Source: Eledone cirrhosa (Eukaryota). From it: a stretch of DNA of 64,000 nt. The stretch covers positions 338,272,001-338,336,000 of the forward strand of contig OZ024741.1 of NCBI GenBank assembly GCA_964016885.1. Reading direction: 5' to 3'. The number at the start of each line of letters is the position of its first letter. The stretch's first letter is position 1. Position numbers and translations under genes: made by a program. The notes beneath the pieces are model-generated. The model saw only the letters and a list, made by a program, of their open reading frames with translations, was not told the origin of the DNA and did not search any database. Below are positions 1 to 64,000 of the stretch, one piece after another.

Positions 1-355
1 TATAAAAGTTTACATATATATATACGTACACATACATATACGTGTTTTGCAACTGGTCACTTTGTGGCTCAATGAAAAATTAATAAATTAAACAATCAGA
101 GCTATATATCATAAAACATGTCTATAGAATCACAAGATAAAATATATACTATTTCCTCTCCCAATTAGCATAATTAACTATATAAAAAATCGAATAGACC
201 AGGCTATACGAATGAGGCTTCTATGAAGGAATCTCCGACAAATAACCAAAACTAGCGCTTCGCGTCAGCCGTAGCGGAATATTTATCGAATATTTCGACA
301 GCGTAATCGCCTAGATACAGTCAACTAAGCAGAATTAGGTTTAAAATAAACTATA

Positions 356-405
<50 letters not shown>

Positions 406-412
406 GTGTACA

Positions 413-630
413 TATTTTCAACAGTAATACTATACTATATATTTTCAACATTAATACTATACTATATATTTTCAACAGTAATACTATACTATATATTTTC
501 AACAGTGATTCTATACTATACTATATATTTTCAACAGTAATACTGTACTGTACTATAAATTTTCAACAATAATACTGTACTATGTATTTTCAACAGTTAT
601 ATTATATATTTTCAACAGTAATACTATACT
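413..630. repeat. ~30-bp minisatellite (TATTTTCAACAGTAATACTATACTATA-like)
   Basis: About 7 degenerate tandem units visible next to a (TA)n tract. Confidence 0.8.
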
Positions 631-750
631 ACACAGACGGCTTATCGTCTGTTTATCCAAGCGAAGCTAGGTACGACAGCTATATATATATATATGGATG
701 CCATAGAACACGCCAATGGTAGCCGGGCGCCAGCCGGAAGGGCCAGCTAG

Positions 751-879
<129 letters not shown>

Positions 880-982
880 ACACACACACAAATATCACAG
901 GGACCACCAAAATGTATAGGCAGGCTCACACACACATTTTATGAGCAAAGATACGTTCGTTTGTGTGTGTGTCAGTGACGTT

Positions 983-1081
<99 letters not shown>

Positions 1082-1407
1082 AGTGAAGATACGTGTGTTT
1101 GTGTGTGTCAGGCAAGATACGTGTGTTTGTGTTTATTGATGGAGATAGATGCGTTTGTGTGTGTGTGTGAGTCAGTGAAGTTACGTGTGTTTGTGTGTGT
1201 GCGTCAGTGAAGATATGTGTCGATGTGCGTGCGTGTCAGTGAAATTACGTGTGTGTGTGTGTGCGTCAGTAAAGATACGTGTATGTGTGTACGTGTTACT
1301 GTGATACTTCTTTGGTGTTCCACAAGAGTCTAGAATACACTTAAAATATAAAAGCATAATATTGTTGGGATCAAAATATCAGTTGAAGTTTAACCACATT
1401 GTGTTAG

Positions 1408-3135
1408 TCTATATATAAAGTCGTTTTACATCAGCCTTAGAAAGTTAAACAAAGTTAGGTGATACTAACTACAACACAAACGCACTTTGCCACAAAAAGT
1501 CAGAGCTGTGTGGTGTTATCAAAGTGAGGTAATACTAATAAACACAATAACACACTGAGCTCCAATGATTCTAACCTTCCGACTACAATGACATCTTAAA
1601 GGAGGTAAATTTCACCATTGATTTAGATCTCTTTGGTAGAGATATTCACGTAACTTTCATGCATTTCTCATTTAATCTCCATTTTAGCTTTCAAAAATGA
1701 CGTCAAGGAGAAAAAAATTGTGACTGTCCACAAGCTCTTCAGACGTTGCTAACAAGGCAAGAAGGGTGAGAGAACCCACATTTTGATTTGGTTACATAAT
1801 ATCCTTTGGTCAAATCATAGATGATTCATGGGCCCAGTGGTTCAACTAATCTATCCTTCCTATGCATGAAGGCTGATAAGTGTACTAAGAAACTCAAACT
1901 GGAGAAGATGGCTACTCCCTTTACAGGAGAAGAAAACCTGGGCATGGTGGATTAACTTCGAAAAGAATAGAGAAATTTGAAAGAATACATCAGTGACAAT
2001 CAGTGGATTGAACCCTACTGTCTTCTTACAAAATATTTTAAAGCCCATATCAATGTTGAATTCTGCAGCTCTGTTAAGTCTGTTAAGTATGTTTGCAAAT
2101 ATATAAATAAAGGTTTAGATGCTGCAACATACACTCTTATGCAGAATGGCAATCATCTGATAAGCAAAAGTGACGAAGTTGCACAGTATGAGAGAGGAAG
2201 ATACATCAGTAGCAATGAGGCTTTTGGGCGCATCTTCAATTTTCCCATTCATTATAGGCACTCAGCCATCGTTCAACTGATCCTTTTGCATGAAGTATAT
2301 GGTCTCAAATCATTCGAAGATTTGAGGAGAGTAAATGGTCATGTGTGTGAAGCGTATTGGGAAGCATGCTATTAAAAAGTGTTTTTAGAAAATGATGATC
2401 ACTGGGACCTTGCATTGACTGAAGCATCAGTGTCAGATTTTCAAAGGAAACTCTGTAACCTTTTTGCTAATATACTGAACAGGTACCAAATTGGCAGTCC
2501 TCTACAGTCCCAATAATGCTTTTAAGAAATTTAGGTCCTCCTAAATTATGCAAAGGGACAAGGTTGATTGTGAAGACATTATTCCCTAATGTGATAGAAG
2601 CTACCATCATCACTGAGTGTGCCTCTGGGGAAGATGTTTCCATTACAAGAATTCCAATCAAACCCACGGACGTGCTATTTGAGTTCAAACGAACATAATT
2701 CCCAGTGCGGCTTTGCTTCGCAATGTCTATCAATAAAGCTGAAGGTCAGACTTTGAAACCTACTGGCTTGCACTTAAGTTAGCCTTGCTTTTCTCATGGT
2801 CAACTTTACGTTGGTTGCTCCAGGATGGGTAGTTTACAACACTTAGTTATCTATGTTCCAAACCAGAAAACAAAGAATATTGTTTACCCAGAAGCTCTTA
2901 AGTAATTTCCTTCAACATATATGATAGAATTTGTCTCCCCACATAAAAGTGATAGATTTTGTATTTTCATTTTTTATTAATTTTGGTATTATGAATTCAG
3001 AATTGATTTCATCATGTACCTCAATTGAAGAATAAATGGAATTTAGAATAACAAATTTCTATACATGTTTTGCTTTCTTCTTCTAATATATAAGGAACTC
3101 TTTCATTCCCGGGCAACGCCCGGTGCCTCTGTTAG
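1408..3135 (+). mobile_element. Degenerate, internally deleted Helitron (Rep and Pif1 helicase fragments)
   Basis: ORF 1977-2375 HINVEFCSSVKSVKYVCKYINKG (Rep region); 2516-2843 LLRNLGPPKLCKGTRL...FPVRLCFAMSINKAEGQT...FSHGQLYVGCSR (Pif1 motifs); 3' GC-rich hairpin CCCGGGCAACGCCCGG then GTTAG at 3108-3135. The 5' end is a guess. Confidence 0.85.
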
Positions 3136-3671
3136 AGGGCCTGCGGTTGGCCCTTTATCTATTTGTCTGTATGCCTGCTTTGTGTACATGGCGCAAAGAG
3201 CTTTATAGTGGTAACCTGTCTTGCTAGAAATTACAGCGAAATAAAACCTTAGCTTCTACAATGCACACACACACATTGATTTGAACCTATCTATGTATTA
3301 CTCTTCCTGTCTCTATGTATTTCTTTCTATCTATCCATCACCAAGTACAGAAAGCATTCTTCAAAGGAGAATCAGCTGGATGTGTCTAGTATATATATAA
3401 AAGCTATCAGAAAATCCAGTGATCCGAAAAGATATCCAAATGGAAGTTCAACAAGAGTCCGGGTAAAAATCCATTTTCAAGATGAAAATCCAATTTAGGA
3501 ATCCAATGATATTTGCGGAGAGGGAGAAGGCATTTAAAGTTAAATATTTATACAAATTGTTCTTTTCCTGAAGTGTGTATACATTTTTTGCGGCCTCTGT
3601 ATGTTGAGAGTTAACTGTAAAGAAATAGAAAGTTTGTTACGAATTAGTTCAAGCGATAACCCTTGGACTAA

Positions 3672-3835
3672 TAAGGATTTCTAATTTAGGCACAAGGCCA
3701 GTAATGTGTGTGGTGGGGGTGGGAGGAAAGGTCGATTATATTGACCCCAGTTGATATTTGATTAGTACTTATTGACCTTTGAAGGAAGAGAGCCATAGTT
3801 GACTCCAGCGGGTTTTGAAAGCATTTAAACTAATA
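3672..3835. mobile_element. SINE-like dispersed repeat
   Basis: TTTCTAATTTAGGCACAAGGCCAG...GTCGATTA..TGACCCCAG motif recurs at 45290-45490 and, reversed, at ~45870-45970. Confidence 0.6.
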
Positions 3836-3892
3836 ATAAGAAATAGCACAGACACACACACACATACACACATACGCATACACATATAAATA

Positions 3893-3924
<32 letters not shown>

Positions 3925-4048
3925 CATGTTCTGGTTTTGTTATGTCATAAATTTTCACCAATAGAGAGAGAGCTGGTTTCTAACACAGACACAAGACTCT
4001 TTCATTGGAATTTAGACACCATCAACTAGATAAATACGTATGAATGTC

Positions 4049-4139
<91 letters not shown>

Positions 4140-4143
<4 letters not shown>

Positions 4144-4888
4144 GTGATCTTCGACTTGCACTTGATAGGTTTTACGATGAGTACTGCATGGCTTGAATGA
4201 TAATCAGTGCTGCGAAAACTGAGACACTCATCCTCTCAAGGAAGCCGGCGCAGTGCACTCTACATGTGAATGGAGTTTATGTTTGCGAGTGATGGAAAGC
4301 AGGAAGCTGAATTAAGTGAAAGAATTGCAAAAGCTGATGCAGTAATGCGCAAGCATCAGCATTCAGTAATCAGAAGAAGGGTGGTAGGCGTAAAAGCCAA
4401 ACTCGCTAAGTTCAGTTCGACATTCGTGCCAACTCTCACCTATGGTTATGAATCTTGAGTAACGACCAAAGAAATAAGATCGCGAATAATAGCGGCTGAA
4501 ATGGGATTCCTCCGAAGGGTCTTTGGAGTAACGTTACTCGATAAAGTGCGTAGCTCGGAGATCAGAGAGTCACTCCGGGTAGAGCCGCTACTTTTCCGAA
4601 TTGAGAGATTACACCTCCGATGCTATGGGAATGTAATTAGAATGACACAAGAAAGAATCGCTAGACAGATTTTACGGGCAAAACCAAACGGCACGAGACC
4701 CAGGGATAAACTCTGAGCAAGATGGTTGGATAACATCCATGAGCTTGGCTGGTCACGCTTGGGTATCCAGCCGGATCAGTTGGAGATGGTTGCCTCTGAC
4801 AGGACCCGCTGGAAGGAGTGTTTGGGGGCTCTGCCAACAGGACCATCTCAAGAAGAAGAAGAAGAAGAAGAAGAAGAAGAAGAAGAAG
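4140..4888 (+). mobile_element. 5'-truncated RTE-clade LINE with (GAA)n tail
   Basis: Peptides FVPTLTYGYES, EMGFLRRVFGVTLLDKVRS.EIR, LRCYGNVIRM, G.RPR...W; ends in (GAA)n. Confidence 0.85.
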
Positions 4889-5599
4889 GTATGGATGTTA
4901 TTGCATGTGTGGATCCGTATGCTTTGAGTTTTATATGTACGCGTGCATATGTTTCTGTATCATGCCGACCTTTTTGTTTTACTTTTAGTGTGGTGGGTAA
5001 AGTGTATCTCAAACTACATTTTACAAAGTAGATATTTTATTTGCCTGAGATGTGTCCATTTGTAGCTTGTATGTGAATATTTTTTGTTTGTTTGTTTTTC
5101 TGAATGTATGTATGTATGTATGCATGTATGTATGTATGTGCACAGTCTTTCCTCACTTTCGACAGGCATTGCACGATAGTCTTAATTGATAATTATTAAT
5201 AATGTTATATCGTGCAATGGCCATACTCAATGACGAGGGGGTAGCCATCATGTATGTATGTATGTATGTATGTATGTTCTTCTGGTTTTATAATTTCACA
5301 ATTTTTTGCCAATAGAGAGAGAACCTGTTTCTAACATAGACACAAGACTCTCTCATTGGAATTTACACAACATCAACTAGGTAGATATGTCTGCATGTCT
5401 GCATGCATGTGTGTGAAGGTATGGATGTTATTGTATGTGTGGATGTGGATGTTTTTAGTTGTATGTGTGCATGTGCATATGCTTTGTATCTGTACAAGTG
5501 TATATGCAGTTATTAGATGCAGAATTTCTGGGATATTTTACATATTTTTACTGTTCCATTAAGGTATTTAAGATATTGTAGTTGTGATTTCCTAACTAG

Positions 5600-6545
5600 T
5601 TGTGTTCTTTCTGTTCCTGTGAAGCTCAGCTTCTCAAGATTTGTATTGAGGCAGTTACTAATATACCCCAGTGGCCCAATAATCACAGGCATAAATCTGA
5701 AGGTTTAGTCAGGGTGGCGTATCTGCAGATTTCTCATTAGTTCTGCATAGATATTCTCCTTTTCGCTAATCTTTGATTGGCATCTGCTGGGCAGCTAACT
5801 TCCACTACTGTGCATGCCTTCTTTCCTCATATCCTTATATTGGTCTGTTATGCCTGCATTTTATTGAGGTTTTTACTGAAACATTCCACCAGTACTCTTT
5901 CATATTATGTATATGTATGTCTTCTACATTGCTGTAGCTTTTAATGTGTTTATTGTCGGGGCTATATTTTCTACGGATTGCATTGTACAGTGTTTTGGCC
6001 ATTACATCATGCCTCATAGGTAGATAGTACCGCGATGACATCTTTGGACAGCTGCTTATGACATGGGTGTCATCTTCGATGTTAATTCTACAGATTCTGC
6101 ACTTGTCACATCTAGGTGTTTTGCCTGCATCGCTATCTCTTTTGTGAATCAGGTATTTTGTATTGATTTCCTGTTCTCGGATTGCAAAAGCGTATCCTTC
6201 AAGGTGGGAGCTAATATAGCGGCTGTTGGTCCAAAATAGACTACTTTGCTTTTCTATATTACTCTCACTCTGGAGCTTCCTTGTAATGTATCCATGCATG
6301 ATTTTCTTTTATTTTTTTGCTGATAAGCATGCAGCTTTTCATCCATGGATTTACTGCGGTACTGATGGGCAATTTCCCTAGGTGTGAGTGTTTGGTTAAC
6401 ATGCAGGGATATTTTTCAAGGAGTTCCTTCCCAACTCTCATCGTCTTATCTGTCTAATGTAGATAGACTTGCTCGATAGATGGGCTCCTGCGCTTCGAGG
6501 TTCGTAAATGTTGTCGGAGGGATATGATGTGACACTCAAATGCTG
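5600..6545 (-). mobile_element. Fragment of RLE-type non-LTR retrotransposon (R4/Dong-like), C-terminal zinc knuckle and restriction-like endonuclease
   Basis: ORF 5835-6299 MHG...REQEINTKY...CRIC...EDDTHVISSC...RHDVMAK.LY...WWN...HNRP; VEVSCP follows in another frame. Confidence 0.8.
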
Positions 6546-6659
6546 TCTGGGCTGATGTTAGGCCTCTGTATGTATGTATGTATGTATGTATGTATGTATG
6601 TATGTATGTATGTATGTATGTATGTATGTATGTATGTATGTATGTATGTATGTATGTAT

Positions 6660-7010
6660 TTGATGTGCAATGTATGTGGACGATTTCTTCTATGAAGAGC
6701 TGGATTTATCAACCATCTAAAGTCACACGAGCCAGGGAGTAATCATGTTACTTTTGAGATGGTTCTACCACCACAGCACATTTGTAATGAGTGTGACTTT
6801 ATTTTGCAAGTCGGCTGGTGGACTGACCAGGCATGGTAGAATGCATAAAGGCACACCTCAATCGGTTTTGCCTGGAGACAGAGTGAAGACAAGTGTCACA
6901 TTGCCGCACATGCTTGCAAAACAAAGGCGAATTTGAAAAGTTACCTGCGTGCATATAATCGTGCGATGTCCAATGAAGAGATGGCACTCTCTGACAAGAA
7001 GTAGCAATCA
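6660..7010 (+). pseudogene. Degenerate C2H2 zinc-finger-coding fragment, probably a LINE 3' end
   Basis: CNVCGR...AGFINHLKSH and CNECDF.CKSAGGLTRHGRMH readable with frameshifts, between (TATG)n tracts. Confidence 0.45.
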
Positions 7011-8156
7011 ACAAGTATGTATGTATGTATGTATGTGTGTGTATATGTGTGTGCGTATATATGTATGTACGTATGTGTGTACGTATGTATGTACGTATGT
7101 GTGTATATGTTCTTCTGGTTTTATAATTTCACAAATGTTTATCAATAGAGAGAGAGTCGGTTTCTAACATAGACACAAGACTCTCTCATTGGAATTTACA
7201 CAACATCAACTAGGTAGATATGTCTGTATGTCTGCATGCATGTGTGTGAAGGTATGGGTGCTATTGTATGTGTGGATGTGGATGTTTTGAGTTGTATGTG
7301 TGCTTTGTATGTGTACATGTGTATATGCAGTTATTAGATTCAAAACTTTTGGAATGTTTTACATATTTTTACTGTTCCATTAATGGATTGTACTTGTATA
7401 TATGTATGTAAGTATGTATGAATATATGTATGTGTGTATATATGTATGTATAAATGGATGTGTGTCTATATGTATGAATATGTATATGTATGCACGCATA
7501 TATGTTGATGAGATCACCTAAACTCTTCAATTAATTTAAATTTATTCTCAATAATGGCTTCTCACAAACTGCGCTGTCACATTTAGTTTCACACCTGTAA
7601 TCTATTAATGGAATATTTTTCATTGTTATTAATTCCCTGAAAATGTATTTCACAATCGATTGAACTTTATACAATTAACATGAGACAATAATAATAATCA
7701 GTTGAAAATCTATACCATTGTTCATATGCAAACAAACCTAAAGACACACCAATTGAAACATCGAATGCAAAACAGCAGTCAACAGCTTTAAAATATATTT
7801 TCAAATAAATGTACAACAGGTCTATGGGACTAGTCACGTTGGCAGACGACTTTCATAGAAAATTTCTCGAAAAAACTTTTTCTTGTTGTACATGTGTTTT
7901 AATCTTGAAATTTTCCCAAGAACAACGTCTTCTAAATTATTGCTGTTGTTATTGTTAGTGACTATTTTAATGTGCACTTAACCTCTGCTTTTGTTATTCT
8001 AAATCTATTTTTGTGCAGTAAGTTTACACTTTGTGTCAAATTGTGACAAATACTACATCCGTTTACGCAATAAACGGGGGTTAAAACTTTGAAATGTTAA
8101 AAATAGCCATTTCTTGTTTGATATTCTCGGACTCAGAGAATATCAAACAGGAAATC

Positions 8157-8240
8157 ATGGCATCAACCTCAAAGATTTTTGCAGTTCTAAAATTTCCTTC
8201 TAATAAACCATGGTTGCTGTTGTAGTCGATGGTGGTGGAA
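8157..8240 (+). CDS. Possible first (signal peptide) exon of the chitin-binding gene, frameshifted as given
   Basis: Removing one A from each of two A-runs (8189-8192, 8205-8207) gives MASTSKIFAVLNFLLITMVAVVVDGGG with a phase-1 donor A|GTAAAC. As written the frame closes, so this is speculative. Confidence 0.3.
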
Positions 8241-8383
8241 GTAAACGTTCATTGAGTAAATATATGATCAATGCATTCTATCCGTGACCATCGCACTATT
8301 TCATTTAGACTCCGTGTATCTAGGACTACGTTATCTAATGTCCTTTTTTAATGTGGTTAGAATGTCTCAAGAAAGAAACACTT

Positions 8384-8646
8384 GCCAGATCTAACGGACA
8401 AAACCAACCGGCAGGAGACCCAGGTATAAACTCCGAACAAGATGGTTGGGTAACGTCCATGAGCTTGGCTGGTCACGCTTGGGTATCCAGCCAGATCAGT
8501 TGAAGACGGTTGCTTCTGACAGGCCCCACTGGAAGGAGTGTTTGAGCGCTCTATCAACACGAGCGTCTCAAGAAGAAGAAGAAGAAGAAGAAGAAGAAGA
8601 AGAAGAAGAAGAAGAAGAAGAAGAAGAAGAAGAAGAAGAAGAAGAA
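8384..8646 (+). mobile_element. Short 3' fragment of the same RTE family as 4140-4888, with (GAA)n tail
   Basis: Closely similar to 4660-4888 (HELGWSRLGIQPDQL...). Confidence 0.85.
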
Positions 8647-8984
8647 TATTGGTGTCTATATACTTCTAACTGGTCAAACGACCATGCAGTGTGGATGAGT
8701 CAGTGATAACACTGCTCAACTAGGTGAACCATAGACTGGACATATGGCTAGGCAAGAATATTGTAATTGTTCCACTCACCGAAATACATGTATATTTGTA
8801 TATTTGATGGCAGAGCTACGGAGATGAATTAAAGCAATTTACACATGAGTAAGATAATTTGCATGCTGATGATAGCGTATGGTCAGTTCAGGCTTCTGCT
8901 TGCTACTGGTATCGTGTAACTCAGTACAACCTACTTCATGATTGAGTAGTTGGCAACTAAACTGGCTCTCCCACAAGACTATTT

Positions 8985-9180
8985 AGGGAATTTAGAGGGC
9001 TATTATGGTATGTGGTAATGAAAGGGTTAAAGAAGAATATAAGAGAATCTAGAGGACTGTTGTGGTGTGTGGAAACGAAATGGTTAAAGAAGAATATAAG
9101 AGAATCTACAGAACTGTTGTGGTGTGTGGTAACGAAAGAGTTAAAGAGAGGAATATGAGATAATTTAGAGGACTGTTGTA
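8985..9180. repeat. 60-bp tandem repeat, ~3 copies
   Basis: GGTTAAAGAAGAATATAAGAGAATCTA..GGACTGTTGTGG recurs at a 60-bp period. Confidence 0.75.
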
Positions 9181-9234
9181 GCAGAAGTAAATCCACGTTT
9201 TCAATGTAATATCGTTCATTTTTACTTCATTCAG

Positions 9235-9429
9235 AACATTGCCGAAAATCTATGAATGACGACACTACATCAGGAATCTTTCCTCACCCAAGACGATGTG
9301 ATGCCTATATTCAGTGTGTCCCTCGCGATGGCGGTCCTTTTGCCCATGAAAAGATATGCCCTTCACATCTGTTTTTTGACCCGCAGCTTTTAACATGTAA
9401 CTGGCAGTCCCGTGTGCTGTATGACGAAG
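9235..9429 (+). CDS. Exon encoding a chitin-binding type-2 (CBM14/peritrophin-A) domain
   Basis: Acceptor TTCATTCAG|, donor G|GTATGT, 195 bp, phase 1-1. Translation HCRKSMNDDTTSGIFPHPRRCDAYIQC...EKICPSHLFFDPQLLTCNWQSRVLYDE matches the CBM14 cysteine/aromatic pattern. Confidence 0.85.
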
Positions 9430-9662
9430 GTATGTATTAATAAGATATATTTCTTTATTTATCAATAAGATAATTGTGTTAATGGTTCAAAACGTGAATA
9501 ACTGTATGTATATATATGTGCGCGTACGCGCGCGCGTGTGTGTGTGTGTGTGTGTGTGAGTATGTGCGTATACATGCATGTTTATACACATATATGTATC
9601 ATTTAAAAACATGTAAGCCCAACAGTAAAGCTTAACCCGTTTCATATATATAGAGAGAGAGA

Positions 9663-12570
9663 TAATAGGAACGAGTAGGACCCCGATGGCTGAACTCAAG
9701 CCGTTTCGACGGCTAATTCTGGACTAAATGAAAATTTTTATGCTGGTACATGAATAGCCGAGCTTCTCAGGGGATATATGGTAAAAGTGATTGTCACAAG
9801 GATTGGTCAAAAGATTGTTGTTGAGACACATAATTCTATCATGGCATTTTGTGGAAGGAAGGGGTAGCTGAACTTGCCAGTAGAAGAAAGAGGGAGAGGG
9901 AGTGGAGGAAACCCAGTCGTGCGTTGAAAGTGACAACTACAGCAGAACCCTAAGGATAAGAGGTCAAGAGAAGTCTACTAGGGAGGGGGAGGAAGTCGAA
10001 ACAATAAGTAAATCTATATGGAGTAAATATATAGAAAAATAAGAATGTTAAAAATATAAAAAAACACAATTTCTGGTTACTATTCCCCTTCCACAATCAT
10101 CAAGTCTCTCACTGGTACTGCTAAACTATAGAAAAGTTTAATAGGTGGAACGGAATACTAAATACGAGATTGTAGTGAAAGAATTTTATGAGTTAGTAGT
10201 AATCGGCCAAATCTATCTTACAATGACAGGTCAACAAGTAGGGGGCCAAAATACTAAAAAAAAAAAACAAATACGGAATAATAATTCAGAGGCCCGAAAC
10301 TAATACGAAATATTAATTCAGAATCCCGAAAATGAATACTAATACGATATATAACAGTACCGCTACAATACATAAATTCTAATACAAACTACATAAATGC
10401 TCGTACGATATATATGAAAAATTTAATACGAAAAATTAATTCAGAATCCCCCCTCAAAAAAATAAATACTGATATACGAGAAACTAAAGCAGAGATACCA
10501 CTAAGAAATCTAGAAATCATGGAAATTGGGCAGCAATCAGATAAGAAAGCAAGTATCTGGGGTCTAGCACATCTGCTATAAAAAGCGGTTCGGCCAATTC
10601 TATCATAGAATAGGGGGTAGGGGTGGGGGTACTGAGGCTACAGAGTACCGAAGGGCTGCCTCGGGGTGGGCGAGAAGGTGAAAAGAACGACGACAAAGAA
10701 GGAGAACTGGGGTGGAAGGACTAAGAAGGGATGGGGGAAGAAGGAAATATAGAGGAAACGATAAAAAATATATAAGAAAATCTTACGTCTACCTTTGTAA
10801 GCAGAGGTTACCCATTACAAAGTCGGCAAGTGGGGTGTTACAGCCCTTGTCTCCCCCCCCCCCCCGGGTCATTATGGGGTTTGAGGGCGAGGTAAGTCCT
10901 ACGCAATCTGTGTTTGCATGCAGTTACCAGTTCGTCTTTCTTGTTTAGGAGTTGGTCCGTCGAAAACAACATTTGTAATGTTTCCTCCGAGCATAAGTTA
11001 CACGGACGGCGTCCTCCCGTGTAAGAGTTGGCTCTGGACAGTAAGCTCCAAGTGAGATTATAGGTTATATTGTTATCTTTGAGGTCCCAGATGTGGCCCG
11101 AAAGTGTAGTGGCGTGACGCCGGACCGGGTTTCGGAAAGTATCTCTGTGTTGGTATAGCCGGGTCTTGAAGTCACAAGCGGTTAATCCTATATAAGCTTT
11201 GTTGGAGGTGTCCGTCCTCACGTTGCACTGGTAGATCACATTACGATCTCTGCATCTGTTGTCGAGGGGGGAAATGGATCCATCAGGACAGTTACACCTC
11301 CTGTACGGCTCTCCACTGCTATCTAGCTTATTTCTTCCATAGGGGTTGAGTTTTTTGTTGTTAGAGGAGACGATGTTTTGTGCAAAGTTAGATGTGGTGC
11401 TGTAGGAGAGTTTGATGGTATTTTTGTGGATTATGTTGTGGTAGCGGTGTTGTAGTGGAAAGTGTTTTTCGATGAGCCTAAAGAGGATTTTCCCGATAGG
11501 TGTTGTCACCTCGGCGTTGTGGGGAGGATTGAACCATGTTACGTTGCGTGAGCGGCGGTGTCGCCTTCTGGTTCCGCTAATGGAAGCTGGACGGTAGGAT
11601 ATTTCCTCCTGGAAGCCACTCCACTTGAGGGCCTGGTTGTAATAAGGCGCATGTTCCTCGAATATCTGCTCAATAGCGGACAAACGAGATATGCGGAGGG
11701 AGATGTTTTTAACCAGGTTATTGGTGATGTTTCTAGGATGGTTTGAGGATCGTACGAGCATTTATGTAGTTTGTATTAGAATTTATGTATTGTAGCGGTA
11801 CTCTTATATATCGTATTAGTATTCATTTTCGGGATTCTGAATTAATATTTCGTATTAGTTTCGAGACTCTGACTTATTATTCCGTATTTGTTTGTTTTTT
11901 TTAGTATTTTGGCCCCCTACTTGTTGACCTGTCATTGTAAGATAGATTTGGCCGATTACTACTAACTCATAAAATGCTTTCACTACAATCTCGTATTTAG
12001 TATTCCGTTCCACCTATTAAACTTTTCTATAGTTTAGCTGTACCAGTGAGAGACTTGATGATTGTGGTAGGGGAATAGTAACCAGAAATTGTGTTTTTTA
12101 ATATTTTTAACATTCTTATTTTTCTATATATTTACTCCATATAGATTTACTTATTGTTTCGACTTCCTCCCCCTTCCTAGTAGACTTCTCTTGACCTCTT
12201 ATCCTTAGGGTTCTGCTGTAGTTGTCACTTTCAACGCACGACTGGGTTTCCTCCACTCCCTCTCCCTCTTTCTTCCACTGGCAAGTTCAGCTACCCCTTC
12301 CTTCCACAAAATGCTATGATAGAATTATGTGTCTCAACAACAATCTTTTGACCAATCCTTGTGACAATCACTTTTACCATATATCCCCTGAGAAACTCGG
12401 CTATTCATGTACCAGGATAAAAATGTTCATGTAGTCCAGAATTTGCCGTCGAAACGGCTTGAGCTCAGCCGTCGGGTTCCGACTCGTTCCTATTACCCAC
12501 TCTAACACCCTAAGTATTGAATACTTTGGTGCGTTATGGTCCATCTGGTTCCTTACCCCATTTCCTTCGT
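9663..12570 (-). mobile_element. 5'-truncated Penelope-like element (RT thumb + GIY-YIG) with ~747-bp inverted pLTRs (9663-10409 / 11749-12495)
   Basis: ORF 10838-11761: SNHP...WFNPP...IKLSYS...NVIYQC...YIGLT..FKTR..QH...CNLC.EE...LNKKDE...CKH. The flanks are reverse complements. Confidence 0.9.
12385..12476 (+). ncRNA. Type I hammerhead-like motif in PLE pLTR (variant core CUGAGAA)
   Basis: CCC-CUGAGAA-long stem II-GAAAC GGC...GCC GUC-GGG; copies at ~9682-9773 (-) and 56829-56922 (+). Confidence 0.55.
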
Positions 12571-13124
12571 TATATATATAGAAAAAGAGTGATTAGAAAT
12601 AGAAGCTTTCGCTGGATATTTTGATAAAGAAATTTCAGCCTGATAGTGGGGTTTAGAACCTTCTCAGAAATGGAAAAAGATGAGTATTGACGTACATATA
12701 TATAAGTTTGAGCACCGCGTCGCCATTGTTTGCTAGGAAGCTGCCCAGATAGGTGAAGTGATCGACTTCTTCCAGGAGATAACCTGCGTTCAAATTTTAA
12801 GTTGAACTTTTTACCCTGTTTGTCATGTATAATGTTTTTAGATATATAAAGAAAATAATCTCGATATACGGGTGTCTCATTATGAATATTTACAAAAATG
12901 AAAATCAATTAGAAACTAGAATAAAATGGAATAATAAAAAAGGGGGAAACAAAAGGAAAGAAAGAATAGGAAAATATGGGAAAAAAGAGCGAAAGAAAGA
13001 AGAAAAAGAACGCAAAGGGGAGGGGATGGCAAGAGCTCTGGTGTTGCGGAAGAGGAGGAGTGAAGGGGAGGGTGATTGGGCTTTGGGCCTAAGGCAAGAG
13101 GGCAGAAGTGTTGTGCCCCGCTGA

Positions 13125-15790
13125 CAAGACGGCAAAAGCATTCTCCCGGACGATGGCCAGTGACACCCGCTACAACAGTTACCCAACCTCGCAAGGCTCC
13201 ATCCTCAGACGGGCTGCCAATGCTCTGATCTTGCAGAGGAGCTTGGCTGTACGAGGTCCAAGTACGCTTGAGGTCTCAGCGGTGACTTGTGTGAAGAGGA
13301 AGCGGCCAGACAAACCCCGGTATTTGTTTGTTTTACGTTCTTCTGCGAGGCGGGCTGCGATGCCGGGGTTTGTGGTCGAGGTGACTAAGTTGGAGGCGGA
13401 GAACGTGTCGCAGCAGCTGGCGTCCCAGATGAGGGGTTTACCTCCTTCGAATGGGAAGAAGGCGCTTGCCATCTCCGCGGTCTAGGCCTGCTGGCTCCAG
13501 TTGAGATGGTAAGCCAGCAGCGTTCAGGCTTCTTCTCAATATGCCATTGAGAGCGGCGTGTCGAGGGAACCAGCCTCCGCTCTGGCGGCAAGACAGAGGG
13601 TTCAGGTCGAACTTGTCAACAACTACCCCGCAGCGGCATTTATGTGGCTCACACGCGAAGGCCAAGGTGTTGGGCTACCCCGATGCGAGTGCACTCATCA
13701 TCAAGAAGGTTACCGGTTGATGAGGAGGGCACTGAATTAAGTCACGCGCCGTTGTTGGGCTGAGAAGCGGAGCGGGGGCAGGCGAGGCGGTGTTGGTCCA
13801 AGCCAGACTCAATCCGTCTGAGAGAGGACCTGCAATTGATGTCGTCCCAGTTACGTTGCACCATGGTATACTGGGGGATACTGTCCAGTAGGCCAGAGCC
13901 TGTTCCATCTCAGGGGCCAGGTCAGGTTCGGCCGTCTGGCTGAGAACCTTGCTTACGAGAGTGCGACAGGAGGAGATAGAGGAGAGGTAGGCAGGTAAAG
14001 TTATGTTCGAAACTGATCGGAGGCCGAGGGCACCGAACCTCGCTGGGAGTGTCGCCTGTGGCCATCCTGAGCTGTCGAAACTAACTTTGCAGATGAGTTC
14101 CGCACAGCATCGAATGGTGGCGTCACATTCCCCGAGAAGGTCTGTGTGGGGGTGGAAAGGTGCACCGCACAGCGTGAATGTGAGTTTGGGGAGGGCAAAA
14201 GAGCGCGGAGTGAGCGTCAATGAGCCACTCTGCTATTCGGGACGAATCCGCGTGCTTGGTCTACAGGCATTCTCTTATGGCTTTCGGGAGAATGGTGGAG
14301 CCGAGAATGCATGCGGCGTCCTTGGGGTCTGCCGAGCACCGGCCAGGAAGTAATTCGGCCTCTCCGTAGCTGATGTTGGTCACCTCAAACTTGGTTTAGT
14401 TGATCTCAAGTCCAAGGAGCTTTAGAGCTGGGATGATTTGTCGAAGATCCTCAACAACCGTCACAGCCCAGGGTCGCGTCGTCGAGGTACCAGACGTTGA
14501 GGAGTGACCGGGCCGACCAAGCTACCTCGTCGACTGCCAGCACGACTAGGAGCGAGCCGAGTAGGTCCCCTTGCTGGATACCTGTAGCGGAAGTAATCCT
14601 GTTGTTGGCGACCATGAGTGAGCTGAGTCTTCCGTGTGAAAAGTGAATGAGGGGGTAGTTGGAGGGAGCTCGTCTGAGACATGTCTCTAGGACATGATCC
14701 CGTCTAACGCTGTTGAAGGCGTTAGTCATGTCCAGCTTTACGAGGAGGTGAGGTGACGAGGGGGGGGGGTTCTATAAAGTGTCTGGCCGCATGAGCTGCG
14801 GCCTCACAACCGCGCGATTCCTACTCCGAGTTGAACATGGTTTAGCACCTCGCTCAGGTCGTCTTTGACTTGCAAGCTATCTTGGCTGCTAGTCGTCGGA
14901 AGACGTTACCTACCGCGATGGGGCGGACGCCAGTCTTCCTCAGGGCGGTCAAGCTGGTTGAAAAGAAAAGATCACAGTTTGTGGGCATGGCTGGGCAAGT
15001 TGGCACGGAGGAGACAGTTGCTGAGGGCTGTTAATGACTGGAGCAGTCGGGCCCCTGCTTCCACCGTGTGAGACGAGGTGAGGTCTCGGAGGTGACTGTG
15101 GCGCAAGCCGTCTACTCTATCACTGCTGCTACCAGGAAAAAATCTTAGGGCGGTTACCACGTCCTCGCTAGACGCTGCCGGGGAGAGATTGCTGCCCGTG
15201 GCCGGAGAGAGGTTGCTGCCCGTGGCCGGAGCATCCCTGATGTCGGCAGGAGGGTTCGGATGTTTGATGCGGAGCGCTGACAAAACATCCAGTGTTGGTG
15301 GGAGCACAGCGTCGCTTGAGGCCAGCACACGAAAAGTCGCCCTCAATTAGTTAGAGGTTAACTCTGTCCCTGAGACGTTTCGTGCTGTTGTGGGTGGACT
15401 GGGGTTGTTGTGTTGGCACTTGTGGTAAGCACGAGAGTGCCGAGAGGCTCGCGGGAGAAGGGTTACAGAAAGTGGTGACATTGCCCTTGAACCTCGAAGT
15501 CATGGAGGAGCCAGATCTGTCTCTCACCGTCAGGTTCTCCACCAATGGGATTCCGAGTACGATAGTAGCAAAACTGAATAGTCTGGTCCAGTCCCGTGGA
15601 CCACCTGGGTCAAGCGCTCGGTCGATTGAATTCGCTAGCGCTTCAGCCATGGAAGTGCGGGCAGACCAGGGTATCCTGGTGATGACTCTCCACGACTGCC
15701 TGAGGCGGGAAATCACCTCCAAACACTCGTCTGAGTCGAGCGGGTTCATGTCCCTGTTGGGTCGGGTGCCCGTGACCACCTGTGGTGTCG
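13125..15790 (-). mobile_element. Degenerate CRE-clade non-LTR retrotransposon (RT + RLE)
   Basis: Fragments DMTNAFNSVRRD, GIQQGDLLG, WYLDDATL, QATLP.RFG.LG, RHAALN, LEP.GLDRGDGKR, PFEGGKPLIWDA.C.DT, AETS.VLGP. Confidence 0.85.
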
Positions 15791-16281
15791 AGGTGGACAG
15801 GCATGATGGGCATTCGATTTATTTACTAATTGTTTGCAATTATTGTTTTCGCACGGTGCGAAACCCTTTTGCTGGTTTGAGAGCTGGTGAAGGTAAAGAT
15901 GTGGGTGTGTAAACTCGTCTTGGACATCTTCAATCTCTTCTATATTTCATTTGCCTGTCACCCACCCTGTGAATTGTTTTTTTTGTTGACCACTGCCGCT
16001 GGTCTCGGGTTCTGTGCGGCATTTTGCCCATTGCTGCCTTTGACAGCTTTTGGCTGTTTTAACGGCAGTTCTAGCGATGGGTTTTCTCATTTTTATATGT
16101 ATTCAAATACACTCTTTCTTTGTCTCCACCAGGGATAACATTGTTTTTTCATTTATCTTTTTTATATTACCTAGTGATTCTGACGATTTCTGTATAGTAG
16201 AATTAAATCAAACCTATTTCTCTATTTGAATGAAACATAAGAAAATCAATTAAATAGCCTTAGTTATTTATTTATTCATTT

Positions 16282-16333
<52 letters not shown>

Positions 16334-16337
16334 TATA

Positions 16338-17202
16338 TAAACGGAAAAAATGAAACGAAATTTCATTTCCCAGTCTTAGTACGGCTGTTACTTAAATATA
16401 AGTATGTACACGTACATACATATATGTATACAGACGTACAGTAGTATGGATATATATATACATACATGCACACATATATATATGTACGTATGGATTCACC
16501 AAACATTTATTATAATGCTCGGTGTGTTTGTAAACAAACATCCCGTATTAAGCCGTAGTGTCCAGCAAACAACGTTGCTCGTTTGTTCAACACTGACAAA
16601 GAAACGCTGTACTAGTTTCAAGCTTATTAGCTATCGTCAGCAACGTATACCTTCCTGCCAGATTGTTGAACGTATATACTTACCTTATGCATATTAACGG
16701 CTGAGTAGCCCAATTTGCATATCGAGTGGGTTAATCGGCCGGGTGCACCGAAAACGATAAACGGAAAAAAGGAAACGAAATTTCATTTCCCACTCTTAGT
16801 ACGGCTGTTACTTAAATATAAGTATGTACACGTACATACATATATGTATACAGACGTACAGTAGTATGTATATATATATATATACATACATGCACACATA
16901 TATATATGTAAGTATGGATTCACCGAGCATTATAATAAATGTTCGGTGAATCCATACGTACATATATATATGTGTGCATGTATGTATATATATATATACA
17001 TACTACTGTACGTCTGTATACATATATGTATGTACGTGTACATACTTATATATATATATATATATGTAAGTATGTATGTATACGTACATACATATATGTA
17101 TACAGACGTACAGTAGCATGTATATATATACATACAGGCACACATACATATATGCACGTATCAGTTTACCGAACATTTATTATAATGCTCGGTTTGTTCG
17201 TT

Positions 17203-17205
<3 letters not shown>
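16338..17205. repeat. Compound direct + inverted repeat (direct 16338-16520 / 16758-16930; palindrome centred ~16934)
   Basis: Repeated ACGGAAAAAA.GAAACGAAATTTCATTTCCCA...GGATTCACC unit; arms ~16816-16931 and ~16938-17051 are reverse complements. Confidence 0.85.
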
Positions 17206-17264
<59 letters not shown>

Positions 17265-17342
17265 GATGTGTGTGTGTGTATAGGGAGAGAGGGAAGAGCA
17301 GACGCTCGGACAGGCAGGCAGACAGATAGACATATAGATAGA

Positions 17343-18062
17343 TTTCTTTATTAGCCACAAGGGCGCAACAAGAAAGGGGACAATACAAAGACATGCCGGG
17401 GATTTTACATACAGTCGTGTAAAAAAATATAAAAACAAACAATTTCAACAATCGAAATCCCCAATAGGGGGGAGGCGCCACAAATGGGTTGTTTAATACC
17501 CCGTAGATAGAACAACCCTCAACTTCAGGAGCGTGTTGTGCAAGTGATCCTTTCTTCCTTTTGCTCTTTTCTTCAACCTACAGGCTTATATACAGAGAAG
17601 GCCCAACCACTCGGGCCATTTTTGCCACATTCACCCACCTTTCTGTAAATTTACTGGGGTGCAGTGTCTCTCTCTCTTTCCACTCTGATTCTCCTTCTAA
17701 AGTGGTATCTAAAGAAGGGAATGAGTTGTTGTCCGGAGAGAAAGGCATCTGTCCTCAGTCCTCTCAATCTCGTCCACCATATAACCTCTTTCACCATAGC
17801 CACTGTACAGAGGAAAACCGCCTCTCTTTCGTTATTTAAGGAGGTTGGCGGTTTGATCCTTACTATGTACTCGGCAGTGAACTGGATTTTTACCATACGC
17901 GACAGCAGTTGTTCTGCGTAGTTCCACAGGTCGGTTACGCCGGCGCAGTGTACAATTGAGTGCAAGACAGTTTCAATGACCTGTCCGCATCTTGGACACG
18001 TCCTCTTGGAAGGATCCCTGCCGGGGCATCCGTGCCTGTAGATCTTGTCACGAACTGGTAGA
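17343..18062 (-). mobile_element. Tx1-like element A: 5'-truncated, ORF2 C-terminus + 3' UTR
   Basis: CPRC...ETVLHSIVHC...VIWWTRL...GPSLYISL* (stop at 17578), with a frameshift in an (AG)n run; 3' end AATAAAGAAA then TATC. Confidence 0.9.
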
Positions 18063-18089
18063 TAGATAGAGAGAGAGATAGATAGATAA

Positions 18090-18140
<51 letters not shown>
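18059..18140. repeat. (GATA)n spacer 1
   Basis: Direct reading. Confidence 0.95.
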
Positions 18141-21100
18141 TATTTCTTTATTTGCCACTAGGGCACAAGAGAAAGGGACAAATACACAGGGGGGAGTTTA
18201 CATAAATGCGAGTAAAGAAAAAGGCATACCAATAAGAATAATATAATAATAAAAAGTCCTCAAAAGGGAGGGGGCGTGTTGGGGATTGCACATACCCCCG
18301 AAAAGTGTGCAACCCTTTTCGCAGGGGGAAGCCCAGAGAGGAGGCGCTCCCCCTTTCCTCTTCACTTCTTCACCTACAGAACAATGTAGAGAGAAGGCCC
18401 ATTTACACGAGCCATTCTCGCTTCTTTCACCCACCTTTCATAAAACTGTCTGGGGCCAAGCACTTCTCTCTCCATCCTGATCCTTCTTCCGAAGTGGTAT
18501 CGGAAGAAGTAAACCAGGTGTTGGCCGGAGAGAAAGTCACCCGACTTCAGACCTTTCAGGCGCGTCCACCACACAACCTCTTTCATCATGGCTATTACGC
18601 ACAGAAAGACCGCCTCTGCTTCATTTCTGAAGGGAGGAGGCGGCTTGATGTTCACCACAGACTCGGCGGCCAATCGAATCGGCGCCACACGCGACAGCAG
18701 TCGTTCGACGTAGCCCCACAGATCGGCAATGCCCGGGCAGTGTACTAGTGCGTGCGCAACGGTTTCCTCGTCGCGCACGCATCTGGGACAAATCTTTTTC
18801 GCGGGATCCCTGCCCGGGCGCCCGTGTCTGTAGAGCTTTTCTCGAACGGGCAGCGCCCCCCGGTAGCACTGCCAGGCTAGGGACCTCTGGAAGTTGTCCA
18901 TGGGTCCCGGGCCGAAAGTTCTACCGAACAGGCTGGCCAGTTCGTCCTCCTCCATGCCTAGCGACTCTCCAAGGGTGTCGTCGCCCCTGCTAGCCACCAG
19001 CCCTCTATAGAATGTCGAGGTGGATTCTCCACTGATAGTCGAGTCCGCTTGCCAGAGAGCCGTGAGCGCCTGGGCACACACGGTGTGCCAGTTGCCCAGT
19101 TTTCTCGGTCTTTGCTTCACCCAGGATTGCAGCTCGGTGAGCGAGACGAGCTGTGGGAAGGCTCGCCTCGCAAACGGGGCCCACACCGGCTGACCGGTGA
19201 GGAATACCTGTAGATGCCGTAGCCTCAATGCGTGCCTACGCATCAACAGCCACGGCATACCCAGCCCTCCTTTCGAAGGGTGCTGGCAGCAGATGGATCT
19301 CCTCACCATGGGAGGCCGCTTCTTCCAGAGGAACTGGAAGAGCGTGCGCTCCATGGTGGTGAGCGTTTCCTTGGGGCAAGGCACGACGGTCAGGCGGTAG
19401 TAGATGACGGACGCTATGTAAGCGTTCGTCACCTCCTCCCGACCTTTCAGTGATAGTTTGCACTTGGCCCACTTCTGGGTCAGCGCAAACACCCTGCTCG
19501 TCACCTCGCCCCAATTCTTCTCCACCTGGAGGTCCGGTCCGAACCAGACCCCGAGCAGCTTCACCGGGCCCTCCGTCCACCGCCCGACGACACCGTCTAA
19601 CGGCATCGGTTTGCCCCTCCACGTTTCGAGTTGCAAACCGACTGACTTGTCCCGGTTCAGCCTAGCCCCCGTCAGCCTTTCGTATTCCTCCAGTAGGGTG
19701 GCGATCGCCCCGATTTCCGAGGCGTCCGCCACCATTACTGTTACGTCGTCGGCATAGGCCGAGACCGCTTTGTGCAATCCCAGTTCCAGGGGTATGCCCC
19801 GCAGCAACTCCAACTTCCGCAGCAGTGGCTCGAGAGCCAATACGTACAGAAGGGAGGAGAGAGGGCACCCCTGCCTGATAGACCGGGTGATTTGAAACGG
19901 CTCCGAGAGGTAGCCGTTTACTTTAACCCTAGAGCAGACGTTGCCACTGTGCATGGCAGAAATCAAGCCCCTGAAAACGGGTCCGAAGCGCGCCGCCGCT
20001 AGCACCGCATCCAGGTAACCATGGTCGACCCTATCGAACGCCTTAGATTGATCCAAGTTGATCAGGGCCCCACCAAAGCCGGGTTTGTTCCCAACCCTCT
20101 CTATGATGTATCGCATGAGGTGGAGGTTGTCGTGAATGGATCTGGACGGGATAGCGCATGACTGCGCGTCTCCCACCAAACCACCCACCACAAGCGCCAA
20201 CCTCTTCGCCAACACCTTGGCCAAAATCTGTAACTCTGCATTCAGCAGAGTTATGGGCCTAAAGTTACTTAAGTCGTCCCCCTTGCTCGCGTCCTTCCTC
20301 ACTAGCGTGACTACGCCCTTGGTCACAGAACAGGGAATTCTCCCGTTCTGTTGCCAGTTGCAATAGACAGCCTCGAGGAGTTCGGAGAACAAGACCGGCA
20401 TAGCTAAATAAAGTTCGTATGGTAGACCATCGAGACCCGGAGATTTGCGTCTGCTGCATTGGCTGAGCGCCTCCCCGATTTCAGTGGCTGTGATTGGCCT
20501 TTCGCAGCACTCTGCTTCGCCGCTCGAAAGACGCGGTAGACCGTCGAGGTATGGACCGAAGACCACATCCCCGTCCGGCCCCCCGCCCCCTCCGAACAGT
20601 CGAGCAAAGTGCCTTTGAAAGGCCTCGCACATCCGCTCAGGTTCAATGATCACCCGTCCATCCTGGTCTCGCAAAGACCGAATGGTGGATTTAATCCCAC
20701 TCTTGGCTTCTGTCACGCGGGCCCAGCTAACAGCTTTGGTCCCCTCGTTTCCTAAAGCGCGTATTTTACTTCGGACAACGCAGCCTTCGTGCTTCGCGTC
20801 AAAGAACTGGCTCAACGCCGTTCTCGACGCTAACACTCTGGCCACGTCTCCGCTCCTAATTGCCTCTTCTAGTTTATCTGTTAACTCCCTTTCCCTCCTA
20901 TTTCTATTCGCCGCTAGTTCCTTACTGTAACCTATCGAACTTACTTTAATCTCTCTCTTTAGAGATACCCACCACCTGCTGTTGACGATCGCTCCCGTCA
21001 ACCGCATCTTAACTAAGCTACTAATCCGGTTCCTGTAAGCTTCCTTTGCCGGCAAGGACAAGTTCATCTTCCAGTAACCGGGACCCTGTCTATGCGTTCT

Positions 21101-23845
21101 ATCAAGGTTGACCACGCAGGTCACTAATTTGTGATCTGAATAGCCAGCCATGAGCAATTCTGGACAACTAAATACGTCCCTATCCTTACTCCTAACCAAA
21201 ATCCTATCTAGGTACGATCTAGATTGACCACTGCGGTTTGCCCAGGTTCAGGTTGGCACAGTTGGAAAATCTAGTCGAAATCTATCGACCAGGTCGAATC
21301 GATGGAGTAACCCCTTGAGGCTGCTACACCCCCTCTATCGGGACATGCCCCTGCATGGTCCCAACGCGCATCTAGGATTCCATTCCAGTCCCCCACTAAA
21401 AGCAGGGAACGCGACGTTCCTAGAAAAGTCTCCAGACGCTGGAAGAAGTCGGCTCTTTCAGCCCCGAAGGGGGCATAAAGACCGACCAGTCTGAAACCCC
21501 GCCTTCACCGCCTCCGACGTCCAGCACCAGTAATCGACCCCCCGGGTCCGAGTGAACAATCTGTACGTCGAGAGCCAGACGTTTATCCAGCAGTACGGCA
21601 ACCCCACCCCCGCCTCCGGGTTGACAGAGAGATGCGTGCATCTCAAAGTCATCGAAGGCGGGAGCCAGCTGTCGCACGCTGCTGATCCGACTCTCGCAAA
21701 CAACCATCACATCTATACTTCGTGACCTGAGGTCACTTAGAAGCTTTGCTTGCTTCCAAGCTGAGCCCAGGCCACGCGCATTCAAACAGCCAACTCTCAA
21801 TTGATCTATTTTGGTGTTGAAAGTGAAGAAAGAAAAGTACCTACCTCTCCGGGTTGTGTAATTTCCATGGGTTCGGGTGTGTTGGGTGGAGGGGTGTTTT
21901 GTGGTGGTGTGGGGGTATCCGAGTGTGGTGGGGTTGGGGTATTTGGAGTTGTGTCAGGGAGAGGGGAGGTTATGGGGAAATCTTTCAAGAGGACGCGATT
22001 TAACGGTTTTAAACAGGGGGGGCTCACGTCCTGTTTAAATTGTTCTTTTAAGGAACGATAAAGGTCCAGAGGGACCTTTATCATTTTTAAATGGGTGAAG
22101 TTCTCTGTTGAGATAAAGTTTGGCCCTTCGGTCTGCACCAAAGGGCTATTGTTTATTAATTTAAACAGTTTTTTGTTTTCTTTATTTATATATGTGTATT
22201 GCAAAGTCTTTTTTTGTGATGCTGTCAATGTTTCGAAGGGGGGAGGCGCAGATTTATTTTTGTTTGTCGAGGGTGGGGTGGTTTTGATTGGAGTTGGTGT
22301 TTGTGTGTGGGTTATTTGTGGTGTGCTGGGTGTGTGCTTTCTTTTTTTTCTTTTAACTTGTCTGAAGGCTTCTCCTCCTTCTTCTTCAGAAGTTGGGGGA
22401 AACTCTTCAGCGCTAGGTGGGAGGGACGTGGTGTCTGGTTGTTTTTTTTGCGGGAGGGGTAGATTTGTTGCTGTTTTTTTTTATTATTAGTTTGGAATGT
22501 GTTTTGTGGTGGTGGTGGTGATGTTTGTGTCGTGCTTGTGGTTGGTGATGGTGGTGGTGATGTTTGTGTTGTGGTTGGTGATGGTGGTGGTGATTTTTGT
22601 GTCGTGCTTGTGTTTGGTGCTGGTGGTGGTGATGTTTGTGTTGTGCTTGTGGTTGGTGGTGTCTGTATTTTGTTTGCTGTGTGTGGTATTAGTGTATTTT
22701 TGGAGGTGGGTGGTGTCGGTGTACTGTTTGTGGTGGGTGTGGGCAATAGTCCTTTTTGGGGGATACGATTCGGGCAGTTAGCCTTAACGTGTCTCCTTTC
22801 CGTGCATGAATAGCATGCTGGTCTTCTCCCCTCTACAATTATATATATTGGGGTGAGGTCATCCAGCGAGATGCGATCCGGGATTTGCGCTATTCTTTCG
22901 GGCCTCATTTGGACTAGTAGGTCGAGGCCCATTCCCAGGAACGCATCTCCAGATGCCTTCCCCATTGACAGTACTGTGTCCTCGCCCATGTCTATGAAGC
23001 CAGCAATAGCCCACGAGAAGTCCATTGTGGGCAGCATTGTCTGTATTTTGACTCTCTGAGTTCTTCTACCCATGTAGGAGGGATAGAAACTGTATGCTGT
23101 TCATGAGAGTGGGCTTAGGGAAAGCCTCTGTGCTGTTTCCTTGTTTTTTGTTAAAACAGAAATGCTGCCATAGAGTCGGTCCTTTCGTATGAAGAGAATA
23201 TTCTTCATATAGTCTTTTAGGACCAACTCTATCTCCATTTGGCTGGGCTGTGCTGGCTTTCTCGTGTGGTTTAGAATTGTTCTAAACAGAACAGTGTTTT
23301 CTAGTCTCGTTTTCTTGAATTCTGGTGGGGAATTAATGGAAAACATTCCGTTCTCCCCCAAGACTATGTGCTTTTTTGCTTCTGCCAGTTTCTCTCTGGC
23401 GGCAGTTAAGTCAATAGGTGTATATATTATAGATTTTTTGTTGTCTGGGCGAAACTTGCCTTGTTGTTTTTTGTATTCTTATTTTCTGTTTGTTTGTTTT
23501 CCGTTTGCTCATTTTCCGTAACATTTGTTTTTTCATTTTCCTTGTTTGTTTCGTTGTCTAGTTTTGTTGTATCCATTTTTTGTTCTTCAGACTTGGGGGT
23601 GTGGCAGAGCTAATGGCAGACATGTCTGCCATCTTTCCCGCCATGCGTCCAAGAAAGAAGTTTTACAGAAAAATAGTTATTTATTTTACCCTCTAAAAAG
23701 GGGGTAAATGTAAAAATGTTTCCCTAAATAACAGGGGTAAGTGTTCCAAATGTGTTTCACTGAAAAAATTCACTGGTACTTACTATAGTAAGGGTAAATT
23801 CCGATAGAATAGCAGAGCCGATGTGAAGCGTGTCTCACTCTATCA
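18141..23845 (-). mobile_element. Tx1-like element B: full length, ORF1 (~21841-23644) and ORF2 (18374-~21809) disrupted
   Basis: ORF1 knuckle CYSCTERRHVKANC; endonuclease pieces 21420-21800; 941-aa RT ORF 18374-21199 with YADD; ORF2 start codon mutated to ATA. Confidence 0.93.
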
Positions 23846-23870
23846 AGATAGATAGATAGATAGATTGATT

Positions 23871-23943
<73 letters not shown>

Positions 23944-23955
23944 ATACATAGATAA

Positions 23956-24037
<82 letters not shown>
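23846..24037. repeat. (GATA)n spacer 2
   Basis: Direct reading. Confidence 0.95.
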
Positions 24038-27000
24038 TTCTTTATTTACCATAAAGGCATGAAAAGAAGGGACAAATACAAAGGGGGAGTTTACATACAA
24101 TCGAGTAAAAAGGGTAGAAAATGAAAATAATCGAAGAGGGGAAGCGGTTTGATTGTCATCACGGACTCGGCGGTCAATTGAATCGGCACCACCCGCGACA
24201 GCAGTCGTTCGGCGTAGCCCCACAGATCAGCCATGCCCGGACATTGCACCAATGCGCGCGCAACGGTTTCTTCGTGACGCACGCATCTAGGGCAAATCTT
24301 TTTTGAGGGATCCCTGCCCGGGCGCCCGTGTCTGTAGAGCCTCTCTCGAACGGGTAGAGCCCCTCGGTAGCACTGCCAGGCCAGTGACTTCTGGAAGTTG
24401 TCCATTGGTCCTGGGCCGAAAGTCCTACCGAACAGGCTGGCCAATTCGTCTTCTTCCATGTCCAGCGACTCTCCAAGGGTGTCATCGCCCCTGCTAGCCA
24501 CCAGCCCTCTATAGAATGATGAGGTGGATTCTCCACCGATGGCCTGGCCCGCTTGCCAGAGAGCCCTGAGCGCCTGAGCACGCTCAGTGTGCCAGTCTCC
24601 CAGTTTTCCGGATCTTTGCTTGACCCAGGACTGCAGCTCGGTGAGCGAGACGAGTCTCGGAAAGGCTCGTTTCACGAACGGAGCCCACACCGGTTGACCA
24701 GTGAAGAATACCTGTAGGTGCCGTAGCCTTAATGCGTGCCTACGCATCATCAACCACGGCATCCCCAGCCCTCCTTTCGAAGGTTGTTGGCAGCAGATGG
24801 ATCTTCTCACCATAGGAGGGCGCTTCTTCCAAAGAAATTGGAAGAGCATGCGTTCCATGGTGGTGAGTGTTTCCTTAGGGCAAGGCACGACAGTCAGGCG
24901 GTAGTAAGTGACGGACGCTATGTAAATGTTCGCCACCTCCGCCCGGCCTTTTAGGGACAGCTTACACTTGGCCCATTTCTGGGTTAGTGCAAACACCTTG
25001 TTCGTAACCTCGTTCCAGTTCTTTTCGACCTGGAGATCCGGTCTAAACCAGACCCCAAGCAACTTTACCGGGCCCTCCGTCCAGTGTCCGACGACACCGT
25101 CGGGAGGCATCGGTCTGCCTCTCCACGTTCCGAGTTGCAGCCCGATGGATTTTTCCCGGTTCAGTTTCGCTCCTGACAACCTTTCGTAATCCTCCAGTAA
25201 GGTACCGATCGCCTCGATCTCCGAGTCGGTCGATACCATTACTGTTACGTCATCGGCGTAGGCCGACACCGTTTTGCTCAATCCTGGTTCCAGGGGGATG
25301 CCCTGCAACAACTCCAACTTCCTCAGTAAAGGCTCGAGAGTCAATACGTACAGAAGGGAGGAGAGAGGGCACCCCTGTCGAATGGATCGTGTGATTTCGA
25401 ACGGCTTCGAAAGGTAGCCATTCACCTTGATCCTAGAACAGATGTGGTTGCTATGTAAGGCAGTGATCCAGCCTCTGAAAACAGGACCGAACCCAGCCGC
25501 CGCTAGCACCGCATCCAGGTAACCATGGTCGACCCTATCGAAGGCCTTAGACTGATCCAAGTTGATCAGGGCCCCACCGAAGCCGGGTTTGTTGCCAACC
25601 CTCTCTATGATGTATCGCATGAGGTGGAGGTTATCGTGAATGGACCTGGATGGGATAGCACATGTCTGTGCATCTCCCACCAGGCCACCCACGACAAGCG
25701 CCAACCTCTTTGCTAACACCTTGGCCAAAATCTTTAACTCTGTGTTTAGCAGGGTTATGGGCCGAAAATTATTTATACTATCTCCCTTGTTCTCGTCCTT
25801 CCTCACCAGCGTGACTACGCCCTTGGCTACAGAACAAGGAATTCTCCCGTTCTGCTGCCAATTGCAGTAGACCGCTTCGAGGAGTTCGGAGAAGAAGACC
25901 GGCATTGTTAAATAAAGTTCGTAAGGTATACCATCGAGACCTGGAGATTTGCGTCTGCTGCATTGGCTCAGCGCATCTCCGATCTCATCAGCCGAGATTG
26001 GTCCCTCGCAGGACTCTGCCTCTTCGCTCGAGAGACGCGGCAGGCCGTCGAGGTATGGACCGAAATCCACGTCCCCGCCCGGACCCTCGCCTCCCCCGAA
26101 CAATCGGGCAAAGTGCCTTTGAAAGGCCTCGCACATCTGCTTAGGCTCCCGGATCACCCGTCCATCTTCGTCTTGCAACGACCGGATGGTGGATCGATTT
26201 CCACTCTTAGCTTCTGTCACGCGGGCCCAGCCAACGGTTTTGGCCCCCTCATTACCTAGAGCACGTATTTTACTTCGAATGACGCAGCCTTCGTGCTTTG
26301 CATCGAAAAACTGGTTCAAGGCCGTCCTCGATGCCAGCACTCTGGCCACTTCTTCGCTCTTGATTGCCTCTTCTAATTTACCTGTTAATTCTTTCTCGTT
26401 TCTATTCCTATCGGCAGCTAACATCTTGCTATAACTTATTGATTCTGTTTTAATCTCTCTTTTGAGAGATGCCCACCATCGGTTGTTGACGATTGCACCC
26501 GTCAACCTCTCCTTAACTAATCTGCTAATCCGGTTTCTGTAAGTCTCTTTTGCCGGTAAAGACAAATTAAGTTTCCAGTAACCGGGACCCTGTTTATGTG
26601 TTTTCTCGAGATTGACTACGCAGGTCACTAATTTGTGATCCGTGTAGCCAACCGTGCGCATTTCTGGACAGCTTAATATGTGCCTATCCTTACTTCTAAC
26701 TAAGAATCTATCTAAGTACGATCTAGATTGACCACTGTGGTTTCTCCAAGTCCAGGTAGGCACAGTTGGAAAATCTAGTCGATATCTATCGACCAAGTTA
26801 AAACGGTCGAGTAACCCCTTGAGGCTGTTACACCCCCCTCTATTAGGACATGCTCCTGCATAGTCCCAACGTGCATCTAGGATGTCATTCCAATCCCCCG
26901 CTAGAAGCAGGGAACGCGACGTTCCCAGAAAAGTCTCTAAACGCTGGAAGAAGTCGGGCCGTTCAGCTCCGAAAGGGGAGTAGACGGCGACCAGTCTTAA

Positions 27001-27156
27001 GGCCGCACCTTCACTACTGCCAACGTCTAGCACCAACAAACGACCCTCCGGGTCCGAGTGCACAACCTGTACGGCAAGACCCAGGTGTTTTTGCAGCAGT
27101 ACGACAACCCCACCCCCACCTCCAGGTTGACAGAGAGATGCATGCACCTCAAAGTC

Positions 27157-27157
<1 letters not shown>
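24037..27157 (-). mobile_element. Tx1-like element C: 5'-truncated within the endonuclease, with a ~374-bp deletion near the 3' end; same subfamily as F
   Basis: Nearly identical to F by eye; the junction at 24133-24135 joins the F-equivalents of 39121 and 39495 through a GAA microhomology. Confidence 0.93.

Positions 27158-27237
<80 letters not shown>
27157..27237. repeat. (GATA)n spacer 3
   Basis: Direct reading. Confidence 0.95.
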
Positions 27238-30200
27238 TGTTTCTTTTATTTGCCACCGGAGCATCAAAAGTGGAACAAGTACAATGGGGGCAGTTTACAC
27301 AAAAAGGCGTCCTCAATAAGGAGGAGGCAATAAGAAAATATAAAAATAAAATAAAATATAACAAAAAATAAAATTTATAACAAAATCCTCAATAGAGAGG
27401 AGGCGCCTTGGGGGGTCGCACACACCCCCGAAAAAAGTGTGCAACCCTTCTCCTCAGGAGCACAGAGAGGGGGTGCTCCCTCGTTCCTTCCTCTTTTCCA
27501 CCTACAGGCTTATGTAAAGAGAAGGCCCATTCACACGGGCCATTCTCGCCACTTTCACCCACCTTTCATAAAAACGGTTGGGGTGGAGCACCTCACTCTC
27601 CATCCTGATCCTTCTTCCGAAATGATATCGGAAGAAACGGACCAGTTGTTGGCCAGAGAGAAAGGTGCCTGACCTCAGTCCTTTCAGACGCGTCCACCAA
27701 ACAACTTCTTTCACCATGGCTATTACGCACAGAAACACCTCCTCTCCTTCATTTTTGAAGGGGGGAGGCGGCTTGATCATTACAATAGACTCGGTGGTCA
27801 ACCGGATCGGTCCCACCCTTGACAGCAGTTGTTCGACATAGCCCCACAGATCGGCTACGCCCGAGCAGTGTACCAATGCGTGTGCAACGGTTTCCTCGTC
27901 GCACACGCATCTGGGACAGATCTTTTTGGCGGGGTCCCTACCCGGGCGCCCGTGTCTGTAGAGCTTTTCTCGAACGGGTAGAGCCCCTCGGTAGCACTGC
28001 CAGGCCAGGGACTTCTGGAAGTTGTCCATAGGTCCCGGGCTGAATGTCCTACCGAACAGGCTGGCCAGTTCGTCCTCCTCCATGTCTAGGGCTTCTCCGA
28101 GGGCGTCGTCGCACCTGCTGCGTACCAGTCCTCTATAGAATGTTGCGGTGGAGTCTCCACTGACAACCGGATCCGCCTGCCAGAGGGCGGTGAGCACCTG
28201 GGCACACTCAGTGTGCCAGGCGCCCAGTTTTCTCGGTCTTTGCTTGACCCAGGATTGCAGCTCGGTGAGTGAGACGAGTCTGGGAAAGGTTCGTCTCACA
28301 AACGAGGCCCACACCGGTTGACCGGTGAGGAATACGTGGAGGTGCGGTAGCCTTAATGCGTGTTTACGTATCATTAGCCACGGCATCCCCAGCCCTCCTT
28401 TCGAAGGCTGTTGACAGCAGATGGATCTCCTCACCAAGGGAGCCCGCCTCTTCCAAAGGAATTGGAAGAGCGCGCGCTCCATTTTGGCGAGGGTTTCCCT
28501 TAGGCAAGGCACAACGGTCAGGCGGTAGTAGATGACGGACGCTATATAGGTGTTCGCCACCTCCGCCCGACCTTTTAGGGATAGTTTGCAACTGGCCCAC
28601 TTCTGGGTCAGTGTAAACACCCTGTTCGTAACCTCCGCCCAGTTCTTCTCCACCTGGAGGTCTGGTCCGAACCAGATCCCGAGCAACTTCACCGGGCCCT
28701 CCGTCCAGCGTCCGACGACGCTATCGGATGGCATCGGTCTGCCCCTCCACGTGCCGAGTTGCAAACCGATCGGCTTGTCCCGGTTCAGCTTAGCCCCTGT
28801 GAACCTTTCGTACTCCTCCAGTAAGGTGCCGATCGCCCCGATTTCGGAGGCCGTCGACACCATTACTGTCACGTCATCGGCGTAGGCCGACACCGTTTTC
28901 CGCAATCCCGGTTCCAAAGGGATGCCCTGCAACAACTCCAACTTCCGCAGTAGTGGCTCGAGAGTCAACACATACAGAAGGGAGGAGAGAAGGCACCCTT
29001 GTCGGATGGACCGCGCGATTTTGAACGGCTCAGAGAGGTAGCCGTTCACCTTGACCCTAGAGCAGATGCGGCTGCTGTGCATAGCAGTGATCCAGCCCCT
29101 GAAAACGGGTCCGAAGCCTGCCGCCGCTAGCACCGCATCCAGGTAACCATGGTCGACCCTATCGAACGCCTTAGATTGATCCAAGTTGATCAGAGCCCCA
29201 CCAAAGCCGGGTTCGTTCCCAACCCTCTCTATGATGTATCGCATGAGGTGGAGGTTGTCATGGATGGACCTGGACGGGATAACACATGTCTGCGCATCTC
29301 CCACCAGGTTGCCCACCACAAGCGCCAACCTCTTTGCTAGCACCTTGGCCAAAATCTGTAACTCTGTATTTAGCAGAGTTATGGGCCTGAAGTTACTTAT
29401 TTCGTCCCCCTTGTTCTCGTCCTTCCTCACTAGCGTGACTACGACCTTGGTCACAGTACAGGGAATTCTCCCGTTCTGTTGCCAGTTGCAGTAGACCGCC
29501 TCGAGGAGATTGGGGAACAAGTCCGGCATAGCTAGATATAATTCGTATGGAAGACCATCGAGACCCGGGGATTTGCGTTTGCCGCATTGGCCCAGCACGT
29601 CCTCTATCTCAGCGGCCGAAATCGGCTCCTCGCAGGACTTCGCCTCCCTGTCCGAGAGACGCGGCAGGCCGTCGAGGTATGGACCGAAGTCCACATCCCC
29701 AACCCGCTCCCCGCCCCTTCCGAACAGTCGGGCAAAGTGCCTTTGAAAGGCCTCACACATCTGCTTAGGCTCAAGGATCGCCCGTCCATCCTGGTCTCGC
29801 AAAGACCGGATGGTGGATTTAGTTCCACTCTTGGCCGCTGTCACGCGGACCCAGCTAACAGCTTTGGTCCCCTCGTTCCCTAGAGCACGTATTTTACTTC
29901 GGACAACGCAGCCTTCGTGCTTCGCGTCGAAAAACTGGCTCAAAGCCGTTCTCGACGCTAGCACTCTGGCCACGTCGCCGCTTCTAATTGCCTCTTCTAC
30001 ACTATCTATTAGCTCCCTTTCCTTCCTATTCCTATCCGCAGCTAGAACCTTACTAAATTCTATCGAGATACTCTAATCTCTCTCTTTAGAGATACCCACC
30101 ACCTGCTGTTGACGATCGCTCCAGTCAACCGTTCCTTAACTAACGTACTAATCCGATCCCTGTAAGCTCTACTTGCCGGCAAGGACAAGTTGAGCTTCCA

Positions 30201-33013
30201 GTAACCGGGGCCCTGTCTATGCGTTCTATCAAGGTTGACCATGCAGGTCACCAACTTGTGGTCTGAATAGCCAACCATGAGCATTTCTGGACAACTTAAA
30301 AAGTCCCTGTCCTTATTTCTAACTAAAAACCTATCTAGGTACGACCTAGATGATCCGCTGCGATTTGACCAAGACCAGGTTGGCACCGTCGGAAAATCTA
30401 GTCGAAATCTATCGGCCAGGTCAAATCGGCCGAGTAACCCCTTGAGGCTGTTGCACCCCTCTCTATCGGGACATGCCCCTGCATAGTCCCAACGTGCATC
30501 CAGGATACCATTCCAGTCCCCCACTAAAAGCAGGGAACGGGACGTCCCTAGAAAAGACTCCAGACGCTGGAAAAAGTCGGGCCGCTCTGTCCCAAAAGAG
30601 GCATATGCGGCTACCAGCCTAAAGGCTCTACTTTCACCACTGCCAAGGTCCAGCACCACCAGTCGACCCCCTGGGTCCAAGTGAACTATCTGTGTGGCAA
30701 GGCCCAGATGTTTTTGCAGCAGAACGACAACCCCACTCCCACCTCCGGGCTGACAGAGAGATGCGTGCATCTCAAAGTCGTCAAAGGTGGGGGCTAGCTG
30801 TCGCATGCTGCTGATCCGGGCCTCGCAGATAACCATCACATTTATAGATCGTGACCTGAGGTCATTTAGAAGCATTGCTTGCTTCCAAGATGAGCTCAGG
30901 CCACGCGCATTTAGACACCCGATTCTTAGCACAGCCATGTTAGTGGTAAGGAGAAAAGGCACTTACCTCTCTGCGTCCCGGGAAGCGGGCCGCTCAATTT
31001 CCATGCTGGTTGGGGATGGGTTGTTGGGTGGGGCGGTGGTTTGTGGAAGTGAAGGGGCATCAGTGTGTTGTGGGGTTGGGGCGTTTGTGGTTGAGTGGGT
31101 GTCTGGGTGGGTGGGGGTGAATTTTTTTAGGAGGACGCGGTTGATTGGCTTGGCGCAGGGGGGGGGCACGTCCTCCGTGAAATTTGTTTTCAGTGTTTTA
31201 TAAAAGTTCATTGGGACTTTAATCATTTTTAAATGAGGTAGTCCCACAGCAGTTATAAAGTTAGGCCCTTCAGTTTGGACCGAAGGGTTTGATGAAATTG
31301 TTTTCAGTAGTTCTTTGTTGTCTGTGTTCATGTATGTATATTGTAAAGTCTTTTTTGTGTAGCAGTTAGTGTTGTGTGACGGGGAGGGGTGGTTTGTGTG
31401 TAGTTTGTGTTCTCTTGGGGAGGGTTAATGTTAACAAGTGTGTCTGTGGTGCGCCTCCTCTTCTTTCTTTTTACTGTTTGGAAGGGATCTTTTTCGTCTT
31501 GCGACGAAAGGGGTTCGTCTTCCTTGTTGGGTGGGAGGGGTATGTTTTCTGGTAGTGTTTGCGGTGTGTGTGTTTTTGTATTTGTTTTGGGTGGAGAGGG
31601 GTTGGGTGGGACAGTATTCTGTGTTGTTTTTTCACGTGTTTGTTGTTGTTGTTGTTGTTGTGGTGGTGGTGGTGGTGGTGTTGGTTTTTGTTGTTGTTGT
31701 GGTTGTTTTGTTTTTTTGTTGTTGGGGTGGTGTTGGTGTTGGTAGCAGTGTTTTTTTCTGTGTGATCTGGGGACAGGCAGCCCTCAGGTGACCTCTATTG
31801 CCACAGAGGTAACAGGAGGGACGCCACCCTCCACAATAATGTTGAGGTGGGTACGGTCATCCAGCATGACGCGCTCAGGGATTTGGGCGATACGTTCTGG
31901 CCTTATTTGGGTCAGAACTTCGATACTCGTTCCACTGAACGCGTCGCCGGATGCCTTCCCTATTGAAATGAGGTTGTCCTCGTCTAAATTGAGGAAACCG
32001 GTTAGTAACCACCAGTAGTTTATGTTTGGGTGATGGTGGTTATCCATATTCTCTGGGGTTTTTTACCCATGTAGGTGGGGAAGAAGGTGTAGTGTGTGGA
32101 ACGAATTGGCGACACAGAGTATTTTTTCGCCGCCAATTCGTCTTTCATCAATATGGATAAACTCCCATAGAGTTTATCCTTTTGTATGAAAGTGATGTCT
32201 TTCATCGCTTCTTTCAGTACTAACTGAATTTCAGCTTGAGATGGTTGTGCTGGTTTTTTTGTTTTATTTAAAATTGTACGGAATACGACAGTTCGTAATT
32301 CCGTCTGTTTTTTTAGTTCTGGAGGTGAATTTATAGAAAACGAACCGTTTTCGCCAAAAGATACATATTTTTTGGCTTTTTCCAGCATTTCTTTGGCTTT
32401 TGAAATATCTTCAAGCACATAAGTGACTGATAATTTAGCCGTTTGTGCAAAAGACATTTTGTTTTCGTTGTTGGTGTTTGTATTGTTTTGTTTCTCGTCG
32501 TTTGAGTTGTTTTCATCTTTGTTGTTGTCTTTCTCGTTTGGTGTGTGGATACTTGTGACGTTTGTGTTGTTGTTGTTTTTGTTGTCTTTATTGTTGCTGT
32601 TGTGGTCGTTGTTGTTGTTTTCAGTTTCTTGTATAGTTGTGGCTACACAAGTTGTCGGTCAACAGGTGAAGAAAATTCTTCCTCTGGCTGACCTCTGCCT
32701 TTGGCATCTGCTGCTGTGACAGTGGCAGAGGAAGCTGTGAGTATGACTTCCCTTTTCTTCCTTTGACTGTTGGTGAAGATGCTTCAGCCATTTTTATCAA
32801 AATAGGATTTTTCGAAATTTTTCGAAAGATAAAATGTTTACAATACTATTTCGCCTAAAGGCGTAGAATATTTTGAGAGACTGACCAGATCAAAATTTGA
32901 CCTGGCAGTCCCTCTACAAAATGGTACGAAAATAAAAGTTTACAGTTCACAATTTCCCGATAAATTTAAACGAAACTTACCGAGCGAGCTCAGCACATGT
33001 GTCCATCCCAGAG
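27238..33013 (-). mobile_element. Tx1-like element D: full length, ORF1 (30963-~32791) broken, ORF2 (27502-30938) with one frameshift near 30060
   Basis: APE endonuclease ORF 30060-30962 (NARGL, ICE, GDWN, YLDR, SDH); RT ORF 27502-29973. Confidence 0.93.
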
Positions 33014-33038
33014 AGATAGATAGATAGATAGATAGATA
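33014..33038. repeat. (GATA)n spacer 4 (short)
   Basis: Direct reading. Confidence 0.9.
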
Positions 33039-33277
33039 TATTTCTTTATTAGCCACAGGGGCACAAAAGAAGGGGACAAATACAAAGGGGGAAGTTTAGA
33101 TACAATAAAAACGTGTAAAATGTTATCACAGATGGAATTTAAAAGTTAGTCGATTTTCCCCAATAGAGGGAGACAGTTTATATGGGTAACACATACCCCC
33201 GAAAAAAATGTGCAACCCTCATCTCCAGGAGTACGAAGAGCTTGTACTCCTTTCCTCTCCTCCTCCTTTTCCTCAAT

Positions 33278-36200
33278 CTACAGGCTGATATAGAGAGAAG
33301 GCCCATTCACTCGGGCCATTCTCGCCACTTTCACCCACCTTTCATAAAACTTGCTGGGGTACAGCACCTCTCTCTCCATCCTGATTCTTCTTCCAAAGTG
33401 GTATTTGAAAAAAAGAATCAGTTGTTGGCCGGAGAAAAAGGTGTCTGACCTCAGCCCTTTCAACCTTGTCCACCATACAACCTCTTTCGCCATAGCTATC
33501 ACACAAAGGAAAACCGCCTCTCCTTCGTTTTTGAAGGAGGGTGGCGGTTTGATCATGACAATGGACTCGGTGGTCAACTGGATTGGTCCCACCCGCGACA
33601 ATAGTCGTTCTACATATCCCCACAGATCAGTGACGCCCGGGCAGTGTATGAATGCGTGCGCGACGGTTTCTTCGTCTCGCACGCACCTCGGACAGATCTT
33701 TTTTGCAGGGTCCCTGCCCGGGCGCCCATGTCTGTAGAGCTTGTCTCGAACTGGTAGAGCTCCTCGGTAGCACTGCCAGGCCAGGGACTTTTGGAAGTTG
33801 TCCATCGGTCCCGGGCGGAAGGTCCTACCGAACAGACTGGCCAGTTCATCTTCCTCCACGCCTAGAGTTTCACCGAGCGCGTCGTCGCACTTGCTGCGAA
33901 CCAACCCTCTATAGAATGACGAAGTGGAGTCTCCACTGATCGCCGGGTCCGCCTGCCAGAGGGCTGTGAGCGCCTGAGCACATTCGATGTGCCAGTCGCC
34001 CATTTTCCTCGGTCTCTGCTTGACCCAGGACTGCAGCTCGGTCAGTGAGACGAGTCGTGGGAAGGCTCGCCTCACGAACGGGGCCCACACCGGTTGTCCG
34101 GTGAGGAATACGTAGAGATGCCGCAGCCTGAGCGCGTGTTTGCGCATCGTCAACCACGGCATCCCCAGCCCTCCGTTAGAAGGGTGTTGGCAGCAGATGG
34201 ATCTTCTTACCAAAGGAGCCCGCCTCTTCCAAAGGAATCGGAAGAGGGCGCGCTCCATTTTGGCGAGCATTTTGGCTGGACAAGGCACGACGGTCAAGCG
34301 GTAGTAGATGGCGGACGCTATAAAAGTGTTCGCCACCTCCGCTCGACCTTTCAAGGATAGTTTGCACTCGGCCCACTTCTGGGTGAGTGCAAACACCTTG
34401 GCCGTCACTTCGTTCCAGTTCTTCTCCACCTGGAGGTCCGGACCAAACCAGACCCCGAGCAGCTTTACCGGTCCTTCCGTCCAGCGTCCGACGACGCCAT
34501 CGGAAGGCATCGGTCTGCCTCTCCACGATCCGAGTTGCAAACCGATGGACTTGTCCCGGTTCAGCTTCGCTCCTGTGAGACTTTCGTATTCCTTTAGTAA
34601 GGTGCCGACTTTCTCGATTTGCGAGGCGCTCGACACCATTACTGTCACGTCGTCGGCGTAGGCCGACGCCGCTTTCCGCAGTCCCGGTTCCAGAGGGATG
34701 CCCTGCAATAGCTCCAGCTTCCGCAGTAGTGGCTCGAGAGTCAGTACGTACAGAAGGGAGGAGAGAGGGCATCCCTGTCGAATGGATCGCGTAATATGGA
34801 ACGGCTCCGAGAGGTAACCGTTCACCTTGACCCTTGAGCAGATGTTGCTGTTGTGCATTGCAGCAATCCAGCCCCTGAACACGGGTCCGAAGCCTGCCTC
34901 CTCGAGCACCGCATCCAGGTAACGATGGTCAACCCTATCGAAAGCCTTAGACTGATCCAAGTTGATCAGGGCCTCACCGAAGCCGGGTTTACACCCTACC
35001 CTCTCTATGATGTATCGCATGAGGTGGAGGTTGTCGTGTATGGACCTGGTCGGGATCGCGCATGTCTGCGCTTCTCCCACCAGGTTCTCGACGACAAGCG
35101 CCAGCCTCTTTGCCAACACCTTGGCCAAAATCTGTAACTCTGTGTTTAGCAGAGTTATGGGCCGGAAGTTGCCTATGTCATCCCCCTTATTCTCGTCCTT
35201 CCTGATTAGTGTGACCACGCCCCCGGCTACAGAACTGGGAATTCTCCCGTTCTGTTGCCAGTTGCAGTAGACCGCTTCCAGGAGACCGGAGAATAAGTCC
35301 GGCATTGCTACGTAAAATTCGTAGGGTAGACCGTCGAGACCTGGAGATTTGCGTTTGCCGCATTGGCTCAGCGCGTCCCCTATCTCAGTGGCTGAAATCG
35401 GCTTTTCGCAGAACTTCGCCTCGCTGTCCGAGAGTCGCGGTAGGCCGTCGAGGTATGGACCGAAATCCATAGCCTCTCCCGGCGCGCCGCTCCCCCCGAA
35501 CAGCCGAGCAAAGTGCCGCTGAAAAGCCGCACACATCTGCTTCGGCTCACGTATCACGCGTCCGTTTTGGTCCTTCAAAGACCGAATCGTGGACTTGTTG
35601 CCACTTTTTGCCTCCGTCACTCGGGCCCAGCTAACAGCTTTGGCTCCCTCGTTTCCCAGAGCACGTATTTTGCTTCTGACAACGCAGTCCTCGTGCTTTG
35701 CGTCGAAGAACTGGTCCAAGGCCGTTCTCGTTGCTAGCACGCTGGCTACGTTGCCACTTCTAATAGCCTCTTCTACTTTATCTACCAGTTCCTTCTCGGT
35801 TCTATTTCTATCTAACGCTAATTCTTTACTAAAAACTATCGAGTCTAATCTAACTGCCCTCTTGAGAGAGTACCACCATCTGTTGTTGACAATGGCCCCT
35901 GTCAAGTGCTGTTTAACTAAAGTGCTAATCCGTCTACTGTAGGCTTTGCTTGTCGGTAACGACAAGTTCAGCTTCCAGTAGCCGGGTCCTTGTCTATGGG
36001 TTCTATCAAGGTTGGCCATGCAGGTCACTAGTTTGTGATCTGAATAGGCAACCATGAACATTTGTGGACAGCTTAACATGTCCCTATCCTTATTTCTAAC
36101 TAGAACCCTATCTAGGTACGATCTAGATGTTCCGCTACGATTACTCCACGTCCACAGTGGCGCAGTCGGAAAATCTAGTCGATATCTATCGGCCAGGTCA

Positions 36201-36715
36201 AATCGGTCGATTAACTGTTTGAGGCTGTTACACCCCCCTTTATCGGGACATGCTCCCACATAGTCCCAACGTGCATCTAGGATTCCATTCCAGTCCCCCA
36301 CTAAAAGCAAGGAGCGGGACGTTCCCAGAAAAGTCTCTAGACGTTTGAAGAAGTCTGGCCGCGGTGTCCCGGATGGGGCATATGCGGCCACCAGCCTGAA
36401 CGCTCCACCTTCACTACCGTCAACGTCTAGGACCACCAGTCGACCCTCCGGGTCCAGATGTACCGTCTGTGTTACGAGGCCCAGGTGTTTCCGCAGCAAA
36501 ACGGCAACTCCGCCCCCACCCCCCGGTTGACAGAGAGATGCGTAGATCTCAAAGTCATCGAAGATGGGGGCCAGCTGTCGCTCGCCGTGGATCCTGGACT
36601 CGCAAATGGCTACCACATCCAAACTGTGCGACCTGAGGTCGTTTAAGAGTTTGCCCTGTTTCCAGGGCATCCCCAGGCCGCGTACGTTCACACATCCAAC
36701 TCTTATATTGGCCAT
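33278..36715 (-). CDS. ORF2p: APE endonuclease + reverse transcriptase + CCHC zinc knuckle (1145 aa), L1/Tx1 clade
   Basis: NVRGL, ICES, YAP, GDWN, YLDR, SDH; GPGYWKLN; KSPGLDGLP, NFRPITLLN, LDQSKAFDRVDH, RQGCPLS, YADD; CPRC-x8-H-x4-C. Confidence 0.97.
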   Translation of the reverse strand: MANIRVGCVNVRGLGMPWKQGKLLNDLRSHSLDVVAICESRIHGERQLAPIFDDFEIYASLCQPGGGGGVAVLLRKHLGLVTQTVHLDPEGRLVVLDVDGSEGGAFRLVAAYAPSGTPRPDFFKRLETFLGTSRSLLLVGDWNGILDARWDYVGACPDKGGCNSLKQLIDRFDLADRYRLDFPTAPLWTWSNRSGTSRSYLDRVLVRNKDRDMLSCPQMFMVAYSDHKLVTCMANLDRTHRQGPGYWKLNLSLPTSKAYSRRISTLVKQHLTGAIVNNRWWYSLKRAVRLDSIVFSKELALDRNRTEKELVDKVEEAIRSGNVASVLATRTALDQFFDAKHEDCVVRSKIRALGNEGAKAVSWARVTEAKSGNKSTIRSLKDQNGRVIREPKQMCAAFQRHFARLFGGSGAPGEAMDFGPYLDGLPRLSDSEAKFCEKPISATEIGDALSQCGKRKSPGLDGLPYEFYVAMPDLFSGLLEAVYCNWQQNGRIPSSVAGGVVTLIRKDENKGDDIGNFRPITLLNTELQILAKVLAKRLALVVENLVGEAQTCAIPTRSIHDNLHLMRYIIERVGCKPGFGEALINLDQSKAFDRVDHRYLDAVLEEAGFGPVFRGWIAAMHNSNICSRVKVNGYLSEPFHITRSIRQGCPLSSLLYVLTLEPLLRKLELLQGIPLEPGLRKAASAYADDVTVMVSSASQIEKVGTLLKEYESLTGAKLNRDKSIGLQLGSWRGRPMPSDGVVGRWTEGPVKLLGVWFGPDLQVEKNWNEVTAKVFALTQKWAECKLSLKGRAEVANTFIASAIYYRLTVVPCPAKMLAKMERALFRFLWKRRAPLVRRSICCQHPSNGGLGMPWLTMRKHALRLRHLYVFLTGQPVWAPFVRRAFPRLVSLTELQSWVKQRPRKMGDWHIECAQALTALWQADPAISGDSTSSFYRGLVRSKCDDALGETLGVEEDELASLFGRTFRPGPMDNFQKSLAWQCYRGALPVRDKLYRHGRPGRDPAKKICPRCVRDEETVAHAFIHCPGVTDLWGYVERLLSRVGPIQLTTESIVMIKPPPSFKNEGEAVFLCVIAMAKEVVWWTRLKGLRSDTFFSGQQLILFFKYHFGRRIRMEREVLYPSKFYERWVKVARMARVNGPSLYISL

Positions 36716-36748
36716 GTTGGTGCTGAAAAGTTAAAAGAGGAAAAGAGA

Positions 36749-38653
36749 TCACTCACCCTTCGCCTCCTGGGGACCAGGCCGCACGATTTCCATGGGGGTG
36801 TTGGAGGGGTTGTCTGGATGGGTGGTGGTTTCCGGCGGGGTGGGGACGCAGATGTTTGGTGGGGTGGGGTCTGGTGGGATGGGGGTGTCTGGGGTGGGGA
36901 GGCATTTGAGAAGGACGCGGTTGAGTGGTTTCACGCAGGAATTCCCCACATCCTTCTCAAATGTTTCTTTTAGGGACCTATAAGTTTGTATAGGGACCCT
37001 AATCAGTTTTAGGTTCATTTTTTTGCTATTTTTTATAGAGTGGGCGAAAGTTTTCCCTTCGGTGAAAACCGAAGGGTCGTTCGTAATGGTCTCCATTAGT
37101 GTTTTGTTTTCAGTGTTTATGTAAGTGTAAGTGTAATTTTCTTGTGTTGTGTTTGTTTTTGTCTGTAGTTCTTGTGTGTGCTTTCGTTTTGTTGTAGGTA
37201 TTTTGTTTTCAGGAGGTGGGGGTTTTGTTTGTGATATTTTTGTTGTTTGTGTTGGTGGTTGTATGTTTGTGGTAGTGTTTGCTGGTTTTTTGCTTTTGTG
37301 ATGTCTTTTCTTTCTTTTCGAGCGATGGGGTTCTCCCTCGTCTTCACTGGGTGATGGCGAGATTGCCTCATCTGTTGTATCGTCTGTGTGATTGGGGAGG
37401 GGTATGTCTTGGGGAGCTGTTGTGTCTGTATGTGATTTTGCAGTGGTTTTAGGTGGAGTGAGGTTGGGTGGGACTGTGTTTGTTGTGGTTATTTTTGTGT
37501 GTTGGTGTTGTTGTTGTAGTGGTGGTGTTGGTGGTTGTGTTGTTTTGATGGGTGTTGGCAGAAGAGCCTTTTTTTGGTTCATTAGTTTAGGACAGGAAGC
37601 CCTCAGGTGACCCCTGCTAAAGCAATGGTAACATGAAGGCCGCCTACCCTCAACCGAAAGGTTTATGTAGGTAAGTCCGTCCAGGAGTACACGCTGTGGG
37701 ATCATAGCTATTCGCTCTGGGCTCATTTGCACCAGAACTTCAATGCTAGTCCCATTGAATACATCTCTGGGGGACTTGCCTACTGACAGTATTCTGTCTT
37801 CATCAAAATTGATGAAGCCGCACAGTATCCACCATATGTTCACCTTTGGTGTGACACTTGTGATTCTGATCTTTTGTGTCCTTTTTCCCATGTATGTAGG
37901 GAAAAAGGTGTACAGGTTGGATACAATTGGCGACACAGAGTAATTTTGGGCCGTCAATTGATCCTTCATCAGTACCGAAATACTCCCAAAAAGTTTGCTT
38001 CTTTGAATGAATGCAATATCATTCATTGAATCTTTGAAAACCAGTTCAATATCTTTCTGTGACAATTGGACTGGTTTTCGGGTAGAATTGGAAACTGTCC
38101 TAAAAACTATCGTTTTGAGAGCAGTTTCCTTGCGAATTTCTACCGGAGAATTGATGCTGAAAGCACCATTTTTTTCGAAGGTGACATATCTCTTAGCGTC
38201 CTTTAAAAGGTGTTCAGCATTTGTTATGTCGAGATATATCAATTGTTCTTTCTTTTGAACTTTCTCCGCAAAGGAGATTTTTGGTTTCTTTGTGGAATCC
38301 GTATTGGTGGTGTTGTCATTATTGTTGTTATTCTTGTTGTCACCGATGTTGGTATCATCCGTATTTTCCTTGGTGTTGTTGTTGTCTTTGATGCTGGTGT
38401 TATTGGCGTTGTCTTTATTTTTTTCTTTGTTGTTGTTATCATTGTTGCTTTTATCATCATTATTGGTTTTGCTGTTATTTTTGTTGTCATTGAGCTGTTT
38501 GGTGTCATTTGTGTTGTTTGGATGTGAATTCGTTTTTTTATTTTCATTTTGTCTTTCCATCTCTATAGTATCTAGTGAAGAAGACGTTGTTGACTGCGAG
38601 CTTTGTAGTCTTACCGCCTCTCCACCACCATTATCGTTGGACGCAGCGTTCAT
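36749..38653 (-). CDS. ORF1p (634 aa): Asn-rich N-terminus, conserved core, single CCHC knuckle, Pro/Thr-rich linker, conserved C-terminal block
   Basis: CYHCFSRGHLRASC; basic KRKKRHHKSKK; homologous to the ORF1 remnants of B, D and F. Confidence 0.92.
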   Translation of the reverse strand: MNAASNDNGGGEAVRLQSSQSTTSSSLDTIEMERQNENKKTNSHPNNTNDTKQLNDNKNNSKTNNDDKSNNDNNNKEKNKDNANNTSIKDNNNTKENTDDTNIGDNKNNNNNDNTTNTDSTKKPKISFAEKVQKKEQLIYLDITNAEHLLKDAKRYVTFEKNGAFSINSPVEIRKETALKTIVFRTVSNSTRKPVQLSQKDIELVFKDSMNDIAFIQRSKLFGSISVLMKDQLTAQNYSVSPIVSNLYTFFPTYMGKRTQKIRITSVTPKVNIWWILCGFINFDEDRILSVGKSPRDVFNGTSIEVLVQMSPERIAMIPQRVLLDGLTYINLSVEGRRPSCYHCFSRGHLRASCPKLMNQKKALLPTPIKTTQPPTPPLQQQHQHTKITTTNTVPPNLTPPKTTAKSHTDTTAPQDIPLPNHTDDTTDEAISPSPSEDEGEPHRSKRKKRHHKSKKPANTTTNIQPPTQTTKISQTKPPPPENKIPTTKRKHTQELQTKTNTTQENYTYTYINTENKTLMETITNDPSVFTEGKTFAHSIKNSKKMNLKLIRVPIQTYRSLKETFEKDVGNSCVKPLNRVLLKCLPTPDTPIPPDPTPPNICVPTPPETTTHPDNPSNTPMEIVRPGPQEAKGE

Positions 38654-38871
38654 AACGTAATCAAAATTTTACAATATTTTTTCCAAGATTCGATGGAGAA
38701 AAATTTTTTAAATGGATATTCCGCCCCTGAAGGGGCGAAAATGAGTTGACCCACCACCTGAAGGTCCAGACGGGGGGGTCAAGTTACACAATGATATAAA
38801 ATTGAACTAAAAACTCACGTTTTTTCCTTACATAAATTAACGGAAACTTCTCCGCGAAGTGACACACGACT

Positions 38872-38957
<86 letters not shown>

Positions 38958-39024
38958 CAGACAGAGAGACAGACGGACAGGCAGTTCAGACAGATATATA
39001 GATGAAGATAGATAGATAGATATA
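38872..39024. repeat. (GATA)n spacer 5 containing a 43-bp sequence (38963-39005) duplicated at 44961-45003
   Basis: AGAGAGACAGACGGACAGGCAGTTCAGACAGATATATAGATGA present at both sites. Confidence 0.93.
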
Positions 39025-42000
39025 TTTCTTTTTTTACCATAAAGGCATAAAAAGAAGGGACAAATACAAAGGGGGAGTTTACATACAATCGAGTAAAAAG
39101 GGTAGAAAATGAAAATAATCGAAAATAACCTCAAAAGGGAGGGGACGGGATGGGGGTTGCACACACCCCCGAAAAAGTGTGCAATCCTTTGCCCGGGGAG
39201 CACATGGAGAAGGTGCTCCCCTCTCCTTCACTTCTTTACCTACAGGATGGTATACAGAGAAGGCCCATTTACACGAGCCATTCTCGCCACTATCACCCAC
39301 CTTTCATAAAACTGCCTGTGGCCAAGCACCTCTCTCTCCATTCTTATCCTTCTTCCGAAGTGATATCGGAAGAAGTAGACCAGGCTATGGCCAGAGAGGA
39401 AGTTGCCTGACCTCAGACCTTTCAATCGTGTCCACCAAACAACCTCTTTTAACATGGCTATTACGCACAGAAAAACCGCCTTTGCTTCCTTTGTGAAGAG
39501 GGGAGGCGGTTTGATTGTCATCACGGACTCGGCGGTCAATCGAATCGGCGCCACCCGCCACAGCAATCGTTCGGCGTAGCCCCACAGATCAGCCACGCCC
39601 GGACATTGCACCAATGCGTGCGCAACGGTTTCTTCGTGACGCACGCATCTAGGGCAAAACTTTTTCGAGGGATCCCTACCCGGGCGCCCGTGTCTGTAGA
39701 GCCTCTCTCGAACGGGTAGAGCCCCCCGGTAGCACTGCCAGGCTAGTGACTTCTGGAAGTTGTCCATTGGTCCCGGGCCGAAAGTCCTACCGAACAGGCT
39801 GGCCAGTTTGTCCTCTTCCATGTCCAGCGACTCTCCAAGGGTGTCATCGACCCTGCTAGCCACCAGCCCTCTATAGAATGATGAGGTGGATTCTCCACCG
39901 ATGGCCTGGCCCGCTTGCCAAAGAGTCCTGAGCGCCTGAGCACACTCAGTGTGCCAGTCTCCCAGTTTTCCGGATCTTTGCTTGACCCAGGACTGCAGCT
40001 CGGTGAGCGAGACGAGTCTCGGAAAGGCTCGTTTGACGAACGGAGCCCACACCGGTTGACCAGTGAGGAATACCTGTATGTGCCGTAGCCTTAATGCGTG
40101 CCTACGCATCATCAACCACGGCATCCCCAGCCCTCCTTTCGAAGGTTGTTGGCAGCAGATGGATCTTCTCACCATAGGAGGGCGCTTCTTCCAAAGAAAT
40201 TGGAAGAGCATGCGTTCCATGGTGGTGAGTGTTTCCTTAGGGCAAGGCACGACAGTCAGGCGGTAGTAAGTGACGGACGCTATGTAAATGTTCGCCACCT
40301 CCACCCGGCCTTTTAGGGACAGCTTACACTTGGCCCATTTCTGGGTTAGTGCAAACACCTTGTTCGTAACCTCGTCCCAGTTCTTTTTCACCTGGAGGTC
40401 CGGTCCAAACCAGACCCCAAGCAACTTTACCGGGCCCTCCGTCCAGTGTCCGACGACACCGTCGGGAGGCATCGGTCTGCCTCTCCACGTTCCGAGTTGC
40501 AGCCCGATGGATTTTTCCCGGTTCAGTTTCGCTCCTGACAACCTTTCGTAATCCTCCAGTAAGGTACCGATCGCCTCGATCTCCGAGTCGGTCGATACCA
40601 TTACTGTTACGTCATCGGCGTAGGCCGACACCGTTTTGCTCAATCCTGGTTCCAGGGGGATGCCCTGCAACAACTCCAACTTCCTCAGTAAAGGCTCGAG
40701 AGTCAATACGTACAGAAGGGAGGAGAGAGGGCACCCCTGTCGAATGGATCGTGTGATTTCGAACGGCTTCGAAAGGTAGCCGGTCACCTTGATCCTAGAA
40801 CAGATGTGGTTGCTATGTAAGGCAGTGATCCAGCCTCTGAAAACAGGACCGAACCCAGCCGCCGCTAGCACCGCATCCAGGTAACCATGGTCGACCCTAT
40901 CGAAGGCCTTAGACTGATCCAAGTTGATCAGGGCCCCACCGAAGCCGGGTTTGTTGCCAACCCTCTCTATGATGTATCGCATGAGGTGGAGGTTATCGTG
41001 AATGGACCTGGATGGGATAGCACATGTCTGTGCATCTCCCACCAGGCCACCCACGACAAGCGCCAACCTCTTTGCTAACACCTTGGCCAAAATCTTTAAC
41101 TCTGTGTTTAGCAGGGTTATGGGCCGAAAATTATTTATACTATCTCCCTTGTTCTCGTCCTTTCTCACCAGCGTGACTACGCCCTTGGCTACAGAACAAG
41201 GAATTCTCCCGTTCTGCTGCCAATTGCAGTAGACCGCTTCGAGGAGTTCGGAGAAGAAGACCGGCATTGCTAAATAAAGTTCGTAAGGTACACCATCGAG
41301 ACCTGGAGATTTGCGTCTGCTGCATTGGCTCAGCGCATCCCCGATCTCATCAGCCGAGATTGGTCCCTCGCAGGACTCTGCCTCTTCGCTCGAGAGACGC
41401 GGCAGGCCGTCGAGGTATGGACCGAAATCCACGTCCCCGCCCGGACCCTCGCCTCCCCCGAATAATCGGGCAAAGTGCCTTTGAAAGGCCTCGCACATCT
41501 GCTTAGGCTCCCGGATCACCCGTCCATCTTCGTCTTGAAACGACCGGATGGTGGATCGATTTCCACTCTTAGCTTCTGTCACGCGGGCCCAGCCAACGGC
41601 TTTGGCCCCCTCATTACCTAGAGCACGTATTTTACTTCGAATGACGCAGCCTTCGTGCTTTGCATCGTAAAACTGGTTCAAGGCGGTCCTCGATGCCAGT
41701 ACTCTGGCCACATCTTCGCTCTTGATTGCCTCTTCTAATTTACCTGTTAATTCTTTCTCGTTTCTATTCCTATCGGCAGCTAACATCTTGCTATAACTTA
41801 TTGATTCTGTTTTAATGTCTCTTTTGAGAGATGCCCACCATCGGTTGTTGACGATTGCACCCTTCAACCTCTCCTTAACTAATCTGCTAATCCGGTTTCT
41901 GTAAGTCTCTTTTTTCCGGTAAAGATAAATTAAGTTTCCAGTAACCGGGACCCTGTTTATGTGTTTTCTCGAGATTGACTACGCAGGTCACTAATTTGTG

Positions 42001-44866
42001 ATCCGTGTAGCCAACCGTGAGCATTTCTGGACAGCTTAATATGTCCCTATCCTTACTTCTAACTAAGAATCTATCTAAGTACGATCTAGATTGACCACTG
42101 TGGTTCGTCCAAGTCCAGGTAGGCACAGTTGGAAAATCTAGTCGATATCTATCGACCAAGTTAAAACGGTCGAGTAACCCCTTGAGGCTGTTACACCCCC
42201 CTCTATTAGGACATGCTCCTGCATAGTCCCAACGTGCATCTAGGATGTCATTCCAATCCCCTGCTAGAAGCAGGGAACGCGACGTTCCCAGAAAAGTCTC
42301 CAAACGCTGGAAGAAGTCGGGCCGTTCAGCTCCGAAAGGGGAGTAGACGGCGACCAGTCTCAAGGCCGCACCTTCACTACTGCCAACGTCTAGCACCAAC
42401 AAACGACCCTCCGGGTCCGAGTGAACAACCTGTACGGCAAGACCCATGTGTTTTTGCAGCAGAACGACAACCCCACCCCCACCTCCAGGTTGACAGAGAG
42501 ATGCATGCACCTCAAAGTCATTGAAGGTAGGGGCCAGCTGCCGCACGACGCTGATCCGAGTCTCACAGATAACCATTACATTTATACCACATGACCTGAG
42601 GTCATTTAGAAGCTTTGCTTGCTTCCAAGTTGAACCCAGGCCACGTGCATTCAAACATCCTATTCTTAACACATCCATGTGGGCGGCAAAGCCAAAGGAG
42701 AGTGTAGTGACCTACCTTTCTGCTTCCCGGGGTTCGGGTCGCACGACTTCCATGGGGTCGGGGGTGTTGGGTGAAGGGGTGTCTTGTGGTGGTGTGGGGT
42801 CGTCAGTGTGTGGTGGGGTTGGGGTGTTTGGAGTTGTGTTGGGGAGGGGAAGGGGAAAGCTTTTTAGTAGGACGCGGTTTATGGGTTTGACAGAGGGTGG
42901 TCCTACGTCCTCCTTGAAATCCTTTTTTAGTTTTTGGTAGAGGTTCATTGGGATCTTTATTAATTTTAAATGTGGGTAGTTTTCTGAAGAAACAAAGTTT
43001 ACACATTCGGTTTGTACCGAAGGATTATTGTTTATGAGTTCATTTAATTTATTATTGTTTCTGTTGATGTAAGTATAGTGTAATGTCTTTTTTTCGGATG
43101 GTGTGAGTGTTTCGAAGAGGGGAGGGGCAGGTTTGGTTTTGTTTGTTGCTGGAGGGGTGTTTTGTGTTTTGTTGGATTGTGTTGACATTTGGGTGGGGGT
43201 TGTTTGGCCTTGTGTGTTTTGCACATGTTTTCTTTTTTTCCTTTTAATCTGTCTGAAGGACTCCGTTTCTTCCTCCGAATTCGTTGGGTTATCTTCAGTG
43301 TTGGAGGGAAGAGGTATGTTTGCTGGTAATGTTTCCGTGTTGGTTTTCTTTGTGGGGGAGATGGATGTCACTATGTTAGACTGTGTTATGTGTTGTGGCT
43401 GCGGTGGTTGTGTTGTTTTATTGAGTGAGGGGTTGGGTGGGCCTGTATTTTGTTTTGGGGTAATATGTTGTGACTGTTTGTGTTGTGGTGGTGGTGTAGT
43501 TTTACTGAGAGACGGGTTGGGTGGGACTGAGTTTTGTTGTTTGTTTATCTGTTGTGGTGGTGGTGGTGGTGGAGCTGGTGTTGGTAGCAGGGTTTTCTTT
43601 TTGTTGAGTTGGGGACAAGCCGCCTTCAGGTGCCCTCTGCCTGCATAGATATGACAGGACGGCCTTCTCCCCTCCACGCTAATGTTTATATACCCGTGGC
43701 CCTCTAATAGGATTCTGTCGGGTATTTGGGCGATGCGTTCAGGCTTCATTTGCACTACAAGTTCTATACCTGTTCCACTGAACGCATTGCCTGTGGTTTT
43801 CCCAATGGAAATCACGTTGTCATTCGCTGGATAGATGAAGCCAGCTATGAGCCAGCAGTAGTCCACATCTGGCATCATTGCATCCAGCCATATGCGTTGA
43901 GTTCTTTTACCCATATAAGATGGATAAAAGGTAAAAAATTTCGAACGAATCGGTGACAAAGCACATTTTTTGGCCGCCGATTCGTTCTTCATAATAATCG
44001 CTAGGCTTCCATACAGTCTGTCTTTTCTTATGAAAGTGGTTTCATTAAGTACTTCTGTAAGTACTGTTTTGATTTCTGTTTGAGTTGGCTGTTCAGGTTT
44101 TTTAGAAATGTTGTTGATGGTGCGGAAAACGACTGTTCGACTTTCAATGTCTTTGGTGAGTTCTTGAGGCATTTTTATCGATAAAATACCATTTTCTCCT
44201 TCAGTTATGTATTGTTTGGCGTCTGCAATTCTTTGTGCCACATCTGAAATATTTTCAGGTATATATGTCAAAGATTTCTTTGTTGTTTGTGCAAATGAAA
44301 TATTATTGGTGTTGACTTTGTCGTCTGCATTGCTTTCTGTTATGATGTTGTTTTCAAATGTTATTTTTGTGTTTGTCGTGTCTTTGTTTGTGGTATTAAT
44401 ATTGTCATGCAATTTTTCAAATTTTTTTTTTTTCGTTGTTGGAATCCATGTCCAGATTTGTGTTTTCGTCATTTTTCTCCGCAGATTCGTCTGTTTTTAT
44501 TTTAATTTTTCTTTCCTTCTCTATGACGTTAGTTGGGAAGGAAGGGGGGACTAAAGCGTGCGAGCTTACAACTCTTACTGCTGTCCCCCCCCCCCCCCCC
44601 CCCCACTATTTTGGTTAGCTTCGTTTAACATTTCTGTCAGACGATTGAAATTTTTTATGCCATAAAATTTTTAAAAACAGGTTTTTCACCCCTAGGAGGG
44701 GTAAAGATGAGCTGACCCACCGCCTGACAGTTCAGACGGGGGGTCAAGCTACACAATAGTATCAAAATTAAAATTGAACTTACAAAATTTCCGCAATAAA
44801 TTTGAACAAAACTTCTGCGCGAAGTGAATTACATCTACGCTGTAGAACAGACGACAGCTAGATTTA
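39025..44866 (-). mobile_element. Tx1-like element F: full length; ORF2 (39240-42678) with a +1 frameshift in a homopolymer near 41910; ORF1 (42712-~44631) frameshifted near its 5' end
   Basis: Endonuclease ORF 41887-42678, RT ORF 39240-41867, ORF1 586-aa open part; ORF1 knuckle mutated (CHIYAGRGHLKAAC). Confidence 0.94.

Positions 44867-44962
<96 letters not shown>
44867..44962. repeat. (GATA)n tract at the array boundary
   Basis: Direct reading. Confidence 0.95.
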
Positions 44963-44963
<1 letters not shown>

Positions 44964-45089
44964 GAGACAGACGGACAGGCAGTTCAGACAGATATATAGA
45001 TGACTTCAAACTATAAAAATTACCAATGTTCTATCATTGATCACAATAACCCTGCAATTTCTTATATTTGCCTCTGTTTGATTTTACAG

Positions 45090-45172
45090 GTTGCAGAAAT
45101 CACAGTAAGATGAATAAATCACCCCTAGGAGTCTCTCTTCTTGGATTGTTGATAATCAGCACATGGTTATAA
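45090..45172 (+). CDS. Probable terminal exon of the CBM14 gene with a hydrophobic, GPI-signal-like C-terminus
   Basis: Acceptor CTCTGTTTGATTTTACAG|G; in phase 1 reads (G)CRNHSKMNKSPLGVSLLGLLIISTWL*, compatible with the donor at 9429. Confidence 0.55.
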
Positions 45173-45174
45173 TC

Positions 45175-45287
<113 letters not shown>

Positions 45288-45289
45288 AT

Positions 45290-45495
45290 AATGGTTTCTT
45301 ATATAGGCACAAGGCCAGCAATTTTGGGGGATGGAGAAAGTCGATTAAATCTGGTACTTTATTTTATCGACACCGTAAGGATGAAAGGCAAAGTTAACCT
45401 CTGCGGGTTTTGAACTCAGATCATAAAGGGCCGTAACTCTATGCTGCATGGCGTCCGACCCTCTAACGATAATAATAATAATAATAATAATAATA
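45290..45495. mobile_element. SINE-like repeat with (TAA)n ends
   Basis: Same family as 3672-3835. Confidence 0.6.
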
Positions 45496-46200
45496 CAAGG
45501 ACGAATGGTTACTCCTTCATTATGTTTGCTAGCAGAAAAACCACCCTCGGGTGGTTTTCTGCTAGCATGTGTAGTGTGCTATACGCAAGTATACATGCAT
45601 GTATATATGATACATCAAATCAAATCGTAATTGACAATATAATCAGTAACGTAATCCATGACACATTAAAAAAAGACGATATTATATATAAACTGTATTA
45701 GGAGAAAATTAGTGACGGAAATATATGAATGTTTATTTAAGTGATCGCTAACCAGAAGTGTTGACATTTGAAAATGTTAAAGAAGTGAATCTTTAAATAA
45801 GGAATAAAATATATTTAATCAACAGCTACGAAAGTTAGTAGATAAATTATGTAATATTCATTCATTATCCCGCCGGGGTTATGCTTTTCATCCTTATGGG
45901 GTCGATAAAATAAAGTACCAGTAATACACTGGGTATTTGCTGGTCTTCTGCCAAGAGTAGAAACAATTATTTATTCAAAGTAATCCAACTTATTTTACTA
46001 ACTAGATGAAAAGAAATAAACCGTATGCAATCCTGCATTCCTTGCTTTATTATAGTTTAGATTGGTTGGTGACGCGCATTTCGCTACTGATCAGCTCAAG
46101 GTTCGATCTGTATCGATCTGGACCGACTCTAGAATCAAAAGCTCGTCGGACCTCTGTAGTAGTAATGACAGAATCATATATATATATATATATATATATA

Positions 46201-47556
46201 TAAGTCGTTTGGAAGCCTCGACAATGCAGATGGGTAAATCTCCGGGTAACAAGATCCAGTGGTGGAGAGAGAGATGTAAGTGGGTGCACGTTGAGATGCG
46301 TGGCGTGTAGAAGACTGTAGCGTGTAGAAGAATGTAGGAAAGAGCGTAAAGGATAAAAATAAAAATAAAAACACGAGATAGAGTTACCTTGGGAGAGATT
46401 CAATTGTCCCTATATATTTCGGATTCACATTCAACTGGGGTTTTTCCGCGGGGGGGGGATGTTGTCTGTCGGAAAGGTGCGAAACGTGTCCTCCGCTGTT
46501 CGTTGTTTTGAATATCTGAGGTATTCAGCAGAGCGCGCGTGCGCGTGAAATGGGGTCGGTCAAGCAGAGGTCAGCGGCCGAAATAGTTCTTTCAATTGTG
46601 GGAGTGGGATGGCGCTAGCTGTCCGAAGACATGGCGAACAGAATCTATGAGACGTTCAACAACACGGACGAGAACATTGACTTCAGTGTTGAACACCCCA
46701 ACGACGACGGGTCACTTGCCCTCCTTGACTTCCGAATCAACATCACGGAACAGGGAGGGATCCACAGCAACTTCTACCGAAAGGCAGCCTGCAGAGACCT
46801 GTTCGTCCACTACAAGTCCGCCTTCCCTAACAATGCCAAAAGAGGATACATCACGAACGAGATCGCGCGAATCAAAAACAGATGCAGCGATCCCGCGAGT
46901 GGTGTCACTCATACCAAGCGATTCCTCGAGGTGCTGGAGACGAACGGGTACCCTACCTCGCTCACAGACAGAGTAGGAGACGCCAGACACAAGAGACAGA
47001 GAGGCACCCAAGGCAAGTGCTTCTTTAAAATGCCACACCTGGGCGAGAATACCACCAACGCTATCCGCAAGGCTATACGGAGGGAGGGCCTCGACATCCA
47101 CCTGGCCCACTCGGGCTCCTCCCTGCGAAGATGCCTCTCCAGGAAACCCGGGAAATCAACTGACGCGTGCTCCCTCAGGACTGCCCGATGCGCCATGCGA
47201 ACTGTTGCCTACGCACATACGTCGTGTATAAGATAGAATGTAACAAGTGCAACCAATACTATATAGGTAGCACAATCCGGCCGCTGCACATCCGGATCAA
47301 GGAGCACACTAACACCAGAGCCTCGTCTTTCCGGAAACACATAGCCAAATGCGGAAACAAAGACGGAAGGCCCATTGTCCCAATTCTAGCGACAGAAAGA
47401 AACGTCGGCACATTACGTATCAAGGAAGCACTTTGGATCAAACGCCTAGGGCCACAATGAAACAACCGATCCGAGAGAAGCGAAATGAGGTGGATGGTTT
47501 AAGTTAACAAACGATGCAGCAACACACGCACACACACACACAAGCGAGACAGCAAC

Positions 47557-47598
<42 letters not shown>

Positions 47599-48190
47599 GA
47601 ATTCCACCATACGAACATACTACACTGCCAATACATAGGAACAAGGCAAGAACACACGCACACACACACACACACACACACAGTAACATTCACCAAACAG
47701 GCAGAGAATACTATCGACTGACAGCTGGCGCCACCCCACTCCCACAATTGAAAGAACTATTTCGGCCGCTGACCTCTGCTTGACCGACCCCATTTCACGC
47801 GCACGCGCGCTCTGCTGAATACCTCAGATATTCAAAACAACGAACAGCGGAGGACACGTTTCGCACCTTTCCGACAGACAACATCCCCCCCCGCGGAAAA
47901 ACCCCAGTTGATGAATGTGAGTCCGAAATATATAGGGACAATTAAATCTCTCCCAAGGTAACTCTATCTCGTGTTTATATTTTTATTTTTATCCTTTACG
48001 CTCTTTCCTACATTCTTCTAGACGTTACAGTCTTCTACACGCCACGCATCTCAACGTACATCCACTTACATCTCTCTCTCCACCACCGGATCTTGTTACC
48101 CGGAGATTTACCCATCTGCATTGTCGAGGCTTCCAAACGACTTAAAGAAATTTACCTTATTATTCCACAATGCTTCAAGCAAACTTCAAT
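46201..48190 (+). mobile_element. 5'-truncated Penelope-like element with ~424-bp inverted repeats (46201-46623 / 47720-48144)
   Basis: ORFs 46631-47236 (LALLDF.I, FYRK, NGYP) and 47167-47460 (VVYKIEC..C..YYIGST.R.LH.RIKEH...IKEAL). Confidence 0.9.
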
Positions 48191-48191
48191 A

Positions 48192-48262
<71 letters not shown>

Positions 48263-48264
<2 letters not shown>

Positions 48265-50622
48265 AAATGAAAATCCGAAGGCAAGGTAAAATTTCCAATC
48301 ATTTTAATCACGACACATGTTTCAATCAGAGAACTTAGAAAAAGCTACTGAAAAACTACACGGGCCAACTACGGAGGCCAATAGTGTCATGACTAAACTG
48401 GGTATTGAGGATAAAACCGAACCCTTCCACCCTAGAACTCCGAGGATTTTGTTGAAGCACCACAAATTAAACTTTGAATCATCAAGACCTGTCAGGCTGA
48501 TAGCCCCTTCGAAGTCGGACATAGGAATCATGAGTAAAAACATCCTTGATAAAATTATGCCCACTCTAGTTATGAGATCGAAGATTAAATTATGGTCAGG
48601 AACAGCGAGGTAATTAACTGGTTTGAGAAGTCGCAGAATAAGAACAGCACTAAGTTTATACAGTTCGATATCTCTTAACTACTATTCTTCGATCTCTCCA
48701 ACTCTTCTAGGTAGGGCCCTAAATTTTGCTACCTTACACACCAACCTTACATCTGAAGAAATTAACATTATTCTCCTAGCTAGGAAAACCTTAATTGAGT
48801 CCAACAGTGACTTGTGGACCAGGAAGGATTGGGCGGACAATTTCGACATCACCATGGGATCCACGGACTCGGCCCAGGTGACGGATCTGGTGGGCCTTTA
48901 CTTCCTCGACTGTCTCTCAGTGGAAATGCCCCACTTGCGAGGCGGCGCTTACCGTGACGACGTTTTGTTTACTGTGTCGTTCCGTAATATTAATATGGTA
49001 GAGAGGGTGAGGAAAAAAACTAAGCAAATTCTTTAAGAACATAGACCTAAGTATAGTATTTGAAGAGAACTTAAAGATAGTTAATTTTCTAGATGTTACA
49101 CTTAACCTCAATTCAGGACTCTTCCAACCCTACCACAAACCCAATGAGAATTTAAACTATGTCAACGCTAAATCGAACCACCCTAGAATAGTCACTAACG
49201 GTATTACTAAAAGCGTCTCTAGTAGAATTTCTGGACTATCGTCCAATGAAGATACCTTTAATAGGATCTCGAATTACTATAATAGCGCGGAGCATAGCGA
49301 GGGAATCTCATTCAAACGTCCATTAGATAGTAGTAGCAACATTGCCTGCTATAGCTTAGGCCAAAATAGTGACACTTCTGTTAACAGCAGGCGGGATACG
49401 AGGGAGTATCAATATAGACTTCATGTTGTATTGCCTCCTAGTCCCAATGGAAACAACCACCCAGGTACTAACACGGGGTCAGAGCACCGTAATGCCAGCG
49501 GAAACTCTAATTGTAACCTTAATTCTAGAACTGATAAAACGACCGTTGAACGTAAAATGGAACGAGGGTCGAGTAGAGGGAATAGGGATAAATGTAGCAG
49601 GAGCATAGTGGATTTAACCCCGGCTATCGATGGTAATCCAAATGGCTGCACGGGGGCACACCGCCCCGGACACTTGGGACGATTCCGAACACAATCGGGA
49701 CACCCCAGGACACCCCCGATCCACAGGCAGTTTTCAGTTATAATAGACCGGTAGCTACTAAGGAGACAGGTACCTCTAATATAGATAGTAAGAACAAGAG
49801 GCATCGGACCAGAAAAATCCTGTGGTATAACCCCCTTACTCCACTGGCCTGACCACTAGTATAGCTAAGCTTTTCTTTAGGGCCTTAGACAAATGCTTCC
49901 CTAGATCACACAGATACTATAAAATATTCAATAGGAATGCCATCAAACTGTCCTACTCCACAACCAGTAACATAGCTCAGAATATAGCTAAGATGAATTA
50001 TAGTAGACTTAGGACAGGGGGGGGATGAGACATGACAGAACTAATGGCAGCTCTATGGATGAACGGACTCATACACGTGAGGCGAGTCAGGTCACACCAA
50101 CACCTGAGAACTTACTCATAGAGCAGACAAGAACTGAGACCCGACCCCAAATGTACCGTGGCTCCTCTGGAACTACTCAGGTCGATAACAGAAAATGTAA
50201 TTGCAGGAACACCGCCACTTGCCCCATGGCTGGGAAATGCCTCACCAAAAACATAGTCTACGACTGCAAGGTCTCCACTCTCGATAGATCCTTCAGGTAT
50301 GTTGGGGGAAACTGCCACTGAATTTAAGGGTAGATGGTATAATCACCGCCATACCTTTAATAGATTAGATAAAAAAAATAGCACGGCGCTTTCTGAATTA
50401 GTCTGCAAGCTTAAACAACAGAATATAGAGCACTCCTTATCCTGGTCCATAATTTGCTCAGCCCAGCCTTATAACGGCAGCACGGGCGTTTGTAATTTGT
50501 GTATAGCTGAAACCTTTAATATTATTAGAGGCGGCCCCCTATTAATCAATAGGAGAGCGGATTTTTTCAGCAACTGCCAACATAGAACCTCGAAAACCTT
50601 CCGCAGGATTTTTGGGAAGTAA
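48263..50622 (+). mobile_element. Degenerate Penelope-like element (RT + GIY-YIG), related to 10838-11761
   Basis: PVRLIAPSKSDIG, ITMGSTDSAQVTDLVGLY, YRDD, VNFLDVTLNL, KSNHP, CNCR..CPM.GKCL..NIVY, CNLCIAE. Confidence 0.88.
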
Positions 50623-51789
50623 CCTACCACTAACTCCTCCCTCTCTACCTTAGCCATAGAGTTCTCTCAATTAGCGAAAAAACAGACAATCACACACTCA
50701 GGTAGTTAGACAGCTAAGATCGTTTGCGCACTTACAAACAGTACTCGGCCTGTCTCCACAGAGTTTTCACAGGTGAGTGCACTTTAGAATACCTAGTTAG
50801 TAATTAGTTAGATTGATTACACACTCAGAATACCTAGTTAGTAAACGATGATGACATCTTCTTTATTGTTGTTCCCGTCTGCCGTGGGCACAAAGGTGGC
50901 TGTGGAGACCGATCCTTGACTTGCAGGTCCGGGGACAGTGGAGACAGGGGAAGAGACCGGAGTCAGACTGGTAACTCCCAGAGGTTACCTCCACCTGTTA
51001 CCTCCACCTCTCGCCCATCGCTGCAGGGCTTTGGGAGTGCACGCTAAAGAAGAAACCTGTGCGGGAAAGGGTTATAGTGGGAGGGCCAGTGTACAGTGAC
51101 GGTCCCACTCACTCGGCCGCAGAAGCCAGAATCCGGTGGTACGGAGGACCGTCACGACCATGGACTTCCTTGGCTGCAGTGGATGGCCACGACGTCTGTA
51201 CTGCCTTGCCATGCCCTAGCGCTCCACACCGCTTGCTGTCGCCGCCTTTGTGACCGTTGGGACGATGTTGTCCTCCTCCACTCATTCCGCCAGGTCCAGT
51301 CTTCGCATGCAGGGGCAGACATCCCCTATCTAACAGACCCGTCCGGCTATCCTCAACCTGGTTCGGCCCGTCAGCCAAGGCGGTTTACCGGGGTGTGGCC
51401 GCTGTCGCATGCTACAGCTTCTTGGGGCCACAGGTGAGAGCTGAGTGTCAGGTGGGACCCAATGCAGGACGAGCTGTCCTGAAAAGGGAATGGCTAGCCC
51501 CCCTACAGAGGTACATGCCCCTCCCTGACACCCTAAGCATATACATATACTTACGTACATGTGTATATACATATTTACACAATTTTGGATGGCCGTAGAC
51601 TCTTATGAGTTCTTCCACCCTTTGTCAGGTTTTGTTTTTTTGTCCTGCAGGGTGTCCAAAATCCCCCTCCTCACCAAGTAAACTTGGTGGGGTTGCCAGT
51701 TTAGTAGCTGACAACCCGACCATGCGACAGGTTGTACTAGTTTACATGTTACCAGTAGCACTCAAGAGTGACCTGGCATATATATATAC

Positions 51790-51856
<67 letters not shown>

Positions 51857-52254
51857 TTCCTCCTATCTTTATTTATCTCTTTCTTCTCTCCATACATTTC
51901 TCTCTCTCTCCGATATTTCTCCAGGTTTTCTTTCTTTCTATCTTTCTTTCTCTCTCTCCGTCTTTGTTCTTTTCCCTCTCTCCGTCTTTTTTCGTTTTTC
52001 TTTTTCTTTATCTCCGTCTTTTTCTAATTGTGCTTAACACTATGACTTATTAAAACAATATAAACAATTCACTATCCAGACAGCCTCCAAAAGTAATGGT
52101 TGTATTTTAAAAGGGTACGTCAAAGCTATTTGTAAAACTGTTATATATTGTATTTTGTCTGATGAAGGCATACCATAATTTAATATGGTATCCCTGAAAT
52201 ATGTATAATGAAATAAATATGGTTTTATAAATATAGTTTCCATTTATTAATATC

Positions 52255-52392
<138 letters not shown>

Positions 52393-52413
52393 TATATATA
52401 TATATATATATAC

Positions 52414-52486
<73 letters not shown>

Positions 52487-52487
<1 letters not shown>

Positions 52488-54325
52488 AGGTAATACTATA
52501 AGGGGCCATACCAAAAGATTGGTGCAGTAGCATCATTGTCAACTGCTACAAAGGTAAAGGTGATGCACTAGATAGAGGAAACTATAGAGGTATAAAGTTG
52601 ATGGACCAGGTCATGAAAGTAACAGAAAGAGTTATAGCACAGCTGATTAGGGACCGGGTGAAAATAGACGAGATGCAATTTGGGTTTGTACCAGGAAGAG
52701 GCGCCACTGATGCCCTCTTCCTTGTGAGGCAATTACAGGAAAAGTACCTAGCTAAAAGTAAGCCACTCTACTTGGCATTTGTCGACCTTGAGAAAGCCTT
52801 TGACAGAGTTCCACGTGCGGTAATCTGGTGGGCTCTTAGAAAACTAGGAGTAGATGAATGGCTTGTGAAAGCGGTACAAGCCATGTATAGGGGAGCAGTC
52901 AGCAAAGTTAGGATTAGCAATGAGTATAGCTAGGAATTTAGCGTACAGGTTGGGGTCCACCAGGGCTCTGTTCTTAGCCCTCTCCTGTTCATCATAGTCC
53001 TGCAGGCAATAACGGAGGAGTTTAAGACCGGATGCCCATGGGAACTCCTGTATGCTGATGACCTCGCACTCATAGCTGAATCTATGGTAGAACTAGAGAA
53101 TAAATTCCAAACCTGGAAGCAGAGACTAGAAAGAAAGGGTCTCAAATTCAACATGACAAAGACTAAGGTCCTTGTAAGTAGACGAGAAAATAGAACCCAG
53201 ATCCCCTCAGGGAAATGGCCTTGCTCAGTATGTAGGAAAGGTGTAGGTAGGAACTCCATTCTCTGCCCCAAATGCAAACAATGGGTACACAAGAGATGTA
53301 GCGGGATCTCAGGAAGCTTAATTAAGAATGTAGGCTTCTCATGCAGCAGCTGTACTGGGACAGCAAGCAGCAAACAGCCACAGGAAACAAGTACCACCAA
53401 TCTTTGGGAGGGCTCTGTAGAGACAGTAGACAGCTTCTGCTACCTAGGTGACCGAATTAGCAGCGGAGGTGGGTGTTCAGAAAGTACAATAACTAGGGTT
53501 TGAACGGGATAGAAGAAGTTCAGGGAACTACTGCCACTGCTAGCTGCAAAAGGCTTCTCCCTCAAAATGAAAGGCAGACTGTATGATGCGTGTATCCGAA
53601 CAGCAATGTTACATGGTAGTGAGACCTGGGCACTGAAGGTGGCAGACTTACGTAGATTAGAGAGAAACGAAGCCTGCATGCTCCGATGGATGTGTAATAG
53701 TAATATACGTGAACGACAAAGCATAAATGAATTGAGAGAGAGACTGAGCATAAGAGGAATCAAATGCTGTGTGCAGGAGAGGCGGTTGCGCTGGTATGGA
53801 CATGTGATGCGTATGAAGGATGACAGCTGCATAAAAAGGTGCAGAGCACTAGAAGTTGATGGAAACCGCGGAGTGGGGAGACCCAAGATGACCTGTGATG
53901 AGGTGATAAAAGCCGACCTTACCCAACTACACCTCTCAAAGACAATGACACACAACCGTGACTTCTGGCGTCCCGCAGTAATACAGAGTACCCGACCTCC
54001 CATGGGTACATGCTGAAGCATATAAACAATATGCCCCCACACCCCCCACCGCAAGGTGGTCGTGGAGGTGCCACGGCAAAAAAGCACCCAGCCCACACTG
54101 TAAAGTGGACGTGTAGGCGCCACGAAAAAGCACCCAGCACTCACTGTAAATGAGGTTGGTGTTAGGAAGGGCATCCAGCTGTAGAAATCAAGCCAGATCA
54201 GTTCCTGTATGAGCAAGGCATGGTCAGCCGACCAGACACTGCACACAACAGGACAACCCGTCTAACCCATGCTAGCGTGGAAGAACGGACGTAAAACGGT
54301 GATGATGATGATGATGATGATGATG
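52487..54325 (+). mobile_element. 5'-truncated RTE-clade LINE with a Cys-rich insert in RT and a (GAT)n tail
   Basis: KGKGDALDRGNYRGIKL, QFGFVPGRG.TDA, FVDLEKAFDRVPR, GVHQGSVLSP, LYADDL, CSVC...CPKCKQWVHKRC, LRWYGHVMR; premature stops present. Confidence 0.92.
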
Positions 54326-54448
54326 ATATATATATATATATTCATTAAAACAACAGAATGCAAGACAATTTGGTGCATCATCGTTTACCAACCAGAACAA
54401 CCAGTTCTACTCGTTGGTAAACAACCTAATATAGATTATATATATATA

Positions 54449-54519
<71 letters not shown>

Positions 54520-54520
<1 letters not shown>

Positions 54521-55466
54521 CTATTGATGAACATTATGTTCATCAATACAACCCCTAGAGGTGAATTAGCTTACAAATTTAGAAGGGCCCGAGATAAACA
54601 TAAACTCAATATTAAGATAGTAGAAAGACCAGGTACCTCCATAAAAACACTTATTACCAATACATACCCTTTTCAAAGACCTCCCTGTATAGATAAGAAA
54701 TGAATAATCTGTAAACTAAGCCCTCATATTAACTGTAAAACTAGAAATGTAGTATATAGCATAAGATGTACTGAAGGACAATGTAAAGATAAGAATATAG
54801 TGTACATAGGTGATACAGCTCGTAGTATAAGAGAACGGTTAAATGAACACTGGCGAGAACTTCAAGATAAAAAATAACCAACATGCTAAAAAGCATCAAC
54901 ATGCTAAAATAGAACATAAGGGCAAATTAGAGAACATAGAAATGAAAATAGAATCTACACACAGAAAAGACGCAATGTTTAGACAAATCACAGAGGCAAT
55001 AAACATAAATGAACTCCAACCAAAATTAAATAGAAAACATGAATGGAATAGCAACATCACAACTTACAATTAAGGACAAAATGAAAACACACACACATAC
55101 ATAGAATAAACAACCAACCAGTAACATTTAAATAAACAAATAAATAAACAAATAAAAACACACGCAGACACCCGGATGTAACACATGCGTAAACTAAGCA
55201 CACAACACACACAAAAACAAGATGGCGTAGGACAGAACAAAGGAGAGGCACAAAACAAAGAAAAAATCCCCAGTCACTGAAGAGGTCACAGAATGTATGA
55301 CGAAAGAACTTTGACAATATATGAACAACCGTCCGGTTATGGAACCAACAAACTAACCGGAAATTTATAAATTCTTAAATTTATAAATTTAATTTATAAT
55401 AAATTGGAGTGAAAGCAACTGGTGCGTGTGTTTCTTATTGGCGACATGACCCTCCCAAAGCATAAC
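54520..55466 (+). mobile_element. Penelope-like 3' fragment (GIY-YIG + pLTR)
   Basis: TPRGELA, IKIVERPG, NCKTRNVVYSIRC, VYIGDTARS.RER.NEH, RQITEA.NI, LNRKHEW. Confidence 0.85.
55273..55315 (+). ncRNA. Minimal type I hammerhead ribozyme motif
   Basis: GUCA-CUGAAGA-G GUCA...UGAC-GAAA GAAC UU-UGAC: stem I, canonical core and stem II present; stem III minimal, as is typical of PLE hammerheads. Confidence 0.75.
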
Positions 55467-55986
55467 AATATATATATATATATATACAGTGGCGGACTGG
55501 ACAGGTTGCCAGGTTGCCCAATGACAAAAATTAAAAAAAATTAAGTAAAGCAATTAGTTAACGAATTCCCCAGGGAATTAATAGAAACCAAAATATACGA
55601 TAGAGTAAATAGCTGGAATCAATGGTTGTACATTCTACTAAATCTAAAGCTTAGAAAATCTATTCCTGAGTCCAACCATTCTCGTTGCTGTGGTAATGCG
55701 GCTGGACTGCCGATCGCTATATTTGATTTGCTAAGCTGTCTAAACGTATTGTTATTAATCTGGGGTACTATTCCCATTCGAGTGCTAAAGCTACATACCG
55801 AATTTGCATTCGTTAGCTTGGCCGCAAACAAAGGCTTCGTTAATGCTGTACTAAAATTTGTATATCTATATATATATACTTAAGGGCGGCCGACCGGGGT
55901 AGAAGCTGCTAAATGTTCGGTCGCCCTCATGTCTCTGATTTTCAGCCCCATGGATTGTGTTATTATATTCCTTTGTTATATTTCGA

Positions 55987-56044
55987 ATACCTGATGATGT
56001 CACCGGATTCATACTGAACCCAGTCATTGAAATGATCATAGTAT
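55987..56044 (+). ncRNA. Type I hammerhead ribozyme motif with palindromic stem III
   Basis: AUAC-CUGAUGA-imperfect stem II-GAAA UGAUCA UA-GUAU. Confidence 0.7.
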
Positions 56045-56089
56045 AATAAACCTTTTAAGGAATTACACCAGTCCAGCCTCCTGTTATTT

Positions 56090-56160
<71 letters not shown>

Positions 56161-56164
<4 letters not shown>

Positions 56165-57016
56165 AACAAGTATGACCCCGACGGCAGAGCTCAAGCCGTT
56201 TCGACGGCTATTTCTGGATTATTTTTGTATTAGTATTTTTGTATTAATATTTGTGTATTAATATTTTGTATTAGTATTTTTGTAGTAGTATTTTAGTATT
56301 TTTGTTCTCAACTTATTAACCTGTCATTGTAAGATAGCATTGGCTGATTACTAACTAACTATAGCAGTGGTGTTAGACCCCCTGTAAAGCCGGCTTTAAT
56401 TCTTTCACTACAATCTCGTATTTAGTATTTTTCCCACTCTCCACCTATTAAACTTTTCTATAGCTTAGCAATACCAAAGAGAAACTGGGTGATTGTGGAA
56501 ATGGAGTAGTAACCAGAAATTGTTTTTTATATATTTATTTCCTTATTCTTCTATTGGGCTTTTTTTACTCCCTTTCAATTTACCTATTCTTTCAACCACC
56601 TCTTCTTCTCCAGTACACTTTTTTCGACCTTTTATACACTATCCTTAGAATCTGCTGTATAGATTTCTCTTTCAACGCTTGACTGGGTTTCCTCCACTCC
56701 CTCTTTGTTCTACCGGCAAGTTCAGCCACCCCTACCTCCCACCAAATGCCATGATAGATTCATCTGTCTTTACAACAAATGTTTGACCAATCCTCTTGAC
56801 AATTACTATCTTCCCATATAAGGAAATACCCCCTGAGAAGTTCGGCTATTTATTTACCAGGCTAAAAATTCTTATTTAGTCCAGAAATAGCTGTCGAAAC
56901 GGCTTGAGCTCTGCCGACGGGGTCATACTTGTTCCTATTACCCACTCTACTACCCTAAGTATTGAGTACTTTGGTGTGTTATGGTCCATCTGGTTCCTTA
57001 CCACAATTCCTTCGTT
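56161..57016 (+). mobile_element. Solo pLTR of the 9663-12570 PLE family with a short inverted terminal copy (56161-56218 / 56880-56937)
   Basis: Clear similarity to 11900-12570; flanked by (TA)n. Confidence 0.85.
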
Positions 57017-58552
57017 ATATATATATAAGAAAGTAAGTTCATAGAATCAATTGATAAAATATATACAGTATTTCTTCTCCCAATCAGCATAATCAACCAC
57101 ATAAAAAATCAATTAAACGAGGCTATAAGTTTAAAATGTACCTATGAAGAAACAATAGATAAATAAATGATACCTATTTTATCCGCGATCCACAGCCACA
57201 GAAAATTTACCGAGTATTTCTAATAGCCCGTAGAAATTGACTAGACATATAGTTAACCATACACAATTCGGTACAAAATCAAAGTTAGAAGAAAAAAATG
57301 TACATAAACATACCAAAATCATGTTTCTACCTCCGAAGGTTTCATTCGCTTTTTGGAAATATCCGATCATGGATAAATCAACGAGTTTCGAAATCATCAG
57401 GAAACAAACTCAATTGGACAAAGATTTTTCTTAAATGATCCCCGCCAGAAACGAATTCAAAATGGCTAAGAATTGTCACATGGCTAGTAGTCAAGTCAGA
57501 AAGCTTGTGATTGGTGCCTGACGGCGAGTAGGCTGGTTGCTAGAAAGCGCAGCCGAATACTGCCTAAAGTTTTATTCAACCTTACGAGAGTATATAAAAT
57601 ATAGAGGTTTACATATACATAAACTAAACAGAGCCATAGATATATGTCTAGTTTATGTACACTATGTGGACTATGTATTGAAGAACGGATAAATATTCTA
57701 AGGAAATTACGCAATAGCGATTGCCTAAATTCAAGGAATGAAATCTTCTCACGTTGTCCACACGTCTGGAAACATCTCTTGCATAACTACAAGCTCTAGA
57801 TTGAATAACAGCAACATTTAATATTCTAATCAACTTATTCCGGACATTCACAGTTATCTCCCTTACACCTTACGCCCGTGGTTTTGCATCGCTTGGGTGA
57901 AGTGACCGTTTCTGCGCATGCGCGTTCATACGGTTGTTTTTCCTGTTCCGTATAACCATTACCAGTCCGAGCTGAAGATCCGCATAAGGTGAAACAATAG
58001 TTCTCGGTATGGTGAACTAACTGTCGTGTTACTAGTTCTACCAAACTTACTTCTTTTTTCAGCAAACAAAGGGAGATAAGCTGACAGATCTCTGTTTCGT
58101 ACTGTTGGTACTCCTCAGAGCTTACCACTCCCTTTGTTTGCTGAAAAAAGAAGTAAGTGACAGTCTTCAAAATGCTTTTAATTAAGCATACAGTGTATTG
58201 CAAAATACACTATATATACATTCATATATATATATCGCTATTTCAGAGCACCAATTCTAATTTTCAATTTTTGCTGGACCGGCAACAGTTCTGTATAATC
58301 AGTTCCTCATTATTACTGGAATTCTATAAGAATCCAACGTTCATAATTTTCAGTAAACAAAGGGAGTGGTAAGCTCTGAGGAGTACCAACAGTACGAAAC
58401 AGATATCTGTCAGCTTATCTCCCTTTGTTTGCTGAAAAAAGAAGTAAGTGACATAGTCACTACTTTAAAACAATAGCGTAAGGTCTTCAAAATGCTTTTA
58501 ATTAAGCATACAGTGTATTGTAAAATACACTATATATACATTCATATATATA

Positions 58553-61305
58553 TTAGAGTGTGCCATAAAAAGCTCCCTGTGTATTTTCCCATTATAAATG
58601 CCCCAGTTGGTAAAATAAAACATATTTTGTATAAAATAAATTATTTTGATTCTTACCTATATCATGGTGATTATAGTGGAAAGTGTGATCATGTTGCATG
58701 AAATCATGAAAATGTGAAACCAAATATGACCATACAATAATTGTTTATTTTATTAATCCATTATATTTAATAAACCAGCTTTGAATATAAAGGCGTACAA
58801 GGAAGAAACAAGTTCAGTTAAGTTAACTCCAGTCATATTTTTTTCAGAGTTTCTTTTTTGAAATCCGGGACCTTGCGACGATGAGCTTCGACTACTTGAA
58901 GAACACACTGCTTCTCCTCCTCATTCTTGGTGATGGCAACAAAATCAGTTATCAACTTGACTGCTCTCTCCGCCAGATCGTTGACTACCTTGATATTGTG
59001 AACAACAGCACAGGCATTTTGATATGACGCTTGTGATGACCAAGTTGCAGGTTACAGTTCAAGCCAAGTATCGTCGAGACCAAGGAGATCGAACAGAAGC
59101 CTTGATTTCTTCCCAACTAGATGAGGCAGCTTCGTGGACGACTTCAACTCGGGAAATACTGGAGCACCACGGTCGAGAGGCCCAGACGTTTTCGTTTTGA
59201 CAAGACGTTGGGCTATTTGTTTCTTCTCGGACTCTTGGACCCGACTTGAAAACAGCGCTAGCGGAATGGCTTCCTCCGTCAGGTACCAAAGATGCCTGCT
59301 CAGAGCAGTAGTGGCTGCCTGCGAGAGACCTGTCAACCTTACTGTACTGTGTCAACTTCAACTAGAATTGAAGGTCATTGGATGGTGCATCAGCACACTT
59401 GACTGCTATCAGCCAGTATCGCACGTAGAACAGAGCATTGAACATACAGATCCGGCGCAACCTTTCCATTTTAGCTTGATCGTAATTGAGTCGCTCACCA
59501 AATGCATACATCTTTGCACTATAGATGATTGTGGACATCCACCGAGCGTTATGATGTGCACCAGGCAGCATCCAATGAATTCCACGAGGAGGGGTGACAC
59601 CAAGCAAGATCAACATCAACTCGGCACATTCTCGGTAGTCGTCCCGTGGAAGAGAACTCATTTTTCCATCGTCGGATGTCAGCAAATCTTGGAGGAACTT
59701 GATGTTCTCAGAACACAGACGCTTGAGTCTCCAGTCGACAGTGTTCAATGTTTTAAAGTTGGTCTTGTCCGTGAGTGACACCCAATCTTTTTTGAACTCC
59801 TTGAACTCTGGGGTGTCTGGACTGGACATTGCTCCGAATAGTTGTTGCAACACCGCACACAAGATACGCTCCATGACATGGTGCCTACAAGCAAAATAAA
59901 ACACCTTTTTGTTGAGCATCTCTTCTAGTTTCACGCAGGCACCATTTTTCCATCGAGAATTCGAAGCAGATGTGTCGAAGACCAAGCCCACCACAGACCC
60001 ATCAACATTCCAATCTTTAACAAGATCAAATGATGCTTTGGCTTGGGTGGTTCCAGTGCCATCAGGAATTATGGGAACACCGAGGAATTTACCTTCTCTG
60101 AAGTCCGGAGTTCCAGCAACTAGCACACCTAGCCTCTCGTGGTCACCAGGAATTATTTTGCCATCCTTATGCAAGGTAACAAAGTCTGGTACAGCAAATT
60201 GTTCCTTTATGTGTTCAGCCTCCACAGTTCTGATCTTCTTATCTGCACGTCTGCTACTATTCTTGGAGATAGTTTTGGCGTCTATGTCAGTCCCACGCTC
60301 AGAAATAATCGATGCCATAAATGGCCCAGTGTCAGGTTTAAACAATCAGCCATTAGAGAATTTTTTTGACTTTGAAATGGATTCTTTGGGACTTCCAGCT
60401 GGATTTTTCGTTTCTTGTCTGACTTTGAGCTGTCTCTGGGTAGGTTTGAGGCCTGAAATTCAGGATCCTGTTCATCTTCAGTTTCATCATTGGTTGAACT
60501 TGAATCACTCAGTTCATTACGTGGAAGTTGTACTGCTACAGATCCTGACAAACGCTTTCTATGGTTCTCTGACTCTCGACGAGCCACAGAAACCTGATCA
60601 CGCTTAAACTTTGAAGATACCTTTTTCTGTTAACCCTTGTCTTCAGCACCCAGAGATACTTTTTTCTGGCAACGCAGGGTTTCGAGAAATGTAGCATCTT
60701 CCATTTTCTGTTCATTATTACGAAGACGGTCTTTCAAAATTTTCTTTTCAACATCAGTATGTGCAATGTAGAAATACGAATCCAATTCAGAAATAAATAG
60801 TGCTTCCTTTTCTTTGTTTGACTTAGAAACTTTGTTTTTTTTGTAAATTTCTATATTCACTGTACATGTTCATAATTTTCAGTTTCACTTTGTCTTTTCG
60901 TTAAGTCGCCACACCAGCTTTTTCACACTGACTAACTACTTCCATCACAAGCCTATCCGCAATAACACCATTGAAGCTCACATGCTTTTTGTGTTTCATA
61001 GGACCATCTTTCAGGTAGAAGAAATATCTTGTTGGTATTTTGTTTGGTGTAAAGGATGTAACATATTGCCCCAGGAGCCATATTTCTCGATCATCACAAC
61101 GTCACAACGGAGCGAGTAGCTACAACTAGGCCCACTGGTTTCCGCCATTATTCTGCAAATTTGCAACTGTTAGGCAAGGCTTAAATTGTCTGAAATAATC
61201 AAAATTACATTATAAATTGATAATATACAAAATGGCATGAGAAAATGGATAGGGAGCTAAGAAATAAACACTTTTGTGTAAAATGTGGGATTCTGGAACA
61301 CCCTA

Positions 61306-61306
<1 letters not shown>
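58553..61306 (-). mobile_element. hAT-superfamily (hATm-like) DNA transposon with a disrupted transposase (~58830-61080)
   Basis: Termini TTAGAGTGTGCCA / TGGAACACCCTAA in TA-rich sites; motifs LHKDGK, VFDTSASNS..KNGAC, ACRHH.ME, HNARWM, RHLWYL, VVNDLAERAVKL. Confidence 0.8.
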
Positions 61307-61395
<89 letters not shown>

Positions 61396-61403
<8 letters not shown>

Positions 61404-61996
61404 ATACTTGGGGAGGGTCATATTTGCGTAATATTGCCAGAATTAATAACAGAACACACTCACTGTTTGGTTGGTTTTCGCTTATCGCTGTCTTTTATTA
61501 TATCTGCGATCTAACTTACTCGGTCCTCAATGTTGCCATTGACTGACCGGCGGTCAAAAATAATACAGATACAATATAGACACAAACACATATATATATA
61601 TATAGTTTACATAATTTACATAAATCTTTCGTTGCACTGACTGAATAAAAAATGGCGTAGACATACAACACAACAGGAGGAACAATGAATATAACACCAC
61701 TGACGATGTTGCAGATGTGCAACGAAAGATTTATGTAAATTATGTAAACTATATATATATATATGTGTTTGTGTCTATATTGTATCTGTATTATTTTTGA
61801 CCGCCGGTCAGTCAATGGCAACATTGAGGACCGAGTAAGTTAGATCGCAGATATAATAAAAGACAGCGAGAAGCGAAAACCAACCAAACAGTGAGTGTGT
61901 TCTGTTATTAATTCTGGCAATATTACGCAAATATGACCCTCCCCAAGTATAACAATATCTGTTTCGACACACGATTTCATATAAAAAACCTCGCAA

Positions 61997-62000
<4 letters not shown>
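61396..62000 (+). mobile_element. Fold-back PLE pLTR remnant: ~242-bp inverted arms (61396-61637 / 61717-61958) with a hammerhead core in the spacer
   Basis: Arms are near-perfect reverse complements; CUGACGA-GUUGCA/UGCAAC-GAAA at 61700-61727; related copy at 63765-64000. Confidence 0.75.
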
Positions 62001-62069
<69 letters not shown>

Positions 62070-62184
62070 GGTGTTCCAGAGTCCCACATTTTACACAAAA
62101 GTGTTTTTTTCTTAGCTCCCTATCCATTTTCTCATGCCATTTTGTATATTATCAATTTATAATGTAATTTTGATTATTTCAGAC

Positions 62185-62224
<40 letters not shown>

Positions 62225-62226
<2 letters not shown>

Positions 62227-62484
62227 CCCGTTTGACCTGTGCGAAATTCTTTCCTTACTCACATTTCGACCAGGTTGGATGGTCTTTTTTCTCTCTCGTC
62301 CACGATTTCACAGAACTTATGTTCATCGATTTCAGAGACTTGACTCCTTCTTCCTCCCGTTTGACCTGTGCGAAATTCTTTCCTTACTCACATTTCGACC
62401 AGGTTGGATGGTCTTTTTTCTCTCTCGTCCACGATTTCACAGATCTTATGTTCATCGATTTCAGAGACTTGACTCCTTCTTCCT
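62225..62484. repeat. ~128-bp tandem duplication
   Basis: CCTCCCGTTTGACCTGTGCG...TTGACTCCTTCTT occurs twice. Confidence 0.9.
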
Positions 62485-62705
62485 CACTTTTCGTTGCATT
62501 ACCATCTTTGTTTGTTTACTGTCTCGCTCGTTCCCCCTATTTACGTGTCCCAACGACTTTCTTTAGCCGTTGCTTGCACCAACCAGAGGTATATGGTCTT
62601 TATAGCGATGAAATACCAATGAAGGCTGGAAGATCACTAATGAAGTACTAAATTTATTCATATGTAACCCATTTGCAACCACGCAGCACGTCATGTTTTC
62701 ATATT

Positions 62706-62743
<38 letters not shown>

Positions 62744-62750
<7 letters not shown>

Positions 62751-63555
62751 TAATAGATTAAAGTTTAAGCAAAGAATCGATGCTTTCACCCTTAACGGGA
62801 TCTTCTGAAACTAAAAAAAAGTCAATCTGTGAAAGCAGAAGTAAATAAAGACCATGTGACCTCTGCGCCGCTGAGGCCCTGGAAATACTCTACGCCAAAG
62901 ACCACATCTTAAACAAAAAATCTGAGGCTATTTCAGCTTGTAAACATAAATTGCACAAAACTTTCCTGTATTACAGCCCCACATTATACGCTAACGGATA
63001 ATACGAACTATACGCGGATATTTTACGTCTTGATGTGGTAGCTAAATATATGTTATGTTTATACCATTACTTATTTGTATAGGTAAGTATATATTTCCTG
63101 TATGTTTAGTGAAGGTATGTATACTTTCTCGTACGTATATTTGCTTGTATATGTTATGGCGTATATATTATATATACTGGTACATTTTCATTTGGTTTGT
63201 GTATACGTGAGTTTTGCGTCTATGTGAGTATGCGGGTTCGTGTGTAGGGTGTGTGTGTATGTGTACGTTGTGTTTTGGTTGACATACGTCTGCGAACATA
63301 TGTGTATTTACATGTAGGTATGTGTGTGCGCGCGTTATATACGTATTTATGTGTGTATATTTATTGACGTTTATTTAATTATATGTACACACACATATAT
63401 ATATATTTTTTTTTAATATATATTTTTGAAATATTTACTTCTGCGTTCACAGATTGACTTTTTTTAGTTTCAGAAGATCCCGTTAAGGGTGAAAGCAGCG
63501 ATTCTTTGCTTAAACTTTAATCTGTTATTTTAATAAATATTTGCTCTACGGTTCT
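62744..63555 (+). mobile_element. Small Penelope-like remnant with ~104-bp inverted repeats (62744-62847 / 63432-63534)
   Basis: Interior encodes PCDLCAAEALEILYAKDHILNKKSEAISACKHK (PLE C-terminus); hammerhead-like AGUUU-CAGAAGA-CCC/GGG-GAAAGCA..UGCUU-AAACU at 63466-63516. Confidence 0.8.
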
Positions 63556-63644
63556 TATATATTTGATATATATTTATCCTTATCGAGCCCTCTTTGGATT
63601 TTAGTCTTCAAATTTATTATTATTACTATTATTATTATTATTAC

Positions 63645-63679
<35 letters not shown>

Positions 63680-63685
63680 GGGGGG

Positions 63686-63764
<79 letters not shown>

Positions 63765-63768
<4 letters not shown>

Positions 63769-64000
63769 AAAATGGCGTAGACATACAATACAACAGGAGG
63801 AAACATAATAGTACCACTGATGATGTTGCAGATGTGCGACGAAAAAACTTTGACTATATATATATATGTATTTATATCTGTATTTTTTACCGTTGGTCAG
63901 TCAATGATAAACATTGATTGCTGAATTAATTAACTATGGAGATATAAAAGATACAGAAGCGAAAACCAACCAAACAGTGAGTTCTGTTATTATTTCTGGC
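63765..64000 (+). mobile_element. pLTR copy with hammerhead core CUGAUGA (63810-63855)
   Basis: Similar to 61643-61920; stem II GUUGCA/UGCGAC followed by GAAA. Confidence 0.65.

Follow-up and report, generated by a model that had tools for sequence, protein, structure and literature searches.

A conserved 5' splice-site motif at the end of ORF1 in L1/Tx1-type LINEs of Eledone cirrhosa, and the predicted loss of ORF2 from part of their RNA

The L1/Tx1-type LINEs of Eledone cirrhosa carry a 5' splice-site motif between their two open reading frames whose conservation is far beyond chance. Selection on this motif at the end of ORF1 is well supported, and judging from sequence comparison it likely lets part of the LINE RNA drop the whole of ORF2. 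LINEs need far more ORF1p than ORF2p, made from an RNA that is thought to be bicistronic, and the solutions to this ratio known in LINEs are, to our knowledge, translational. If the splicing reading is right, the ORF1p:ORF2p ratio would be set by splicing out ORF2, a convergent copia/retrovirus strategy in a non-LTR element, and it would have to be asked how the RNA, its splice sites being intact, escapes splicing while it is exported, translated and copied.

The window, the whole 64,000-nucleotide stretch of contig OZ024741.1 that was analysed, holds copies lettered A to F (Table 1). The elements target microsatellites, and pattern searches of the genome return at least 23,015 ORF2 ends and 5,080 ORF2 starts, both lower bounds, a difference that fits 5' truncation. 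Copy E belongs to a very young family, all 40 scored genome matches being 100% identical to it. The group assignment rests on an ORF2 with an N-terminal AP endonuclease, a reverse transcriptase and a C-terminal zinc-binding region (Pfam PF03372, PF00078 and PF13966), along with 5' truncation, a 3' poly(A) signal and the lack of LTRs. The best PDB match of ORF2 is human L1 ORF2p (E 3e-52). At least 150 relatives of ORF2 were listed; the named ones are hypothetical proteins from Argonauta hians (GAB1597330.1, GAB1601854.1) and Patella caerulea (KAK6191805.1), with no named Tx1 reference among the matches. Target-specific insertion, a Tx1 trait, is also seen: in most of the copies displayed, both ends adjoin (TAGA)n or (ATT)n, and the 3' ends read AATAAA followed by microsatellite. 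ORF1 is 590-710 codons long across families and has a CCHC-type knuckle by eye with no Pfam match; its Atlas matches stand at 0.90 or lower, with zf-CCHC in one. No ORF1 relatives that might inform on spliced ORF1 C-termini were found in protein collections, a metagenome scan for relatives gave two distant fragments, neither with usable ORF ends, a scan of viral sequences gave none, and no ribozyme or other Rfam family was found in the elements at gathering score.

Table 1. Features of the LINE copies in the window (positions counted from its first letter)
Feature	Position	Strand	Remarks
Copy A	17340..18062	-	5'-truncated; ORF2 end (17578) and 3' UTR present
Copy B, predicted intron	18374..21844	-	donor 21844 (phase 0) to ORF2 stop 18374
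Copy B, 5' UTR GT...AG segment	23724..23783	-	60 nt
Copy C	24038..27157	-	5'-truncated
Copy D, predicted intron	27502..30966	-	donor 30966 (phase 2) to ORF2 stop 27502
Copy D, 5' UTR GT...AG segment	32914..32980	-	67 nt; best-formed short intron-like segment
Copy E	33039..38874	-	full-length L1/Tx1-type LINE with both ORFs intact, flanked by (TAGA)n tracts
Copy E, 3' UTR, predicted last exon	33039..33277	-	predicted hairpins, U-rich tract, AATAAA (33045-33050)
Copy E, candidate acceptor	33278..33302	-	stop codon TAG with its pyrimidine tract; last G at 33278
Copy E, RNA hairpin in last ORF2 codons	33294..33323	-	predicted only
Copy E, ORF2	33278..36715	-	1145 aa: AP endonuclease, reverse transcriptase, zf-RVT
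Copy E, inter-ORF 5' splice-site motif	36751..36759	-	AGG/GTGAGT (first G 36756), phase 1
Copy E, predicted intron	36756-33278	-	3,479 nt; holds all of ORF2
Copy E, ORF1	36749..38653	-	634 aa; no Pfam match; CxxCxxxxHxxxxC knuckle by eye
Copy E, 5' UTR GT...AG segment	38758..38818	-	61 nt; starts with second donor-like GTGAGT
Copy F, predicted intron	39240..42715	-	donor 42715 (phase 2) to ORF2 stop 39240
Copy F, 5' UTR GT...AG segment	44724..44783	-	60 nt

The sequence-only reading from which this work started had placed ORF2 inside a putative intron, naming nine boundary motifs across the copies, and all nine are present on the minus strand. Four are donors, AG/GTAGGT in copy B (21844), AG/GTAAGT in D (30966), GG/GTGAGT in E (36756) and AG/GTAGGT in F (42715), and five are ORF2 ends of the form CCTTCTCT...CTGTAG (17578, 18374, 27502, 33278 and 39240). 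The donor motif of copy E is followed by a pyrimidine run and then, downstream, by CCAACATG. Genome-wide, GTRRGT lies 25-47 nt upstream of ORF2 in all 14 family groups examined, at ORF2 identities down to 67%, and a pattern of ORF1 end plus donor has 2,460 matches as against 56 for a control. When the search was keyed on the ORF2 N-terminal coding motif only (5,080 matches), GTRRGT was found upstream in 97 of the 100 matches listed, by eye, and in 28 of 30 extracted loci, by script. Of 17 representatives, each with 250-474 GT sites, 11 have no GT site that matches U1 better than the donor does (ties included), and 14 have at most one. Its variation is confined to +3 and +4 (A/G), where U1 pairing allows it; on a tree whose anchoring used the motif itself, +5 and +6 are unchanged and +7 to +16 change 2-6 times each.

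The reading frame of ORF1 bears on whether these hexamers serve translation instead. GTRRGT, the pyrimidine run and CAACATG could together act in translation, as a stop context or as a signal for reinitiation or for internal entry at ORF2, and be donor-like by coincidence, an idea suggested by the position 25-47 nt ahead of the ORF2 start, by an ORF2 end that likewise reads G-TAG-GT, by a family (B) whose ORF2 has no ATG, making ORF2 initiation unusual, and by the phase 2 families, in which GTRR amounts to a G-ending codon plus any stop. Phase 2 is found in families C, D, F, H, J, K, M, A and T, with I and N less sure. The motif survives, however, in phase 1 (families E and G) and phase 0 (family B), where it is not the stop. 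Since it is kept in three ORF1 phases, the stop codon alone does not explain the donor, and stop-codon context as its sole cause was rejected on phases 0 and 1. The restriction of its variation to what U1 pairing allows and its recurrence in the 5' UTR, away from any stop, also speak against a translation signal, which we regard as improbable.

The proposed acceptor is the ORF2 stop codon itself, and here the evidence is weaker than for the donor, because any TAG is a YAG, retention of the TAG is within chance, and the pyrimidine tract before it forms part of a predicted hairpin. Scored ad hoc, the AG of the stop codon takes rank 1-6 among about 260 AGs in 12 of 14 TAG families (that of family I only 20th) and has the highest mean, 14.0, as against 12.4 for the best of 83 other conserved AG columns. 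The suggestion that the acceptor exceeds chance finds partial support: a tree of 15 families has a single change of the TAG, but at most one change is seen at 49% of 92 comparable two-fold sites as well. Nor can the ORF2 stop be the acceptor throughout, since 18 of the first 100 ORF2 ends listed belong to a family ending in CTG TAA. Synonymous constraint on the last ORF2 codons, which had been put forward as a check, proved mild, 25 of 460 windows being as low. The 3' arm of the predicted hairpin is the pyrimidine tract of the candidate acceptor, a tract also accounted for by Pro-Ser-Leu codons and the hairpin pairing.

The TAA family, T, has what may be a replacement. In 19 of 20 copies its TAA stop is accompanied by a CAG in the 3' UTR that ranks first of 261, a textbook acceptor gained 180 nt downstream of the ORF2 stop and without counterpart in the TAG sister family, I, where the TAG is found in 27 of 28 copies and a CAG at that position in none. 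That said, UTR AGs in families H, J and D score high too (14.4-15.7, as against 17.4 in family T), so the gain could be chance. Circumstantial support for a donor that pairs with an acceptor at the ORF2 stop or beyond it comes from the rank of the stop-codon AG and from the swap in family T.

An immediate in-phase stop after the join had been expected of most copies; it is found in copies E and F, the latter with its ORF1 C-terminus unchanged, and not in copy B or family A. For copy B the frame had been misread: its ORF1 is in phase 0 and runs 12 codons beyond the donor (in locus L159 this frame has 613 open codons), and the join would give 3 codons and then TGA. The 'GT TGA' assigned to copy A is out of frame, family A donors being phase 2 with a 28-codon tail in three of four copies, and the join in copy D would add 42 codons. 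Across the (related) families, a stop within 3 codons of the join is met in 8 of 14 in the true phase versus 5 of 28 in other phases, while tails of 20-79 codons would result in 6 of 14.

Most 5' UTR types, different as they are, share a second donor-like site, GTRRG[TC], at 30-85 nt from the 5' end; the shuffle probability is 0.09-0.21 for each. In copy E such a site opens the short GT...AG segment of Table 1; the 5' UTR acceptors are weak in families A, T, H and J. Recurrence of the motif near the 5' end would be expected if both donors bind U1 snRNP and are seldom or never spliced, so that a long transcript without introns is spared early termination or polyadenylation, with the 'acceptor' a by-product of the TAG stop and the RNA hairpin. 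So would conserved donors beside variable acceptors at both sites, the absence of spliced copies for both segments, and an A-rich ORF1 with 1-5 AATAAA in 13 of 14 families. There are precedents, as Restrictor termination is described as blocked by a 5' splice site (PMC12211998) and a U1 site in EVD as suppressing premature polyadenylation (PMC5580714). Protection by U1 does not, however, predict the stop-codon AG as the best conserved acceptor, nor the TAA/CAG swap in family T, nor in-phase stops, and with AATAAA within ORF2 in only 2 of 14 families the inter-ORF site would have few canonical signals to mask. We consider this main rival possible, if on the unlikely side; were it true, a LINE keeping U1 sites as anti-termination signals would be new.

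The donor might also be used with some other partner, such as a downstream host exon, the next tandem element or a position within ORF2; alternatively, the 5' UTR donor might join an AG just before the ORF2 start to yield an ORF2-only mRNA. Several donor/acceptor pairs are described in human L1 (PMC5860796), the elements here follow one another head to tail, and an AG stands just before the ORF2 ATG in E, M, N and G, being the top-ranked AG in G1. Against this, B, C, D, F, H, J, K, A and T have no AG between donor and ORF2 start, no other conserved ORF2 AG scores as well as that of the stop codon, and selection on the motif would be unlikely with variable downstream partners. Such pairings seem to us of low probability.

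Under the preferred reading, splicing as in copia would yield an mRNA with ORF1 alone, itself not retrotransposed; we judge this reading about equally likely to be right or wrong. The U1-type donor at the ORF1 end would pair with the acceptor at the ORF2 stop (180 nt behind it in family T), stripping all of ORF2 from part of the RNA. We infer two RNA pools, spliced and unspliced. The spliced RNA, probably also without the short 5' UTR segment and with its stop codon at or behind the last junction, would make abundant ORF1p and no ORF2p. The unspliced RNA would be the source of ORF2p and be copied in cis; if only this RNA is copied, genomic copies should keep both GT...AG segments. The hairpin over the pyrimidine tract is predicted to weaken the acceptor so that unspliced RNA survives, and splicing would take away whatever portion of the structured 3' end is coding, a loss that may prevent trans copying. 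A fuller, retrovirus-like programme can be imagined, in which a fully spliced mRNA (5' UTR intron and 3.5-kb ORF2 removed) serves ORF1p, unspliced RNA serves ORF2p and is the sole insertion template, the acceptor lies in the ORF2 stop under a ratio-setting hairpin, and lineages losing it evolve a replacement; this version is somewhat likelier to be wrong than right.

The idea that splicing generates HAL1-like ORF1-only copies is unsupported, as no true spliced copy was found against at least 23,015 ORF2 ends. Five genome junction searches, by simulation able to detect 43 of 52 copies and covering the families other than G and I, gave no true match to ORF1 joined precisely to the 3' UTR. One match was rejected as an unspliced family K copy, and two matches of a poorly spaced junction pattern (1 of 51 copies detected in simulation) have starts unlike those of spliced elements. 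Copy C has lost the end of ORF2, along with the beginning of the 3' UTR, through an internal deletion; this deletion and another in locus L258 were rejected as splice products, their ends not being GT..AG. The lack of ORF2-less copies and the one TAA family had both been named beforehand as observations counting against the intron, and both were made, at least in part. Human L1 is copied in trans at a rate of a few per thousand; at such a rate, tens of copies would be expected from a spliced RNA that is abundant. Spliced RNA would still carry the 3' UTR and poly(A) signal, yet no spliced copy was found. Precise removal of the short 5' UTR segment, of the SpIRE kind, was seen in none of 45 5' ends examined, and a genome search with one 5' UTR type gave one imprecise deletion and no precise one; the segment could be removed without harm to either ORF, yet is retained. 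No RNA data set was listed as containing copy E. Contigs of four runs, of unrecorded kind, on 33045-38860 do not include 33277-36757 among the 15 of 322 joints listed, which as presence-only data is neutral.

Spliced Gag-only RNAs are described for the Ty1/Copia elements EVD of Arabidopsis (shGAG; PMC5580714) and BARE1 of barley (PMC3735527), and Drosophila copia is cited in the former as having an intron of about 3 kb. The likeness lies in a conserved donor where the structural gene ends, found here, in a stop codon reached at the junction or shortly past it and a subgenomic RNA supplying the more abundant protein, both predicted here, and in a U1 site that may also guard the full-length RNA. 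The accounts of Ty1/Copia concern LTR elements with one polyprotein ORF and demonstrated splicing, whereas the present elements are non-LTR LINEs with two ORFs, in which splicing is predicted only. Here, moreover, an entire ORF lies within the predicted intron, and ORF2p has to be translated from the very RNA that serves as template. The domains found are APE, RT and zf-RVT only, and the LTRs, protease and integrase of Ty1/Copia were not found; the elements are not members of that group, though they may work like copia.

Among LINEs, human L1 and its SpIREs (PMC5860796) likewise have sense-strand donors and acceptors, the 5' UTR included; splicing there is described as inhibitory and as leaving spliced genomic copies, in contrast to the present sites, which are kept across all families with no spliced copy found. 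HAL1 (half-L1; PMC5753468) is described as a genomic non-autonomous family with ORF1 and 3' UTR and without ORF2, and the ORF1-only telomeric elements of Drosophila (PMC13534243, in whose main text 'splic' and 'intron' do not occur) as genomic and non-autonomous; no such copy was found here. The Tx1 elements described within the L1/Tx1 group (PMC3747384) resemble the present ones in their APE-RT-zinc finger ORF2, target-specific insertion and tandem arrays in simple repeats. The literature searched yielded no account of Tx1 elements with conserved splice signals. Kibi and Koshi are microsatellite-targeting Tx1 elements, and the targets here, (TAGA)n and (ATT)n, are unlike theirs. The elements of Eledone cirrhosa are arranged head to tail, family B has an ORF2 without ATG, and family J is sited in a longer satellite.

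The window holds six related LINE copies (A through F), arranged head-to-tail on the minus strand with (TAGA)n tracts between them. The element is an L1/Tx1-group LINE, its Tx1 placement being based solely on target specificity. Human L1 ORF2p is the closest solved structure to the copy E ORF2, and the nearest named protein to the element comes from Argonauta hians. Genome searches returned 23,015 matches to an ORF2 C-terminus pattern (control, 0) and 5,080 to an ORF2 N-terminus pattern. Copies were sampled from these two match lists, and the 54 in which both ORF2 ends were recovered were sorted into lettered families, A, B, D, E and F being named after window copies and C, G, H, I, J, K, M, N and T labeled during the analysis (family C is distinct from window copy C). 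Intact ORF2 proteins share 67-99% pairwise identity, and a nucleotide tree of 15 representatives has a total length of 1.6.

Coordinates of the intact ORFs, 5' motifs and mobile-element remnants in the window
Feature	Position	Strand	Remarks
Copy E ORF1	38653-36749	minus	intact
Copy E ORF2	36715-33278	minus	intact; AP endonuclease, reverse transcriptase and zf-RVT domains
Second donor-like motif, window copies	23783, 32980, 38818, 44783	minus	present in most families genome-wide
Mobile-element remnants	52934-54016, 59362-60345, 10838-11761	plus, minus, minus	one RT fragment with PHD-finger match; two ORFs without Pfam match

The GTRRGT donor motif at the end of ORF1 is real and, judging from comparison among copies, under selection; its acceptor partner is plausible, if unproven. 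All nine splice-like motifs reported by the sequence-only reading, donors and ORF2 ends together, lie at the positions given for them. Among the matches listed for the ORF2 N-terminus search, whose query did not include the donor, 97/100 copies carry GTRRGT as counted by eye, and a scripted count gave 28/30 sampled loci. Family T has the donor despite an unrelated ORF1 tail. When the 250-474 GT sites of each representative are ranked as U1 matches, the donor is best or tied-best in 11/17 and is outscored by at most one site in 14/17; two of the remaining three are lone copies in which AT has replaced GT. Positions +3 and +4 show A/G variation only on the tree and +5 and +6 are invariant, with 2-6 changes per site at the neighboring +7 to +16, but these sites were anchored on the motif itself, and what counts as evidence is that every family has it, rather than the absence of changes at +5 and +6.

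Most families have the donor in phase 2 of the ORF1 codon, overlapping both an Arg codon and the stop; it is in phase 1 in E and G and in phase 0 in B, the assignments for N and I being less certain. This overlap would account for GTRR, not for +5 and +6. The motif lies 25-47 nt upstream of the ORF2 start in 14/14 family groups; that it acts as a translation signal at this position seems improbable.

Evidence for the candidate acceptor at the ORF2 stop is weaker than that for the donor. Every TAG stop is automatically a YAG. The tree shows a single change of TAG, and 49% of the 92 two-fold purine sites show one change or none. The last ten four-fold sites of ORF2 average 1.4 changes versus 2.4 overall, a value matched by 25/460 windows. 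The pyrimidine tract codes for Pro-Ser-Leu and is also predicted to pair as the 3' arm of a hairpin, which may weaken the acceptor; pairing probability is 0.68-0.93 in 13/14 TAG families, and z against synonymous shuffles runs from -0.7 to -2.6 in TAG families and is about 0 in T, with 28/145 background windows likewise reaching -2. In its favor, an ad hoc acceptor score, settled in advance, places the stop-codon AG at rank 1-6 among about 260 AGs in 12/14 TAG families (family C has it 11th, family I 20th) and above 83 other conserved AG columns. Splicing of the donor to some other partner is conceivable, albeit unlikely.

The ORF2 stop does not always double as an acceptor: family T, which contributes 18/100 ORF2 ends among the matches listed, ends in CTG TAA. 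In this family a long U-rich tract runs up to a CAG 180 nt past the stop, and that CAG ranks first of 261 AGs. Its sister, family I, has a TAG stop and CAC at the corresponding position. TAA and CAG occur together in 19/20 family T copies, and family I has TAG in 27/28 copies and CAG in 0. This swap is no more than suggestive of acceptor replacement, since it is a single event and families D, H and J also have fairly strong UTR AGs.

The proposal that joining creates an immediate in-phase stop held for copies E and F and not for B or A. The true ORF1 frame of copy B is phase 0 and runs 12 codons beyond the donor, and its join would add three codons before TGA; the GT TGA of family A is out of frame, its donor being phase 2; and copy D, which the proposal had itself set apart as an exception, would gain 42 codons. 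Across these related families, a stop falls within three codons of the join in 8/14 for the true phase versus 5/28 for other phases.

A second donor-like motif, GTRRG[TC], lies 30-85 nt from the 5' end in most 5' UTR types (family T has AAG|GTAT or AAG|GTTT); the chance of such a motif in shuffled sequence is 0.09-0.21 per UTR. A U-rich stretch follows, with an AG 59-67 nt on in C/D, E, F, B, K and G and a weak AG in A, T, H and J. The GT...AG segment measures 59-69 nt across most families, and two hairpins lie beyond it, immediately ahead of ORF1. Two C/D variants differ in first exon and segment interior, both segment ends being kept. Precise removal of the segment was seen in 0/45 5' ends examined (two chance anchors dropped), and a modest genome search with one UTR type, that of 2/20 sampled family C copies, found only one imprecise deletion. 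Because removal would spare both ORFs, the kept segment indicates that the copied RNA was unspliced throughout. Retention fits either an all-or-none programme with two RNA pools or U1 sites at which no splicing takes place. U1 binding at the donor motifs with no splicing is a possible, somewhat doubtful, explanation; in Ty1/Copia elements the U1 site also blocks premature polyadenylation (PMC5580714, PMC3735527), and a 5' splice site is reported to guard against Restrictor (PMC12211998).

The idea that splicing generates HAL1-like copies, HAL1 being an ORF1-only derivative (PMC5753468), fails, since junction searches found no spliced copy: three genome searches gave 0, 0 and 0 matches, a fourth pattern gave 2 with starts unlike spliced elements, and a fifth gave 1, an unspliced copy. 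These patterns matched simulated joins for 43/52 copies, families G and I lying outside their coverage, and 30/30 loci found via the E ORF1 end are unspliced. HAL1-like copies do not arise from this element. This lack is compatible with splicing, since L1 proteins favor their own RNA (PMC5860796); if splicing occurs, the spliced RNA must be scarce in the germ line or very inefficient as a template.

The best explanation, held with middling confidence, is copia-like splicing that would yield an ORF1-only mRNA, itself not retrotransposed, and could alter the ORF1p:ORF2p ratio. In Ty1/Copia elements splicing produces Gag-only RNAs in which a stop follows the junction (PMC5580714, PMC3735527), and the present element, though not a copia member, may work similarly. 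Splicing of L1 produces dead-end SpIREs (spliced integrated copies; PMC5860796); antisense introns are described for TART in a paper that also cites introns in transcripts of L1 and Tad (PMC1636488). For Octopus vulgaris, the published repeat annotation includes L1-Tx1 families, its main text containing neither 'splic' nor 'intron' (PMC13282606). No LINE with its entire ORF2 inside a conserved intron came up among the hits listed by searches of the open-access literature.

Insertion target has switched within the clade (sampled loci L121-L140, L206-L213 and L226-L255): it is (TAGA)n in A-F, H and K and (ATT)n in G, T and I, and family J forms tandem arrays within a longer satellite. Family T copies are mostly long, with ORF2 present from the first 15 codons in 16/18 sampled (L121-L138), unlike A-type copies, which are mostly truncated. 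Family E is extremely young: 40/40 scored matches to copy E (33039-38874) are 100% identical across 204-301 nt, the youngest copies reading TAG|A and older ones TAG|G. In window copy C, at 24038-24133, ORF2 joins straight to an F-type late 3' UTR, with the ORF2 end and UTR hairpins lost. Family B copies among the matches listed (L152, L158-L160) lack an ATG where ORF2 starts; their frame opens with an ATA that overlaps the ORF1 stop (window 21805-21812, minus strand); ORF2 is still open in locus L159, and the missing ATG suggests possible non-AUG initiation or frameshifting. Elsewhere, a U2 snRNA-like stretch, recognized by eye, adjoins a Tx1-like RT fragment on a metagenome contig (L280:1715-1860), and consecutively numbered ORF2 relatives (protein cluster P0011) along one Patella caerulea contig are possibly a similar tandem array.
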